Assembly: GCA_947594595.1 (NCBI GenBank)
Contig: CANQEE010000001.1
Location: 1 to 49,395 of the forward strand
Length of the DNA: 49,395 bases
DNA from: an uncultured Bacilli bacterium
GTDB taxonomy: Bacteria; Bacillota_I; Bacilli_A; RF39; UBA660
Direction of reading: 5' to 3'
A program made the position numbers and the translations under genes. The stretch's first letter is position 1; each line of letters begins with the position of its first letter. This document shows, piece by piece, positions 1-49,395 of this stretch. The notes under the pieces are model-generated. The model did not search any database and had not been told where the DNA came from. It saw nothing but the letters and a program-made list of their open reading frames with translations.

Positions 1-1146
1 TGGATCCCAAGATATAGTTATACGATTAAGAGTGAAGATGGAGAGAATTACTATGGAAAGGGAGGAAATAGTAAAACAAATCCAGGAGAGATAGACATAA
101 AATTTATAGGAATCGAAGAAAAAGAGGGAGGAGAAGGAAGATATACCGGAAGTAATATAAGTGGATGGTATACCCCACCAGGATTCACCTTTGGAGGAAA
201 AGAGATAGCAGGAATCTGGGTAGGGAAGTTTGAGACAGGTACGAGTGATAGTTGTATACCGATAACAGGGTCAATTGATGAAAATTGTGATCAAATCAAT
301 TTAACAGTTCAAATCAAACCGAATATAACGAGCTGGAGAAGTATTCGAGTATCTACGATAGATTTAGTGTCAAGGAATTTAGTTAAGGAAAATAATATTT
401 ATGGATTTGATGGAAGTTATGATAGTCATGCAATGAAGAATAGTGAGTGGGCATTAGTATTATATTTAACACAAAGTAAATATGGAAAGTATGGGAACAC
501 ATTATATGAAGGAAGTAATAAAGAAATCTATATGAATAACTACAATCAATATATAACAGGATGTTCTTCAGGTTTACCAAGTGCAAGTTCAACAGGAAGT
601 TGTACATATCGATATGATGATTTAACGGACAGAGGAACGGGCCAAGGATATGGAGGAGCAGGAGCATCAACGACCGGAAACATTTATGGAATTTATGATA
701 TGAATGGAGGAGCCTGGGAATATGTAATGGGAAATTATAATCATTATTCGGGATATACCAGTGCGAGTTATGATGCAGAGACAGCAAAACAGATGGGAAG
801 GACAGATGGACAAGCAGTAGGAGTTTGGAACTCAGGCTACACAGGAATGTGTGGATTTGATGGTAAAGAATTTCAAGGACGAGAGTGGCCGGATGAGAAA
901 TATTACGACTTATATACAAGTAATAATTACAATACAGCTTGTGGAGGAAATGCGTGTAAAGGGCATGCAATGAACGAAGTTGCAAGGTGGTATACTGATT
1001 ATTCCAATATGGTGTCCTCTTGGTCACCATGGTTTAGTCGTGGCGGTAACTATTATAATGGTGCGGGCGCAGGTGTTTTCAGTTTCACTAACGCCTATGC
1101 TAGCTCAAGCAGTGACACCTCGTTTCGTATTGTTCTTGCTTCTTAA
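1..1146 (+). CDS. 5'-truncated secreted/surface protein with FGE-sulfatase (SUMF1)-like C-terminal domain
   Basis: Frame 1 is open from nt 1, with no stop before the ORF-track start at 367, so the CDS enters from upstream of the window. Blocks GGAWEYVMGN, WFSRGGNYYNGAGAGVFSF and SFRIVLAS resemble the GxxWEW / RGGSW / FR-V blocks of the formylglycine-generating-enzyme fold (recalled, not searched). Confidence 0.55.
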   Translation, partial: WIPRYSYTIKSEDGENYYGKGGNSKTNPGEIDIKFIGIEEKEGGEGRYTGSNISGWYTPPGFTFGGKEIAGIWVGKFETGTSDSCIPITGSIDENCDQINLTVQIKPNITSWRSIRVSTIDLVSRNLVKENNIYGFDGSYDSHAMKNSEWALVLYLTQSKYGKYGNTLYEGSNKEIYMNNYNQYITGCSSGLPSASSTGSCTYRYDDLTDRGTGQGYGGAGASTTGNIYGIYDMNGGAWEYVMGNYNHYSGYTSASYDAETAKQMGRTDGQAVGVWNSGYTGMCGFDGKEFQGREWPDEKYYDLYTSNNYNTACGGNACKGHAMNEVARWYTDYSNMVSSWSPWFSRGGNYYNGAGAGVFSFTNAYASSSSDTSFRIVLAS

Positions 1147-1216
1147 TATAAAAATTTAATAGAAAAACCCAAATTTGTGTTATACTAAAGATGTATAAGA
1201 ATAAGAGGGTGTATAC

Positions 1217-2890
1217 ATGATTGAAAATGTTAAAATAAAAGTAATGTTACATGATAAAGTAAAGAAAGCCATTGAAGTTCCTAAGGGGAGTACACTTTTA
1301 GAAATTAGTAAATCTTTTCAAGAAGAGTATTCATATCCAATATTACTTGCTAGCGTAAATGGTGTATATCGTGAGTTAAATTATCGAATTGAGGAAGATT
1401 CATTACTACTATTTTTTGATTTAACTTCTAGAGTTGGTTCAAGAACGCATATTGCGGGCCTTACTTTTTTACTTTTGAAGGCTGTTCAGGATTTATATGG
1501 AAAAAAGAGTAATATTTATATAGAACATTCTATTGATAAAGGTATTTATGTAAAGACAAATTTTTCACTGACAGAACAAAAAGTTAAAGAAATTAAAGAG
1601 GCAATGCACCAACTTGTCAAAAAAAATTTAGAAATAAAAAAAATGACAGTAGAAAGATTAGATGCCATTCGTTATTTTGAGCAAATTGGCGACTTTCCAA
1701 AAGCAAAAACTATGAATTATAATACAAATACTTATATTACACTGTATCGTCTTGAAAATATTTATAATTATTTTTATCATTATATGCCAGTTGAAACTTC
1801 ACTTTTAAAAGATTTTGATCTTACTTTTATTCATGAAAAAGGTTTGGTTTTACAATTTCCAACCGTTTATCAAACAGAAGAAATTACAAAATATAAACAT
1901 CATCCTCTTTTATTTCAAGTGTTTGAGGAAGCTAGTGATTTTGGAAAAAAACTTGAAATAGAAACACTTGCAGATTTAAATGAAATTGTTTCTAAAGGAA
2001 AAGTTGGAGAACTTATTCGAATGGATGAAACTCTTCAAAATAACAGACTTTTGGAAATTGCTAGAGAAATTGTTCATCAGAAAAGAAAAGTCAAGATTAT
2101 TCTTTTGGCAGGTCCTTCTTCCAGTGGAAAAACAACCACTACTAAGAAATTATGTATGTATCTTCAAAGTTTGGGCTATCATCCAAAAATGCTTTCTATG
2201 GATAACTATTTTGTAGAGCGAAAGGAAAATCCTAAATTACCTACAGGAGAATATGATTATGAAACATTTCAAGCCCTTGATGTTGCTCTTTTAGATGAAC
2301 AAATAGAAAAATTATTTAATGGGGAAGAAGTTTTAATTCCTACTTATAATTTTTTTACAGGGAAAAAGGAGTTTAAAGAAACTTTAAAATTAGAAGAAAA
2401 AGATATTCTTTTAATGGAGGGAATTCATGCCCTAAATGCTGAATTGTTAAAGAATATTCCTCGATCTTCTAAATATAAAATTTATTTGTCAGCTTTAACA
2501 GAGTTAAAAATCGATAATCATAATCGTTTTTCAACAACAGATAATCGTTTACTACGAAGAATGATACGAGATAATAGAACCAGGGGTTATAGTGTAGAAC
2601 AAACTCTTGCATCTTGGCCAAATGTAAGAAACGGAGAAGAGATAAATATCTTTCCTTATCAAGATGAAGCAGATGTTGTTTTTAATACAGAACTTATTTA
2701 TGAACTTGGTGTTTTAAAAACTTATGGAGAACCATTATTATATTCTGTTAAAGAAACTTCTCCTTATTATGAAGAAGCTAAGAGACTTTTAAATTTAATG
2801 CATCTTATTCTTCCAATTTCATCAGAGCAGATACCAGATGATTCTATCTTAAGAGAATTTGTTGGTGGAAGTTATTTTGATGCCAAATAA
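1217..2890 (+). CDS. uridine/nucleoside kinase family protein (PRK/UDK P-loop domain with long N-terminal extension)
   Basis: 557-aa ORF with SD AGAGGG 7 nt upstream. Walker A LLAGPSSSGKTTTTKKL is followed by SMDNYF and IPTYNF blocks typical of uridine kinase-like ATPases. The first ~290 aa are an additional domain. Confidence 0.7.
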   Translation: MIENVKIKVMLHDKVKKAIEVPKGSTLLEISKSFQEEYSYPILLASVNGVYRELNYRIEEDSLLLFFDLTSRVGSRTHIAGLTFLLLKAVQDLYGKKSNIYIEHSIDKGIYVKTNFSLTEQKVKEIKEAMHQLVKKNLEIKKMTVERLDAIRYFEQIGDFPKAKTMNYNTNTYITLYRLENIYNYFYHYMPVETSLLKDFDLTFIHEKGLVLQFPTVYQTEEITKYKHHPLLFQVFEEASDFGKKLEIETLADLNEIVSKGKVGELIRMDETLQNNRLLEIAREIVHQKRKVKIILLAGPSSSGKTTTTKKLCMYLQSLGYHPKMLSMDNYFVERKENPKLPTGEYDYETFQALDVALLDEQIEKLFNGEEVLIPTYNFFTGKKEFKETLKLEEKDILLMEGIHALNAELLKNIPRSSKYKIYLSALTELKIDNHNRFSTTDNRLLRRMIRDNRTRGYSVEQTLASWPNVRNGEEINIFPYQDEADVVFNTELIYELGVLKTYGEPLLYSVKETSPYYEEAKRLLNLMHLILPISSEQIPDDSILREFVGGSYFDAK

Positions 2891-2895
2891 TTGTC

Positions 2896-2933
2896 AACCA
2901 TTGTCGGAAGAATCGACAAGGTTCTTTTTTTTT
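2896..2933 (+). terminator. intrinsic terminator after the kinase gene
   Basis: AACCATTGTCG (2896-2906) pairs with CGACAAGGTT (2914-2923) with one bulge, followed by a T9 run (2925-2933). Confidence 0.8.
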
Positions 2934-2964
2934 GATATAGTTAAAATAGAAAGGAAAGTGACAT

Positions 2965-3975
2965 ATGATACGCGTTGCAATCAATGGATTTGGTAGAATT
3001 GGAAGACTTTTATTTCGCCTTTTAGAGGAAGAAAGTGAATTTGAAGTGGTGGCTGTCAATGATTTAACAGATCCAGAACAGCTAGCATATCTTCTAAAAT
3101 ATGATACTTCTCATGGAAGATATCGAGTCGATGAAATTTCTTTTACTGATAAGGAACTTGTTGTAGGAAATCATCATATTCTAGTTTTATCTGAGAAAGA
3201 TCCTGTCCAACTTCCATGGAAAGAACTTGCAATTGATTTGGTTTTGGAGTGTACAGGATTGTTTACTTCTAAAGAAAAAGCTCAAGCACATATTGATGCA
3301 GGTGCTAAAAAAGTTTTGATTTCAGCTCCTGCAAAAGGAGATTTGAAGACAATTGTTTATAATGTAAATCATGAAGATTTAGATGGAACAGAAGAAATTG
3401 TTTCAGCTGCTTCTTGTACGACTAATTGCCTTGCTCCAGTTTTAAAAGTATTAGATGATCAATTTGGTGTAAAGCAAGGATTTATGACTACTGTACATGC
3501 TTATACCAATGATCAAGCAACTTTAGATGTAGCTCATAAAAAAGGAATTTATGCAAGACGTGGAAGAGCAGCTAGTGCAAATATTATTCCGGCATCAACA
3601 GGAGCAGCTTCTGCTATTGGACAAGTTTTACCTAATTTAGAGGGAAAATTAGAAGGAACTGCTATGAGGGTTCCTGTCACAACAGGTTCTGTAATTGATT
3701 TGGTTTTAAAACTTAAGAAAACTGTAACTCAAGAAGAAGTAAATACAGCTTTGAAGGAAAACACTAATGAAACTCTAAAATATACGAAAGATCCAGTTGT
3801 CTCAAGTGACATAATAGGACAGCGTTGTGGTGCTTTGGTAGATGGATTACTAACCTCTATTTCTACCGTTGATGAAGAACAGCTTGTTAAAGTAGTAGCT
3901 TGGTATGATAATGAAATGGGCTATTCTACTCAAATGATGAGAACAGCAAAATATTGGGTGATGAAATCAAAATAG
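2965..3975 (+). CDS. gap: type I glyceraldehyde-3-phosphate dehydrogenase
   Basis: N-terminal INGFGRIGR Rossmann motif, catalytic SCTTNCLAP, and WYDNEMGYS near the C-terminus; 336 aa. Confidence 0.97.
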   Translation: MIRVAINGFGRIGRLLFRLLEEESEFEVVAVNDLTDPEQLAYLLKYDTSHGRYRVDEISFTDKELVVGNHHILVLSEKDPVQLPWKELAIDLVLECTGLFTSKEKAQAHIDAGAKKVLISAPAKGDLKTIVYNVNHEDLDGTEEIVSAASCTTNCLAPVLKVLDDQFGVKQGFMTTVHAYTNDQATLDVAHKKGIYARRGRAASANIIPASTGAASAIGQVLPNLEGKLEGTAMRVPVTTGSVIDLVLKLKKTVTQEEVNTALKENTNETLKYTKDPVVSSDIIGQRCGALVDGLLTSISTVDEEQLVKVVAWYDNEMGYSTQMMRTAKYWVMKSK

Positions 3976-4006
3976 AAACGCAAACAATATTCAATTTGCG
4001 TTTTTT
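3976..4006 (+). terminator. intrinsic terminator after gap
   Basis: Perfect 9-bp stem AAACGCAAA (3976-3984) / TTTGCGTTT (3995-4003) running into a T-run. Confidence 0.85.
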
Positions 4007-4007
4007 C

Positions 4008-4036
4008 TTGCCCCCAAAAGAAACTTATTGTATAAT
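4008..4036 (+). promoter_or_regulatory. sigma-A-type promoter for the HExxH protein-pgk operon
   Basis: TTGCCC (4008-4013), 17-nt spacer, TATAAT (4031-4036), 30 nt upstream of the ATG at 4066. Confidence 0.55.
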
Positions 4037-4065
4037 AAACTTCGTTTGAGAAAAGGGGGATTTTT

Positions 4066-5253
4066 ATGAAACCAAAGAAAGACCAATCTGTTTTAAAAGA
4101 TAATCAAAAAACTTCTTTATTATCCAGAGTTACCAAAAAAATTATGTTTTTTTCTCTTGTAGCAATCTTGATAATGTTGATCAAAGAGAAAAAAGATAAT
4201 GAGATTGTATTTTATGAGAATGATGTTTTTGAAAATAGAACTTTAACACTTAGCGAGAAAGAAATTGAAACGATTGAAGAAAATTTAAAAAAATTAGGTG
4301 TTCGCACCTTTGCAAAAGGGGAAACAGAAGATTTTATTCTTTTAAATGCACTGTATGAGAATGAAAATTTAACGGAAGAAGAAAGAAAGTATTTAACAAG
4401 GTACCATGCAATGATTGCAGATAATCCTTATTTAAATAGGGAATATGTTTATTATGTTCTTTCAAATTTAGATATTCAATATAAAGAAAATTCTTCTGAA
4501 CAAGAAGAAATTGTAGGTCGTTTTTTTAAAGATACACTTACTATTGAAAATTATGATTTTGAAGAATCTACTACCTCTCACGAAGTAACACATGCAATTC
4601 ATTCTAAGTATAGTAAATATTTACCTAATTTTTTTAAGGAAAGTGTTACAGAACTTCTTCGAAGTGAATATGGCTATGAAAGTGCAGATTTTTTAGGTTA
4701 CGCTTATTTTCCTTGTGTTCCTTTTGTTAAAGTGCTCTGTGAAATGGTAGGAGCTGATCCTGTTTTAAAAGCTTATACATTGGGGGATATGAATATTCTT
4801 TATAATGAAATGGCAAAGGTAGCAGGTAGCGTTGAGGAAGCAAAATCCTTTTTAATTGATTTTGAACGAGTTTCTCAACAGAGATATAGTTCGGGGCAAC
4901 CTGTACAAATGGAACCTGAAAAACAGGAAATGGATACAATTTATGAAAAGTATGCTAAGAAAGTTCTTGAAAGAGATGAAAAAGAAAATACTTGTCATTA
5001 TGAATTTTTAAAATATAATTGGAATCTTTTCACTACCATCTTTCAAGAAAAAGATTTTGAATTTTTTTATGGATTTTCAGATTTTGATAAGTATGAATTA
5101 CAAATTCTAGAAAATGGAATTGCAAGAAAAGCTTATTTCTCAAGTATACTCAAGGAAACTTGTGATCCTTGTTTTGATATGGACTTTGATCCTGAAATAG
5201 TCACTCCAAATCAAGACTTTGAGCAAAAAGTTTATGGAAAGAAAAGGGGATAA
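4066..5253 (+). CDS. membrane-anchored putative zinc metalloprotease-like protein (HExxH...E)
   Basis: SD AAGGGGGA upstream. N-terminal TM helix IMFFSLVAILIMLI. HEVTH at aa 172-176 (nt 4579-4593) with Glu196 20 residues after the second His, the same spacing as in thermolysin-type gluzincins. I recognise no other family signature. Confidence 0.6.
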   Translation: MKPKKDQSVLKDNQKTSLLSRVTKKIMFFSLVAILIMLIKEKKDNEIVFYENDVFENRTLTLSEKEIETIEENLKKLGVRTFAKGETEDFILLNALYENENLTEEERKYLTRYHAMIADNPYLNREYVYYVLSNLDIQYKENSSEQEEIVGRFFKDTLTIENYDFEESTTSHEVTHAIHSKYSKYLPNFFKESVTELLRSEYGYESADFLGYAYFPCVPFVKVLCEMVGADPVLKAYTLGDMNILYNEMAKVAGSVEEAKSFLIDFERVSQQRYSSGQPVQMEPEKQEMDTIYEKYAKKVLERDEKENTCHYEFLKYNWNLFTTIFQEKDFEFFYGFSDFDKYELQILENGIARKAYFSSILKETCDPCFDMDFDPEIVTPNQDFEQKVYGKKRG

Positions 5254-5312
5254 CTCTTTTTTTCTTTGAATAAAACGTGTATAATAAGATAAGAAAAGAA
5301 TGGAGGATTCCT

Positions 5313-6488
5313 ATGAAGACAATTAAAGAATTTGATTTGACTGGAAAAACGGTCTTGATTCGTTGTGACTTTAATGTTCCTATAGTAAAGGGAAAAATTA
5401 TAGATGATACAAGAATTAAATCAGCTTTAAAGACCATTCAATATGCATTATCAAAGAGTGCTAAAGTAGTTTTGCTATCCCATTTGGGAAAAGTCAAAGA
5501 AGAAAAAGATAAAGAAGGGAAAAGTCTTGCTCCTATTGCAAAAAGATTAGAAGAATTGTTGGGAAATACAGTTCAATTTTTATCTTCTATTGATCATGAA
5601 GAAGAAAAGAATAAGGTAGCTGCTTTAAAAGAAGGAGAAGTATTATTACTTGAAAATACTAGATTTGAAGATATTGATGGAAAAAAAGAAAGTGGAAATA
5701 GTAAAGAACTTTCCAAATTCTGGGCTAGTCTAGGAGAAGTATTTATCAATGATGCTTTTGCAACGATGCATAGAGCTCATGCTTCTACAGTGGGAATTGC
5801 TTCTTATTTACCAAGTGGAATAGGATTTTTAGTTGAGAAGGAAATTTTGGCTTTAAATTCTGTTTTTGATCCAGATAAACCATTTATTTTAATTTTAGGT
5901 GGTGCTAAAATCAAAGACAAAATAGGTGTCATTGAAAAATTTGCTTCTTGTTGTGATCACATTTTAATTGGAGGAGGAATGGCCTTTCCTTTTATAGAAG
6001 CAGAAGGATATGAAATTGGTGCTTCTATTAAAGAGGAAGAGTCAAAAACTTTTGTAGAAAATCTCATAAAAAAATATCCAGACAAACTGATTCTTCCTGT
6101 TGATTTTCAGACTATAAAGGAATGGAAAGATATGAAACCTACCGTAAAAGATCTTACAGAATTTGAACAAGAAGACATAGGAGTTGATATTGGTCCTCTT
6201 ACAATAGAATTATTTAAAAAATATTTGAAAAATGCAAAAACAGTATTATGGAATGGACCCTTAGGTGTTTATGAATTTTCTTCTTGTAAAAAAGGTACTA
6301 GAGAAATTTTAAATTTTTTAGCACAGGAAAATGAAACTATTAAAACTGTCGTTGGTGGAGGGGATACGGTTGCTTGTGCTATGGAAAATAAATTGGAAGG
6401 AAGACTTTATCATCTATCAACAGGAGGAGGAGCCACCCTTACTTATTTGGAGAATGAGACATTAGTAGGGCTTGATGCAATACAATAA
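5313..6488 (+). CDS. pgk: phosphoglycerate kinase
   Basis: MKTIKEFDLTGKTVLIRCDFNVP N-terminus and GGGDT...STGGGA C-terminal blocks. Start moved to ATG 5313 behind SD GGAGGA; the ORF-track start at 5277 has no SD. Confidence 0.96.
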   Translation: MKTIKEFDLTGKTVLIRCDFNVPIVKGKIIDDTRIKSALKTIQYALSKSAKVVLLSHLGKVKEEKDKEGKSLAPIAKRLEELLGNTVQFLSSIDHEEEKNKVAALKEGEVLLLENTRFEDIDGKKESGNSKELSKFWASLGEVFINDAFATMHRAHASTVGIASYLPSGIGFLVEKEILALNSVFDPDKPFILILGGAKIKDKIGVIEKFASCCDHILIGGGMAFPFIEAEGYEIGASIKEEESKTFVENLIKKYPDKLILPVDFQTIKEWKDMKPTVKDLTEFEQEDIGVDIGPLTIELFKKYLKNAKTVLWNGPLGVYEFSSCKKGTREILNFLAQENETIKTVVGGGDTVACAMENKLEGRLYHLSTGGGATLTYLENETLVGLDAIQ

Positions 6489-6956
6489 ATGGAACGAGTA
6501 GTAAAGATCAACCAACAAAATCAAGAACAGATCTTTCGTTTTTTCTCTTTTTGTAAAGAAAATGGAATTTCGAATTCTTTTTCATTTCTTCAGCAAGAAA
6601 CTGAGCAAGTAACCTTCGAAAAACAAGAAGTTTTTTGCCTTGAAAAAGAAGGAAAAATTGAAGAAGCCTGTATTATTGATATAGAATATGATTTAAAGAA
6701 AGCACAACTTCAAATTCTTACTAAAAAGATTGCATCCAAAGAAAAAAATCTTATTGCTCTTCTTGAAGGATGTCTTTCTAAACTTTTTACTGTAGATGAA
6801 ATGGAAGAAGTATTTATAAAAACCAAGAATGATTTTCTCTTTCTCTTTGATTTTGTTGAATATGATTGTATTCCAATGGGGCTTGATAAAAGGGGTGATT
6901 ATTGGTATTCTATAGAAAGGGAAAGGGTTAAAGAAGAGGCTAAGCAGAGAATATGA
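6489..6956 (+). CDS. hypothetical protein (155 aa), translationally coupled to pgk
   Basis: The ATG immediately follows the pgk TAA (6486-6488), and its stop overlaps the next ATG (ATGA at 6953-6956). No recognisable motif. Confidence 0.55.
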   Translation: MERVVKINQQNQEQIFRFFSFCKENGISNSFSFLQQETEQVTFEKQEVFCLEKEGKIEEACIIDIEYDLKKAQLQILTKKIASKEKNLIALLEGCLSKLFTVDEMEEVFIKTKNDFLFLFDFVEYDCIPMGLDKRGDYWYSIERERVKEEAKQRI

Positions 6957-7966
6957 AGAATATAAAACGCAATACATTGATTATATTTCTAGTTACTTTA
7001 ATCGTCTTATATTTTGCATTAAAGGATCATCTTTCTCAAGTTCTTTCCACTTTGTGGAAACTTGATTTAAAATATCTTTTTTTGGCTGTTCTTTTCTATA
7101 TCCTCTATTTATTTTTAAAAGCCCTTGTCAATTATATATCTATTAAAGAGAAGAAAAAAGTTACTTTATGGGAAGCTTTCAGACATACAATTATTACGCA
7201 ATTTTTTAACGGAATTACACCTTTTTCAACAGGTGGACAACCAATGGAAATATATATGCTTCATGAACATGGAATTCGACCTACAAGAGCTACCAATATT
7301 ATTATGCAAAATTTTATTTTTTACCAAGTTGCTCTTGTATTATTTGGTTTTTGTGCCGTTCTCTATAATCAGTGGAAAAATGTTTTAATCATAACTCCTT
7401 TTTTAAAAAGTCTTATTTGGATTGGATTTCTTATTAACATTGGAGTGGCCTTGTTTCTTTTCTTTGTAGCTGCTTCTAAAAAATTTACCAAAACTTTTGT
7501 TGGATTTCTTTTACGAATAGGGAAAAAATTACATTTTGTTAAAGATTTTGATCAACAAAAAAAAATATGGGAAGATAGATTGAATGATTTTCATAAATAT
7601 ACACAAGAATTGAAAGCTCATAAAAGTCTTTTTGTCTTTGGAGTCGTTGCTAATTTCCTTGCTCTTCTATGCTTTTATGCAATTCCTTTTTTCATAGTTT
7701 ATAGTCTTCATGATTTTACTTCTCTCCATTTTTTAGAAGCAATTACAGCTTCTGCATACGTACTTGTCATGGGTTCTTTTATTCCAATTCCTGGGGCATC
7801 TGGTGGAATTGAATATGGATTCGTACAACTTTTTGGAAAATTTATTCAGGGAAGTAATATGTCAGTAGTTTTATTAGTTTGGCGTTTCATTACTTATTAT
7901 TTAGGAATGATTCTAGGAGCTATTTGCTTTAACTTTCATCAAAGAAAAGGAGAGAGAAAAGAATGA
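6953..7966 (+). CDS. UPF0104 / lysylphosphatidylglycerol-synthase-TM-like (flippase-like) integral membrane protein
   Basis: 337 aa and about 8 hydrophobic helices. The FNGITPFSTGGQPMEIY and IPIPGASGGIEYGF motifs resemble the MprF-type flippase-like domain family (recalled). Confidence 0.7.
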   Translation: MKNIKRNTLIIFLVTLIVLYFALKDHLSQVLSTLWKLDLKYLFLAVLFYILYLFLKALVNYISIKEKKKVTLWEAFRHTIITQFFNGITPFSTGGQPMEIYMLHEHGIRPTRATNIIMQNFIFYQVALVLFGFCAVLYNQWKNVLIITPFLKSLIWIGFLINIGVALFLFFVAASKKFTKTFVGFLLRIGKKLHFVKDFDQQKKIWEDRLNDFHKYTQELKAHKSLFVFGVVANFLALLCFYAIPFFIVYSLHDFTSLHFLEAITASAYVLVMGSFIPIPGASGGIEYGFVQLFGKFIQGSNMSVVLLVWRFITYYLGMILGAICFNFHQRKGERKE

Positions 7967-9198
7967 GAATCGGATTGTTTACAGATAGTTATCCTCCCTT
8001 TATCAATGGAGTTTCTACCAGTGTTGAAATGTTAAAAAAAGCATTGGAACAAAAGGGACATACGGTTTATATTGTTACAGTGGGACAAAATGCTTTAAAA
8101 TATGAATATGATGAAAAAAATAAAGTTATGCGTATTCCAGGGGTTCCTATTGGAATTTATGATTATAGAATCAGTCGAATTTATCCTTTAAAAATTATCA
8201 ATCAAATGAAACAGTGGAAATTAGATATTATTCATTCTCATACAGAATTTGGAATTGGAATTTTTGCACGTCTTTTTGCTAAGCAAGAAAGTATTCCACT
8301 TGTTCATACTTATCATACAATGTATGAAGATTATACGCATTATATTACCAAAGGATATTTTGATAAATCTAGTAAAAAAATTGTTGAATATTTAACGATG
8401 TTTTATTGTGATAAAACAGCTTGTGAACTCATTGTTCCAACAGAGAAAACCTATCGTTTATTTAAAGAAAAATATCACTATGATAAACCCATCAACATTA
8501 TTCCTACAGGGATGGATGTGGAACGCTTTTTTAGAGAAAATATGGAAGTAAAAAAACTTACCTCTCTTCGAAAAACATTGCAAATAAAAGCAAATGATTT
8601 TGTGATTCTTTTTGTTGGGAGAATAGCAGAAGAAAAAAACATTCCTTTCCTATTAGAAACTTTTAAAAATTTATCGAAAGAGGCAAAAAATGCCAAACTT
8701 TATATTGTAGGAGATGGACCAGATAAAGAGAAATATGAAGAATTTGTTCTTTTAGAAAATCTCTCTTCTAAGATTGTCTTTTTAGGAAAAGTTCCATTTA
8801 ATGAAATGCCTTATTATTATAATCTTGCTGACTTGTTTGTAACAGCTTCGAAAACAGAAACTCAAGGACTTACGGTAATTGAAGCGATGGCCTCTTCTGT
8901 TCCAGTTTTTGCAATCAATGATGAAGCCTTCCGTTCTGTAATTATAGATGGACTAAATGGTAGAATTTTTGAAACGGAAGAAGAGTTGAAACGACAAATT
9001 TTAGAAGTTTACAAAGATAGAAAAAGCTTAGAAAAAATGAGTGTTCAAGCACGAATTCAAGCAGAACATTCTTCTCTTGCTCATTTTGCTGAAAGTGCAT
9101 TAGAAGTATATCATCGAGCTATTCAAACTTATAAAAAAAGAAAGAATTTTACTACAACTATTCTTCAAGTATTTAAGAAAGGAAAAGATGATAAATGA
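7963..9198 (+). CDS. GT4 glycosyltransferase, diacylglycerol glucosyltransferase (MGlcDAG synthase)-like
   Basis: N-terminus MRIGLFTDSYPPFINGVSTSV and the C-terminal ETQGLTVIEAMA block are typical of GT4 glycolipid synthases of the alMGS/CpoA/LafA type. The ATG overlaps the upstream stop (ATGA). Confidence 0.8.
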   Translation: MRIGLFTDSYPPFINGVSTSVEMLKKALEQKGHTVYIVTVGQNALKYEYDEKNKVMRIPGVPIGIYDYRISRIYPLKIINQMKQWKLDIIHSHTEFGIGIFARLFAKQESIPLVHTYHTMYEDYTHYITKGYFDKSSKKIVEYLTMFYCDKTACELIVPTEKTYRLFKEKYHYDKPINIIPTGMDVERFFRENMEVKKLTSLRKTLQIKANDFVILFVGRIAEEKNIPFLLETFKNLSKEAKNAKLYIVGDGPDKEKYEEFVLLENLSSKIVFLGKVPFNEMPYYYNLADLFVTASKTETQGLTVIEAMASSVPVFAINDEAFRSVIIDGLNGRIFETEEELKRQILEVYKDRKSLEKMSVQARIQAEHSSLAHFAESALEVYHRAIQTYKKRKNFTTTILQVFKKGKDDK

Positions 9199-9878
9199 TT
9201 TATCTTTTAAATTTAAAAAGTCATTTTACGAAAGAAAGTTTTCTTGCTTATCAAGAAGAAATTAGGAAATTCCCTTCAAATCCTCATGTTGTTTTTGCAC
9301 CTCCTACTTGTTTTCTTCCTTATTTAGAAGGTTTTTCTCTTGCATCTCAAGATATTAGTGCATATCCAGAAGGATCCTATACAGGTGAAGTGAATGGAAA
9401 GATGCTTTCTTCCTTAGGTGTTCAATATGTCTTAATTGGACACAGTGAACGAAGAAACTATTTTCACGAGAGTGAACTTCTTCTAAAAAAGAAAGTGGAA
9501 GAAGCCATTGCTTCTGGAATTACTCCAGTTCTTTGTATAGGAGAAAGTCAAGAAATTCATCAAAGTGGAAAAACCTTAGAATTTTTAGAGGGAGAAGTAA
9601 GTTTTCTTTCTACCTTTCCACAAGATGTGTGGAAAAAAATAATTCTTGCTTACGAGCCAATTTGGGCAATTGGAACAGGAAAGGTGATTGAGAAAGAATC
9701 TCTTGAAAAAATCGTTTCCTTTCTAAAAGAAAGATATTCTGTTCCCGTTTTTTATGGAGGAAGTCTTACCTTTGATCTGTTACAAGAGTTTAAATCTCTT
9801 CAAAATTTAGATGGCTTTTTAATTGGCGGAATGAGTTTAAAAGTGGAAGAAGTAAAGAAACTTCTACAAGAATCGTAA
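9195..9878 (+). CDS. tpiA: triose-phosphate isomerase (short, 227 aa)
   Basis: Catalytic elements are present: LNLK (Asn-x-Lys), IGHSERR (His), YEPIWAIGTG (Glu) and YGGS. The ATG overlaps the GT4 stop. Confidence 0.9.
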   Translation: MIYLLNLKSHFTKESFLAYQEEIRKFPSNPHVVFAPPTCFLPYLEGFSLASQDISAYPEGSYTGEVNGKMLSSLGVQYVLIGHSERRNYFHESELLLKKKVEEAIASGITPVLCIGESQEIHQSGKTLEFLEGEVSFLSTFPQDVWKKIILAYEPIWAIGTGKVIEKESLEKIVSFLKERYSVPVFYGGSLTFDLLQEFKSLQNLDGFLIGGMSLKVEEVKKLLQES

Positions 9879-9882
9879 AAGC

Positions 9883-9923
9883 AAGACAGCGGTTGTCGTT
9901 ATTCGACAAAAGTTGTCTTTTTT
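9883..9923 (+). terminator. intrinsic terminator after tpiA
   Basis: Outer stem AAGACA (9883-9888) / TGTCTT (9914-9919), inner stem TTGTCG / CGACAA, then a T-run to 9923. Confidence 0.8.
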
Positions 9924-9989
9924 CTCTCTATCATTTTAGAAAGCATTGTTATATAATGTAGTTGCGTGTAGTAAAAGGAAGGAGAAAAC

Positions 9990-10766
9990 ATGGATAAAAT
10001 AAAAGTCTTAATGATTGATGATAATGTTGAACTCATCAATATGGTTAAGGAATATTTTAGTAGTCACGCAAATATTGAAATTTCCCTTACTGCCAATAAT
10101 GGAGTAGAAGGAATTGAAAAAATCTGTAAGAACGAAGATAGCTATGATGTCATTTTATTGGATCTTATTATGCCAAAAAAAGATGGAGTTAGTGTTCTTG
10201 AAGATATGAAAGAGAAAGGTCTTTCTAAGAAAGTAATTGTGCTTACTTCTTATAATGCTCAAGAAATGATTCAAAAAGTATCAGGACTTGGGATCAGTTA
10301 CTTTATTTTAAAACCTTTTGAACTTTCGGATTTAGAAAAAAGAATTTTAGAATGTAATAGGAATGGTTCAATAGAGGGAGGAAGTTTTGATTTATATCAT
10401 AGCAATCTTCAAATATCCATTACTAAAATTTTACATGAATTGGGAGTTCCTTCTCATATAAAAGGATATCAATATATTCGAGAAGGAATTGGTATTCTTT
10501 ATGAAAACCCTAATGTAGTAGGAGGAATTACGAAAGAACTATATCCTGATATTGCTCAAAAATTTGATACTACAGTCTCTCGTGTGGAAAGAGCTATTCG
10601 TCATGCCATTGAAGTATCCTGGAATAGAGGAAATTGGAAACTAATGGAAGAAATCTTTGGGCACAGTGTTGATATTGATAAAGCAAAACCAACGAATTCA
10701 GAGTTTATTGTAACCGTTGCAGATAAACTTCGATTGGAATATCATAAATTACCAGTGGAAGAATAG
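9990..10766 (+). CDS. spo0A: sporulation master response regulator Spo0A
   Basis: Receiver domain with [14 protein letters not shown] and ILKPF. The C-terminal Spo0A-specific DNA-binding domain reads [13 protein letters not shown]...[21 protein letters not shown]. Confidence 0.95.
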
Positions 10767-10790
10767 GACAAAAAGTCCTTTTCTTTTTTC
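10765..10790 (+). terminator. intrinsic terminator after spo0A
   Basis: AGGAC (10765-10769) / GTCCT (10775-10779) followed by TTTTCTTTTTT. The stem is short. Confidence 0.55.
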
Positions 10791-10799
10791 ATTTTATGA

Positions 10800-10828
10800 T
10801 TGACCTTAAAGAAAGAAAAAGGTATACT
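10800..10828 (+). promoter_or_regulatory. sigma-A-type promoter for the AAA ATPase-gpmA unit
   Basis: TTGACC (10800-10805), 17-nt spacer, TATACT (10823-10828). Confidence 0.6.
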
Positions 10829-10861
10829 TAATTTATAAAATATGTAAGGAGAGGACAATTT

Positions 10862-12133
10862 ATGGAACGAAAAATAACTTATTTTTTAAAAAAGTGGAAA
10901 ACAGATTTGATTCGCAAACCTCTTCTTCTATATGGATCAAGACAAATTGGAAAAACTTATGCAGCCCTTTGTTTTGGAAAGAATTATTATCGCAGTACAA
11001 TTTATATAGATACTTCTCATAACAAAGCTTTGCTAGATCTTTTTAAAAAAGAACGTTCTATTGATAAGTTGGTGCTTGCTTTTTCAGAAATGACAGGAGT
11101 AGAATTCTATCAGGATGAGACTTTACTAATTTTTGATAATGTAGAAGAGATGGATATTATAAAAGGAATTAAATTATTTGGATTTGATAGAAATCCTTAT
11201 CATGTGCTTGCAATTACATCTCGCCTTGAGATGTTAACACGATTTAAAGGAGAAGAATTTCAATATAAGATGATGAGTGAAATGGATTTTGAAGAATATT
11301 TGGTTGCGATGGATGAGATGGAGATTGCAAAGCAAATCAGAGAAGCTTATATTAAAAAAAAGAGCAATGCACAACATGCAAAAACTATGGACCTTTTTAT
11401 GGATTATTTGTTAACAGGAGGATATCCGGAAGCAGTCGCAGCTAAGATGGAAGAGGCAAGTTATGGAGAAATCAATGCCATTCAACAAAAAATTTTTGAG
11501 GTTTATAAAGGGGAACTTACCAGAGAAAAAAATTTAATCGATGTTCCAAGAGGATTAGAAGTAATCTATAGTATTCCAGAACAGCTTCGTAAAGAAAATA
11601 AAAAATTTCAATATGGATTGATTGGATTTGGTCATAGAGCAAAAGAGTATGAAAGTATTATTCAAAGTCTTGTTAAACGACAACTAATTTATCGGAGTTA
11701 TAAAATTCGACAAGTGAAATCACCATTGAGTAGTTGTAAAGAAGTAGACCATTTTAAACTATATTTTCCAGATGATGGAACTCTTTCTCAACTTCTTCAT
11801 CTCTCTAAAAAAAGCTTTTTAGAAGAGGAATCTTTAAAAGAAACGCTTTATGAAAATCATATTGCGAAAACTCTTGTAGAAGCAGGATATTCTCTTTATT
11901 ATTACCAATCTAATGGAAAAGCAGAAGTCAATTTTGTAATACAAAATAGGCAAGGGCAAGTCATTCCAATTGAAATTGCAACAAGAAGCAATTCGAAAGC
12001 AAAGTCTTTATCTGTTTTTATGAAAAAATATATTACACAAGAAGCCATTCGTGTGACAGAAAATAATTTTGCAGTCAAAAAAGGAGTTCGTTATCTTCCT
12101 CCGTATGCATTTTTTTGTATGAAAGATTTATAG
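10862..12133 (+). CDS. AAA-family ATPase (AAA_14 + DUF4143-like architecture)
   Basis: 423 aa with Walker A LYGSRQIGKT near the N-terminus and Walker B-like LLIFDNVEE. Size and layout match the widespread ATP-binding DUF4143 family (recalled). Confidence 0.7.
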   Translation: MERKITYFLKKWKTDLIRKPLLLYGSRQIGKTYAALCFGKNYYRSTIYIDTSHNKALLDLFKKERSIDKLVLAFSEMTGVEFYQDETLLIFDNVEEMDIIKGIKLFGFDRNPYHVLAITSRLEMLTRFKGEEFQYKMMSEMDFEEYLVAMDEMEIAKQIREAYIKKKSNAQHAKTMDLFMDYLLTGGYPEAVAAKMEEASYGEINAIQQKIFEVYKGELTREKNLIDVPRGLEVIYSIPEQLRKENKKFQYGLIGFGHRAKEYESIIQSLVKRQLIYRSYKIRQVKSPLSSCKEVDHFKLYFPDDGTLSQLLHLSKKSFLEEESLKETLYENHIAKTLVEAGYSLYYYQSNGKAEVNFVIQNRQGQVIPIEIATRSNSKAKSLSVFMKKYITQEAIRVTENNFAVKKGVRYLPPYAFFCMKDL

Positions 12134-12146
12134 AAAGGAGTTTTAT

Positions 12147-12836
12147 ATGTATCTTGTATTAGTAAGACATGGAGAAAGTACTTGGAATTTAGAAAATCGA
12201 TTTACTGGATGGATGGATGTTCCTCTTACAAAAAAGGGAGAGGAAGATGCAGAAAATGCAGGGAAACTCTTAAAAGAAAAAGGAATTTTGTTTGATGTTG
12301 TCTATACTTCAGTTTTACAAAGGGCAATTTGTACTTGGAATATTATTCAAAAAGAATTAAATACAAAGGCTCAAGTGATTCAAAATTGGCATTTAAATGA
12401 AAGACATTATGGAGCATTACAAGGACTCAATAAAGATGAGATGCGGAAAAAGTATGGAGAAGAACAAGTCTTTCTTTGGAGAAGGAGTTTTGCAGTAAGA
12501 CCTCCTGCTTTGTCCATTCAAGATGAACGCTCTCCTTTAAAAGATCCTAAATATAAAGATTTAACAGAAGATGAAATTCCAGTAGGGGAAAGTTTAAAAG
12601 ATACAATGGGACGAACTCTTTCTTATTATTTGGAAGAAATTAAACCTCAATTAGAAAAAGGAAAAAATGTTTTAATTGTTGCACATGGAAATTCCCTTCG
12701 TTCCATTTTAAAATTTATGGAAAATATAGAAGATGATGATATTGCGAATGTTGAAATTCCATTAGGAATTCCTTATGTATACGAATTGAATGAAAAGTTA
12801 GAGATTCAAAAGAAATATTATCTTTCTAAAGAATAG
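12147..12836 (+). CDS. gpmA: 2,3-bisphosphoglycerate-dependent phosphoglycerate mutase
   Basis: LVRHGESTWNLENRFTGW histidine-phosphatase motif and AHGNSLR second catalytic His block; 229 aa. Lies only 13 nt downstream of the ATPase gene. Confidence 0.95.
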   Translation: MYLVLVRHGESTWNLENRFTGWMDVPLTKKGEEDAENAGKLLKEKGILFDVVYTSVLQRAICTWNIIQKELNTKAQVIQNWHLNERHYGALQGLNKDEMRKKYGEEQVFLWRRSFAVRPPALSIQDERSPLKDPKYKDLTEDEIPVGESLKDTMGRTLSYYLEEIKPQLEKGKNVLIVAHGNSLRSILKFMENIEDDDIANVEIPLGIPYVYELNEKLEIQKKYYLSKE

Positions 12837-12855
12837 GCACAAAAAGTGCTTTTTT
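12835..12855 (+). terminator. intrinsic terminator after gpmA
   Basis: AGGCAC / GTGCTT 6-bp stem (one G-U pair) with an A5 loop, then a T-run. Confidence 0.5.
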
Positions 12856-12865
12856 GATTTAAAAG

Positions 12866-12894
12866 TTGACGAACTATTGTTTGTGTATTATACT
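12866..12894 (+). promoter_or_regulatory. sigma-A-type promoter of the Y-family polymerase gene
   Basis: TTGACG (12866-12871), 17-nt spacer, TATACT (12889-12894). The TTG that the ORF track uses as a start codon is this -35 box. Confidence 0.65.
12870..12883 (+). promoter_or_regulatory. LexA (Cheo/SOS) box candidate
   Basis: CGAACTATTGTTTG matches the Gram-positive consensus CGAAC-N4-GTTCG at all but one position (GAAC-N4-GTTT). It overlaps the -35 box and spacer of the promoter. Confidence 0.6.
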
Positions 12895-12913
12895 AATAAA
12901 AAGGAGGAAGGAC

Positions 12914-14131
12914 ATGAAAAAAATCATCTTTCATATCGATGTAAACAATGCCTTCCTTTCTTGGAGTGCTGTTTATTTATTGCAGCATGGATATCAACAA
13001 GATATTCGAACCATTCCTTCTGTCATTGGGGGAGATGAAACAAAGAGAAAGGGTGTTGTTTTAGCAAAGAGTCCAGTCGCAAAGCAATACGGAATTATAA
13101 CTGCAGAAACGCTTTATATGGCAAGAAAAAAATGCCCACAATTACAAGTTTTTTCTGCCAATTATCAGTGGTACCGAAAGTGTTCAGAAAATCTAATGCA
13201 ATATCTAAGTCAATATACTCCTTGCTTGGAACAATTTTCGATTGATGAGTGTTTTCTTGATTTTACAGGAACTTCTTTTTTATATAAAGATTATAGAAAA
13301 GTAGCTGAAAAAATCAGAAAAGAAGTAAAAGAGAAATTTGGATTTACTGTTAATATTGGAATTGCTTCTAATAAACTTTGTGCTAAAATGGCATCAGACT
13401 TTGAAAAGCCAGATAAGATTCATACACTTTTTCAAGAAGAGATTCCGACGAAAATGTGGCCTCTTCCAGTAGGAGATTTATTTATGGTTGGAAAAAGAAG
13501 TGAATTCAAATTAAATCAGTTGGGAATTTATACCATTGGGGATTTAGCAAATGCTCCACTTTCTTTGTTGAAAAGACATTTTAAAAATCAAGCTTTCTTT
13601 CTACAAGAAGCAGCTAGAGGAATTGATTCTAGTAAAGTAATTGCAAAAAGTGAGCAAAATAAGTGTATTAGTGTGTCAGAAACTCTACAATATGATTATA
13701 AAGATGAAGCAAAACTTAAGAAAATTTTATTGTATCAGGCAGAAGAAGTGGGACGTGCTTTAAGAGAACAAAGAATGTATGCTAAAAGTATCGCAGTGAC
13801 TTATAAAAATGCCATGTTTAAAAGTTATTCTCATCAAATGACTTTATTAAATGCAACCAATTTAACGGATGAAATTTATAAAAATGCCTGTCTTTTATTT
13901 GATCAAAGTTGGAGAGAAGATCCTATTCGAAATATTGGAATTCGATTAAGTGATTTTACGATGAATACTCAAGAACAACTCTCTTTTTTTCATGAAAAGG
14001 AAGATAAATTAGAAAATAAAGTACAAGAAGTAATCGATAAAATTACAAAAAAATATGGAACAGGAAGTTTAATTCCTGCAAGCTACAAGGAAGATTCAAG
14101 ACAAAGTCATGAGAAACTAAAAAAAAGATAA
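12914..14131 (+). CDS. dinB: Y-family DNA polymerase (DinB/Pol IV-like)
   Basis: Start at ATG 12914 behind AAGGAGGA. HIDVNNAF, SIDECFLD and NIGIASNKLCAKMASD blocks are typical of the ImpB/MucB/SamB family. Confidence 0.88.
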   Translation: MKKIIFHIDVNNAFLSWSAVYLLQHGYQQDIRTIPSVIGGDETKRKGVVLAKSPVAKQYGIITAETLYMARKKCPQLQVFSANYQWYRKCSENLMQYLSQYTPCLEQFSIDECFLDFTGTSFLYKDYRKVAEKIRKEVKEKFGFTVNIGIASNKLCAKMASDFEKPDKIHTLFQEEIPTKMWPLPVGDLFMVGKRSEFKLNQLGIYTIGDLANAPLSLLKRHFKNQAFFLQEAARGIDSSKVIAKSEQNKCISVSETLQYDYKDEAKLKKILLYQAEEVGRALREQRMYAKSIAVTYKNAMFKSYSHQMTLLNATNLTDEIYKNACLLFDQSWREDPIRNIGIRLSDFTMNTQEQLSFFHEKEDKLENKVQEVIDKITKKYGTGSLIPASYKEDSRQSHEKLKKR

Positions 14132-14198
14132 ATTTTTAAAAATTTTTTGTACAAGGCTTTTAATTTGTAATTTTTCTTGAAAAATCATCAAAAAAAGC

Positions 14199-14227
14199 TT
14201 GTTTTTTCAAAATTCATATGGTATTAT
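14199..14227 (+). promoter_or_regulatory. extended -10 sigma-A promoter of the S10 operon
   Basis: TTGTTT (14199-14204), 17-nt spacer, TGgTATTAT (14219-14227), preceded by an A/T-rich UP-like tract. Confidence 0.6.
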
Positions 14228-14232
14228 TTAAT

Positions 14233-14340
14233 ACGTGTGACTGCTTAGATGTGGGAGGTTGTCGATACACCAGGTTAAGTTGTTAATTGGTTATCGGGTT
14301 ATTCACACGGAGCAAGTCTATACTCGATATAGGCGAAGGG
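14233..14340 (+). promoter_or_regulatory. structured 5' leader of the S10 operon (candidate autoregulatory leader)
   Basis: A leader of about 120 nt lies between the promoter and rpsJ. ACGTGTGA (14233-14240) can pair with TCACACG (14303-14309), enclosing a G+C-richer segment than the flanks. No family assigned. Confidence 0.35.
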
Positions 14341-14350
14341 AGGATTAAGA

Positions 14351-14662
14351 ATGTCAACAGAAAGAATTCGCATCAAATTAAAAGCATATGATCATAGAGT
14401 TCTTGATAATGCTGTTACAAAGATTGTAGAAACAATCAAACGAGGTGGAGGACAAATTAAAGGACCTGTACCATTACCAACTGAAATTGAAAAATTTACA
14501 ATCTTACGTGCAGTACATAAATATAAGGATTCACGTGAACAATTCGAAATGCGTACACACAAAAGACTAATTGATGTTAAAAATCCAAGCAAGGAAGTCG
14601 TTGATGCTTTGGCACGACTTGACTTACCAAGTGGAGTAGACATCCAAATCAAAACAAACTAA
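14351..14662 (+). CDS. rpsJ: 30S ribosomal protein S10
   Basis: [14 protein letters not shown] signature, SD GGGAGGA, first gene of the conserved cluster. Confidence 0.98.
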
Positions 14663-14677
14663 TAGGAGGAAAATAAA

Positions 14678-15463
14678 ATGAAAGGAATCTTAGGTACAAA
14701 AAAAGGAATGACCCAAGTTTTTACAAAAAATGGAAAGTTAATTCCAGTTACTGTTATTGAAGTGGAACCTAATGTGGTAACACAAATTAAAACAGTGGAA
14801 AAAGAAGGCTATGATGCAATTCAACTAGGATATAAAACTACTTCTTCTAAAAGAAGCAGTAAGCCTAAAATGGGTCATACAAAAAAAGCAGGATGCGAAC
14901 CTAAGCGCTTCTTAAGAGAAATTCGTGGAGTCAATGTGGCTGATTATACTCTTGGACAGACGCTAGATGCATCCATATTCACAGAAGGTGAAATAGTTGA
15001 TGTAAGTGGAATCAGTAAAGGAAAAGGATTCCAAGGAGTAATTAAGCGTCATAATCAAAGCCGTGGACCAATGGGACATGGTTCTCAATATCATCGTGGA
15101 GTTGGATCTCTTGGAACAATGAGACCTATGCATGTATTAAAAGGAAAAAAATTACCAGGACAGATGGGACATGTGCTAAGAACTGTTCAAAACTTAGTTA
15201 TTGTAGAAGTTGATATGGAAAATAACTGTCTTCTTGTAAAAGGGAATGTTCCAGGACCAAAGAATAGTTTAGTTTTAATCAAAACTGCTGTAAAAAATCC
15301 AGACAAAGTAAAAGAAATGGAAGAATTAGTTACTTATGTGGAAGAAATACCAGTAGAAGATTCTAAGGAAGAGCAAGCTTCAACAGAAGAAGTTCAGACT
15401 GAAGTAGAAGAATCTAAAGAAGAAACAGACGAATCATCACAAGAAGAAAAAGTAGAGGAATAA
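14678..15463 (+). CDS. rplC: 50S ribosomal protein L3 with ~55-aa acidic C-terminal extension
   Basis: [15 protein letters not shown] start, with the conserved body ending near VLIKTAVK (aa ~206). An additional E/S/T-rich tail runs to aa 261. Confidence 0.97.
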
Positions 15464-15510
15464 GATGAAACAAAGCAACCAAAAACATTGTGATGAAAGG
15501 AGGAGTTAGG

Positions 15511-16137
15511 ATGAAAAAAGCAAAACTTTTAAACCTAAAAGGTGAAGAGATTAAAGATTTAAAACTAAATGAAGAAGTGTTTGGAATTACTCCAAATGAA
15601 AAAGTAATGTATGATGCAATTGTTTTAGCACAAGCATCATTAAGACAAGGAACACACTCTACTAAAAATCGTTCTGAAGTGTCAGGTGGAGGAAGAAAAC
15701 CTTGGAGACAGAAAGGAACAGGACATGCTCGTCAAGGTTCAATTCGTGCCGTACAATGGGTTGGTGGAGGACGTTATGGAACTCCAGTACCACGTGATTA
15801 TAGCAAGAAGATGAATCGTAAAGAAAGACGCCTTGCATTAAAAAGTGCATTGTCAGAGAAATTTGCCACCGATGCAGTTCTTGTCATGGAAGAGTTGATG
15901 TTTCAAACTCCCAAGACAAAAGAGATGGTACAATTATTAAACACATTCAATCTAGCAGATAAAAAAGTATTGTTTGTTGTAGATTCATTTGAAGAAAATG
16001 TAATTTTAGCAAGTAGGAACTTACAAAATGTAGCATTGATCGCTCATGATGAAATCAATGTACTTGATTTAGTTAATGCTGATGTAGTGATCTTTACAGA
16101 AGGAGCTCTTACAAAAATAGAGGAGGTGCTTAAGTAA
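15511..16137 (+). CDS. rplD: 50S ribosomal protein L4
   Basis: GGGRKPWRQKGTGHARQGS motif. Start set at ATG 15511 because the AGGAGG SD lies inside the ORF-track extension from 15490. Confidence 0.96.
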   Translation: MKKAKLLNLKGEEIKDLKLNEEVFGITPNEKVMYDAIVLAQASLRQGTHSTKNRSEVSGGGRKPWRQKGTGHARQGSIRAVQWVGGGRYGTPVPRDYSKKMNRKERRLALKSALSEKFATDAVLVMEELMFQTPKTKEMVQLLNTFNLADKKVLFVVDSFEENVILASRNLQNVALIAHDEINVLDLVNADVVIFTEGALTKIEEVLK

Positions 16138-16418
16138 TGGATGTTAAGTACTTAGAAATTATCAAAGCACCTGTGATTACAGAAAAATCACAAGATAGAG
16201 CTACGATGGGACAATATGTATTCAAAGTAGACTCTCGTGCCAATAAAACAGAAATTAAAAATGCAATTGAGCGAATCTTTCAAGTTCAAGTAAAAGAGAT
16301 TCGCACACTCAATGTAAAACCTAAAAAAAGAAGAGTAGGACGTTACACAGGACTTACTAATAAATGGAAGAAAGCAATTGTAACCCTACAAGAAGGGCAA
16401 ACCATAGATCTTGGTTAG
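16137..16418 (+). CDS. rplW: 50S ribosomal protein L23
   Basis: APVITEKS...FKVDSRANKTEIKNAIE pattern; the ATG overlaps the rplD TAA. Confidence 0.97.
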   Translation: MDVKYLEIIKAPVITEKSQDRATMGQYVFKVDSRANKTEIKNAIERIFQVQVKEIRTLNVKPKKRRVGRYTGLTNKWKKAIVTLQEGQTIDLG

Positions 16419-16433
16419 AAGGAGGAATAATTT

Positions 16434-17264
16434 ATGGCAATTAGAAACTATAAACCTACTACACCAGGACGCAGAAAAATGAGTACGTTGATCAATGATG
16501 AAATTACTAAGACAACACCTGAAAAAAGTCTTGTAAAAACAGTAAAAAAGAATGCTGGACGAAACAATCAAGGGAAAATTACAGTAAGACATCAAGGTGG
16601 AGGAGTCAAAAGAAAATATCGTATCATTGATTTTAAACGTAATAAATTAGATATTCCTGGAAAAGTAGCAAGTATTGAATATGATCCAAATAGAACTGCC
16701 AATATTGCACTCATTCATTATCTGGATGGAGAAAAAAGATATATTCTTGCTCCAAAAGGATTAGAAGTAGGAATGGAAGTAATGGCAGGAGAAAATGCAG
16801 ATATCAAAGTGGGAAATGCTCTACCTCTTATGAGTATCCCAGTTGGTACAGTAATTCATAATATTGAACTTCGCCCTGGAAAAGGAGGAAGTTTAGCACG
16901 AAGTGCTGGTACTTCTGCCCAAATTCTAGGTAGAGAAGGAGCCTATGTCATGGTAAGACTTTCTAGTGGAGAGCAAAGAAAAGTTCTTGGAACTTGCATG
17001 GCTACTATTGGAGAAGTAGGAAATGAGGACGCAAGTCTTGTAAAACTTGGAAAAGCAGGACGTAAACGTCATATGGGAATCCGACCTACAGTTCGTGGTT
17101 CTGTTATGAATCCAAATGATCACCCACATGGTGGTGGTGAAGGACGTGCTCCTGTTGGACGAAAAGCTCCACTTACACCTTGGGGTAAAAAAGCACTTGG
17201 TCTTAAAACACGTAAAAATAAAAGGACGGATAAATTTATTGTTCGCCGTCGTGGAAGTAAATAG
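16434..17264 (+). CDS. rplB: 50S ribosomal protein L2
   Basis: [18 protein letters not shown] and [14 protein letters not shown] motifs. Confidence 0.98.
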
Positions 17265-17273
17265 GAGGAAATT

Positions 17274-17546
17274 ATGGCAAGAAGTTTAAAGAAAGGACCT
17301 TATGTATTTGATCGATTACTAAAAAAGGTTCAAGAACTTAATAAAAATGGAAAAAAAGAAGTGATCAAAACATGGTCACGCCGTTCTACCATCTATCCTG
17401 ATTTTATAGGACATACTTTTGCTGTTCACAATGGACATGAATTTATCCCAGTTTATGTAACAGAAGATATGGTTGGACACAAATTAGGAGAATTTTCACA
17501 AACTCGTAAATTTGGTGGACACGGACAAGATAAGAAGAAAAAGTAA
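17274..17546 (+). CDS. rpsS: 30S ribosomal protein S19
   Basis: [11 protein letters not shown]...GHTFAVHNG signature. Confidence 0.98.
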
Positions 17547-17561
17547 GAGGGAGGACAAATA

Positions 17562-17894
17562 ATGGAAGCAAAAGCAATCGCAAAATCACTTCGAGTTTCT
17601 CCCATTAAAACACGTTTAGTCGTTGATTTAATTCGCGGAAAAAAAGTAAGTGATGCACTGAATATTTTAAATAATATGAACAAAAAGTCAGCAAGACTTA
17701 CCAAAAAAGTACTTGATTCAGCAATCGCTAACGCAGTCAATAATAACGGTGCTGATATCAATACTTTATATGTTAAAGAAGCAAGAGTGGACGCAGGTCC
17801 TGTGATGAAACGAGTTTTATTTGATTCACGTGGGCGAATCGGACACAAAGACAAAAGAACAAGTCACATTGTAATTGTTGTGGCAAGTAAGTAA
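17562..17894 (+). CDS. rplV: 50S ribosomal protein L22
   Basis: LRVSPIKTRLVVDLIRGK signature and conserved position. Confidence 0.97.
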   Translation: MEAKAIAKSLRVSPIKTRLVVDLIRGKKVSDALNILNNMNKKSARLTKKVLDSAIANAVNNNGADINTLYVKEARVDAGPVMKRVLFDSRGRIGHKDKRTSHIVIVVASK

Positions 17895-17910
17895 CTGAAG
17901 GAGGAGACTT

Positions 17911-18564
17911 ATGGGACAAAAAGTTAGTCCAAATGGACTTAGACTTGGGATCAATAAAGACTGGCAAGCAAAGTGGTATGCCAATAAAAAAGAGTTCGCA
18001 ACTGTACTTGATCGTGATTTAAAAATTCGTAAGTACTTGAGTGAAAATTTGAAAAATGCCGGAATTGCCAAAGTCGAAATTGAAAGAACTTCTAAGAAAT
18101 GTGAAGTCATTGTACATACTTCAAAACCAGGTGTCATGATTGGACGTGGTGGAGAAGAAATTGAAAAATTAAAGAAGAATCTTTCAAAGGTTGCAGGGGA
18201 ACCTGTACAAATTACAATTGCCGATATCAAAAAAGCAGACATCAATGCCCAACTTGTCGCAGATTCTATTGCAAATCAAATAGCAAATCGTGCATCCTTC
18301 AGAATGGCACAAAAACGTGCAATTCGAAATGCAATGAAAGCAGGAGCAAAAGGAATTAAAACACAAGTTTCAGGACGATTAGGTGGTGCTGAAATGGCAA
18401 GAAGCGAAGGATATACAGAAGGAACCATTCCTCTACATACACTTCGTGCAGATGTTGATTATGCAATAAGTGAAGCAGATACAACATTTGGAAAAATAGG
18501 AGTTAAGGTATGGATTTACAAAGGTGAAATTCTTCCTTCAAAAAAAGGGAATGGAGGTAAGTAG
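17911..18564 (+). CDS. rpsC: 30S ribosomal protein S3
   Basis: [14 protein letters not shown] start and KH-domain block [14 protein letters not shown]. Confidence 0.98.
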
Positions 18565-18566
18565 AT

Positions 18567-18989
18567 ATGTTAATTCCATCTAGAACAAAATACCGTCGTG
18601 TACATAGACTTCCCTATGAAGGAAAAGCAAAAGGAAATCTAAAATTACACTTTGGTGAATATGGATTACAAGCAAAAGAAGGAGCTTGGATTACAGCCAA
18701 TCAAATCGAAGCTGCTCGTGTTGCTATGACTCGTTATATGAAACGTGGTGGAAAAGTATGGATCAACATTTTCCCACACTTGCCACTCACATCAAAACCA
18801 ATTGGAACTCGTCAAGGAAAAGGAAAAGGAAATGTAGAAGGATGGGTTGCTGTTGTAAAAGAAGGTAAAATCATGTTTGAAATTTCAGGAGTTTCTGAAG
18901 AAGTAGCCCGTGAAGCATTACGCCTTGCTAGTCACAAGTTACCAATTGCGTGTAAATTTGTAAAAAAAGAAAATGGTGGTGATGAGTAA
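18567..18989 (+). CDS. rplP: 50S ribosomal protein L16
   Basis: [14 protein letters not shown] start and RMGKGKG-like [12 protein letters not shown] block. Confidence 0.98.
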
Positions 18990-19180
18990 TGAAGGTGAAA
19001 GAGATTAGAGAAATGACAACTGAAGAAATCAATCAAAAATTGAAAGAATGCAAAGAAGAACTATTCAACCTACGTTTTCAACAGGCAACTGGAAACCTAG
19101 AAAAACCTTCAAGACTAAGAGACTTAAGACACACCGTTGCAAGATTAAAGACCGTTCTAAAGGAACGCGAAGAAGCATAA
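18989..19180 (+). CDS. rpmC: 50S ribosomal protein L29
   Basis: [15 protein letters not shown] signature; the ATG overlaps the rplP TAA. Confidence 0.96.
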
Positions 19181-19192
19181 TAGGAGGATCTT

Positions 19193-19450
19193 ATGGAGAA
19201 AAAAAGTCGTGAATTAACAGGAACAGTTGTAAGTTCTAAGAACAATAAAACAATCACAGTTTTAGTTGAAACATATAAAAAGCATCCATTATATCATAAG
19301 AGAGTAAAATCTTCTAAAAAATATAGTGTGCATGATGAATCAAATAAAGCAAAAGTTGGAGATGTTGTACGGATTGTTGAAACACGTCCAATTTCAAAAA
19401 CAAAGCATTTCTATTTAAAAGAAATTGTAAAAGAAGCAGTTATTCTATAA
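19193..19450 (+). CDS. rpsQ: 30S ribosomal protein S17
   Basis: [19 protein letters not shown]...HPLYHKRV signature. Confidence 0.97.
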
Positions 19451-19475
19451 CTCTTAAGTAAAGGAGGAAAAATCT

Positions 19476-19844
19476 ATGGTACAACAAGAAAGTAGATTGA
19501 AAGTTGCTGATAACTCTGGAGCTCGTGAAGTCTTAGTCATCCGTTGTCTTGGAGGAAGTCATCGTAAGACAGCTAACATCGGAGATGTAGTTGTTGCAAC
19601 CGTGAAACAAGCAATTCCAAATTCTGCTGTAAAAAAGGGAAAAGTTGTCAAGGCCGTCGTTGTACGTACTCGTCAAGGGGTAAGACGTGAAGACGGAAGT
19701 TATATCAAATTTGATGACAATGCTTGTGTCATTATTCGTGAGGATAAAAGTCCAGTTGGAACACGTATCTTTGGTCCCGTAGCACGTGAGCTTCGTGAAA
19801 AAGACTATATGAAGATAGTATCACTTGCGAAAGAAGTACTATAA
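19476..19844 (+). CDS. rplN: 50S ribosomal protein L14
   Basis: [16 protein letters not shown] start, 122 aa. Confidence 0.98.
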
Positions 19845-19854
19845 GGAGGATATG

Positions 19855-20160
19855 ATGAAGTTAAAAGTTGGAGATAAAGTTGTTGTTATATCTGGTGCTG
19901 ATAAGGGAAAACAAGGAAAAATCATCAAAACCTTTAGAAATGAGGATAAAGTCATCGTAGAAGGTGTACATATTGTTAAAAAACATCAAAAAGGAAATGG
20001 ACAAGAGACAGGTGGAATTTTAGAAATAGAAGCTCCTATTCATGTATCCAATGTGATGATTGTTGATCCAAAAACCAAAAAGGGAACACGGGTAGGATAT
20101 ACAACTGAAAAAGATAAAAAAATAAGAATTAGTAAAAAATCAAACGAAAAGCTTGATTAG
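19855..20160 (+). CDS. rplX: 50S ribosomal protein L24
   Basis: [24 protein letters not shown] motif. SD AAGGAGGA at 19844-19850 favours ATG 19855 (or 19852) over the ORF-track start at 19825, which lies inside rplN. Confidence 0.95.
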
Positions 20161-20178
20161 TGGAAGGAGGGTATTTTA

Positions 20179-20718
20179 ATGAACCGCCTAAAAGAAAAAT
20201 ACTTGAAGGAAGTTGTTCCAAGTTTAAAAGAAAAATATAATTATAAGTCAATGATGGAAATACCAAAACTTGAAAAAATTGTAATCAATATGGGAGTAGG
20301 AGATGCCACTACAAATTCTAAGTTAATCGATGCTGCTGTTGCAGATCTTACTAAAATTGCAGGACAAAAACCAGTTGTTACAAAAGCAAAAAAATCAATC
20401 GCAGGATTTAAAGTAAGAGAAGGACAATCTATTGGATGTAAAGTAACACTTCGTGGAGAAAACATGTATACATTTATGGATAAGTTAATTGCTATTGCAC
20501 TTCCACGTGTTCGTGATTTTAGAGGAGTTAGTCCAAAATCATTTGATGGACGTGGAAACTATACAATGGGAATCAAAGAGCAATTGATTTTCTCTGAAAT
20601 TGATTATGATGATGTTGTTAAAGTACGTGGTATGGATATTGTTTTCGTAACCACTGCAAAAACAAACGAAGAGGCCCATGACTTATTAGCAGGACTTGGA
20701 ATTCCTTTTAGAAAGTAA
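20179..20718 (+). CDS. rplE: 50S ribosomal protein L5
   Basis: MNRLKEKY start and [16 protein letters not shown] / RDFRG blocks. Confidence 0.98.
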
Positions 20719-20731
20719 TTGGAGGGTAAAA

Positions 20732-20917
20732 ATGGCAAAGAAAAGTATGATTGTAAAAGCAAATCGCAAACCAAAATACAAGGTGCGTGCTTATACTCGT
20801 TGTGCTAGATGTGGACGTCCACATGCTGTAATGAGTAAGTTCGGAATCTGTCGTATATGTTTTCGCGAATTAGCTTATAAAGGACAAATACCAGGAATTA
20901 AAAAATCAAGCTGGTAG
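20732..20917 (+). CDS. rpsN: 30S ribosomal protein S14, zinc-binding type Z (61 aa)
   Basis: MAKKSMIVK start behind GGAGGG and the CxxC...CxxC motif ([20 protein letters not shown]). The ORF-track extension from 20696 overlaps rplE. Confidence 0.96.
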
Positions 20918-20937
20918 GAAGAAAGGAGAAACAAAAG

Positions 20938-21339
20938 ATGGCTGTAGTAACGGATACGATTGCAGATATGTTAACACGTATCAGAAATGCAAATCAAATG
21001 CGCTATACTGAAGTAGTCGTACCTTCTTCAAAATTAAAGCTTGAAATAGCAAGGATCTTAAAAGAAGAAGGGTTTATCGTAGACTACAAATTAGAAAAAA
21101 ACGATGCCCAAGGAACGATTCTTTTAACTTTAAAGTATGGTGATAAGAAAGAAAGAGTGATCACAGGGTTAAAAAGAATTTCAAAACCTGGTCTACGTGT
21201 TTATGTAAAAAATACAGAAATTCCTAAAGTGTTGAATGGACTTGGAATTGCAATTCTATCCACTTCAAAAGGAATTATGACAGACAAAGAAGCTCGCAAG
21301 CAAAATGTAGGTGGAGAAGTTCTTGCTTATATTTGGTAG
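20938..21339 (+). CDS. rpsH: 30S ribosomal protein S8
   Basis: [13 protein letters not shown] signature, 133 aa. Confidence 0.98.
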
Positions 21340-21357
21340 TTTAAGGAGGAAAGCAAA

Positions 21358-21888
21358 ATGAGCCGTATAGGATATCGTAAAATTGAAGTTCCCGCAGGCG
21401 TTACAGTAGAACTTGTTGATAATACAGTTAAGGTAACGGGCCCAAAGGGAAGCTTATCTCAAAATATGCTAAAAGGAATTAGCATGAAACAAGAGGAAAA
21501 TATCATTACTCTTGATCGAGAAAACGACGCAGCGAAAGCAATGCATGGAACTATGAATGCACTTCTTCAAAATATGATTATAGGAGTTACAAAAGGCTAT
21601 GAAAAAGGTCTTGAAATTGTCGGTGTTGGATATCGCTTCAATGTACAAGGAAGACGCCTTGTTATCAATGCTGGATATTCTCATCCTGTAGAACTCCAAA
21701 TTCCAGAAGGACTTACTGTAGAAGCTCCAAGCAATACAGAAATTGTAATTAAAGGAATTGATAAAGTGCTCGTTGGAGAATTTGCTGCAAATGTTCGAAA
21801 GGTTAGAAAACCTGAACCATATAAAGGAAAAGGAATTCGATATAAGGATGAACATATTAGAAGAAAAGAAGGAAAGAAAGCTGCTTAA
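21358..21888 (+). CDS. rplF: 50S ribosomal protein L6
   Basis: MSRIGYRKIEVPAGV start and conserved position. Confidence 0.98.
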   Translation: MSRIGYRKIEVPAGVTVELVDNTVKVTGPKGSLSQNMLKGISMKQEENIITLDRENDAAKAMHGTMNALLQNMIIGVTKGYEKGLEIVGVGYRFNVQGRRLVINAGYSHPVELQIPEGLTVEAPSNTEIVIKGIDKVLVGEFAANVRKVRKPEPYKGKGIRYKDEHIRRKEGKKAA

Positions 21889-21908
21889 GGTAGGAAGGAG
21901 AATTGAAT

Positions 21909-22271
21909 ATGATTAGTAAAAAATCAAGAAACAGTATGCGTAGCGTTCGTCATGAAAGAATTAGACGAAATCTACATGGAACTGCAGCATTACCAAGGCT
22001 TTGTGTATTTCGTTCCAATACAGGAATTTATGCACAAATTATTGATGATGATGCTGCAAAAACACTTTGTTCTGCTTCCTCATTTGATAAAGAATTAAAA
22101 CTTCCAAATGGAAGCAATGTTGAAGCAGCAAGCAAAGTTGGCGAATTAGTTGCAAAACGCGCTAAAAAAGCTGGTATTGAAAGAGTAGTATTTGATAGAG
22201 GTGGATATCTTTATCATGGACGTGTCAAAGCGTTAGCAGACGCTGCACGTGAAAATGGATTAGAGTTCTAG
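21909..22271 (+). CDS. rplR: 50S ribosomal protein L18
   Basis: [24 protein letters not shown] signature and [19 protein letters not shown] end. ATG 21909 lies behind AGGAAGGAG; the TTG at 21903 is an alternative start. Confidence 0.96.
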
Positions 22272-22282
22272 AGGAGGGTATT

Positions 22283-22789
22283 ATGGAAAAAAATCGAAAC
22301 CCAAAAGAAAAACAATTCGAAGAGTTAGTCGTTGAAATTAAAAGTGTCGTTAAAGTAAACAAAGGTGGACGTCAACGCAGGTTCCAAGCAGTTGTTGTTA
22401 TTGGGGATAGAAAAGGAAGAGTTGGATTAGGAATCGGAAAAGCTTCTGAAGTACCTGATGCAATTAAGAAGGCAATTCAAGATGCCGAGAAAAATATTAT
22501 TAAAATCTCTCTTATTGATGGTAGAACGATTTCTCATGAAGCAATTGGACGTGCAGGAGCTGCTCGTGTTATTGTAAAACCTGCAAAACCTGGTACTGGT
22601 GTTATTGCAGGGGGTAGTGTTCGTGCAATTTTAGAACTTGCAGGAATTCGTGATATCGTATCAAAATCACTTGGTGCAAGAACCAAGATCAACATGGCTA
22701 ATGCAACACTTGATGCACTTAAATCAATAAAAACTCCAGAAGAAGTTGCCCGTCTTCGTGGAAAAACAAAAGAGGAGATATTAGGATAA
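22283..22789 (+). CDS. rpsE: 30S ribosomal protein S5
   Basis: [21 protein letters not shown] signature. Confidence 0.98.
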
Positions 22790-23232
22790 TGAAGTTACAT
22801 GAATTAGAAAAAAATCCTGGAGCAACCAAAGAACGTCGTCGTGTAGGACGTGGTCCAGGAAGTGGATTAGGAAAAACAAGTGGAAAAGGGCAAAAAGGAC
22901 AGAAAGCACGTAGTGGTGCTAGTATCAATCCCGTTTTTGAAGGAGGACAATTACCACTTTATCGCCGCTTACCAAAACGTGGATTTAGTAATGCGATTTT
23001 CAAAAAAGAATATGCAGTAATCAATGTATTCGATTTAAATCGTTTTGAAAACGGAACCATTATTACACCTGCTTTATTAAAAGAAGCTGGAATTATAAAA
23101 AAACAACTTTCTGGAATTAAAGTACTTGGAGAAGGAACTTTAGAGAAAAAAGTAACCATTCAGGCACATAAATTTTCAGCAAGTGCACTAGAAAAGATTA
23201 AAGAGAGCGGAAGCAAAGCTGAGGTGATCTAA
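22789..23232 (+). CDS. rplO: 50S ribosomal protein L15
   Basis: [34 protein letters not shown] start. The ATG shares its A with the rpsE TAA, so no L30 gene lies in between. Confidence 0.98.
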
Positions 23233-23233
23233 G

Positions 23234-24499
23234 ATGTTTTCAACACTAAAGCAACTATTCGCACCAACGAATCAAGATTTGCGGAAGCGAATTCGCTTTA
23301 CTCTTATTGCTCTTGCCATCTTTATTATAGGAACAGGAATTAGAGTTCCTGGAACGCAAGATGTCACGAGTAATTTAGGGTTCTTAGAACTTATTAACTC
23401 TATGGGTGGAGGTGCTTTAAAAAGATTTTCTATCTTTGCACTTGGAGTAATGCCTTATATTACAGCTACCATTGTTATGCAATTGCTACAAGAAATTGTT
23501 CCATCCATCAACGAAATGAGTAAACAAGGACATGTTGGAAGACAAAAAATCAATCAAATATCAAGATTTATGGGACTTTTGTTTGCTTTCATTGAAGGGT
23601 ATGCATTTTCCTTTCTCTTTCTTGGAAATACAGCAAGTCCAAAAGAATATTTGTATATTGCAACAGTCTTAACTGCAGGAACAGCATTCTTATTATGGTT
23701 AGGAGATCAAATTACACAAAAAGGAATAGGAAATGGATTAAGTCTCATTATTATGGCAGGAATCATTGCAACACTTCCTCAAATGTTTATTGATGCGTTT
23801 AATGGATTGGTTGTTTTTGATACCACTCAAACCATTGTCTTGGGAATTGTAAAATTTACCCTCTTTGTCTTGTTGTATTTTTTAATTGTAATTGGTGTTG
23901 TGTATGTACAAGAAGCAGAAAGAAGAATACCAATTCAATATGCAAATAAATCAACAAGTGCTTATGGGCAAGCAGCAAGTTTTATGCCAATTAAAGTGAA
24001 TGCTGCAGGAGTTGTTCCTGTCATCTTTGCATCTAGTTTGATTTCGGTTCCAGGAATCCTTGCACAAGTAATTAAAAATGAAGGATTTACTCTATTTGTA
24101 CAAAAATATTTAACCTATACAACACCAATTGGATTTATTATCTATGCTATCTTTATTTTCTTGTTTGGATATTTTTATACTTTTATGTATTTAAAACCAG
24201 AAGAATTTTCTAAGAATTTGCAAGAAAATGGTGGATATATCCCAGGTATTAGACCTGGTGCTGATACAAAGAAATATTTAAGTAAGGTTTTAACAAGACT
24301 TACTGTATTAGGAGGATTATTCCTTGTCATTATTGCAGGACTTCCTATTATATTTTCAAGTTTTACTAACTTACCAACTACCGTATCCATTGGTGGAACA
24401 GGACTTTTAATTGTTGTAGGTGTTGCTCTTGAGACTTATAAGCAATTAGAAGGAAGTCTTTTATCAAGAAATTATAAAAAGGGTTATAAAAGAAGATGA
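23234..24499 (+). CDS. secY: preprotein translocase subunit SecY
   Basis: 421 aa and 10 hydrophobic segments, with FALGVMPYITATIVMQLL and GNGLSLIIMAGI blocks. Confidence 0.98.
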   Translation: MFSTLKQLFAPTNQDLRKRIRFTLIALAIFIIGTGIRVPGTQDVTSNLGFLELINSMGGGALKRFSIFALGVMPYITATIVMQLLQEIVPSINEMSKQGHVGRQKINQISRFMGLLFAFIEGYAFSFLFLGNTASPKEYLYIATVLTAGTAFLLWLGDQITQKGIGNGLSLIIMAGIIATLPQMFIDAFNGLVVFDTTQTIVLGIVKFTLFVLLYFLIVIGVVYVQEAERRIPIQYANKSTSAYGQAASFMPIKVNAAGVVPVIFASSLISVPGILAQVIKNEGFTLFVQKYLTYTTPIGFIIYAIFIFLFGYFYTFMYLKPEEFSKNLQENGGYIPGIRPGADTKKYLSKVLTRLTVLGGLFLVIIAGLPIIFSSFTNLPTTVSIGGTGLLIVVGVALETYKQLEGSLLSRNYKKGYKRR

Positions 24500-25155
24500 A
24501 AAATATCATATTTATAGCACCCCCTGCAGCGGGGAAAGGAACACAATCAAATCTAGTCGCAGAAAAGTATCATATTCCTCATATATCAACAGGAGATATC
24601 TTACGAGAAGTTATGAAGGAAGATAGTGAAATTGGTGAATATGTACTAGAAACGATTACAGGTGGCGGCCTTGTAAAAGATGAAATTATGTATACACTTA
24701 TAGAGAAGCGTTTAGGAGAAGAAGATTGTAAAAATGGTTATATCTTAGATGGCTTTCCAAGAAATGTAGAACAAGCAGAGAAATATGATGAAATTCTTGC
24801 TCGACTACATCAAGAGTTAGGATATGTCATTGTTCTAGAAATTGATGAAAAAACACTTGCAAGAAGAATTACAGGAAGAAGAATCTGTGAAGATTGTAAT
24901 GCAGTTTATAATATCAATGTTGAAAGTGAAACCCCAGAAGTAGAATCTATCTGTGATCTTTGTGGGGGAAAGTTATATCAACGTAGCGATGATAATTTGG
25001 AAGCTTTCCAAAATCGCTATCAAGTCTATTTAGAAAAAACAAAACCTCTTCTTGATTACTATGAGAAGGAAGGAAAAGTTTTTCGAGTAGATGGTTCTCA
25101 ATCCATAGAAGTAATCTTTAAAAAGATTACAGAAATTTTAGAGGAGGCTATATGA
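24496..25155 (+). CDS. adk: adenylate kinase (zinc-lid type)
   Basis: P-loop APPAAGKGTQ, GFPRN, and lid cysteines CEDC...CDLC. Confidence 0.97.
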   Translation: MKNIIFIAPPAAGKGTQSNLVAEKYHIPHISTGDILREVMKEDSEIGEYVLETITGGGLVKDEIMYTLIEKRLGEEDCKNGYILDGFPRNVEQAEKYDEILARLHQELGYVIVLEIDEKTLARRITGRRICEDCNAVYNINVESETPEVESICDLCGGKLYQRSDDNLEAFQNRYQVYLEKTKPLLDYYEKEGKVFRVDGSQSIEVIFKKITEILEEAI

Positions 25156-25901
25156 TTACAATCAAAAGTGATCGTGAGATTGAGCTTCTAAGAAAAGCAG
25201 GACATATTGTATATGAAACACATCAATACTTAAAACCTTATATTAAAGCAGGAATTACTACAAAAGAATTAGATGCTTTAGGAGAAGCATTTATTAGGAA
25301 ACAGGGAGCACTTCCTTCTTTTAAAGGATATGAAGGGTTTCCTAATGCTCTTTGTATTAGTGTTAACGAAGAGGTAGTTCATGGAATCCCAGGTGATTAC
25401 GTCTTAAAAGAAGGGGATATCGTATCGATCGATATTGGTGCTTGTTATCATGGATATCATGGTGATTCTGCTTGGAGTTATGCAGTTGGAGAAGTTTCTT
25501 CTGATGTGCAAGCTCTTTTGAAAAACACAGAACAAGCACTTTATGAGGGCCTTAAAGCAATTCATGAGGGAGTCCATATTGGTGATATTGGGGAAGCTGT
25601 TGAGTCTTATGCGACTCAGCATCACTTAGGTGTTGTGAAAGAGTTGGTAGGTCATGGTGTTGGTACCAATGTACATGAAGATCCGGATGTTCCGAATTAT
25701 GGAACTAGAGGAACTGGTCCGAAATTAAAAAAAGGTATGGTTCTTGCCGTTGAACCTATGCTAACACTTGGAAGTCCAGAAATTTTTATAGATAGTGAGA
25801 ATGGCTGGACTATTATAACGGATGATAATCAAGCATCTGCCCATTTTGAACATACAGTTGTCGTCACAGAAGACGGATGCGAAATACTAACAGGAGAGTG
25901 A
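25152..25901 (+). CDS. map: type I methionine aminopeptidase
   Basis: [23 protein letters not shown] and HFEHTV metal-ligand blocks. Confidence 0.97.
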
Positions 25902-25905
25902 AAAG

Positions 25906-26121
25906 ATGGCTAAAGATGATGTGATTGAAATCGAGGGAAAAGTCCTTGAGATTATTCCAGGCGGTAAATTCAAAGTAGAACTTGAAAACGGACATATAGT
26001 GGAAGCCCACGTTTCTGGTAAAATACGAATGAATTACATTCGCATTCTACCGGGGGATACCGTAATGATAGAATTATCGCCTTATGATTTAACACGTGGG
26101 CGTATTACCTATCGTAAATGA
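25906..26121 (+). CDS. infA: translation initiation factor IF-1
   Basis: [13 protein letters not shown]...[13 protein letters not shown] signature, 71 aa. Confidence 0.98.
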
Positions 26122-26135
26122 AAGGAAGATGAAAA

Positions 26136-26249
26136 ATGAAAGTAAGAGCAAGCGTAAAACCAATTTGTGAAAAATGTAAAATCATTAAAAGAAAAGGGAA
26201 AATCATGGTAATTTGTGAGAACCCAAAACATAAGCAAAGACAAGGTTAA
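26136..26249 (+). CDS. rpmJ: 50S ribosomal protein L36 (37 aa, absent from the ORF track)
   Basis: Hand translation gives [37 protein letters not shown] followed by a stop. SD GGAAGA is upstream. It sits in the canonical position between infA and rpsM. Confidence 0.95.
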
Positions 26250-26264
26250 AAGGAGGTAGAGAAA

Positions 26265-26633
26265 ATGGCACGAATTAAAGGTGTAGATATTCCAAATGAA
26301 AAACATACTTGTATTGCACTTACAAGTATCTATGGAATTGGGAGAAGTCTTGCAAAGACAATTTGTTCTGATGCAAAAGTAGATCCAAGCAAAAAAGCAG
26401 GAGAACTTACACAGGAAGAACAAATTCGTCTTCGTGATGAAGTTAATAAGTATCTTACAGAAGGTGATTTACGTCGTGATGTGAATATGAATATCAAAAC
26501 AAAGATGGAAATCAATTCTTATGAGGGAACTCGTCATAAAAAGGGTCTTCCTGTAAGGGGACAAAGAACAAATCGTAATGCTCGTACTCGTAAAGGTCGA
26601 GGAAAAATTGTTGCAAATAAGAAGAAAGCATAG
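26265..26633 (+). CDS. rpsM: 30S ribosomal protein S13
   Basis: [13 protein letters not shown] start, 122 aa. Confidence 0.98.
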
Positions 26634-26652
26634 TCGAGAAGGAGGTTAAAGA

Positions 26653-27036
26653 ATGGCTTATAAAACAAGAAAAAGAAAAGTAAAAAAGAATGTGCCTGAA
26701 GGAATTGCTCATATTCATTCCACTTTTAACAATACAATCACGACAATCACAGATAAAGATGGAAACACCATTAGTTGGGCATCTAGTGGTGCAATTGGAT
26801 TCAAGGGAAGTAAGAAGTCAACTCCATTTGCTGCAGGAATGGCTGCAGAAAGTGCAGGAAAAGCTGCTTATGATCTTGGAATGCGCAAAGTAGAAGTATA
26901 TGTAAAAGGATTAGGACCTGGACGTGAAACAGCAATCAGATCTTTGCAAACAGCTGGACTGGAAGTAACAGCAATCAATGATGTTACACCAATTCCACAT
27001 AATGGATGTCGTCCACCAAAACGCCCACGTGGGTAA
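26653..27036 (+). CDS. rpsK: 30S ribosomal protein S11
   Basis: [13 protein letters not shown] and [15 protein letters not shown] blocks. Confidence 0.98.
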
Positions 27037-27058
27037 TTATTAAAGGGAGGTTAGTTTC

Positions 27059-28009
27059 ATGTTACAATTTGAAAAACCAATTTACAAAATTACAGATTAT
27101 GTAGAAAATAATTTTTATGGAAAATTCGAACTAGAACCATTAGAAAGAGGATTTGGTACAACTATAGGAAATGCACTTCGTCGTGTTATGTTATCTTCTC
27201 TTCCAGGAAGTGCTATTTCTAGTGTTAAAATTGAAGGAGTTCTTCACGAGTTCCAAACTCTAGATGGTGTTGTAGAAGACGTAACAACTATTATCTTAAA
27301 TTTAAAGGGTGTTGTTGTTAAAAATCATTCAGAGGAAAGTAAGACAATTCATTTATCTGCATCAGGTGAAGGTGTAGTTACTGCAGGGGATATTGAAACC
27401 GATGCAGATGTTGAAATTATTAACAAAGATCATGTGATCGCAACCCTTGCAAAAGATGGAAAACTTGAGATGGAAATGACAGTTACAAATGGTCGTGGTT
27501 ATGTAAGAAGCGAAGAAATCAAACGCCTTCTTGATAACAAAAAAACAGGAGTTATTGCTATGGATGCTCTTTATTCTCCAATTGAAAGAGTTTCTCATGA
27601 AGTTAATCCTGCTCGTGTAGGACAAAATGAAAATTATGATAAGTTAATTATGGAAGTGTATACAAATGGATCTATCAAACCAGAAGAAGCAATTGCTCTT
27701 GCCTCTCGTATTTTGATTGAACATTTCTCACTTCTTACAAATCTAAGTAGTATTGCTGATGTAAGTGGTATGATGATTGAGAAGACAGAAGATCCAAAAG
27801 TAAAAGCATTAGAGACGTCTATCGAAGATTTAGATTTTTCTGTTCGTGCATATAATTGTTTAAAAAGAGCAGGAATTCATACATTACAAGACTTAGTCAA
27901 CAAAAGTGAAAATGATATGATGAAAATTCGTAATTTAGGAAAGAAATCACTTAAAGAAGTATTAGATAAAATCAGAGAATTAGGACTTATCCTAAGAGAT
28001 GAAGATTAG
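27059..28009 (+). CDS. rpoA: DNA-directed RNA polymerase subunit alpha
   Basis: GTTIGNALRRVMLSS N-terminal-domain motif and a C-terminal domain with SVRAYNCLKRAGI. Confidence 0.98.
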   Translation: MLQFEKPIYKITDYVENNFYGKFELEPLERGFGTTIGNALRRVMLSSLPGSAISSVKIEGVLHEFQTLDGVVEDVTTIILNLKGVVVKNHSEESKTIHLSASGEGVVTAGDIETDADVEIINKDHVIATLAKDGKLEMEMTVTNGRGYVRSEEIKRLLDNKKTGVIAMDALYSPIERVSHEVNPARVGQNENYDKLIMEVYTNGSIKPEEAIALASRILIEHFSLLTNLSSIADVSGMMIEKTEDPKVKALETSIEDLDFSVRAYNCLKRAGIHTLQDLVNKSENDMMKIRNLGKKSLKEVLDKIRELGLILRDED

Positions 28010-28022
28010 AAGGAGGTAAATA

Positions 28023-28388
28023 ATGCCATATAGAAAATTAGGTGTTGATAATCAACATCGTAGAAGTATGTTAGCAACACTTACCAAACAAGTAATCATG
28101 AATGAATCTATTCAAACAACAGAGGCACGTGCAAAGGAAGTACGCAAATTTGTAGATAAATTGATTACCTATGGAAAAAATGGAAGTTTAGTTGCTCGTC
28201 GTAAAGCTTTAGCCTTTGTTCATAATGACAAAGAAGTTGTTCATAAAGTATTTAATGATTTGGCGAAACGTTATGCAAATCGAAATGGTGGATACACGCA
28301 AATTTTAAAATTAGAAGAGCGTCGTGGGGATGATGCTTTGATGGTAATCTTAAAATTAGTAGAGGAAGGAAAAGAAGCTAGCAAATAA
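28023..28388 (+). CDS. rplQ: 50S ribosomal protein L17
   Basis: [18 protein letters not shown] start; last gene of the alpha operon. Confidence 0.98.
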
Positions 28389-28400
28389 GCTTCTTTTTTT
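28374..28400 (+). terminator. intrinsic terminator of the ribosomal cluster
   Basis: GAAGCT (28374-28379) / AGCTTC (28388-28393), extendable to 9 bp. The loop contains the rplQ stop codon, and a T7 run follows (28394-28400). Confidence 0.85.
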
Positions 28401-28419
28401 CTGATTCAATTCTTTTTTC

Positions 28420-28448
28420 TTACAAAAAAAGAAAAGACATGATATAAT
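28420..28448 (+). promoter_or_regulatory. extended -10 sigma-A promoter
   Basis: TTACAA (28420-28425), 17-nt spacer, TGaTATAAT (28440-28448). Confidence 0.7.
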
Positions 28449-28454
28449 GTTATT

Positions 28455-28545
28455 GGTAATTTGCAATTTATTAGAAGACACATGTAGAGCAATCTGCTCG
28501 TAAATCTGATTACGGAACTAAGGATTGTCTATATGTGTTTTTTAT
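28455..28545 (+). promoter_or_regulatory. structured leader with terminator-like hairpin (candidate riboswitch/attenuator, class unknown)
   Basis: A long imperfect helix pairs ACACATGTAGAGCAATC (28479-28494) with GATTGTCTATATGTGT (28523-28538). It encloses a 5-bp hairpin CGTAA-ATCTGA-TTACG and GGAACTAAG, and is followed directly by a T7 run (28539-28545). It sits between a strong promoter and the SD of the next CDS. Confidence 0.5.
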
Positions 28546-28568
28546 TGCAAAAAAATAGGAGGTGAAAA

Positions 28569-29114
28569 GTGATGCCATCAAATCAAAAGGAAAGAGCAAT
28601 CTTTGCTCTTATTACAGTAGTTATTACCGTTCATGCTTATGTTTTTTATAGCTTGTATGTTGTCAATGGTACTACGTTAATGAATTTAGCTAATACAAAC
28701 AGTGTTTTAAAAGCGATCAATCATTTAGGTGGAGTTTATATGTTTGGTCATTATTTACCTATTTGGTCAGTAGTTTTAGTGGAGTTTTGTTTTGCTTATT
28801 TAGCAGAAATTTTTATAGGACAACCATTCTCTTTTAAAATGGCTTGTAAGAATTTTGATATTGAAAAGACAGATCTAGTTCAATTTGAAACCGCAGTCAT
28901 TTGCGCTACAGTTGCAATTATGGTACCCCTTATGAGTTTCATTGCAGCATTTCTCTATTATCCATACTATTCAGGCTTTCATATTTTAACATTTCTTGCA
29001 AATTGGATTAAGTTGATTTGTTTTAATTTCCCTTTTGCATATTTTTCTCAATTATTTTTAATTCAACCTTTTGTACGAACTTTATTTAAGTTTATATTTA
29101 GGAAAAATAAATAA
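28569..29114 (+). CDS. small integral membrane protein (DUF2798-like)
   Basis: 181 aa and 4-5 hydrophobic helices. The N-terminus PSNQKERAIFALITVVITVHAYVFY resembles DUF2798 proteins from memory. SD AGGAGG at 28557-28562, with start GTG 28569 or ATG 28572. Confidence 0.6.
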   Translation: MMPSNQKERAIFALITVVITVHAYVFYSLYVVNGTTLMNLANTNSVLKAINHLGGVYMFGHYLPIWSVVLVEFCFAYLAEIFIGQPFSFKMACKNFDIEKTDLVQFETAVICATVAIMVPLMSFIAAFLYYPYYSGFHILTFLANWIKLICFNFPFAYFSQLFLIQPFVRTLFKFIFRKNK

Positions 29115-29217
29115 GTAATTTTATTAAAGAAAATAGTCTCCTTTTCTTTTTTTTGTTAAAGAAATAAGATATAATATAGAAAAGCCATTCTTGTGTGTGG
29201 AAGGAGGATAAAATTCT

Positions 29218-30642
29218 ATGAAAAACAAAGCTATTACACCAAGAGATGTAGATTTTGCAAAATGGTATACAGATGTTGTAAAAGCAGCACATCTTGCAGA
29301 TTATTCTAATGTAAAAGGATGTATTGTCTTTGAGCCAAATGGATATGCATTATGGGAAAAAATGCAATCAGTTTTAGATAAAAAGTTTAAAGAAACAGGT
29401 CATCAAAATGTTTATATGCCACTTTTAATCCCAGAAAATTTATTAAAAAAAGAAGGAGAACTGATTCAAGGATTTGCTCCGGAAGTTGCTTGGGTAAGTG
29501 AAGGTGGAGAGAAAAAGTTAGAAGAAAGACTTTGCATTCGTCCAACAAGTGAAACTTTATTTAGTGATTATTATAGTCATGTTGTAAAATCTTATCGTGA
29601 TTTACCTTTGAAATATAATCAGTGGTGTAATGTAATGCGTTGGGAAAAAGAAACTCGTCCTTTCCTAAGAAGCCGTGAATTTTTATGGCAAGAAGGGCAT
29701 ACGGTACATGAAACACAAGAGGAAGCAGAAGAAGAGACCAGGAAAATGTTACAGGTTTATAAGACTTTCTTTGAGGATTATCTTGCAATTCCTGTCATTA
29801 CTGGAAAGAAAACAGAAAAAGAAAAGTTTGCAGGTGCTGAATATACTTTAACTATTGAAGCTCTTATGTACAATGGTGTTTGTCTTCAGTCTGGAACATC
29901 TCATTATTTTGGTCAGAAATTTTCAAAAGCATATGACATTTCCTTTAAAGATAGGAAGAATCAACTCAGTTATTGTTACCAAACTTCTTGGGGAACGACA
30001 ACTCGTATGATTGGAGCTTTAATTATGGTTCATAGTGATGAGAATGGTCTTGTCTTGCCCCCTAAAATTGCTCCTTTACAAGTTATGATTGTACCAATTC
30101 AAAATTCTGATTCAGTATTAAAAGTTGCTGAAAATGTAGAAGAAAAACTAAAAAAAGAAGGAATCGAAGTAAAAATAGATACGAGTGATAAATCAGCAGG
30201 ATTTAAATTTGCAGAAGCAGAAGTCAAGGGTATTCCTCTTCGAATTGAAATTGGAAAAAGAGATTTAGAGCAAGAAAAAATAGTGATTACTCGTAGAGAT
30301 ACTAGAGAAAAACGTGAAATTTCTTTGAAAGAAGATATTGTATTTATTGTAAAAAATATTATGGAAACTATGCAAGAAGAAATGTTTTCTCGTGCAAAAG
30401 AAAGAAGAGATTCTTTTACCTTTACTTGTCATACTCTAGAAGAAGTAAAAGAGCAGATGAATAAACAACCTGGATTTATTCATGCAATGTGGTGTGGAGA
30501 AGAAAAGTGCGAATTAAAAATGAAAGAGATCAAAGGAACTAAATCACGTTGTATTGTAGAAAATGGTGAAAGAATCGATGAATGTTGTGTAGTTTGTGGA
30601 AAAAAAGCAAAGCACCATGTTATTTGGGGAATTCAATATTAA
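29218..30642 (+). CDS. proS: proline--tRNA ligase, short archaeal/eukaryote-like type
   Basis: 474 aa with no INS editing insertion. N-terminus ITPRDVDFAKWYTDVV, class II motifs (RPTSET, FLWQEGHT, GTSHYFG), and a C-terminal Cys-rich extension ending in Tyr (WGIQY). Confidence 0.93.
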   Translation: MKNKAITPRDVDFAKWYTDVVKAAHLADYSNVKGCIVFEPNGYALWEKMQSVLDKKFKETGHQNVYMPLLIPENLLKKEGELIQGFAPEVAWVSEGGEKKLEERLCIRPTSETLFSDYYSHVVKSYRDLPLKYNQWCNVMRWEKETRPFLRSREFLWQEGHTVHETQEEAEEETRKMLQVYKTFFEDYLAIPVITGKKTEKEKFAGAEYTLTIEALMYNGVCLQSGTSHYFGQKFSKAYDISFKDRKNQLSYCYQTSWGTTTRMIGALIMVHSDENGLVLPPKIAPLQVMIVPIQNSDSVLKVAENVEEKLKKEGIEVKIDTSDKSAGFKFAEAEVKGIPLRIEIGKRDLEQEKIVITRRDTREKREISLKEDIVFIVKNIMETMQEEMFSRAKERRDSFTFTCHTLEEVKEQMNKQPGFIHAMWCGEEKCELKMKEIKGTKSRCIVENGERIDECCVVCGKKAKHHVIWGIQY

Positions 30643-30920
30643 AAATTGGTTTATAAGGCATTGAACGATGTAAATGATTATATTAGAAGGAACCATCAAA
30701 AATTTATATATTTAGCATAATAAAAGAATTACAAGCAAAGGCTAGAAATAAAGAAAATAATTTCAAGTCTTTTCTTTTTTTTAGCAACTAAAATTTTAAA
30801 TTGTTCAAATTTCATAGATTATGTTCTTCTAATTAAGTTTATAATCTAACTCAGGAAGAACTAAAAATTGGAAATTGCTTATGAAATAAAAAATAAGCTT
30901 TTAAAGAGAATAAAAATGAA

Positions 30921-30949
30921 TTGCTTACCATTATCTTTTTTGTTATAAT
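30921..30949 (+). promoter_or_regulatory. extended -10 sigma-A promoter of the repeat-protein gene
   Basis: TTGCTT (30921-30926), 17-nt spacer, TGtTATAAT (30941-30949), 24 nt upstream of the ATG region with SD AAAGGAGA. Confidence 0.7.
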
Positions 30950-30972
30950 AAGGAACAAAAGGAGAAACGAAT

Positions 30973-32523
30973 ATGAAAGTAAAACTAATTAAATGGATAA
31001 GAGAAAATTTGAATGAAGAAGAAATTAGCAAAATAGATTTTCAAATACTTATTGAATATGATGAAAAAGTATTTAACTTAATTTTATCATCTGATTCTCA
31101 AAAAAGATTACCTTTGTTAGAATTTTTTTCTTTAAAAGAAAAGAAAAACTCAGTTTATGAATTGTACCAAAAAAATCCTGAAAAAATAATAAAATTAGGA
31201 GAAATTATTCAAAATACAAAAGTGGAAACTCAAACTCAAATAGAATATGGAGTGAAAGTTGCACGAAATGAAATCATTTTGGCAAGAAAAGATGGAATTC
31301 AAATTGTAGAATTGGTTATAAATTCAAAAGGATGTCCTCAAGCAAAATATGGAGCAGAAGTTTCTTGTAATGAAAAAGTATTAGCAAGCGCAAATGCTCT
31401 TGATTATGTCCAAAGTATTACAAATGCAGATACATGGTATCAAGCGAAATATGGAGCAGAAGTTCTCTTTGATGAGGTTCTCCTAAAAAATGAAAATGCT
31501 CTTCAATATGTTAGATTGGTAACAAGTGCAAAACAATGGTATCAAGCAATATATGGAGCACAACTTACGCATGAAGAATTACTTTTAGCAAGAAAAGATG
31601 GGGTTCAAATTGTAGAAGCAATTACCAAATCAAAAGGAGAAGAACAAGCAAAAAATGCTGTAAAGGTTACTCATAAAATGCTTGCAATGAAAAAAGAAAA
31701 TATCCTTGCTTTTATACAGTTAATTGCTGCAAGCAAAGAAGATTACCATGCGAAATATGGAGCAGAAGTTTCTTGTAATGAAAAAGTATTAGCAAGCGCA
31801 AATGCTCTTGATTATGTTCAAAGTATTACAGGAGCAAGTGCATGGTATCAAGCAAAATATGGAGCAGAAGTTATAGAATATTCGAAAATTTTAGAAAGAG
31901 AAGATGGAATTCAATTTGTAAATACAGTTGTTAAAGCAAGAGGATTAGCTCAAGCAGAATATGGAAGTGAGCTTATTCATAATGAACTTCTCTTAAAAAA
32001 TAAAAATGCTCTTCAATATGTTAGATTGGTAACAAGTGCAAAGCAATGGCATCAAACAAAATATGGGACAGAGGTTGCTCATAAAATGATTGCCTCAAAA
32101 AGAGAAAATGGCCTTGCTTTTACTCAATTATTTACAACAAGTGAAGAAGAATATCAAGCAAAGTATGGAGCACACATTATTCGTAATGAAAAAGTTTTAG
32201 CAAAAGAAGATGCTCTTGATTATATTCAAATCATCACAAGCGCAGAAACGGAAGAAGCTGCAGGATTGGCAACCACGCTTTTAGAACAAGCAGTTGAACT
32301 AAATTATCCAATTTCTAAAGCTTTTATTCAAAGAGTTGCAGATGGGACATATATAGAAAAAGTAAAAGAATATTTAGGAGAGAAAAAAGAGGAAAAGATG
32401 AAAGCTACCATTTTTGGAGACCGTTGGAATATTCAAAATAAAGATCAATTAGATATTTTGATTGCTCAAATGGAACAAAGAGAAAGCACAATTTCAACAA
32501 ATAAAATCTATCAAAAAAAATAA
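30973..32523 (+). CDS. helical tandem-repeat protein (10 x 34 aa), function unknown
   Basis: 516 aa: an 88-aa N-terminal region, ten contiguous gap-free 34-aa repeats (consensus QAKYGAEVxxNExxLAxxxALxYVQxITxAxxWY), and a ~88-aa C-terminal region. It has its own promoter and SD and no signal peptide. Confidence 0.85.
   Translation: MKVKLIKWIRENLNEEEISKIDFQILIEYDEKVFNLILSSDSQKRLPLLEFFSLKEKKNSVYELYQKNPEKIIKLGEIIQNTKVETQTQIEYGVKVARNEIILARKDGIQIVELVINSKGCPQAKYGAEVSCNEKVLASANALDYVQSITNADTWYQAKYGAEVLFDEVLLKNENALQYVRLVTSAKQWYQAIYGAQLTHEELLLARKDGVQIVEAITKSKGEEQAKNAVKVTHKMLAMKKENILAFIQLIAASKEDYHAKYGAEVSCNEKVLASANALDYVQSITGASAWYQAKYGAEVIEYSKILEREDGIQFVNTVVKARGLAQAEYGSELIHNELLLKNKNALQYVRLVTSAKQWHQTKYGTEVAHKMIASKRENGLAFTQLFTTSEEEYQAKYGAHIIRNEKVLAKEDALDYIQIITSAETEEAAGLATTLLEQAVELNYPISKAFIQRVADGTYIEKVKEYLGEKKEEKMKATIFGDRWNIQNKDQLDILIAQMEQRESTISTNKIYQKK
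31237..32256 (+). repeat. 10 tandem 102-bp coding repeats, including near-identical copies
   Basis: Strict 102-nt period. 31345-31464 and 31753-31872 differ at about 8 of 120 nt, with the first 65 nt identical. 31485-31560 and 31995-32070 are also near-identical (offset 510 nt). Confidence 0.9.
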
Positions 32524-32648
32524 AATAATGAAAATAAAATCTTAGATATTTCATATAAATCCATATGCTTCTTTAAATAGTATAGAAAAAGATACAGCAA
32601 AAAAGTTTGAAGAAAATATGAAATAAGAGAAAATCCCTTTTAAAAAGC

Positions 32649-32677
32649 TTGAAAAAGAAGGAAAAAGAAAGTATACT
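32649..32677 (+). promoter_or_regulatory. sigma-A-type promoter of the T-box leader
   Basis: TTGAAA (32649-32654), 17-nt spacer, TATACT (32672-32677). Confidence 0.65.
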
Positions 32678-32692
32678 AAAACTACATTTGAT

Positions 32693-32892
32693 AAATGTAT
32701 AGAAGTAGTAGTAACTTTTAATGTTTTGAAAGAGACTCTATGTTTGGTGGAAATAGAGAAAACATTCTAGTGAACTTGACTTCTAAGATACATTTCGGAA
32801 AAAGTCCGTTATCATGAAAAAGTTGCATAGACACTATGAAATAAGATGGTACCGCCCAGAAAAAGGGTTCTTATGGAAAAGGTGTCTTTTTT
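32693..32892 (+). promoter_or_regulatory. T-box leader, leucine specifier (CUU)
   Basis: The Stem I base pairs AAATGTATAGAAG (32693-32705) with CTTCTAAGATACATTT (32780-32795). It has AGTAGTA and GAAAGAGA elements and a distal helix CTCTAT/ATAGAG with a GGTGGAA loop. The specifier loop GTGAA-CTT-GA has CUU at 32775-32777. The T-box sequence AGATGGTACCGCCC is at 32844-32857, and the terminator ends GGTGTC plus T6 (32887-32892). Confidence 0.75.
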
Positions 32893-32904
32893 GTTAGGAG
32901 GTGT

Positions 32905-33261
32905 ATGATGCACGAACTTATTTTATTTGGAATGACCTTTTTATTCATCTTTTTAATTTATGAACTTTTTATTGTGAGAAAAGAAAAAAAAGGAAAGTCT
33001 AAAAAGAAACCTATCGAAGTTCGTTATTTGGAAGCAAGATATAAAATAGTTGTAAAAGGAACACAGTATAGACGTTTACTTAATATTGTAAGTGTTGTCA
33101 GTGCCTTTGATATTGCTCTTATTGTAACGCTTATTATGATTACTAAGAGTTTTATCTTAGAGCTTGTTTTAGGAGCTTGCTTAACATTTCCTATTATTCT
33201 TATAAGCTATCACATAGTTGGAAAATATTATCAAAAGAAAGGAATGAAGAAACATGTATGA
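32905..33261 (+). CDS. small membrane protein (118 aa, 3 predicted TM helices), first cistron of the T-box-controlled unit
   Basis: Strong SD AGGAGG at 32895-32900. TM segments are [39 protein letters not shown] and [16 protein letters not shown]. Its stop overlaps the leuS ATG (ATGTATGA). Confidence 0.6.
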
Positions 33262-35653
33262 TTTTAGAAAAATAGAAAAGAAATGGCAAAAGTATTGGAA
33301 GGAACATCAAACATTTAAGACAGATGTATGGGATTTTAGTAAACCAAAATTCTATGTTCTTGATATGTTTCCTTATCCAAGTGGAGTTGGACTTCATGCA
33401 GGACATGTAGAAGGATATACTGCAACTGATATTGTCTCTCGAATGAAAAGAATGCAAGGGTATAATGTTCTTCATCCAATGGGATATGATTCATTTGGAC
33501 TTCCTGCAGAACAATATGCTGTGCAAACAGGGAATCATCCAAGCAAATTTACCGAAAAAAATATTGATTATTTTAGTGAACAATTAAATACGCTTGGTTT
33601 TGATTACGATTGGGATAAGATGGTTGCAACAAGTGATCCTAAATTTTACAAATGGACGCAGTGGATCTTTAAACAACTTTATCAAGATGGTTATGCTAAG
33701 TATATAGACATGCCAGTTAATTGGTGTGAAGAATTAGGAACTGTTCTTTCTAATGATGAAGTGATTGATGGGAAATCAGAACGTGGCGGGTATCCTGTTA
33801 TTCGAAAGAATATGAGGCAACTTTGTATCGATCAACCAGCCTTTGCTGAACAACTTCTAGAAGGATTGGAAGAAATTGATTGGCCAGAATCTACCAAAGA
33901 AATGCAAAGAAACTGGATTGGAAAGTCAATTGGAGCCCATGTGACTTTTAAAATTGCAGGACATGAAAAAGAATTTACAGTTTTTACAACACGTTGTGAT
34001 ACTTTATTTGGTGCGACTTATTGTGTTTTAGCGCCAGAGCATGCTTATGTAGATGAAATTACAACCGAAGAACATAAAAAAGAAGTGGCATCATACAAAA
34101 AAGCTTGTGCTTCTAAAAGTGATTTGGAACGGACTGAGTTAAACAAAGACAAGACAGGTGTCTTTACAGGAGCTTATGCCATCAATCCTGTTAACGAAGA
34201 AAAAATTCCAATTTATATCAGTGATTATGTACTAGCAAGCTATGGAACCGGTGCCATTATGGCAGTACCAGCACATGATGATAGAGATTATGAATTTGCA
34301 AAGAAGTTTGATATTCCAATTATACAAGTCTTAGAAGGTGGAGATATTTCAAAGGAAGCTTATACTCAAGATGGAGTTCACATCAATTCCGGATTTTTAA
34401 ATGGTATGAATAAGCAAGACGCCATTGATGCAATGATAAAATGGTTAGAAGAACATCATTGTGGAAGCAGAAAAGTAAATTATAAATTCCGAGAATGGAT
34501 TTTTGCTCGTCAAAGATACTGGGGAGAACCTGTTCCGATTGTACACCTAGAAGATGGTACGGATTATGTTTTGGATGATCCTGAACTTCCACTTGTTTTA
34601 CCGGAACTAGAAGACTATAAAGGACATCATGGGAAAGCACCTTTGGAAAATGCAGTTGAATGGAAACAATATACAACTAAAGATGGAAGAAAGGGAATAA
34701 GGGAGACTTCAACAATGCCAGGAAGTGCTGGTTCTAGCTGGTATTACTTTCGCTATATTGATCCAGAGAATGAGAAAGTATTTTGTGATCCAAAATTAGC
34801 AAAACACTGGCTTCCTGTTGATCTTTATATGGGTGGACCAGAACATGCAGTAGGACATTTAATGTATTCAAGAATTTGGAATCGATATCTTTATGAAAAA
34901 GGGTTATCTCCTGTAAAAGAACCTTTTCAAAAATTAGTTCATCAAGGGATGATTTTAGGAGAAAATGGAATCAAAATGGGAAAACGGTATCCAGAGTATG
35001 CTATTGATCCAAAAGAGATTGCTAAAGAATATGGCGCTGATACACTACGACTTTATGAAATGTTTATGGGACCTATTGAATCATCAAAACCATGGAGTGC
35101 AAGTGGAGTAGAAGGAGCCAAAAAATTTCTAGATCGTGTTTGGCGTTTCTTTACAAATCCTGAAAATTTAACTGAAGAAAGTGATGGTTCTCTTGATAAA
35201 ATATATCATCAAACTGTAAAAAAAGTGACAGAAGATTTTGAAAGCCTTGGATTTAATACAGCTATTAGCCAAATGATGATTTTTGTAAATGAGTGTTACA
35301 AAGTAGGAAGTTGTCCTAAAGAGTATGCAAAAAAGTTTATTCAAATGATGAGTTGTATTACTCCTCATATGGGAGAAGAAATTTGGCAAATTTTAGGACA
35401 TGATACAACACTTGCCTATGAACCTTGGCCTGTTTACGATGAAAGTTATTTAAAAGAAGAAGAAAAAGAAATAGCAGTTCAAGTAAATGGAAAAGTTCGT
35501 GCAACAATTTTTGTTCGAGAAGAAGAGGATGAAAAAAGGATTGAAGAAAAAGCTCTTCAAGAAGAAAATGTTCAAAGACATATTGCTGGAAAAGAAATTG
35601 TCAAGGTCATTGTTATTAAAGGGAAAATTTGTAATATTGTTGTAAAAAATTAA
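33254..35653 (+). CDS. leuS: leucine--tRNA ligase
   Basis: 799 aa with [16 protein letters not shown] (HIGH region), the CP1 editing region, and a KMGKR variant of the KMSKS loop. Confidence 0.97.
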
Positions 35654-35665
35654 ATAATAAGATAA

Positions 35666-35702
35666 AAAAAGTTTTCGACAATTTATGTGGAAACTTTTTT
35701 TT
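35666..35702 (+). terminator. intrinsic terminator after leuS
   Basis: AAAAAGTTTTC (35666-35676) pairs with GAAACTTTTT (35690-35699) with one bulge, and the T-run continues to 35702. Confidence 0.7.
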
Positions 35703-35724
35703 ATACTTTTATAAGGTGAATCTT

Positions 35725-35907
35725 ATGAAAGTAAAATTATTTGATTTTGAAGATGAAATAGATTTAGAAAATGAAATGAATGAATTTTTAGACGAATTGG
35801 AAGGAGAAGTGATTGATATTAAATATCAAATCAACAGTTTTGCACAGGGTGAAGATCAAATTTATTCTTTTTCTGCAATGATTATTTACTATTTAAATAA
35901 AAAATAA
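35725..35907 (+). CDS. Cse60-like small sporulation protein (60 aa)
   Basis: MKVKLFDFEDEIDLENEMNEFL...VIDIKYQ...YSFSAMIIY matches my recollection of the B. subtilis Cse60/YteV pattern (VKxFDxExExDLE...IDIKY...FSALIxY). ATG 35725 is preferred over the GTG at 35716. Confidence 0.6.
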   Translation: MKVKLFDFEDEIDLENEMNEFLDELEGEVIDIKYQINSFAQGEDQIYSFSAMIIYYLNKK

Positions 35908-35914
35908 ATCTTTG

Positions 35915-37213
35915 TTATTCTTCTTTTTCTTTTCGTATTATTGTTCTAATTCCATAATAAGTTGGAAAGAAGTGTTTCATTGCAGAGTATAGAAAGGAAT
36001 CAATTATGTAATCGAATTCTCCAATTAACTCTACGACTTCTCCTCCAAAATTCTTTTTAAAAAGATAACTTCCATACATGGGACTGTTTTCTCTAAAATC
36101 TCCTGAAATTTCATATAAATTATAAAGATTATAACCATTTTCTTTTGCAAACTGAATCATTTCATAATGAAGTGTAATTGAAGCATCTAATTTTTTCCAT
36201 TCTTCGAAAACTCCACCATGGAGTGCAATTACTTCATTTCCATAACAGATTAGGAAATATCCTCCTAAAAGAATTTCTTCTCCATTTTCTTGCAAAGCAA
36301 GTTGATAAGCTTCTTTTCTTTTCTCTAGACTTTGAATCAATTCTTCTTGTTGTTTTTCTTTCTCTAAGAATTCTTTTTCGTTCATATGTAAAACAACTTC
36401 TTTTTGGAAAGCTCTATTATAATAAGCTTGTTTTTGTTCTTGCAGTTCTCTCTCAATTTCTTCAAGTGCCTCTTTTGGATGTAGTTCTACACCAACCATT
36501 TTAATAGCTTCTTCAGGAAAAGATTCTATAAAATCTTCATAATAATGATTGGTATATTCAATTGTATGATATTTTTCACTTGTTTCTTTCATAATTGAGA
36601 CAAAGCTTTCAATTTCTTTTTTCTTAAGAAATCGTGATCTTATTCCTTCTCGTTTATTTCGATGAACAATCTGTCTTGTTTTATCTCCCATTTCCTTTTC
36701 AAGCATTTCAAAAGATTTATTTCTTAAATCAATAGCGTATAACCATCGTGGTTGAATCATATTTCGCTTAAAGTCATCTCCCACATGTATGAACCCTACT
36801 TCTTCTAGAAGCTTTATGATAGGACTATTATCTTTTCCACCTTTTTGCAGTTCTCCATTTTTATCTCTTTCATGCCAAGAAAGATAAGGATCTATCTTTA
36901 GATAAATTCCCTTTTTTTCTTTTACAAACTGAATGACTTCTTTTGTAAAAACTTTTACTAATTCCTCTTTCTGATAGTCAATTAAAAATCCTCTAGGTGC
37001 ATAAAAATAACGTTTTTTAAAAAATTTTGTATCTTGTGAAAGCAGTAAAGTAGCAGCTACAAGTTTTCCTTTTTCTTTGTATCCTAAAAAATAAGGATGC
37101 CATCCGTCTTTTTCCATAAATTTAGCCCAGTATGAGTTTTGTTGAAAATTATTATGGGGATGAGATTCTGCAAAGGAGTCAAATTCTTGCTTTTTTAGTT
37201 CTATCACCATCAT
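35915..37213 (-). CDS. FemAB-family peptidoglycan interpeptide-bridge aminoacyltransferase
   Basis: 432 aa. The N-terminus FDSFAESHPHNNFQQ...YAPRGF is followed by a central coiled-coil insertion (EIERELQEQKQAYYNRAF...EKEKQQEELIQSLEKRKEAY) and a C-terminal YNLYEISGDF...GSYLFKKNFGG block, as in FemA/FemX/MurM. The second ATG at 37210 has better SD spacing. Confidence 0.85.
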   Translation of the reverse strand: MMVIELKKQEFDSFAESHPHNNFQQNSYWAKFMEKDGWHPYFLGYKEKGKLVAATLLLSQDTKFFKKRYFYAPRGFLIDYQKEELVKVFTKEVIQFVKEKKGIYLKIDPYLSWHERDKNGELQKGGKDNSPIIKLLEEVGFIHVGDDFKRNMIQPRWLYAIDLRNKSFEMLEKEMGDKTRQIVHRNKREGIRSRFLKKKEIESFVSIMKETSEKYHTIEYTNHYYEDFIESFPEEAIKMVGVELHPKEALEEIERELQEQKQAYYNRAFQKEVVLHMNEKEFLEKEKQQEELIQSLEKRKEAYQLALQENGEEILLGGYFLICYGNEVIALHGGVFEEWKKLDASITLHYEMIQFAKENGYNLYNLYEISGDFRENSPMYGSYLFKKNFGGEVVELIGEFDYIIDSFLYSAMKHFFPTYYGIRTIIRKEKEE

Positions 37214-37251
37214 TTATCACCTCTTTTTATATCCTACCTTCTCTAGTTTTA

Positions 37252-37279
37252 ATTATACCATGCTTTGCTCTTGACGCAA
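37252..37279 (-). promoter_or_regulatory. extended -10 promoter for the minus-strand Fem gene
   Basis: The minus strand reads TTGCGT, 16-nt spacer, TGgTATAAT. Confidence 0.55.
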
Positions 37280-37335
37280 CTTTTTCCTTTTGTTCTTGGA
37301 TAAAAAAAGGGAGAAAGGAGAGAATATAAAAGAAT

Positions 37336-37364
37336 TTGACTTGTTTTCTAAGAGACGATATACT
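37336..37364 (+). promoter_or_regulatory. sigma-A-type promoter for the plus-strand Fem gene
   Basis: TTGACT (37336-37341), 17-nt spacer, TATACT (37359-37364). Confidence 0.65.
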
Positions 37365-37400
37365 AAAAAAATAGAATAAGTTATGAAAGAGGGAATAAAT

Positions 37401-38669
37401 ATGCTTCAGGAAATAGAAGAAAATGAGTTTCAATCTTTTGCAGAGTCTCATCCATTATTCACATTTCATCAAACAAAAGAGTGGGCTTCTTTGAAACAGA
37501 AGAATGGGTGGGAGCATCATTATGTTTTTTATCAAAAAGGAAAAAAGAAGGCTGCAGCTTTGCTTCTTATGAAACCTCTTTTTCTAGGAAAAGTAATGTG
37601 TTATAGTCCAAGAGGTTTTCTTCTTGATTATGAAGATCAAAAGTTTTTAGCCTCTTTTACAGACGCATTGAAAAAATATTTAAAAGAAAAAAAAGCTATT
37701 TTTGTTAAAATTGATCCACCTCTTCTCCTACAAGAGAGAGATATTGATGGACATCTTGTTGAAAATGGAAAAAACCATAAAAAAGTTGTTTCTGTTTTAA
37801 AGTCACTTGGTTACATTCATTATGGGTTTTCAAAAGGAATAGAAAAAGAATTACAACCAAGGTGGGTTTTTGCTCTTTCTCTTGATAAAAAAAGTGAAGA
37901 ACAAATTTATGAAAACTTTGATACAAGGACAAAACGTTCTATTAAGAAGTGTGAGAGAGAAGGTATTTTTGTAAGAGAGATGAAAGAGGGTGAACTTCCA
38001 CTTTTTAAAGCTATTATGGAGCATACTGCAAATCGTAGAGGTTTTTTAGATAGACCTTTTCAATATTATCAAAATATGGTTTCTGAATTAAAAAAACATT
38101 GCTCTATTTTGCTTTGTTTTCTTGATGTTGAAAAAGCATTTTCTCTTTTAGAAGAACGTGAAAAAGAACAGAAGATTAAACAAAAAAATTATCAGGATCA
38201 AAAGGAGAGTAAAAAGAAAGAAGCTCTTTTAAAAGAAAGTGAAAAACAACTCAATCAAATTCAAGAAAAAAAAGAATTTTTGTTACATTTACAAAAAGAA
38301 AGAGGAAATCAAATTATACTAGGTGGTTCTATGTTCTTACAGTATGGAAAAGAAAAAACTTATCTTTTTGGTGGAAGTTATCAAGAGTTTATGCAATATC
38401 CAAGTCAATATTATATTCAGTGGAAGTCTATTCAAATGGCTAAAAAACAAGGATGTAAACTCTATAATTTTTATGGAATTGATGGGAATTTTGAATCTCC
38501 AAGTGAAATGCATGGAATTTATGAATTTAAAAGAGGTTTTGATGGAGAAGTAAGAGAATATATAGGAGAATTTGATCTTCCTATTTCGAAAACTTTTTAT
38601 AGATTTTATCGCTTTGCATTTCCTATTTATAAAAAAATGAAAAAAATTTTAATAAAAAAGAAGAATTAG
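37401..38669 (+). CDS. FemAB-family peptidoglycan interpeptide-bridge aminoacyltransferase (paralog)
   Basis: It has the same architecture as the divergent neighbour and looks roughly 40 percent identical by eye: FQSFAESHPLFTFHQ, YSPRGF, a coiled-coil insert and YNFYGIDGNF...GIYEFKRGFDG. ATG 37401 lies behind AGAGGGA; the ORF-track ATG at 37383 has no SD. Confidence 0.85.
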   Translation: MLQEIEENEFQSFAESHPLFTFHQTKEWASLKQKNGWEHHYVFYQKGKKKAAALLLMKPLFLGKVMCYSPRGFLLDYEDQKFLASFTDALKKYLKEKKAIFVKIDPPLLLQERDIDGHLVENGKNHKKVVSVLKSLGYIHYGFSKGIEKELQPRWVFALSLDKKSEEQIYENFDTRTKRSIKKCEREGIFVREMKEGELPLFKAIMEHTANRRGFLDRPFQYYQNMVSELKKHCSILLCFLDVEKAFSLLEEREKEQKIKQKNYQDQKESKKKEALLKESEKQLNQIQEKKEFLLHLQKERGNQIILGGSMFLQYGKEKTYLFGGSYQEFMQYPSQYYIQWKSIQMAKKQGCKLYNFYGIDGNFESPSEMHGIYEFKRGFDGEVREYIGEFDLPISKTFYRFYRFAFPIYKKMKKILIKKKN

Positions 38670-40756
38670 TCTTTTTGCTTAAAGTAAAAAGCTCCTAATT
38701 CTTCTTTTTCGATGGTTTCTAAAATATCTTTTGCATGCTTTTTTTCATTCTCAGAAAGGAAGAAACAACTTAGGTGTCCCCCATTGGTAAAGGAATGATA
38801 ATCTTTTTCTAAAAGAAGTTTTGATTTCCATGACGAAAGAGATGATTCAAAACTATTTGTATAAGCTTCTTTTTCTGTAATTCCTTTGCTTTTTCCATAA
38901 ATTGCAGTATCAATTTGATTAAAATGCCTACAAACATCTTCTACTTTTTTTCCTGTTAAAGTAAAATTCAAATTATATAAAGTGCTATAAGAGTTCACTT
39001 TTTCTCTCATATGATGCAAAATTTTGGTGGCAAGTTTTTTACTTCTTTCTTCTATTCTTTTTTCATTGGTAAGTGCAAAAAGAGTTTCTTCTAATCCAAC
39101 AAAATGGATGGAGAGTGTTCCATGCTTCAATATTTTTCGAAGTCGATCTGTTTCTTTCAAATTTTTTCCATCTTGCCAAATATTTTCTCCAAAAAGAAGA
39201 GGAAATTGAAAACTTTTTTTACTACATAATATTTCAAAACAAGAAAGCAATGCATCTTTTGCTAGATCTAATGATTGATCTAAAGCCTTAAAGAAATCAT
39301 TTTCTGATACAGTGTGTTTTTCTTGTTGTAATTTTAAAGTAAGTCTTGGTAAGTTCATAGAGCAAGTGAAAAGATTTCCTTTTCCTCCAATAATTCTAGC
39401 ATCTTGTGTGGTTGTATCATCAACGGCTCTTCCTCCATCTTGAAAATAACAAACTTCGGTTGTTTTATTTCCGTTTTGATAAAGTGCTTTATTTGCTTTC
39501 ATTTCTAAGTTTATAAAGCGAAATTTTGAAGAATGAATAGCTAAGTTCAGATAAAGCTCTGTATAAGAATAGTAAGGATCTTCTGATTTTTGATTTTTCC
39601 CTTTTTGTAATTTCCAAAGATAAAATGGAACTTCTCTAGAGCATTCTTTTTCGCATTTTAAAATCGTTTTTGTAAAAAGAAGTCCTTCTTTTTCTATATT
39701 GGTTCCAAATCCTATACTAATTGTAGGGTAAGAAGAAGTTTTATCATAAATAGAGTTTAAATTTGTTAAAAAATGAGAAATTGCCTTTTGAATTCGTTTT
39801 TCCATTTTTTTCCTTGCTTGTTTTCCTGCTTTTTCAAATCCAAGCTGTAAAAATTCTGCCTTTGGATATAATGTTTTAATCATAGGAAAATCTTCATCAA
39901 TGGAGTTGAGATGCTCTATTTCTTTTTGAATTCGTTCAATACTTAAAAAAGTTTTAAAATCACTATATTCAAGGAAAGATTGAATCTCTTCTTGTAGGCA
40001 TTCCTTATAAGTAGATAAGATGTAGGGTGCAATATCATAATCCAAATTAGGAATTAAAATTTGTCCATAAATAGTAGTAGCAACGGAATTTAATAAAAGA
40101 AGGAGGAAGTCTAAAAACTCTTCTATATTATGAATTTCTTCTTCTTTTGTATGGAGGGCAACACCCTCTTTTAAAAGTCTTTCAATATCAAGTTCAATGT
40201 TTTCAATACTTCCTAAAGAAATAGCTTCTAAATGTGGAATTTCAATAAGTCCCGTATCGATCGCTTTTAAAATTTTATTTTCCAAAAGATAGGCTTTTGT
40301 AAAACCAGATGCAATTGTAATTCCATAATTATTGAGTCGCTCATAAGGACTTCTTTCTCTTTTTGATTTTTCATCTTTATCTTTAAGACCTAAGGCCTCA
40401 ATAGTCTTTAAAAATTTATGTTGTTGTTTGGTTACAAATGCTTTTCTTGAAGCACTTCTTTGTTCTCGATAATTTTGAAAGGAATGATAGACATCTTGAT
40501 ACCCTTTCTTTTCAAGTGTTTCTTCAATTAAATCCTGAATGTCTTCAATTTGAATGGTTTTTCTTTCCTTGTATTCTTTTTGAATTACACTTAAAACTGC
40601 TTCATAAATTCTGTTCACATCTTCTTCTTGATAAGGATATTCTACACTATCAAATGCTTTTTTTATTGCAATTGCAATTTTTTCTCCTTGAAAAGTAGTT
40701 CTCTGCCCGCTTCGTTTAACGACTACCAAAGTGTCAAATAATGTCGCTTTTTTCAA
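38666..40756 (-). CDS. ATP-cone-containing NrdD-like protein lacking the Zn-ribbon and glycyl-radical C-terminus
   Basis: TTG start 8 nt behind AGGAGGTG. The N-terminal ATP-cone is followed by blocks collinear with the neighbouring NrdD (YGQILIPNLDYDIAPY, GNLFTCSMNLPRL, YTNSFES, NGGHLSCF). The ORF ends where NrdD begins its CxxC...CxxC and RxxGY segment. Confidence 0.75.
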   Translation of the reverse strand: MKKATLFDTLVVVKRSGQRTTFQGEKIAIAIKKAFDSVEYPYQEEDVNRIYEAVLSVIQKEYKERKTIQIEDIQDLIEETLEKKGYQDVYHSFQNYREQRSASRKAFVTKQQHKFLKTIEALGLKDKDEKSKRERSPYERLNNYGITIASGFTKAYLLENKILKAIDTGLIEIPHLEAISLGSIENIELDIERLLKEGVALHTKEEEIHNIEEFLDFLLLLLNSVATTIYGQILIPNLDYDIAPYILSTYKECLQEEIQSFLEYSDFKTFLSIERIQKEIEHLNSIDEDFPMIKTLYPKAEFLQLGFEKAGKQARKKMEKRIQKAISHFLTNLNSIYDKTSSYPTISIGFGTNIEKEGLLFTKTILKCEKECSREVPFYLWKLQKGKNQKSEDPYYSYTELYLNLAIHSSKFRFINLEMKANKALYQNGNKTTEVCYFQDGGRAVDDTTTQDARIIGGKGNLFTCSMNLPRLTLKLQQEKHTVSENDFFKALDQSLDLAKDALLSCFEILCSKKSFQFPLLFGENIWQDGKNLKETDRLRKILKHGTLSIHFVGLEETLFALTNEKRIEERSKKLATKILHHMREKVNSYSTLYNLNFTLTGKKVEDVCRHFNQIDTAIYGKSKGITEKEAYTNSFESSLSSWKSKLLLEKDYHSFTNGGHLSCFFLSENEKKHAKDILETIEKEELGAFYFKQKD

Positions 40757-41061
40757 TATATTGACACCTCCTAACCTTTAAATATATTATAAATGAAAAG
40801 CCTTTATAAATCAAGGTTTCCCTTTTACTTTGTAAAAAAACACAATAAAAAAACATTAAAAAAAACGAATGATAAAAAATGAGTAAAAGTGTTGATATAA
40901 AAGAATAAAATATCTATATAAATGTACTTTTTTAATTATGTTTTTTTTATTTGTTTTTTCTGTAAACCGAACAAAAATAAAAGTTTACAAATAGTAAAAA
41001 TGAAAGAAAAAAATAATTGAAAAGACTATAATCATTTTAACACAGTAAAAGGAGTGAAAGT

Positions 41062-43254
41062 ATGACAAAGGTAAAAGAGAAAAGCGAAGAGAAAGCAAAG
41101 AAAACGATCCATAAAAAATATAATAATCCTAAAATCAATATTATTAAGAAGAATGGAACGAAGCAACCTTTTGATGGAGCTAAAATATGTGCTGCGATTG
41201 AAAAAAGTGCAGAACGTGTTATGGTTGATTTAACAGAAGATGCTAAAGATGAGGTTGTAAATATTGTGATAGACTTACTTAAAAATCAAAGTAGCGATGC
41301 AGAGGTAAGTCAAATTCATAATTGTGTAGAAGCAGCTCTTGAACAAGTAAATCCATTGGTTGCAAAAAGTTATCGGGAATATAGAAATTACAAAAATGAT
41401 TTTGTTCATATTTTAGATAAGGTCTATAAGAAAGCTCAGGCTATCAATTATATTGGAGATAAAGAAAATTCAAATACAGATAGTGCTTTAGTTTCTACAC
41501 AAAGAAGTTTGGTTTATGGAAATTTAAATAAGGAACTTTATAAAAAATTCTTCTTAACAAAGGCAGAAATTGAAGCTTGCGAGGATGGTTATATCTATGT
41601 GCATGATATGTCTGCAAGACGAGATACAATGAACTGTTGTCTTTGTGATGTAGGAGCGGTTATGAAAGATGGTTTTGAAATGGGAAATCTCTGGTATAAC
41701 GAACCTAAAACACTTGATACTGCTTTTGATGTTATGGGAGATGTGATCATCAATACGGCTGCTATGCAATATGGAGGATTTACAGTTCCAGAAGTCGATA
41801 CAATTTTAACTCCTTATGCAAAGAAAAGTTATAATAAATATTATGAAGAATATATGGAAATTACAGAAGGAAATGATCCTTCTAAAGCAGAAGAATATGC
41901 TTGGCGTAAGACAAGAAGAGAATGTGAGCAAGGATATCAGGGAATTGAATATAAGTTAAATAGTGTAGGTTCTAGTCGTGGAGATTATCCATTTGTTACC
42001 TTTTCTTTTGGGCATGAAGAAGATCCTTATGGACAGATGGTTGCAGAAGTGATTTTAAAAACGCATATGAAAGGACAAGGAAAACCTGGATATAAAAAAC
42101 CAACCCTTTTTCCAAAACTTGTCTTCTTATATGATAAAAATTTGCATGGAAAAGATTGTAAAATGGGATATTTATTTGATGCAGCTTTAGAATGTAGTTC
42201 TAAGACGATGTACCCAGATTATTTATCTTTAACAGGAGAAGGTTATGTTCCTGAAATGTTTAAAAAATATGGAAAGATTGTAAGTCCAATGGGATGCAGA
42301 GCTTTTCTTTCTCCTTGGTTTGAACGTGGAGGAATGAAACCGAAAGATAAAGATGATCAAGCTGTTTTTATTGGAAGGTTTAATATTGGAGCAATTTCAT
42401 TAAACTTACCAATGATTCTAGCAAAAGCAAGAGAAGAACAAAAAGATTTTTATGAAGTTTTAGATTATTATTTGGAAATGATTCGTAAAATTCATATTCG
42501 GACATATCATTATTTAGGAAAGAAAAAAGCTTCTACCAATCCACTTGCTTATTGTGAAGGTGGTTTCTATGGAGGTCATTTACAACCAAATGATTCTATT
42601 GAACCTCTTTTAAAAGCTTCTACAGCTTCTTTTGGAATTACAGCTTTGAATGAATTACAAGAACTTTATAATGGAAAAAGTTTGGTTGAGGATGGAAAAT
42701 TTGCTTTAGAAGTGATGCGTTATATTAACAAAAAACTTGATAAGTATAAACAAGAGGACAATATTTTATATGCTATTTATGGAACACCAGCAGAAAGTCT
42801 TTGTGGAACACAAGTGGAGCAGTTTAGAAAAAAATATGGAATTGTAAAAGGAGTTTCTGATCGGGAATATGTATCAAATAGTTTCCATTGCGGTGTTTGG
42901 GAGGACATTACAGGAATTGAAAAACAAGATTTAGAAGGAAGATTCTGGGATTTATTCAGAGGAGGAAGGATTCAGTATGTTCGCTACAACTTAAATTATA
43001 ACAAGGAAGCTATGAGAACTTATGTAGAAAGAGCTATGGAAAAAGGATTCTATGAAGGAGTAAACCTATCACTTTCTTATTGCAATGTCTGTGGGCATGA
43101 AGAATTAGAAATGGATACTTGTCCAAAGTGTGGAAGTAGTGATCTTACGAAAATTGATCGTATGAATGGATATCTTTCTTATTCTAGAGTTCACGGAGAT
43201 ACACGTTTAAATCATGCCAAAATGGTAGAAATTGCAGAAAGGAAATCAATGTAA
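41062..43254 (+). CDS. nrdD: anaerobic ribonucleoside-triphosphate reductase (class III)
   Basis: 730 aa with an ATP-cone, SPMGCRAFL finger-loop block, TPAES, a C-terminal CNVCGHEELEMDTCPKCG zinc ribbon, and the glycyl-radical loop DRMNGYLSY. Confidence 0.95.
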   Translation: MTKVKEKSEEKAKKTIHKKYNNPKINIIKKNGTKQPFDGAKICAAIEKSAERVMVDLTEDAKDEVVNIVIDLLKNQSSDAEVSQIHNCVEAALEQVNPLVAKSYREYRNYKNDFVHILDKVYKKAQAINYIGDKENSNTDSALVSTQRSLVYGNLNKELYKKFFLTKAEIEACEDGYIYVHDMSARRDTMNCCLCDVGAVMKDGFEMGNLWYNEPKTLDTAFDVMGDVIINTAAMQYGGFTVPEVDTILTPYAKKSYNKYYEEYMEITEGNDPSKAEEYAWRKTRRECEQGYQGIEYKLNSVGSSRGDYPFVTFSFGHEEDPYGQMVAEVILKTHMKGQGKPGYKKPTLFPKLVFLYDKNLHGKDCKMGYLFDAALECSSKTMYPDYLSLTGEGYVPEMFKKYGKIVSPMGCRAFLSPWFERGGMKPKDKDDQAVFIGRFNIGAISLNLPMILAKAREEQKDFYEVLDYYLEMIRKIHIRTYHYLGKKKASTNPLAYCEGGFYGGHLQPNDSIEPLLKASTASFGITALNELQELYNGKSLVEDGKFALEVMRYINKKLDKYKQEDNILYAIYGTPAESLCGTQVEQFRKKYGIVKGVSDREYVSNSFHCGVWEDITGIEKQDLEGRFWDLFRGGRIQYVRYNLNYNKEAMRTYVERAMEKGFYEGVNLSLSYCNVCGHEELEMDTCPKCGSSDLTKIDRMNGYLSYSRVHGDTRLNHAKMVEIAERKSM

Positions 43255-43256
43255 GT

Positions 43257-43835
43257 ATGAAATATCACAACATTACCAAAGCAGATATGTTAAATGGGGA
43301 AGGCCTTCGTGTTGTTCTATGGGTAAGTGGATGTTCTCATCAATGCCCTGGTTGTCAAAATGCAATTACCTGGGATCCTGAAGATGGAGTTTGTTTTGAT
43401 GATGATACCATTAAGGAAATTTATGAAGAATTAGAAAAAGATTGGTGTAGCGGACTTACTCTTTCAGGTGGGGATCCACTTTATCTTGGAAATCGAAAAA
43501 CGATTCGAGATTTGGTAACAAATGTAAAACAAATTTATCCAAATAAAACAATTTGGTCTTATACTGGATATACTTGGGAAGAGTTAATGGCACAATGTGA
43601 AAATGATGAAAATTTGAAAGATATTTTAGCAAATATTGATGTACTCTTAGAGGGTCGTTTCATATTAAAATTAAAAGAAGATAAACTTCACTATGTAGGA
43701 AGTAGTAATCAAAGAATTATTGATGTTCCTAAAAGTTTAGAAGAAGGGCAAATAGTACTGTATATTGATAATAGTAAAATTTTAGAAGAAATCAATAAAA
43801 GTGAAGTACAAGTTGCTTGTGAATGTAATAGTTAG
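43257..43835 (+). CDS. nrdG: anaerobic ribonucleotide reductase activating protein (radical SAM)
   Basis: CSHQCPGCQN CxxxCxxC cluster motif and GLTLSGGDPL; lies immediately downstream of nrdD. Confidence 0.93.
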   Translation: MKYHNITKADMLNGEGLRVVLWVSGCSHQCPGCQNAITWDPEDGVCFDDDTIKEIYEELEKDWCSGLTLSGGDPLYLGNRKTIRDLVTNVKQIYPNKTIWSYTGYTWEELMAQCENDENLKDILANIDVLLEGRFILKLKEDKLHYVGSSNQRIIDVPKSLEEGQIVLYIDNSKILEEINKSEVQVACECNS

Positions 43836-43843
43836 GAGGCTTT

Positions 43844-44299
43844 ATGAGACAAAGAGGATTTGAAATTGCCAAGGGATGGGAAGAGAAAGGAATTCATCTT
43901 CCAAAAAGAAATACAAAGTTTTCAGCAGGGTATGATGTAGAAGCAGCAGAAGATATTACAATTCCACCTTTTCAACTAGGACAGAAACCAACGTTAATTC
44001 CTACAGGATTAAAAGGTTATTGTATGGAAGATGAGTATTTTATGCTTGTAAATCGTAGTTCTGGACCTAAAAAGGGACTTGTTATGCCTAATAGTATTGG
44101 AATTGTAGATAAAGACTATTATGGAAATGAAAATAATGATGGACACTTTTACTTTCAATTTTACAATATAAAAGAAGAGCCTATTACCATTCATAAAGGT
44201 GATGTCATTGGACAGGTAATATTTCACAAATTTTTAACGGTTGATCAAGACGAAGCTTCTGGAGTAAGAAGAGGTGGATTTGGTTCAACAGATCAATAA
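43844..44299 (+). CDS. dut: dUTP diphosphatase
   Basis: SAGYDV, NRSSG, GIVDKDYYG and RRGGFGSTD motifs of trimeric dUTPases. Confidence 0.9.
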   Translation: MRQRGFEIAKGWEEKGIHLPKRNTKFSAGYDVEAAEDITIPPFQLGQKPTLIPTGLKGYCMEDEYFMLVNRSSGPKKGLVMPNSIGIVDKDYYGNENNDGHFYFQFYNIKEEPITIHKGDVIGQVIFHKFLTVDQDEASGVRRGGFGSTDQ

Positions 44300-44333
44300 A
44301 AAAAGAGATCAGTTAATTTGATTTCTTTTTTTT
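44298..44333. terminator. bidirectional intrinsic terminator between dut and the convergent HTH gene
   Basis: AAAGAGATCA (44302-44311) / TGATTTCTTT (44319-44328) forms 10 bp with one G-U pair. It is flanked by an A-run upstream and a T-run downstream, and overlaps the last codons of the minus-strand ORF. Confidence 0.7.
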
Positions 44334-44570
44334 GTTGCTTTTATATTCAATAATGTCAGACCAATCACAATCTAAGTATTCAAAGATTCTTGCTAAAACA
44401 AAAATATCAACCCTTGTAACAGTTCCTTTCGCAAGTCTTTGAATGACTTTAAAATCTGTATCAATATCACGCATTAACTTGTTTTTACTAATATGCTTTT
44501 TTTCTAAGAGTTCTTCTAACTTAAAATTATATTCACCATTGTCAGTAGGGACTTTGATTGTCTTTTTCAT
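44313..44570 (-). CDS. XRE-family helix-turn-helix transcriptional regulator (85 aa)
   Basis: ISKNKLMRDIDTDFKVIQRLAKG...VDIFVLARIFEYLDCDWSDIIEY resembles Cro/C1-type HTH_26 proteins. ATG 44570 lies behind AAAGGTGA; the GTG at 44579 is part of the SD. Confidence 0.75.
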   Translation of the reverse strand: MKKTIKVPTDNGEYNFKLEELLEKKHISKNKLMRDIDTDFKVIQRLAKGTVTRVDIFVLARIFEYLDCDWSDIIEYKSNKKKKSN

Positions 44571-44614
44571 TTCGATCACCTTTCTATTTCAATTGTATCA
44601 GTTATAAGTGTTGT

Positions 44615-44643
44615 TTGACTATTGGTTGTTTAACCACTATAAT
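44615..44643 (+). promoter_or_regulatory. consensus-like sigma-A promoter
   Basis: TTGACT (44615-44620), 17-nt spacer, TATAAT (44638-44643). Confidence 0.65.
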
Positions 44644-44654
44644 AAAAACAGGAA

Positions 44655-44864
44655 GTGTTTTATGTGTCAGATAAAATTAGTATGTATAAACAATGTGTGA
44701 TTATGCCTCTTGAAGAAAAAAGAAATCAGATTAGGAAAGAGATTTTGCAAGAAAATATATTTTCCAAGAGTAAGAAATTTTGTATTTTAAAAAAGTATGA
44801 TGCACTTTTGATGAAAAAATATCAGAAATTAGAGGAATTGATTGAAGAAGAGAAAGAAAGGTAA
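44655..44864 (+). CDS. hypothetical small K/E-rich protein (up to 69 aa)
   Basis: The ORF lies downstream of a near-consensus promoter. It has a GTG start with a weak SD (AGGAAG), and the true start is uncertain. No recognisable motif. Confidence 0.3.
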   Translation: MFYVSDKISMYKQCVIMPLEEKRNQIRKEILQENIFSKSKKFCILKKYDALLMKKYQKLEELIEEEKER

Positions 44865-44871
44865 AAAAGGA

Positions 44872-44925
44872 TTTACTTTTTAAAAAAAATGTCATATATT
44901 TATATGTGAACAAATATTCATATAT
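44872..44925 (+). promoter_or_regulatory. promoter plus ArsR/SmtB-type operator
   Basis: TTTACT (44872-44877), 17-nt spacer, TATATT (44895-44900). This is followed by the 9-6-9 inverted repeat ATATGTGAA-CAAATA-TTCATATAT (44902-44925, 8 of 9 complementary) containing a TGAA-N6-TTCA core. Confidence 0.55.
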
Positions 44926-44936
44926 AAGGAGGATTT

Positions 44937-45227
44937 ATGAAAGATGAAGAACTTTATGATTTAGCAGAGTTTTTTAAAGTGTTTGCGGATTCTACTAGAA
45001 TAAAAATAATTTCAGCCCTTCTTGAAAGGGAACTTTGCGTTTTTGAACTTGCTGAAATTGTAGGAACAACACAATCTGCTATTTCACATCAACTTCGAAT
45101 TTTAAAGCAAAGCCACTTGGTAAAATTTCGAAGAGAAAAAACAACAATTTATTACAGCTTGGATGATGATCATATTAAGGATATTTTCATGAAAGGAAGA
45201 GAGCATATTGAAGAAATATCATTATAA
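44937..45227 (+). CDS. ArsR/SmtB-family metalloregulator (alpha5-site, Zn/Co-sensor-like)
   Basis: Winged HTH ELCVFELAEIVGTTQSAISHQLRILK. The C-terminus has DDH-x10-H-x2-E (LDDDHIKDIFMKGREHIEE), matching the DxH-x10-HxxH/E alpha5 pattern. It has no N-terminal Cys pair of the CadC type. Confidence 0.85.
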   Translation: MKDEELYDLAEFFKVFADSTRIKIISALLERELCVFELAEIVGTTQSAISHQLRILKQSHLVKFRREKTTIYYSLDDDHIKDIFMKGREHIEEISL

Positions 45228-47244
45228 AATTACAGGAATTGATTGTGCAAGTTGTGCACATGAAATAGAGACAATGTTAAAGAAAAGGGGAGATCTTTTT
45301 AATGTTTCACTCAATTTTTCACTAGAGAAACTCTCTTTTGAATCTGAAAAAGAAGATCTTTCTAAAACTTTATTAAAAGAAATGAAGAAAATTGAACCGA
45401 GTGTTTCTTTGGAACAAGATGAAGAACAAGGTTTTCTCTTGGATGTACTCCGTCTATTTTTAGGAAGTCTTTTCTTTCTTTGCTCTTTTCTGATTTCTTC
45501 AAAACTTCTCTCCTTTCTTTTGGTTCTTCTTTCTTATCTTATTCTTGTATATCCTACTTTAAAAAAAGCCTATTTTAATTTGCTTTCCAAAACGATTAAC
45601 GAAAATTTTTTGATTACATTTTCTTCTTTTGGTGCTTTACTTATTCAAAAAAATAAGGAAGGCTTTATGGTTTTATTTTTATATGGAATAGGAAAATTAT
45701 TAGAAAAGAAAGCCATTCGAAAAAGTAGAAATTCAATTCAAGAGTTGATGGATTTACAAGTAGATGAGGTTATTGTAAAGAAGAAGGAAGGTTATGAAGT
45801 TCTTTCTAAGGAAGAAGTTTCAGTTGGAAGTGTTATTCTTGTAAAAAAAGGAGAAAAAGTTCCATTAGATGGGATTTTATTAGATTTATATACAGAAGTA
45901 GATGCAAAATCTTTGACGGGAGAAAGTTCTTATCAAGTGATAAGAAAAGGAGAAGAAATTCTTTCTGGATGTATCAATGTAAAAGAAGCTATTCTTATCA
46001 AAACAACAAAAACATATCAAGAAAGTACAGTCTCTTGTATTCTAGATTTGATTGAAAATGCAGGAGAGAAAAAATCAGAGGCGGAAACATTTGTTACAAA
46101 AGTTTCTGAAATTTATACTCCAATTGTTTTACTTTTAGCGATTTTGATTGCTCTTTTTTATCCAGTTTTTACAGGAGATAATTTTATTCAAGGATTTTAT
46201 CATTCTCTCGTGTTTGTTGTCATTTCATGTCCTTGTTCCATTGCAATTTCTATTCCACTTGCATATTTTACTGGAATTGGTGTTTTAAGTAGAAATGGGA
46301 TTTTAGTAAAGGGAAGTACTTATTTAGATCGAATTCGAGAAATGAAAAGAATTATTTTTGATAAAACAGGTACTTTAACGACGGGTGTTTTTCAAATTGC
46401 AGAGATCTATAACATGGAAAATATTTCCAAAAAAGAAGTTCTTTTCTATATAGGATTAGGGGAATCTTTTTCTACGCATCCTATCGCGGTGGCTATTCAA
46501 AAAGAGATTTCTTTTAAGTTGCCGGTTTCTGAAGTGTCTTCTTTTAAAGAAGAGGCTGGAAAAGGTATTTCTTATCATTATCAGGGAAAAAAGATTTGTA
46601 TAGGAAATGAGAAATGGATAAAGCCTAAGAAAAAATATAAAGGAACAGTTTTATATTTATCTATAGATGGAATTGAAAATGGTGCAATTGTTTTAGAAGA
46701 TAAAATTAAAGAAAATGCAAAGAATGTAATAGAAAATCTAAAGAAACAACAAATTGATTCCTATATGTTTACAGGCGATAAAAAGGAGGTTGCTAAGAAA
46801 GTTGGGGAAACGTTAGGGATACAATATGTAGAGGCAGAACTTTTGCCAAAAGAAAAATACCAATTATTGGAAAAAATTTTATCAGATCATGAAATTACAG
46901 CTTTTGTAGGAGATGGAATCAATGATAGTCCATCACTTCGACGATGTGATCTAGGAATTTCTATGGGAGGTATTGGAAGTGCTGCTGCGATTGAAGCCAG
47001 TGATATTGTTTTAATGGATGATCAACTTTCTAAGATTCCTCGTATGATTCAAATAGCAAACTATATTCATAAAATTGTAGTACAAAATTTAGTGTTTGCA
47101 CTAGGAATTAAGATAGGAACACTCATCCTTTCCTTATTTGGTATTGTTTCTATGTGGCAAGCTGTTTTTGCAGATGTTGGTGTTACTCTTCTTACCATTC
47201 TAAATACTTTTCGTATTTTGAAATGGGTGTCTGTTAAAAAGTAA
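45208..47244 (+). CDS. heavy-metal (Zn/Cd/Co-type) translocating P1B-type ATPase
   Basis: N-terminal HMA motif GIDCASCAHEIE, TM CPC motif (SCPCSIAIS), DKTGTLT phosphorylation site and GDGINDSP hinge. The TTG start at 45208 overlaps the end of the regulator gene. Confidence 0.93.
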   Translation: MKKYHYKITGIDCASCAHEIETMLKKRGDLFNVSLNFSLEKLSFESEKEDLSKTLLKEMKKIEPSVSLEQDEEQGFLLDVLRLFLGSLFFLCSFLISSKLLSFLLVLLSYLILVYPTLKKAYFNLLSKTINENFLITFSSFGALLIQKNKEGFMVLFLYGIGKLLEKKAIRKSRNSIQELMDLQVDEVIVKKKEGYEVLSKEEVSVGSVILVKKGEKVPLDGILLDLYTEVDAKSLTGESSYQVIRKGEEILSGCINVKEAILIKTTKTYQESTVSCILDLIENAGEKKSEAETFVTKVSEIYTPIVLLLAILIALFYPVFTGDNFIQGFYHSLVFVVISCPCSIAISIPLAYFTGIGVLSRNGILVKGSTYLDRIREMKRIIFDKTGTLTTGVFQIAEIYNMENISKKEVLFYIGLGESFSTHPIAVAIQKEISFKLPVSEVSSFKEEAGKGISYHYQGKKICIGNEKWIKPKKKYKGTVLYLSIDGIENGAIVLEDKIKENAKNVIENLKKQQIDSYMFTGDKKEVAKKVGETLGIQYVEAELLPKEKYQLLEKILSDHEITAFVGDGINDSPSLRRCDLGISMGGIGSAAAIEASDIVLMDDQLSKIPRMIQIANYIHKIVVQNLVFALGIKIGTLILSLFGIVSMWQAVFADVGVTLLTILNTFRILKWVSVKK

Positions 47245-47271
47245 AAAATTCAGTTAAGAAAGGAATTGTCT

Positions 47272-47472
47272 ATGGGTATTTTTGAGGATTTAGTTGGGAA
47301 CAATTCAACAAAAAAAGGACAAGCTCTTGGCTTTTTTGATTTTTTGGATGCTATAGAAGAAGAAAAAGTACAAAATAATCTGTGGAAGAAAGAAGATAAA
47401 AAAACAAAAGAAGAAAATCAGAAGCCATATGAAGAAAATCTAAAAAAAGAGGAAACTGATAATTTCCAATAA
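47272..47472 (+). CDS. hypothetical small acidic/lysine-rich protein (66 aa)
   Basis: ATG 47272 lies behind GAAAGGA, directly after the ATPase gene. The C-terminal half is low-complexity and K/E-rich. No motif recognised. Confidence 0.35.
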   Translation: MGIFEDLVGNNSTKKGQALGFFDFLDAIEEEKVQNNLWKKEDKKTKEENQKPYEENLKKEETDNFQ

Positions 47473-47508
47473 TTGGAAATTGTTGGATTTATAGTTTATT
47501 TAATTTTG

Positions 47509-47541
47509 TAATAGTATCCAATGGATACTATTATATTTTTT
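47509..47541 (+). terminator. intrinsic terminator of the metal-efflux unit
   Basis: Perfect 11-bp stem TAATAGTATCC (47509-47519) / GGATACTATTA (47523-47533) with a 3-nt loop, then TATTTTTT. Confidence 0.8.
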
Positions 47542-47613
47542 ACCAATATATGGAAATATAAAATAAAATCTATTGTTTCTTATTCCAAGAAGATGTAATA
47601 AGCATATTCCTTT

Positions 47614-47645
47614 CAATAAAAAAAGGCATTATTTTGCCTTTTTAA
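47614..47645 (-). terminator. intrinsic terminator of the sortase-substrate gene
   Basis: AAAGGCA (47622-47628) / TGCCTTT (47635-47641). On the minus strand the hairpin, whose loop holds the TAA stop, is followed by a T7 run. Confidence 0.65.
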
Positions 47646-48291
47646 AAGAATAAATGAGTCCAACTCCACAGATAGCAATAAGACCTAATAAGAAAAACAA
47701 ATTGATATCTGAAGTATTAGGATTTAGTTGATTTAAAATTTCTTTTGCGATTGCTTGCGACCATACACTTGTGCCACCATTGGATGGAATTAAAGTGATT
47801 CCCTCAGGATCGATTTCTATAATTACAAATTGATTATTGCTTCCATCTTCATTCCAATCAAATGAATACTTATAAGTGAGTACTGTTCCTTTTAAAAGTG
47901 CATTTTTAAGATTGGTAGGTGTGATTCCAACATAATCTTTAAAAGTAGAAGCTTTGATTTGTTTTGTTTGATTATCAGGCAATGTAACTTTGAAACTTGA
48001 ATTGCTGTCATTGGTTGGTTCTGTAATTTCAAAACCAATCCAAGCAGCAGGTCCAGGTCGTTCTCCACCAGATGCACCTTTATCTTCTTCTAACATTTTA
48101 AATGTTGCTAAAGAGTATCGGATTGTTGTGGTATTTCCTTTGGTTTCTATTGTACCTTCTCCAGAAGAAAGAGAATCTCCTGTTTCTTTTGTAATATCTT
48201 TGACTACTCCATAAGTTTCAGCTGCTAAAACAGTAGGGCCTGTTACTAGCATTGTTAGAATGATCAAGTAAAAAATGATTTTCTTTTTCAT
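47629..48291 (-). CDS. cell-wall-anchored surface protein with NPNTS sorting signal (sortase B substrate candidate)
   Basis: Start at ATG 48291 behind AAAGGAG. Signal peptide MKKKIIFYLIILTMLVTGPTVLA. The C-terminus has LNPNTSD, then the hydrophobic stretch INLFFLLGLIAICGVGLIY, then the basic tail SFKKAK. Confidence 0.8.
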   Translation of the reverse strand: MKKKIIFYLIILTMLVTGPTVLAAETYGVVKDITKETGDSLSSGEGTIETKGNTTTIRYSLATFKMLEEDKGASGGERPGPAAWIGFEITEPTNDSNSSFKVTLPDNQTKQIKASTFKDYVGITPTNLKNALLKGTVLTYKYSFDWNEDGSNNQFVIIEIDPEGITLIPSNGGTSVWSQAIAKEILNQLNPNTSDINLFFLLGLIAICGVGLIYSFKKAK

Positions 48292-48350
48292 AAATGAACT
48301 CCTTTTTTCATATTGGTAATTAGCCATTCTTTTGAACCGAGGTGATTTAT

Positions 48351-49211
48351 TTGAAAAAGTATATGACTTTTGAAGAATATTTTAAAACACAATCAACTCA
48401 TCAGGAGAAAGAATCTAGATGGAAAAAGGGAAGAGGCATCCTTATGACTTTGTGTCTTAGTGGTATTCTTTTATCATTACTAATTTTATTAAATTGGTTT
48501 TATGATCATTCCAAAATTCAACAAATTCACAAAGAAATTGACAAAAGTATTTATATAGATAAAGATTTTGATCAAGGCGAACTTGTCAACCCACCTAAAA
48601 ATAAGAAAAGTGAGTATTATTACTATGCTAAGATTCCATTTTATAATGTTAGTTTTTCAATTTTATTATCTAAAAATATAGATACAGTAGGATTTATTCG
48701 CCTTAGGAATACAAAGATTCATTATCCTGTAGTTCAAGCTATGAATAATGAATATTATTTAACTCATGCTTTTGATAAGACAGAAAATCAAGCAGGTTGG
48801 ATTTTTATGGATTATCGAAATCACATAGATTCTTTGGATGATAATACAACGATTTATGGTCATGCAAGAATGGATGGATCTATGTTTGGTTCTTTGAAAA
48901 ATGTTTTGTCTTCTTCTTGGCAAAAAAACCGTGATAATTATGTAATTTTTTTATCTACGTTGAAGGAAAAATTCATTTTTCAAATTTTTTCCATCTATAC
49001 GATTAAAAGTGAGGGCTATTATATTACACCCAATTTTAGTAATAGCAAAAAGAAGGAAATTTGGCTTTCTACAATGAAAGAAAGAAATATTGCTCCTATT
49101 GATACAGAAGTTAATATAAATGATAAGATTCTTACTTTATCGACTTGTCAAAATAATCAAGGAAAAAGAATTGTTGTTCATGCAAAACTTATCAAGCGAA
49201 GTAATTACTAA
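48351..49211 (+). CDS. srtB: class B sortase
   Basis: N-terminal TM anchor, IHYPVVQAMNNEYYLTHAFD and GWIFMDYRN blocks, catalytic His in TIYGH, and catalytic Cys in TLSTCQ. TTG 48351 lies 5 nt after GAGGTGA; GTG 48342 and ATG 48363 are alternative starts. Confidence 0.88.
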   Translation: MKKYMTFEEYFKTQSTHQEKESRWKKGRGILMTLCLSGILLSLLILLNWFYDHSKIQQIHKEIDKSIYIDKDFDQGELVNPPKNKKSEYYYYAKIPFYNVSFSILLSKNIDTVGFIRLRNTKIHYPVVQAMNNEYYLTHAFDKTENQAGWIFMDYRNHIDSLDDNTTIYGHARMDGSMFGSLKNVLSSSWQKNRDNYVIFLSTLKEKFIFQIFSIYTIKSEGYYITPNFSNSKKKEIWLSTMKERNIAPIDTEVNINDKILTLSTCQNNQGKRIVVHAKLIKRSNY

Positions 49212-49281
49212 AATAAAAATGAAAAGTTACATATATCACAAAAAGTATAAAAATTCATACTTTATATTAGAGGTGAATATC

Positions 49282-49341
49282 ATGAATGAGCGTGCAATTA
49301 AAGGCGTGGTTGTAGATGCCGGACATGGAGGTATCGGTTAA
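49282..49341 (+). pseudogene. truncated start of an N-acetylmuramoyl-L-alanine amidase (Amidase_3)-like gene
   Basis: SD AGAGGTGA then MNERAIKGVVVDAGHGGIG and a TAA stop after 19 codons. VVDAGHGG is the canonical opening of the Amidase_3 domain. Another frame (YRLNPKIEEMTILVSKYKSLR) stays open to the window end. Confidence 0.3.
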
Positions 49342-49395
49342 ATCCAAAAATAGAAGAAATGACTATTTTGGTAAGTAAATACAAGAGTTTAAGGT

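Follow-up and report, generated by a model that had tools for sequence, protein, structure and literature searches.

Within a 49,395-nt stretch of DNA from an uncultured Bacilli bacterium (hereafter the window) lies a gene whose product carries ten tandem repeats of 34 residues. In nature, programmable binders come mainly from alpha-solenoid repeats such as TALE, PPR, PUF, ARM and TPR, and the original prediction had proposed that four classes of repeat in this protein, following one another in an order without period, could form an alphabet that encodes binding specificity. Does the order of the repeats at this locus spell out a target, or is the protein a plain scaffold?

The open reading frame is a genuine gene for a soluble protein. 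Its position, strand and length agree with the list of open reading frames (Table 1) and, as had been claimed, no transmembrane segment is present, the maximum Kyte-Doolittle mean over 19 residues being 1.03. The promoter consists of a -35 element TTGCTT (30921-30926), a 17-nt spacer and the extended -10 element TGtTATAAT (30941-30949), so the gene does have the extended -10 promoter of its own that had been predicted. It was not listed by a consensus scan because the -35 element matches at only three of six positions. The motif TGnTAnAAT also occurs 31-43 nt upstream of the start codon in six of ten homologous loci. No SOS (Cheo) box was seen upstream of the gene on inspection of the sequence by eye. 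Both the GC content (30.2%) and GC3 (13%) are similar to those of neighbouring genes and the gene therefore looks native. It had been placed alone between proS and the T-box of leuS; proS is indeed found upstream and the T-box, then leuS, downstream, but an extra small open reading frame precedes leuS.

Table 1 Features of the repeat protein gene and its surroundings (nucleotide positions in the window).
Feature	Position	Strand	Extent and basis
Sigma-A-type promoter	30921..30949	+	read directly from sequence
RBS AGGAG	30960..30964	+	8 nt before ATG; from sequence
Coding sequence	30973..32523	+	516 aa + stop; ORF list
N-terminal helical cap	30973..31236	+	aa 1-88; conserved across family; alignments
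Ten gap-free 34-aa repeats	31237..32256	+	aa 89-428; 102 nt each
Starts of repeats W1 to W5	31237, 31339, 31441, 31543, 31645
Starts of repeats W6 to W10	31747, 31849, 31951, 32053, 32155
Degenerate eleventh unit (C-terminal cap)	32257..32358	+	aa 429-462; model helices
C-terminal tail	32359..32520	+	aa 463-516; alignments and model
T-box	32695-32875		E 3e-16, 76.7 bits; below Rfam gathering score of 93
Small membrane ORF	32905-33261		118 aa; between T-box and leuS

The ten gap-free units were located at residues 89-428, as originally described. Self-identity of the protein was 0.32-0.51 at every multiple of 34 residues, compared with a maximum over all lags of 0.184 in 2000 shuffles, and the repeat is therefore far beyond chance. 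The octapeptide QAKYGAEV, said to open each unit, holds as a consensus only, its exact form being found in three of the ten (W2, W3 and W7). Assignment of the repeats to classes A (W1, W4, W7), B (W2, W6, W10), C (W3, W8) and D (W5, W9) fits the matrix of pairwise identities (W2-W6 88%, W3-W8 74%, W2-W10 62%, W5-W9 53%, W1-W4 50%). The boundaries of these four classes are nevertheless fuzzy. Members of class A are only 38-50% identical to one another, whereas B and C share up to 56%, and average-linkage clustering at a distance of 0.55-0.65 merged the latter two to give three groups (A, B+C and D).

Nor is the order A-B-C-A-D-B-A-C-D-B aperiodic, since the top self-similarity falls at 136 residues, equal to four repeats, where identity is 50.5% versus 32% at a lag of 34. 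The array can be laid out in four-repeat blocks as [A B C A][D B A C][D B], with B at positions 2, 6 and 10 and D at positions 5 and 9. At the DNA level, a segment of 192 nt recurs with a spacing of 408 nt. Codons 19-30 of W3 and W8 are identical in DNA and codons 2-13 are heavily altered. The classes probably represent the trace of recent internal duplication of a four-repeat block together with gene conversion. On this reading, the four repeat classes of the window protein are not an alphabet.

AlphaFold2 returned an all-alpha model of the full-length protein (pLDDT 86.5, pTM 0.78) and a model of a five-repeat fragment with pLDDT 93.8 and pTM 0.89, built on shallow alignments of 2 and 8 rows. 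These confident models support a solenoid that is alpha-helical throughout, each repeat having three helices of ~11, 4 and 9 residues, and so bear out the alpha-solenoid that had been proposed; W5 and W9, both of class D, have their first two helices fused. Preceding the array is an N-terminal cap with the family motif MKKxLLxxLL...LxDExxxxIL...YLY, modelled as entirely helical at pLDDT 88-93. The eleventh unit gave no significant match to the repeat profile and is modelled with helices at residues 427-442 and 449-457. It is followed by a tail comprising a low-confidence linker, the helix QLDILIAQMEQRE and a basic end, KIYQKK; residues 470-484 and 502-516 have a pLDDT under 50.

The core of the repeat is made of small or hydrophobic residues (A2, A5, V8, A9, V14, L15, A20, L21, I23, V24 and I27). 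The conserved polar residues N11, the D19-x-x-E22 capping box and N29/G32 fall at helix caps in the model, which points to a structural role. By per-position entropy, about 12 positions are the most variable, namely 3, 6, 7 and 10 on one face of helix 1, 12, 13, 16 and 18, and 31-34, of which 32-34 form a loop. The variable positions would form an exposed stripe along the solenoid, their exposure and concave or convex placement being deduced from helical periodicity and not from coordinates.

Searches with known families returned no home for this repeat. In the window protein, Pfam gave no match to any repeat family (among them TAL_effector, TPR, PPR, PUF, HEAT and DUF4116), nor to mTERF, Arm or Sel1, even at E<=10, and none of these families recurs among 66 relatives. 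This includes DUF4116, to which an ExxLLxxxxALxYV-like motif had been likened; the similarity is loose and by eye only, and the 66 relatives gave no DUF4116 match at E<=0.01. Weak matches of longer relatives to TIR, RRM_3 and FliG_N were below the cut-off, non-recurrent and inside the repeats, and were rejected as spurious. Neither the protein nor its relatives had a meaningful match in NCBIfam, PADLOC or PHROGs. Sequence and profile searches of the PDB, in which the complete protein and the profiles of the repeat and of the N-cap served as queries, gave no significant natural match; designed repeats and FliG alone appeared, at E ~0.1, and the family repeat profile found nothing among PDB sequences at E<=10. 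Using Foldseek, the five-repeat fragment had no PDB match at E<=1e-3, and viral structures gave no match, the best being tape-measure proteins at E 0.25. The repeat type is absent from Pfam, NCBIfam and PDB, and the modelled fold appears to have no PDB counterpart, the best TM being 0.5, to designed proteins.

The exact protein has no record in a database look-up. Queried with the protein and with an alignment of 66 family sequences, a word-indexed homology search gave a single homolog, P0001, and the family was therefore revealed through an exhaustive HMM search, which found 93 relatives (cluster representatives) at E<=1e-3 and 40 at E<=1e-10. A common architecture of N-terminal cap, a varying number of 34-residue repeats and C-terminal tail unites them, with the repeat consensus QAxYAxxVAxNxxVLxRxDALEIVKxIANAKGEY. 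The window protein scored ten domains against the iterated family repeat HMM (E 1.7e-80). Its N-cap is 58% identical to that of P0001 and can be aligned with 29 more distant members, and the tail segment QLDILIAQMEQRESTISTNKIYQKK aligns with P0001. By eye, the tail corresponds to SLDxLIxxL...ITxxTKVKVKIK of relatives; most relatives have the form (hydrophobic)DxLIxxL ... ITxxTKVKVKIK, some members diverge, and most end in a basic VKVKIK-like stretch.

The family is confined to uncultured low-GC (25-35% GC) gut Bacilli. A scan of genome contigs gave matches in the source MAG only, and no relatives were found in a scan of metagenome contigs or by tblastn against phages and plasmids. The genes are always chromosomal and co-directional within strings of housekeeping genes, with leuS, truA, tsf, rpsO/pnp and rny among the neighbours. 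No conserved partner gene was found across the family loci examined, and no fused or co-occurring domain in the family points to a ligand. One relative adjoins CotZ-like and SpoVA genes, and two sit between recA and rny. A RecX-like role was considered on account of the latter and rejected, as the RecX Pfam model was unmatched and eight other contexts differ. In some genomes divergent paralogs stand in tandem, with 2 to at least 5 in an array; such arrays would also fit an arms-race role in immunity, anti-phage defence or as effectors. Given its restriction to uncultured gut Bacilli and its tandem paralog arrays, the family marks unexplored biology in gut Firmicutes with reduced genomes and is a candidate for a new protein-engineering scaffold.

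Across the family, the period is 34 residues in 229 of ~300 adjacent repeat pairs, and the number of repeats ranges from ~3 to 17 between relatives. Divergence between species is strong; within a species the protein is stable, with 15 variable sites in 598 residues among 15 variants and a constant length. Mean identity of repeats within a protein is 25-33% in the relatives, within a range of 25-38% for the proteins compared, and for 84% of repeats the nearest neighbour lies in another protein. Together with the spread of variation over many positions, this means that the classes form a continuum in relatives, an outcome that the original prediction had itself named as refuting its proposed code.

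These data bear directly on the possibility that the protein is a modular nucleic acid reader (TALE-like, PPR or PUF) in which the repeat order corresponds to a DNA or RNA sequence. TALEs and TALE-like proteins (Xanthomonas TALEs, Burkholderia BurrH/Bat) likewise are solenoids built from helical repeats of 33-35 residues in tandem, and the strict 34-residue period here is what such a reader would have. TAL effectors also made up the top ~40 full-length Foldseek matches (E 6e-4 to 2e-2), but with a TM of only 0.15-0.22 and an rmsd of ~28 A; they lead the list because the period alone matches. For the five-repeat fragment, which had no significant PDB match, TALEs reached a TMq of 0.19-0.36 (rmsd 10-15 A, E>=0.13), under that of designed repeats. 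The window protein is thus not superimposable on the right-handed TALE superhelix (Foldseek TM 0.15-0.36). When the family repeat profile was compared with TALE and BurrH repeats by hhalign, the probability was 0.08% (E 0.62), although the segment that matched best, IANAKxxxQA against IAgNxGGaQA or IASNxGGKQA, does fall around the RVD loop, a faint local resemblance.

The build of the repeat differs as well. A TALE repeat has two helices and a short loop bearing the variable residues 12 and 13, whereas the repeat of the window protein has three helices, and variability in the family is spread over ~12 positions instead of an RVD-type di-residue, with classes that are continuous in relatives. 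Unlike TALEs, members of the family come from gut Bacilli, have no secretion signals, show low within-protein repeat identity and are acidic (median pI 5.4, pI below 7 in 89% of members; median net charge -9.5, down to -29); this composition would argue against DNA binding at one base per repeat. Paralog expansion in some genomes does recall PPR and TALE families, and translation or RNA genes are often adjacent: proS and leuS at this locus, and at others leuS, truA, tsf, rpsO/pnp and rny. The Pfam models TAL_effector, PPR, PUF and mTERF and the PDB sequence search, none of which gave a hit, speak against such a reader, and our search of the literature brought up no relevant work on TALE-like repeats from Firmicutes. 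A TALE-, PPR- or PUF-type four-letter code is accordingly not supported and the reader as a whole seems to us most improbable. With the four-letter code largely excluded, the immediate value of the locus is modest, and the yield of the analysis is a family definition and a structural model.

Other helical repeats offer partial likenesses. The best matches of the fragment were de novo designed helical repeats (DHR79, DHR8, DHT03 arms and 8erw; TMq 0.44-0.50), which are likewise idealised short-loop alpha-solenoids, but artificial, two-helix and evolutionarily unrelated, and at E 0.05 or higher the matches are not significant. Armadillo (~42 residues, as in importin-alpha) and Pumilio/PUF (~36 residues) repeats share three helices per repeat and structural residues conserved beside a variable stripe on one helix; the window repeat, at 34 residues, is shorter than both. 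TPR and RRNPP-type regulators of Firmicutes share the 34-residue period, the cytoplasmic location, the Firmicute host and plausible protein or peptide ligands. The TPR consensus is of the type W4-L7-G8-Y11-A20-F24-A27-P32, and each TPR is an antiparallel pair of helices (A/B), as opposed to three helices in the window repeat. Neither TPR structures nor Arm, HEAT or PUF structures were among the best 50 Foldseek matches listed. An RRNPP quorum-sensing receptor was rejected: there is no HTH or TPR match, no convincing downstream peptide ORF, and the repeats number up to 17.

The plain scaffold or adaptor, originally offered as the sober alternative, is the better reading, but not as a member of the TPR or DUF4116 families. 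Overall, we give an even chance to a cytoplasmic all-alpha solenoid of an unannotated family that has its own promoter, acts as a scaffold or adaptor and carries its repeat classes as a duplication footprint. The vegetative-type promoter would drive constitutive expression, and a protein or extended-peptide ligand may bind along the variable surface. This ligand is probably basic, because the family is acidic, an argument that is weaker for the window protein than for the family since the former is near neutral (pI 6.3, net charge -3). Importin-alpha has an acidic groove and binds basic extended peptides, and may serve as a functional analogy only.

Could the variable surface instead have evolved against a toxin or phage protein? 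Such a conflict protein, conferring immunity to a polymorphic toxin, mimicking DNA to counter restriction or sensing phages, would account for the tandem arrays of divergent paralogs, the strong divergence between species and the patchy, lineage-restricted distribution, and the family proteins, acidic and elongated, resemble known DNA mimics. We nevertheless consider it unlikely: PADLOC and PHROGs gave no match, the family was not found in phages and plasmids, and no toxin, restriction-modification or mobile-element gene is consistently adjacent. The genes lie at native GC in core housekeeping strings, with low variation and no repeat-number polymorphism within species. The wide range of repeat numbers among relatives would equally suit a rigid rod of adjustable length, that is, a cytoskeletal, envelope- or spore-associated polymer subunit, for which the conserved N-cap and C-tail could provide head-to-tail contacts, and the CotZ-like and SpoVA genes beside one relative are in keeping with this. 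However, spore or cytoskeleton neighbours occur at no other locus, the promoters are of the vegetative sigma-A type and not of a sporulation type, and a pure spacer rod would hardly keep its variable positions in a stripe along one face of a helix, which makes a structural role quite improbable.

More far-reaching would be a new kind of programmable reader of linear polymers, in which each repeat contacts one unit of an extended ligand, be it a basic peptide or possibly single-stranded nucleic acid, and the order of repeats sets the specificity. We think this very unlikely. If true, contacts would be made through positions 3, 6, 7 and 10 of helix 1 together with 12, 13 and 16, and the paralog arrays would supply different specificities.

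The repeat-protein gene was found at the originally predicted position and strand and encodes 516 aa. Cutting aa 89-428 at 34 residues gave the claimed ten gap-free units (W1-W10) in perfect register. By autocorrelation, the self-identity of this region was 0.32-0.51 at all multiples of 34 aa against a maximum over all lags of 0.184 in 2000 shuffles, and the repeat is therefore real. The octapeptide QAKYGAEV, said to open every unit, holds as a consensus but is exact in only 3/10 units. Similarly, the four proposed classes, A (W1, W4, W7), B (W2, W6, W10), C (W3, W8) and D (W5, W9), are consistent with the pairwise identities (W2-W6 88%, W3-W8 74%, W2-W10 62%, W5-W9 53%, W1-W4 50%) but are not crisp: clustering at a distance of 0.55-0.65 yields three groups (A, B+C and D), with identities of 38-50% within class A and up to 56% between B and C. 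Overall, the original observation was essentially accurate.

The order of the repeats had been described as aperiodic, which did not hold. Autocorrelation peaks at 136 aa, equivalent to four repeats, with 50.5% identity compared with 32% at a lag of 34 aa, and a 192-nt segment recurs in the DNA at the corresponding spacing of 408 nt. Block by block, the array reads A-B-C-A, D-B-A-C, D-B. W2 and W6 differ in only 6 codons, while W3 and W8 are identical at the DNA level over codons 19-30 and heavily changed over codons 2-13. This codon-level pattern is what recent duplication of blocks, together with gene conversion, would be expected to leave, and the W3/W8 mosaic suggests that conversion within the array was patchy. 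The GC content of the gene (30.2%, GC3 13%) is in line with that of neighbouring genes.

The protein belongs to an unannotated family. Searching Pfam-A at E<=10 returned only four sub-threshold chance matches, none of them to TPR, Sel1, HEAT, Arm, PUF, PPR, TAL_effector or DUF4116, so that the suggested resemblances to TPR and DUF4116 repeats both fail; nothing meaningful was found in NCBIfam, PDB sequences, PADLOC or PHROGs. A word-indexed search of 5.8 billion proteins recovered a single homolog, P0001 (375 aa, 40% local identity), encoded in a MAG of rabbit-gut origin that bears the label 'uncultured Bacilli bacterium'. P0001 shares the N-terminal domain and the C-terminal tail, but between them it has only six repeats, arranged C-A-A-C-A-A. 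When 1.84 billion cluster representatives were searched exhaustively with an HMM built from the two sequences, 93 relatives emerged (40/93 at E<=1e-10), whereas the word-indexed search still returned one homolog with a 66-sequence profile. For low-complexity, fast-evolving repeat proteins, a word index thus badly underestimates family size.

No Pfam or NCBIfam family is common to 66 relatives. Their shared architecture comprises an N-terminal helical cap (~90-120 aa, MKKxLLxxLL ... LxDExxxxIL ... YLY), tandem repeats and, in most members, a C-terminal tail consisting of a helix (hydrophobic-D-x-L-I-x-x-L), an acidic patch and an alternating basic/hydrophobic end, ITxxTKVKVKIK. Applied iteratively to 70 proteins of the family, a repeat HMM gave ~3-17 repeats per protein, a 34-residue period in 229 of ~300 adjacent repeat pairs, and the consensus Q1 A2 x Y4 A5 x x V8 A9 x N11 x x V14 L15 x R17 x D19 A20 L21 E22 I23 V24 K25 L26 I27 A28 N29 A30 K31 G32 E33 Y34. 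The family is acidic (median pI 5.4, 89% of members below pI 7, net charge down to -29); the window protein, at pI 6.3, is almost neutral.

The proposed alpha-solenoid was supported by AlphaFold2, which modelled it confidently and without interruption both in the full-length protein (mean pLDDT 86.5, pTM 0.78) and in a five-repeat fragment, aa 123-292 (pLDDT 93.8, pTM 0.89, all five models above 91). In the model, a helical N-terminal domain runs on into the repeats, each of three helices (~11, 4 and 9 residues), with helices 1 and 2 fused in the two class D repeats, and the array ends in a degenerate eleventh unit that serves as a cap; the final ~50 residues are of low confidence. Conserved polar residues coincide with the modelled helix caps: N11 precedes helix 2, and helix 3 lies between the D19-x-x-E22 capping box and N29/G32. 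The predicted core is made of conserved small and hydrophobic residues. Entropy is highest at positions 3, 6, 7 and 10, the i, i+3, i+4, i+7 stripe of helix 1, followed by 12, 13, 16, 18 and the 32-34 loop. From the helical periodicity, we infer that the variable positions form one exposed surface.

The more speculative proposal, a TALE-like four-letter code, was not borne out. The best PDB matches to the full-length model are nearly all TAL effectors (E 6e-4 to 2e-2), with TM of only 0.15-0.22 and rmsd ~28 A. The five-repeat fragment has no PDB match at E<=1e-3 and fits TALEs (TMq 0.19-0.36, rmsd 10-15 A) less well than de novo designed helical repeats (TMq up to 0.50). Aligning a family triple-repeat profile by hhalign with authentic BurrH repeats from a PDB alignment and with TALE repeats of Xanthomonas gave a probability of 0.08% (E 0.62, 10 columns), and the repeat profile found nothing among PDB chains at E<=10. 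TALE-type readers carry a variable di-residue in a near-constant repeat; unlike these, the family repeats vary over ~12 positions. Among relatives, the classes dissolve into a continuum, an outcome that the original proposal had named in advance as counting against it: mean repeat identity within a protein is 25-33%, compared with 38% in the window protein, the nearest neighbour of 84% of repeats lies in a different protein, P0001 has classes A and C while B and D are private to the window protein, and loop motifs across the wider family grade from RxDA through xxNA to SGxA. We conclude that the full-length matches stem from the common 34-residue period of the helical repeat, and that the protein is not homologous to the TALE-likes, nor is it structurally equivalent to TALEs. 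With these results and the acidity of the family, a modular nucleic-acid reader is very improbable.

As modelled, the protein is a soluble alpha-solenoid whose end modules and core are conserved, with a variable stripe placed at the surface by helical periodicity; the predicted lack of a transmembrane segment was confirmed (maximum 19-residue hydropathy 1.03). It would most likely serve as a scaffold or adaptor binding a protein or extended peptide along that stripe. Importin-alpha is an acidic solenoid that holds basic peptides, and by analogy the ligand may be basic. The basic C-terminal tail, left undocked by AlphaFold (pLDDT < 50), may interact with membranes, with nucleic acid or with the protein itself. 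The paralog arrays described below and the acidity of the family would also suit a conflict-related binder, whether immunity protein, DNA mimic or anti-phage sensor, which we consider unlikely; that the same solenoid is simply a structural rod is somewhat less likely again. Alpha-solenoid repeat proteins are well known as a general kind. The 34-residue three-helix repeat with cap and tail has no Pfam or NCBIfam model and no PDB relative by sequence or fold, and our literature search found no description of it; the family is therefore new within this kind. It represents an orphan repeat family of uncultured gut Bacilli, clean and confidently modelled, with tandem paralog expansion.

Across the ten independent loci read, the family gene invariably lies on the chromosome and is transcribed in the same direction as the genes around it, within housekeeping strings at varying sites and with no conserved partner gene beside it. 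The lean towards translation and RNA genes may merely reflect small genomes. P0016, a distant member (~19% identity), lies immediately downstream of leuS, and the window gene upstream; this adjacency may have arisen by chance, the genomes being small, or may survive from an ancient linkage. An N-cap, 8-17 repeats and a C-tail are present in every one of the tandem paralogs of L006 and L011. A TGnTAnAAT extended -10 element lies 31-43 nt 5' of the start codon in 6/10 homologous loci, as in the window, which supports a putative vegetative, monocistronic expression. Phage and plasmid collections contain no member of the family. Two within-species clusters showed 15 variable sites/598 aa (15 variants) and 31 variable sites/464 aa. 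Length was constant among the members compared, from which one protein of 476 aa in the second cluster had been excluded, and the gene is thus stable within species.

Features of the window and gene order at loci carrying family genes (X, family gene)
Feature	Position	Strand	Description
proS	29218-30642		archaeal/eukaryote-type ProRS: class II core, HGTP anticodon domain, ProRS-C_1 domain
Extended -10 promoter	30921-30949		TTGCTT, 17 nt, TGtTATAAT
Repeat-protein gene	30973-32523	+	AGGAG 8 nt 5' of ATG
Repeat array	31237-32256		ten units
C-terminal tail	32446-32520		STISTNKIYQKK in place of ITxxTKVKVKIK; low AlphaFold confidence
Promoter-like site	32649-32677		TTGAAA-17-TATACT; precedes T-box
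T-box leader of leuS	32695-32875	+	Rfam, E 3e-16, 76.7 bits
118-aa ORF	32905-33261	+	hydrophobic stretches; between T-box and leuS
leuS	33254-35653	+	start overlapped 8 nt by end of 118-aa ORF
FemAB-family gene	35915-37213	-	divergent pair, just downstream of leuS
FemAB-family gene	37383-38669	+	divergent pair
Window			proS, X, T-box-leuS
L001			TMEM164-like, X, ... ThiF, LexA
L003 and L005			recA, X, rny
L006 (Logan SRR18763208)	8001-17605		greA-hyp, X X X X X; tandem divergent paralogs, at least 5 genes, 534-762 aa
L008			PTS-EIIB, X, histidine kinase
L010			trx, X, parE/gyrB
L011	4734-8797		truB-AAA, X X, ... rpsO-pnp; tandem divergent paralogs, 2 genes
L012	4485-8524		leuS, X (P0016)
L013			truA, X, rplM-rpsI
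L014			tsf, X ... frr

In the window, the promoter and neighbours of the gene were as originally described, with proS upstream and the T-box, then leuS, downstream. The T-box is clear by its E-value, but its score falls below the Rfam gathering score of 93, which explains its absence from the default whole-window Rfam scan. Since the 118-aa ORF (no Pfam match) intervenes and overlaps leuS, the T-box appears to govern a two-gene unit. The gap between proS and the preceding ORF is ~100 nt, and no T-box was detected in it. The FemAB-family gene pair points to interpeptide bridges in the peptidoglycan; the organism is therefore walled and not a Mollicute, despite 32% GC.

Follow-up and report, generated by a model that had tools for sequence, protein, structure and literature searches.

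In the window analysed here (the whole 49,395-nt stretch of contig CANQEE010000001.1 of an uncultured Bacilli bacterium), a gene for a 696-aa NrdD-like protein lies divergently from a complete nrdD-nrdG-dut unit. The locus raises the question of whether the product of this short gene, referred to below as pseudo-NrdD, can act as a class III reductase and, if it cannot, what role has kept it beside one. The original prediction, made from the sequence of the window, was that the protein is collinear with the true NrdD block for block, stops before the zinc ribbon and the glycyl-radical loop, and may be a nucleotide-sensing pseudoenzyme. The features of the locus are collected in Table 1.

Table 1. 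Positions of the features of the pseudo-NrdD locus in the window.
Feature	Position	Strand	Basis or remark
Pseudo-NrdD gene, 696 aa	38666..40756	-	TTG start, stop included; ORF list, Pfam ATP-cone and NRDD
Degenerate NrdD alpha/beta barrel, aa 142–691	38684..40333	-	PF13597; ends at last barrel strand
Finger-loop remnant YFQDGGRAVDD, aa 437–447	39416..39448	-	Aligned to catalytic YMGCRTRV, P. copri MGC(416)R
Cone end and linker helix, aa 102–125	40382..40453	-	Invariant motif KQQHKFLK..E.LG
ATP-cone, aa 11–101	40454..40726	-	PF03477, E 1.4e-14, 54.9 bits (cutoff 25.8)
Intergenic region, short gene/nrdD, 305 bp	40757..41061	.	Candidate promoters and conserved repeats
Catalytic NrdD, 730 aa	41062..43254	+	ATP-cone, MGCR, TPAE, zinc ribbon, RMNGY; PF13597 positions 1–560 of 562
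NrdG activase (radical SAM)	43257..43835	+	PF13353, 161 bits
dUTPase, last gene of conserved nrdD-nrdG-dut unit	43844..44299	+	

The TTG start codon of the 696-aa ORF (40754–40756) is preceded, 10 nt upstream, by AGGAGG (the complement of 40767–40772). The profile searches suggested with the original prediction identified both the ATP-cone (PF03477) and the NrdD domain (PF13597). The PF13597 match (E 1.3e-59) aligns residues 142–691 with profile positions 14–503 of 562, and about 60 positions are thus missing at the C-terminal side. The protein terminates with ...GAFYFKQKD, where full-length relatives go on into the zinc ribbon and the RxxGY loop. As had been noted, the stop codon (38666–38668) overlaps that of the convergent FemAB gene (37383–38669; 3/4 common bases). 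A phmmer search of the ORFs of at least 35 aa across the 49-kb window gave no separate glycyl-radical peptide, and the RxxGY loop is absent from these ORFs as well as from the 696-aa protein. A terminator scan around the gene, Rfam models run over the whole window and the PADLOC defence models gave no match.

The predicted structure agrees with an NrdD fold. The top Foldseek matches of the AF2 model (pLDDT 85.5, pTM 0.77; low pLDDT at residues 451–457) were all NrdD structures, the best being those of P. copri, S. thermophilus and T4, with target TM values of 0.73–0.86 against NrdD cores. BLASTP against the adjacent 730-aa NrdD gave a collinear alignment (22% identity over 654 columns, E 3e-23) that reproduced the block pairs quoted in the original prediction. 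Among NCBIfam models PRK07111 was the best match, yet at 336 bits against an equivalog cutoff of 764; with TIGR02487 pseudo-NrdD scored 189 bits and failed the cutoff of 326, which the adjacent NrdD passed (564.8 bits). The nearest catalytic relatives are about 38% identical. We considered whether pseudo-NrdD is a recent duplicate of its neighbour and rejected this, as it comes from another NrdD subfamily, the PRK07111 type. Most of the catalytic relatives are split enzymes, with a large subunit of about 757 aa, NrdG, and a separate small ORF (about 51 aa) that encodes the glycyl-radical loop. Public databases label pseudo-NrdD proteins 'anaerobic ribonucleoside-triphosphate reductase'.

The catalytic motifs were compared between 65 members of the short family and 123 catalytic relatives, with the roles of catalytic and nucleotide-contact residues taken from P. 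copri NrdD (PMC11226230). The finger-loop cysteine that carries the thiyl radical is found in 0/65 short members and 123/123 catalytic relatives, and its position is occupied in the window protein by Asp440, as judged from alignment with the catalytic relatives and P. copri NrdD. The first-strand cysteine (Cys171 in P. copri NrdD; Asn186 here) is kept in 2% of short members and 100% of the catalytic ones. Similar contrasts were seen for the NxN flap (0–6% vs 99–100%; deleted after the linker in the window protein), loop 2 (2–9% vs 100%; here DKT-SSY), TPAEG (0–25% vs 99%; ATPAEG is replaced by GKKVED) and the zinc ribbon (0% vs 98%), and the HxHD motif is lost, the window protein having EIPH. 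Of the 332 columns without variation in the catalytic relatives, 179 have the conserved residue in fewer than 30% of short members. Read from its sequence, pseudo-NrdD lacks all the elements for substrate binding, for the thiyl radical and for receipt of a glycyl radical. The view that it would be unable to host such a radical or to reduce nucleotides, and falls outside the conventional class III reductases, is thus strongly supported, and by motif losses beyond those originally listed.

The possibility that the short ORF is a local truncation or a pseudogene does not agree with its family. The zinc ribbon and the RxxGY segment are absent throughout the 65 members examined; the family forms a monophyletic group with long branches beside the PRK07111-type catalytic clade, and it is under purifying selection. 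Its hosts are uncultured gut Bacilli. The best 150 profile matches include representatives of at least 86 short-like clusters (50% identity), and intact ORFs of similar length persist across these clusters. The dN of the short gene is 3–9 times that of the neighbouring nrdD. The family is old, diverse and fast-evolving. Since dS is saturated (>1) in most pairs, which compromises dN/dS, only the pairs L059–L064 and L019–L020 are reasonably unsaturated; in the former, the least saturated, omega was 0.085 overall, 0.042 in the cone and 0.093 in the rest, with 0.075 and 0.013 for the neighbouring nrdG and nrdD. Values of about 0.09, lower in the cone, indicate purifying selection on pseudo-NrdD, and selection on the barrel (omega about 0.09–0.2) suggests that the barrel does more than hold the cone. 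Among 80 species genomes, a short copy and a catalytic PRK07111-type copy are almost never found together. The short gene likely arose by duplication of a PRK07111-type nrdD (a tandem state is seen at locus L043) or through functional displacement of such a gene by incoming nrdDG cassettes; in either event the regulatory half would have been retained while the catalytic half decayed.

Synthesis of dNTPs has its master switch in the ATP-cone, a domain known so far, to our knowledge, from active RNR subunits and from the repressor NrdR. Conservation in the short family is highest in the cone and linker (column identity 0.60–0.63, with a linker mean of 0.63, against 0.23–0.43 in the barrel). About 60 positions are family-invariant, including the entire nucleotide-binding face of the cone. 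Lys14 and Arg15, which do not vary among 27 family members, align with Lys7 and Arg8 of P. copri NrdD, the residues that contact the triphosphate (PMC11226230), and the invariant Tyr96, Arg100 and Arg104 align with the contacts Tyr83, Arg87 and Arg91 of that enzyme; in the linker, Arg104, Phe107 and Lys110–Lys117 are invariant. By these residues the cone is fully intact and of the two-nucleotide type, with KR in the roof of the beta-hairpin and Y/R/R on the last helix. In the barrel the motifs GGKG, DRLRK.LKHG, NLNF, D.AIYG and GG are still invariant.

The co-occurrence survey that had been proposed showed that the short gene adjoins nrdD and/or nrdG in 40/42 species-level loci (95%), and the nrdD-nrdG-dut order adjoins it in more than 20 loci. 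The partner systems have complete nrdD/nrdG and comprise three NrdD types, all with an ATP-cone of their own. The short gene may be divergent from nrdD-nrdG-dut, divergent from nrdG-nrdD (MCCR type), or part of a co-directional short-nrdG-nrdD operon in which the genes abut or overlap. It was retained while the neighbouring cassette was replaced: short proteins that are 68–72% identical stand beside different NrdD types (L019/L020 vs L021/L062), which makes it unlikely that pseudo-NrdD and the NrdD next to it have co-evolved as a specific heterodimer. The linkage is not obligatory, since at three loci (L015, L065 and L088) the short gene stands alone within the available flanks.

The intergenic region that separates the short gene from nrdD is mostly about 300–312 bp long (range 274–312, 18 loci). 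On the side of the short gene there is a candidate promoter, TTGATT-17-TATAAT (40814..40786, minus strand); cATTGATTTATAA together with TATAAT is conserved in 6 aligned loci. The ribosome-binding site is conserved too. TATAAT is found on the nrdD side at 41027–41032. Between them lie the repeat AAAAAAACAT at 40847–40856 (plus strand) with an inverted copy at 40938–40947, the repeat TGTAAACCGAAC at 40961–40972 and the palindrome TTTAC-N5-GTAAA at 40984–40998. Statistics computed on the window only were not significant for AAAAAAACAT and TGTAAAYCGAAC, so that the weight of these repeats comes from their positional conservation across loci. There was no NrdR box in 40757–41061, and the 5 weak matches in the whole window equal the chance expectation.

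Taken from sequence and gene context, the reading that we favor, with a probability of roughly 0.6, is that pseudo-NrdD serves the class III RNR locus as an accessory protein that senses ATP/dATP and has no catalytic activity of its own. The role first predicted, that of a nucleotide-sensing pseudoenzyme acting as a regulator or partner of NrdD, would fit both the invariant ATP-cone and the 95% linkage to nrdDG. The NrdD barrel would be kept as a scaffold for the intact cone, which presumably still binds ATP and dATP. The normal output of a cone in cis, the positioning of the NxN flap and the glycyl-radical domain, would be gone from this protein, so that the readout of the nucleotide state probably occurs in trans. 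This would most likely happen through a cone-driven change in oligomerisation, or through contacts with generic class III features, the candidates being the ATP-cones carried by all partner NrdDs, or the activase; anaerobic dNTP synthesis would thereby come under an added dATP/ATP-dependent layer of control. Against an accessory role, the partner NrdDs already have their own ATP-cones, and the need for an extra one is not obvious. A more far-reaching version, that pseudo-NrdD is a third class III RNR component in a large group of gut Bacilli whose cone exerts dATP/ATP control in trans on NrdD, or on the activation of NrdD by NrdG, whatever the NrdD subtype, is put forward tentatively and may well be wrong.

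Pseudo-NrdD might still be a reductase that takes its radical in trans from a separate peptide or from the neighbouring NrdD, as its closest catalytic relatives do use a separate glycyl-radical peptide of about 51 aa; yet none is encoded in the window, and with the thiyl cysteine, the second cysteine, the NxN flap, HxHD, loop 2 and the TPAE loop gone the protein has no means of relaying a radical and no site for the substrate, which makes this reading the most improbable of all. It is also very unlikely that the protein is a non-functional, slowly decaying relic of a displaced NrdD. In favor of a relic are the loss of over half of the columns that are invariant in the catalytic relatives, the raised dN and the near absence of co-occurrence with a catalytic PRK07111-type copy. 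The selection data, with an omega of about 0.09 in the unsaturated pair, contradict decay, however, as do the intact ORFs in at least 86 clusters, the approximately 60 invariant positions with the nucleotide-binding face of the cone among them, the conserved ribosome-binding site and promoter, and the persistence of the gene through cassette replacement.

Two further readings give the protein a function of another kind, and both are unlikely, though less so than the preceding two. If the barrel had been repurposed as an enzyme or binding protein with a new, non-radical function unrelated to NrdD regulation, this would agree with the purifying selection on it, with its several invariant motifs and with the three members located away from nrdDG. 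The family-specific conserved substitutions number only 5, with no evident new site formed, and nearly all the conserved barrel residues are common to the catalytic relatives and hence look structural; the 95% linkage, the lack of a PADLOC match and the lack of informative domain fusions (the longer profile matches are intein-containing or NrdG-fused catalytic NrdDs) also argue against it. About equally doubtful, or slightly more so, is a gene regulator that would bind the nrd promoter repeats or mRNA and, as a functional analogue of NrdR, control nrdDG transcription by dATP/ATP. The divergent arrangement across a region of conserved length with conserved inverted repeats, the lack of an NrdR box there, and the fact that NrdR uses an ATP-cone for sensing (PMC9110341) speak for such a regulator, but Pfam gives only the ATP-cone and NRDD, with no DNA-binding domain and no zinc ribbon. 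Moreover, the repeats also occur, at a fixed 68-bp spacing, upstream of split-nrdD operons in genomes showing no short gene, so another factor probably binds them.

If the more far-reaching version is true, the glycyl-radical enzyme superfamily would have in pseudo-NrdD its first described pseudoenzyme subunit, and ATP-cones a new way of signalling; if it acts in trans, pseudo-NrdD would add a new regulatory layer to the supply of DNA precursors in abundant uncultured gut bacteria. A large conserved family has kept only the switch and its scaffold, tied to working anaerobic reductases despite swaps of their type, and could serve as a natural system that separates ATP-cone signalling from catalysis. 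The current database name would mislead metabolic reconstructions. In the literature searched on pseudoenzyme, truncated, paralogous and split forms of NrdD we found no published description of such a protein, in line with the original statement that no described function was known for it; the split nrdD genes reported from phages, being homing-endonuclease splits, are of a different kind.

The closest solved structure is P. copri NrdD (PDB 8P23/8P28; sequence match E 1.6e-49, fold match E 2.7e-36), which has the order ATP-cone, linker and 10-stranded barrel in common with pseudo-NrdD. The RGNL asparagine (Asn435) and the basic and aromatic nucleotide contacts of the cone are retained, whereas the NxN flap, HxHD, Cys171, loop 2, Cys416, the TPAE/Glu581 loop, the zinc site and Gly711/Tyr712 are not. 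Nearest in sequence (about 38% identical) are the split PRK07111-type NrdDs of gut Bacilli, with a near-identical ATP-cone and linker motif (VVVKRSGQR..., KQQHKF[LV]K) and promoter repeats in common with the pseudo-NrdD loci; the split enzymes retain all catalytic motifs and obtain the glycyl loop from an adjacent small ORF, and the pseudo-NrdD family has neither.

In class I RNR, yeast Rnr4 is a small-subunit paralog that lacks metal ligands and supports Rnr2, with which, as a close paralog, it forms a specific heterodimer, and it has no ATP-cone. Selection has retained this catalytically dead paralog as an accessory of an active RNR, as is proposed here for pseudo-NrdD; Rnr4 differs in RNR class and subunit, and the varying partner types of pseudo-NrdD speak against a specific heterodimer.

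NrdR is an RNR-dedicated ATP-cone protein that senses ATP/dATP and changes its oligomeric state (PMC12051234; PMC9110341). It is about 150 aa long and carries a zinc-ribbon DNA-binding domain N-terminal to the cone, whereas pseudo-NrdD has no zinc ribbon and a 550-aa barrel, and the NrdR model TIGR00244 gave no match to the 696-aa protein. Overall-activity control by a cone located off the catalytic polypeptide is described for Leeuwenhoekiella blandensis NrdB (PMC5794259). There, the cone is on an active NrdB of class I and the catalytic subunit has none, whereas the cone of pseudo-NrdD is carried by a dead homolog of the catalytic subunit, and the active NrdD has a cone of its own.

Profile searches showed that the 696-residue product of the short gene (the short protein, or pseudo-NrdD) carries an ATP-cone followed by an NrdD domain, whose match is limited to positions 14-503 of the 562 in PF13597. 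The protein scored far under the cutoff of every NCBIfam NrdD equivalog model, the best being PRK07111 (336 bits vs. a cutoff of 764); the adjacent NrdD, whose gene has nrdG and dut downstream of it, scored above the TIGR02487 cutoff with 565 bits. In BLASTP the two proteins were collinear at 22% identity (E 3e-23). The short protein stops at the last barrel strand, the point from which full-length relatives run on into the zinc ribbon and the glycyl loop. The stop codons of the short gene and the convergent FemAB gene overlap, and a search of ORFs of 35 aa or more found no separate glycyl-radical peptide encoded anywhere in the window. The original prediction of a collinear NrdD paralog cut off ahead of the zinc ribbon and radical loop, with no spare radical module, was thus confirmed in all its sequence statements. 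A Shine-Dalgarno sequence, AGGAGG, lies 10 nt 5' of the TTG start and is conserved in five related loci.

Positions of the features in the window and in homologous loci of other genomes (L numbers)
Locus	Feature	Position	Strand	Remark
Window	Y-family (ImpB/DinB-like) DNA polymerase	12866-14131		
Window	FemAB-family peptidyltransferase	35915-37213	minus	
Window	FemAB-family peptidyltransferase	37383-38669	plus	
Window	Short gene	38666-40756	minus	ORF, 696 aa
Window	Start codon TTG	40754-40756	minus	ORF list
Short protein	ATP-cone	residues 11-101		Pfam, E 1.4e-14
Short protein	NrdD family PF13597	residues 142-691		Pfam, E 1.3e-59
Window	Promoter repeats	40847-40856, 40938-40947, 40961-40972, 40984-40998		
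Window	Adjacent NrdD	41062-43254	plus	
Window	Cro/C1-type HTH protein	44313-44579	minus	
Window	ArsR-family regulator	44937-45227		Overlaps P-type ATPase gene
Window	P-type ATPase	45208-47244		Metal-efflux pair with ArsR-family regulator
Window	Sortase	48342-49211		
L006	Split nrdD unit	8001-11018		
L006	Large subunit	8001-10277		
L006	Small glycyl-loop ORF	10307-10462		
L006	nrdG	10449-11018		
L021	MCCR-type NrdD	4991-7366	minus	
L073	MCCR-type NrdD	12724-15108		
L087	MCCR-type NrdD	12654-14969		
L088	Short protein P0029	5320-7509		729 aa
L089	Flavodoxin	10017-10475	minus	
L090	Flavodoxin	4131-4589	minus	

Relatives from the database search fell into three tiers: a few full-length enzymes of ~780 aa with YMGCRTRV, ATPAEG, the zinc ribbon and RRITGY; a majority of ~757-aa proteins in which the zinc ribbon and every catalytic motif are present and whose Cys-rich tail ends directly before the glycyl loop; and the short class of 591-730 aa, which includes the window protein. 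In a neighbour-joining tree the short class was monophyletic, with long branches, and adjoined the catalytic clade. A profile search against 1.84 billion cluster representatives had 86 or more short-like clusters (50% identity) among its best 150 hits, and in a genome scan the hosts were uncultured Bacilli of the gut, sampled from rabbit, human, goat and chicken. The family is old and diverse, and not a local truncation. One member has been named an ordinary anaerobic reductase by NCBI. The basal member P0029 (locus L088) has YMGSTAR (Ser for Cys) and ATPSGYLSG, is without a zinc ribbon and looks like an intermediate; its gene is not next to any nrdDG, with recU/PBP genes on one side and a bPH_2 gene on the other.

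Motif retention was scored in 65 short members and 123 catalytic relatives, with residue roles as established for the P. copri NrdD (PMC11226230). The finger-loop Cys was present in 0% vs. 100% (Asp440 in the window protein), the first-strand Cys in 2% vs. 100% (Asn186), the NxN flap in 0-6% vs. 99-100% (deleted), loop 2 in 2-9% vs. 100% (DKT-SSY), the ATPAEG loop in 0-25% vs. 99% (GKKVED), and the zinc ribbon in 0% vs. 98% (absent); the window protein has EIPH in place of HxHD. Of 332 columns with an invariance of 97% or more in the catalytic group, 179 were each retained by under 30% of the short members. These data contradict the view that the short protein is a reductase served in trans. 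Two other rivals are a repurposed, non-radical function and a DNA- or RNA-binding regulator. Conserved family-specific replacements occurred at five positions only, which gives no hint of a new active site. The AF2 model of the window protein was confident (pLDDT 85.5, pTM 0.77) and its top PDB matches were NrdD structures only (P. copri, E 2.7e-36, followed by S. thermophilus and T4); the NrdD fold is therefore kept as a scaffold.

The best-conserved regions of the family were the ATP-cone and linker (mean column identity 0.60-0.63 vs. 0.23-0.43 for the barrel). K14, R15, Y96, R100 and R104 are invariant and align with K7, R8, Y83, R87 and R91, the nucleotide contacts in P. copri NrdD, whose cone is of the two-nucleotide type (PMC11226230). 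In the least saturated pair of short genes (L059-L064, dS 0.31), omega was 0.085 overall, 0.042 for the cone and 0.093 for the remainder, with 0.075 for the neighbouring nrdG and 0.013 for nrdD. The entire protein is under purifying selection, strongest on the cone, and the possibility that the gene is a decaying relic is contradicted by these values.

The short gene adjoins a complete or contig-truncated nrdD/nrdG system in 40 of 42 species-level loci. It is transcribed divergently from an nrdD-nrdG-dut unit of the T4/E. coli-like type in the window and more than 20 other loci and from an MCCR-type nrdG-nrdD in L002, L021, L062 and L067; in L073-L087 it is part of a co-directional short-nrdG-nrdD operon (MCCR type) whose genes abut or overlap. 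In L043 alone it immediately precedes a full-length PRK07111-type nrdD-nrdG, the only co-occurrence of short and catalytic PRK07111-type genes among 80 species genomes recovered. Three members (L015, L065 and L088) stand alone within the sequence at hand. All partner NrdDs have their own ATP-cone. The short proteins of L019/L020 and L021/L062 are 68-72% identical, their partner NrdD types differ, and DNA homology starts only ~100 bp upstream of the short gene; thus, the catalytic cassette was exchanged in situ and the short gene retained, a clean case of non-orthologous replacement of an essential enzyme at a single locus. T4-like nrdD-nrdG was swapped for nrdG-nrdD (MCCR type + Trx), and flanking dut (at least in L021) survived with the short gene.

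The MCCR-type NrdDs, partners of the short gene in many loci, have a C-terminally fused thioredoxin/glutaredoxin-like domain (PF00462/PF00085; L021, L073 and L087); the reductant appears to be built in. In one clade (L089, L090) the next gene downstream of the short gene encodes flavodoxin, which usually supplies the electrons for NrdG activation; this neighbour could be relevant or coincidental. The two divergent FemAB paralogs beside the short gene recur in the closest relative, L001, and L089 has a FemAB gene close by; probably this reflects no more than local synteny. The chromosomal context is otherwise ordinary.

The ~757-aa relatives are split enzymes, and splitting is the rule for most catalytic PRK07111-type NrdDs of gut Bacilli. 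MGCR, TPAE and the zinc ribbon are all present in the large subunit, whose C-terminus is a Cys-rich tail (e.g. ...NCYDCCGR); the glycyl-radical loop (MERENKRTKVVGEGVEFERIRRITGYLVGTLDRFNNAKKAEVNDRVKHATK) is on a following ORF of 50-79 aa (...FERIRRITGYLVG... in L006), and nrdG comes next, followed in L006 by a formate/nitrite transporter. This layout was seen in ~33 loci, e.g. L016, L024-L027, L029-L040, L042, L044-L050, L054-L056, L068-L070 and L072. We found no account of a class III RNR whose glycyl-radical peptide is encoded separately.

The promoter regions of class III RNR genes in this lineage share conserved repeats, seen in the window and upstream in L006, L016, L024, L029, L037, L042, L043, L047, L069 and L073-L087. 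ATGTTTTTTT and AAAAAAACAT form an inverted pair. In the majority of operon-type and split-nrdD loci the two copies have a fixed spacing of 68 bp and the right one abuts the -35 element (AAAAAAACATTGAC); divergent loci have a spacing of ~90 bp. Further recurrent elements are TGTAAA(T/C)CGAAC / GTTCG(A/G)TTTACA and a palindrome, TTTAC-N5-GTAAA. The repeats do not resemble NrdR boxes.

The canonical class III cone acts in cis by positioning the active-site flap and, according to one study, also orders the glycyl-radical domain (PMC11226230; PMC12662201). Both targets are missing from the short protein, yet its cone has an invariant nucleotide-binding face and its gene remains linked to nrdDG. The data best support the reading that the short protein would be an accessory of the class III RNR locus that has no catalytic role, senses ATP/dATP and acts in trans (probability about 0.6 as a whole). 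That it is a dead, selected, nrd-linked pseudo-NrdD we hold with high confidence; the specific trans-regulatory mechanism is tentative. Since partners swap, a specific co-evolved heterodimer is disfavoured, and pseudo-NrdD might rather work through a generic interface, for instance the activase or contacts between cones, or by affecting expression.

Full-text searches and papers on RNRs and glycyl-radical enzymes gave no published account of such a dead NrdD paralog. There are precedents for its two main traits: class I has dead RNR paralogs, yeast Rnr4 among them, and NrdB and NrdR carry ATP-cones outside the catalytic subunit.
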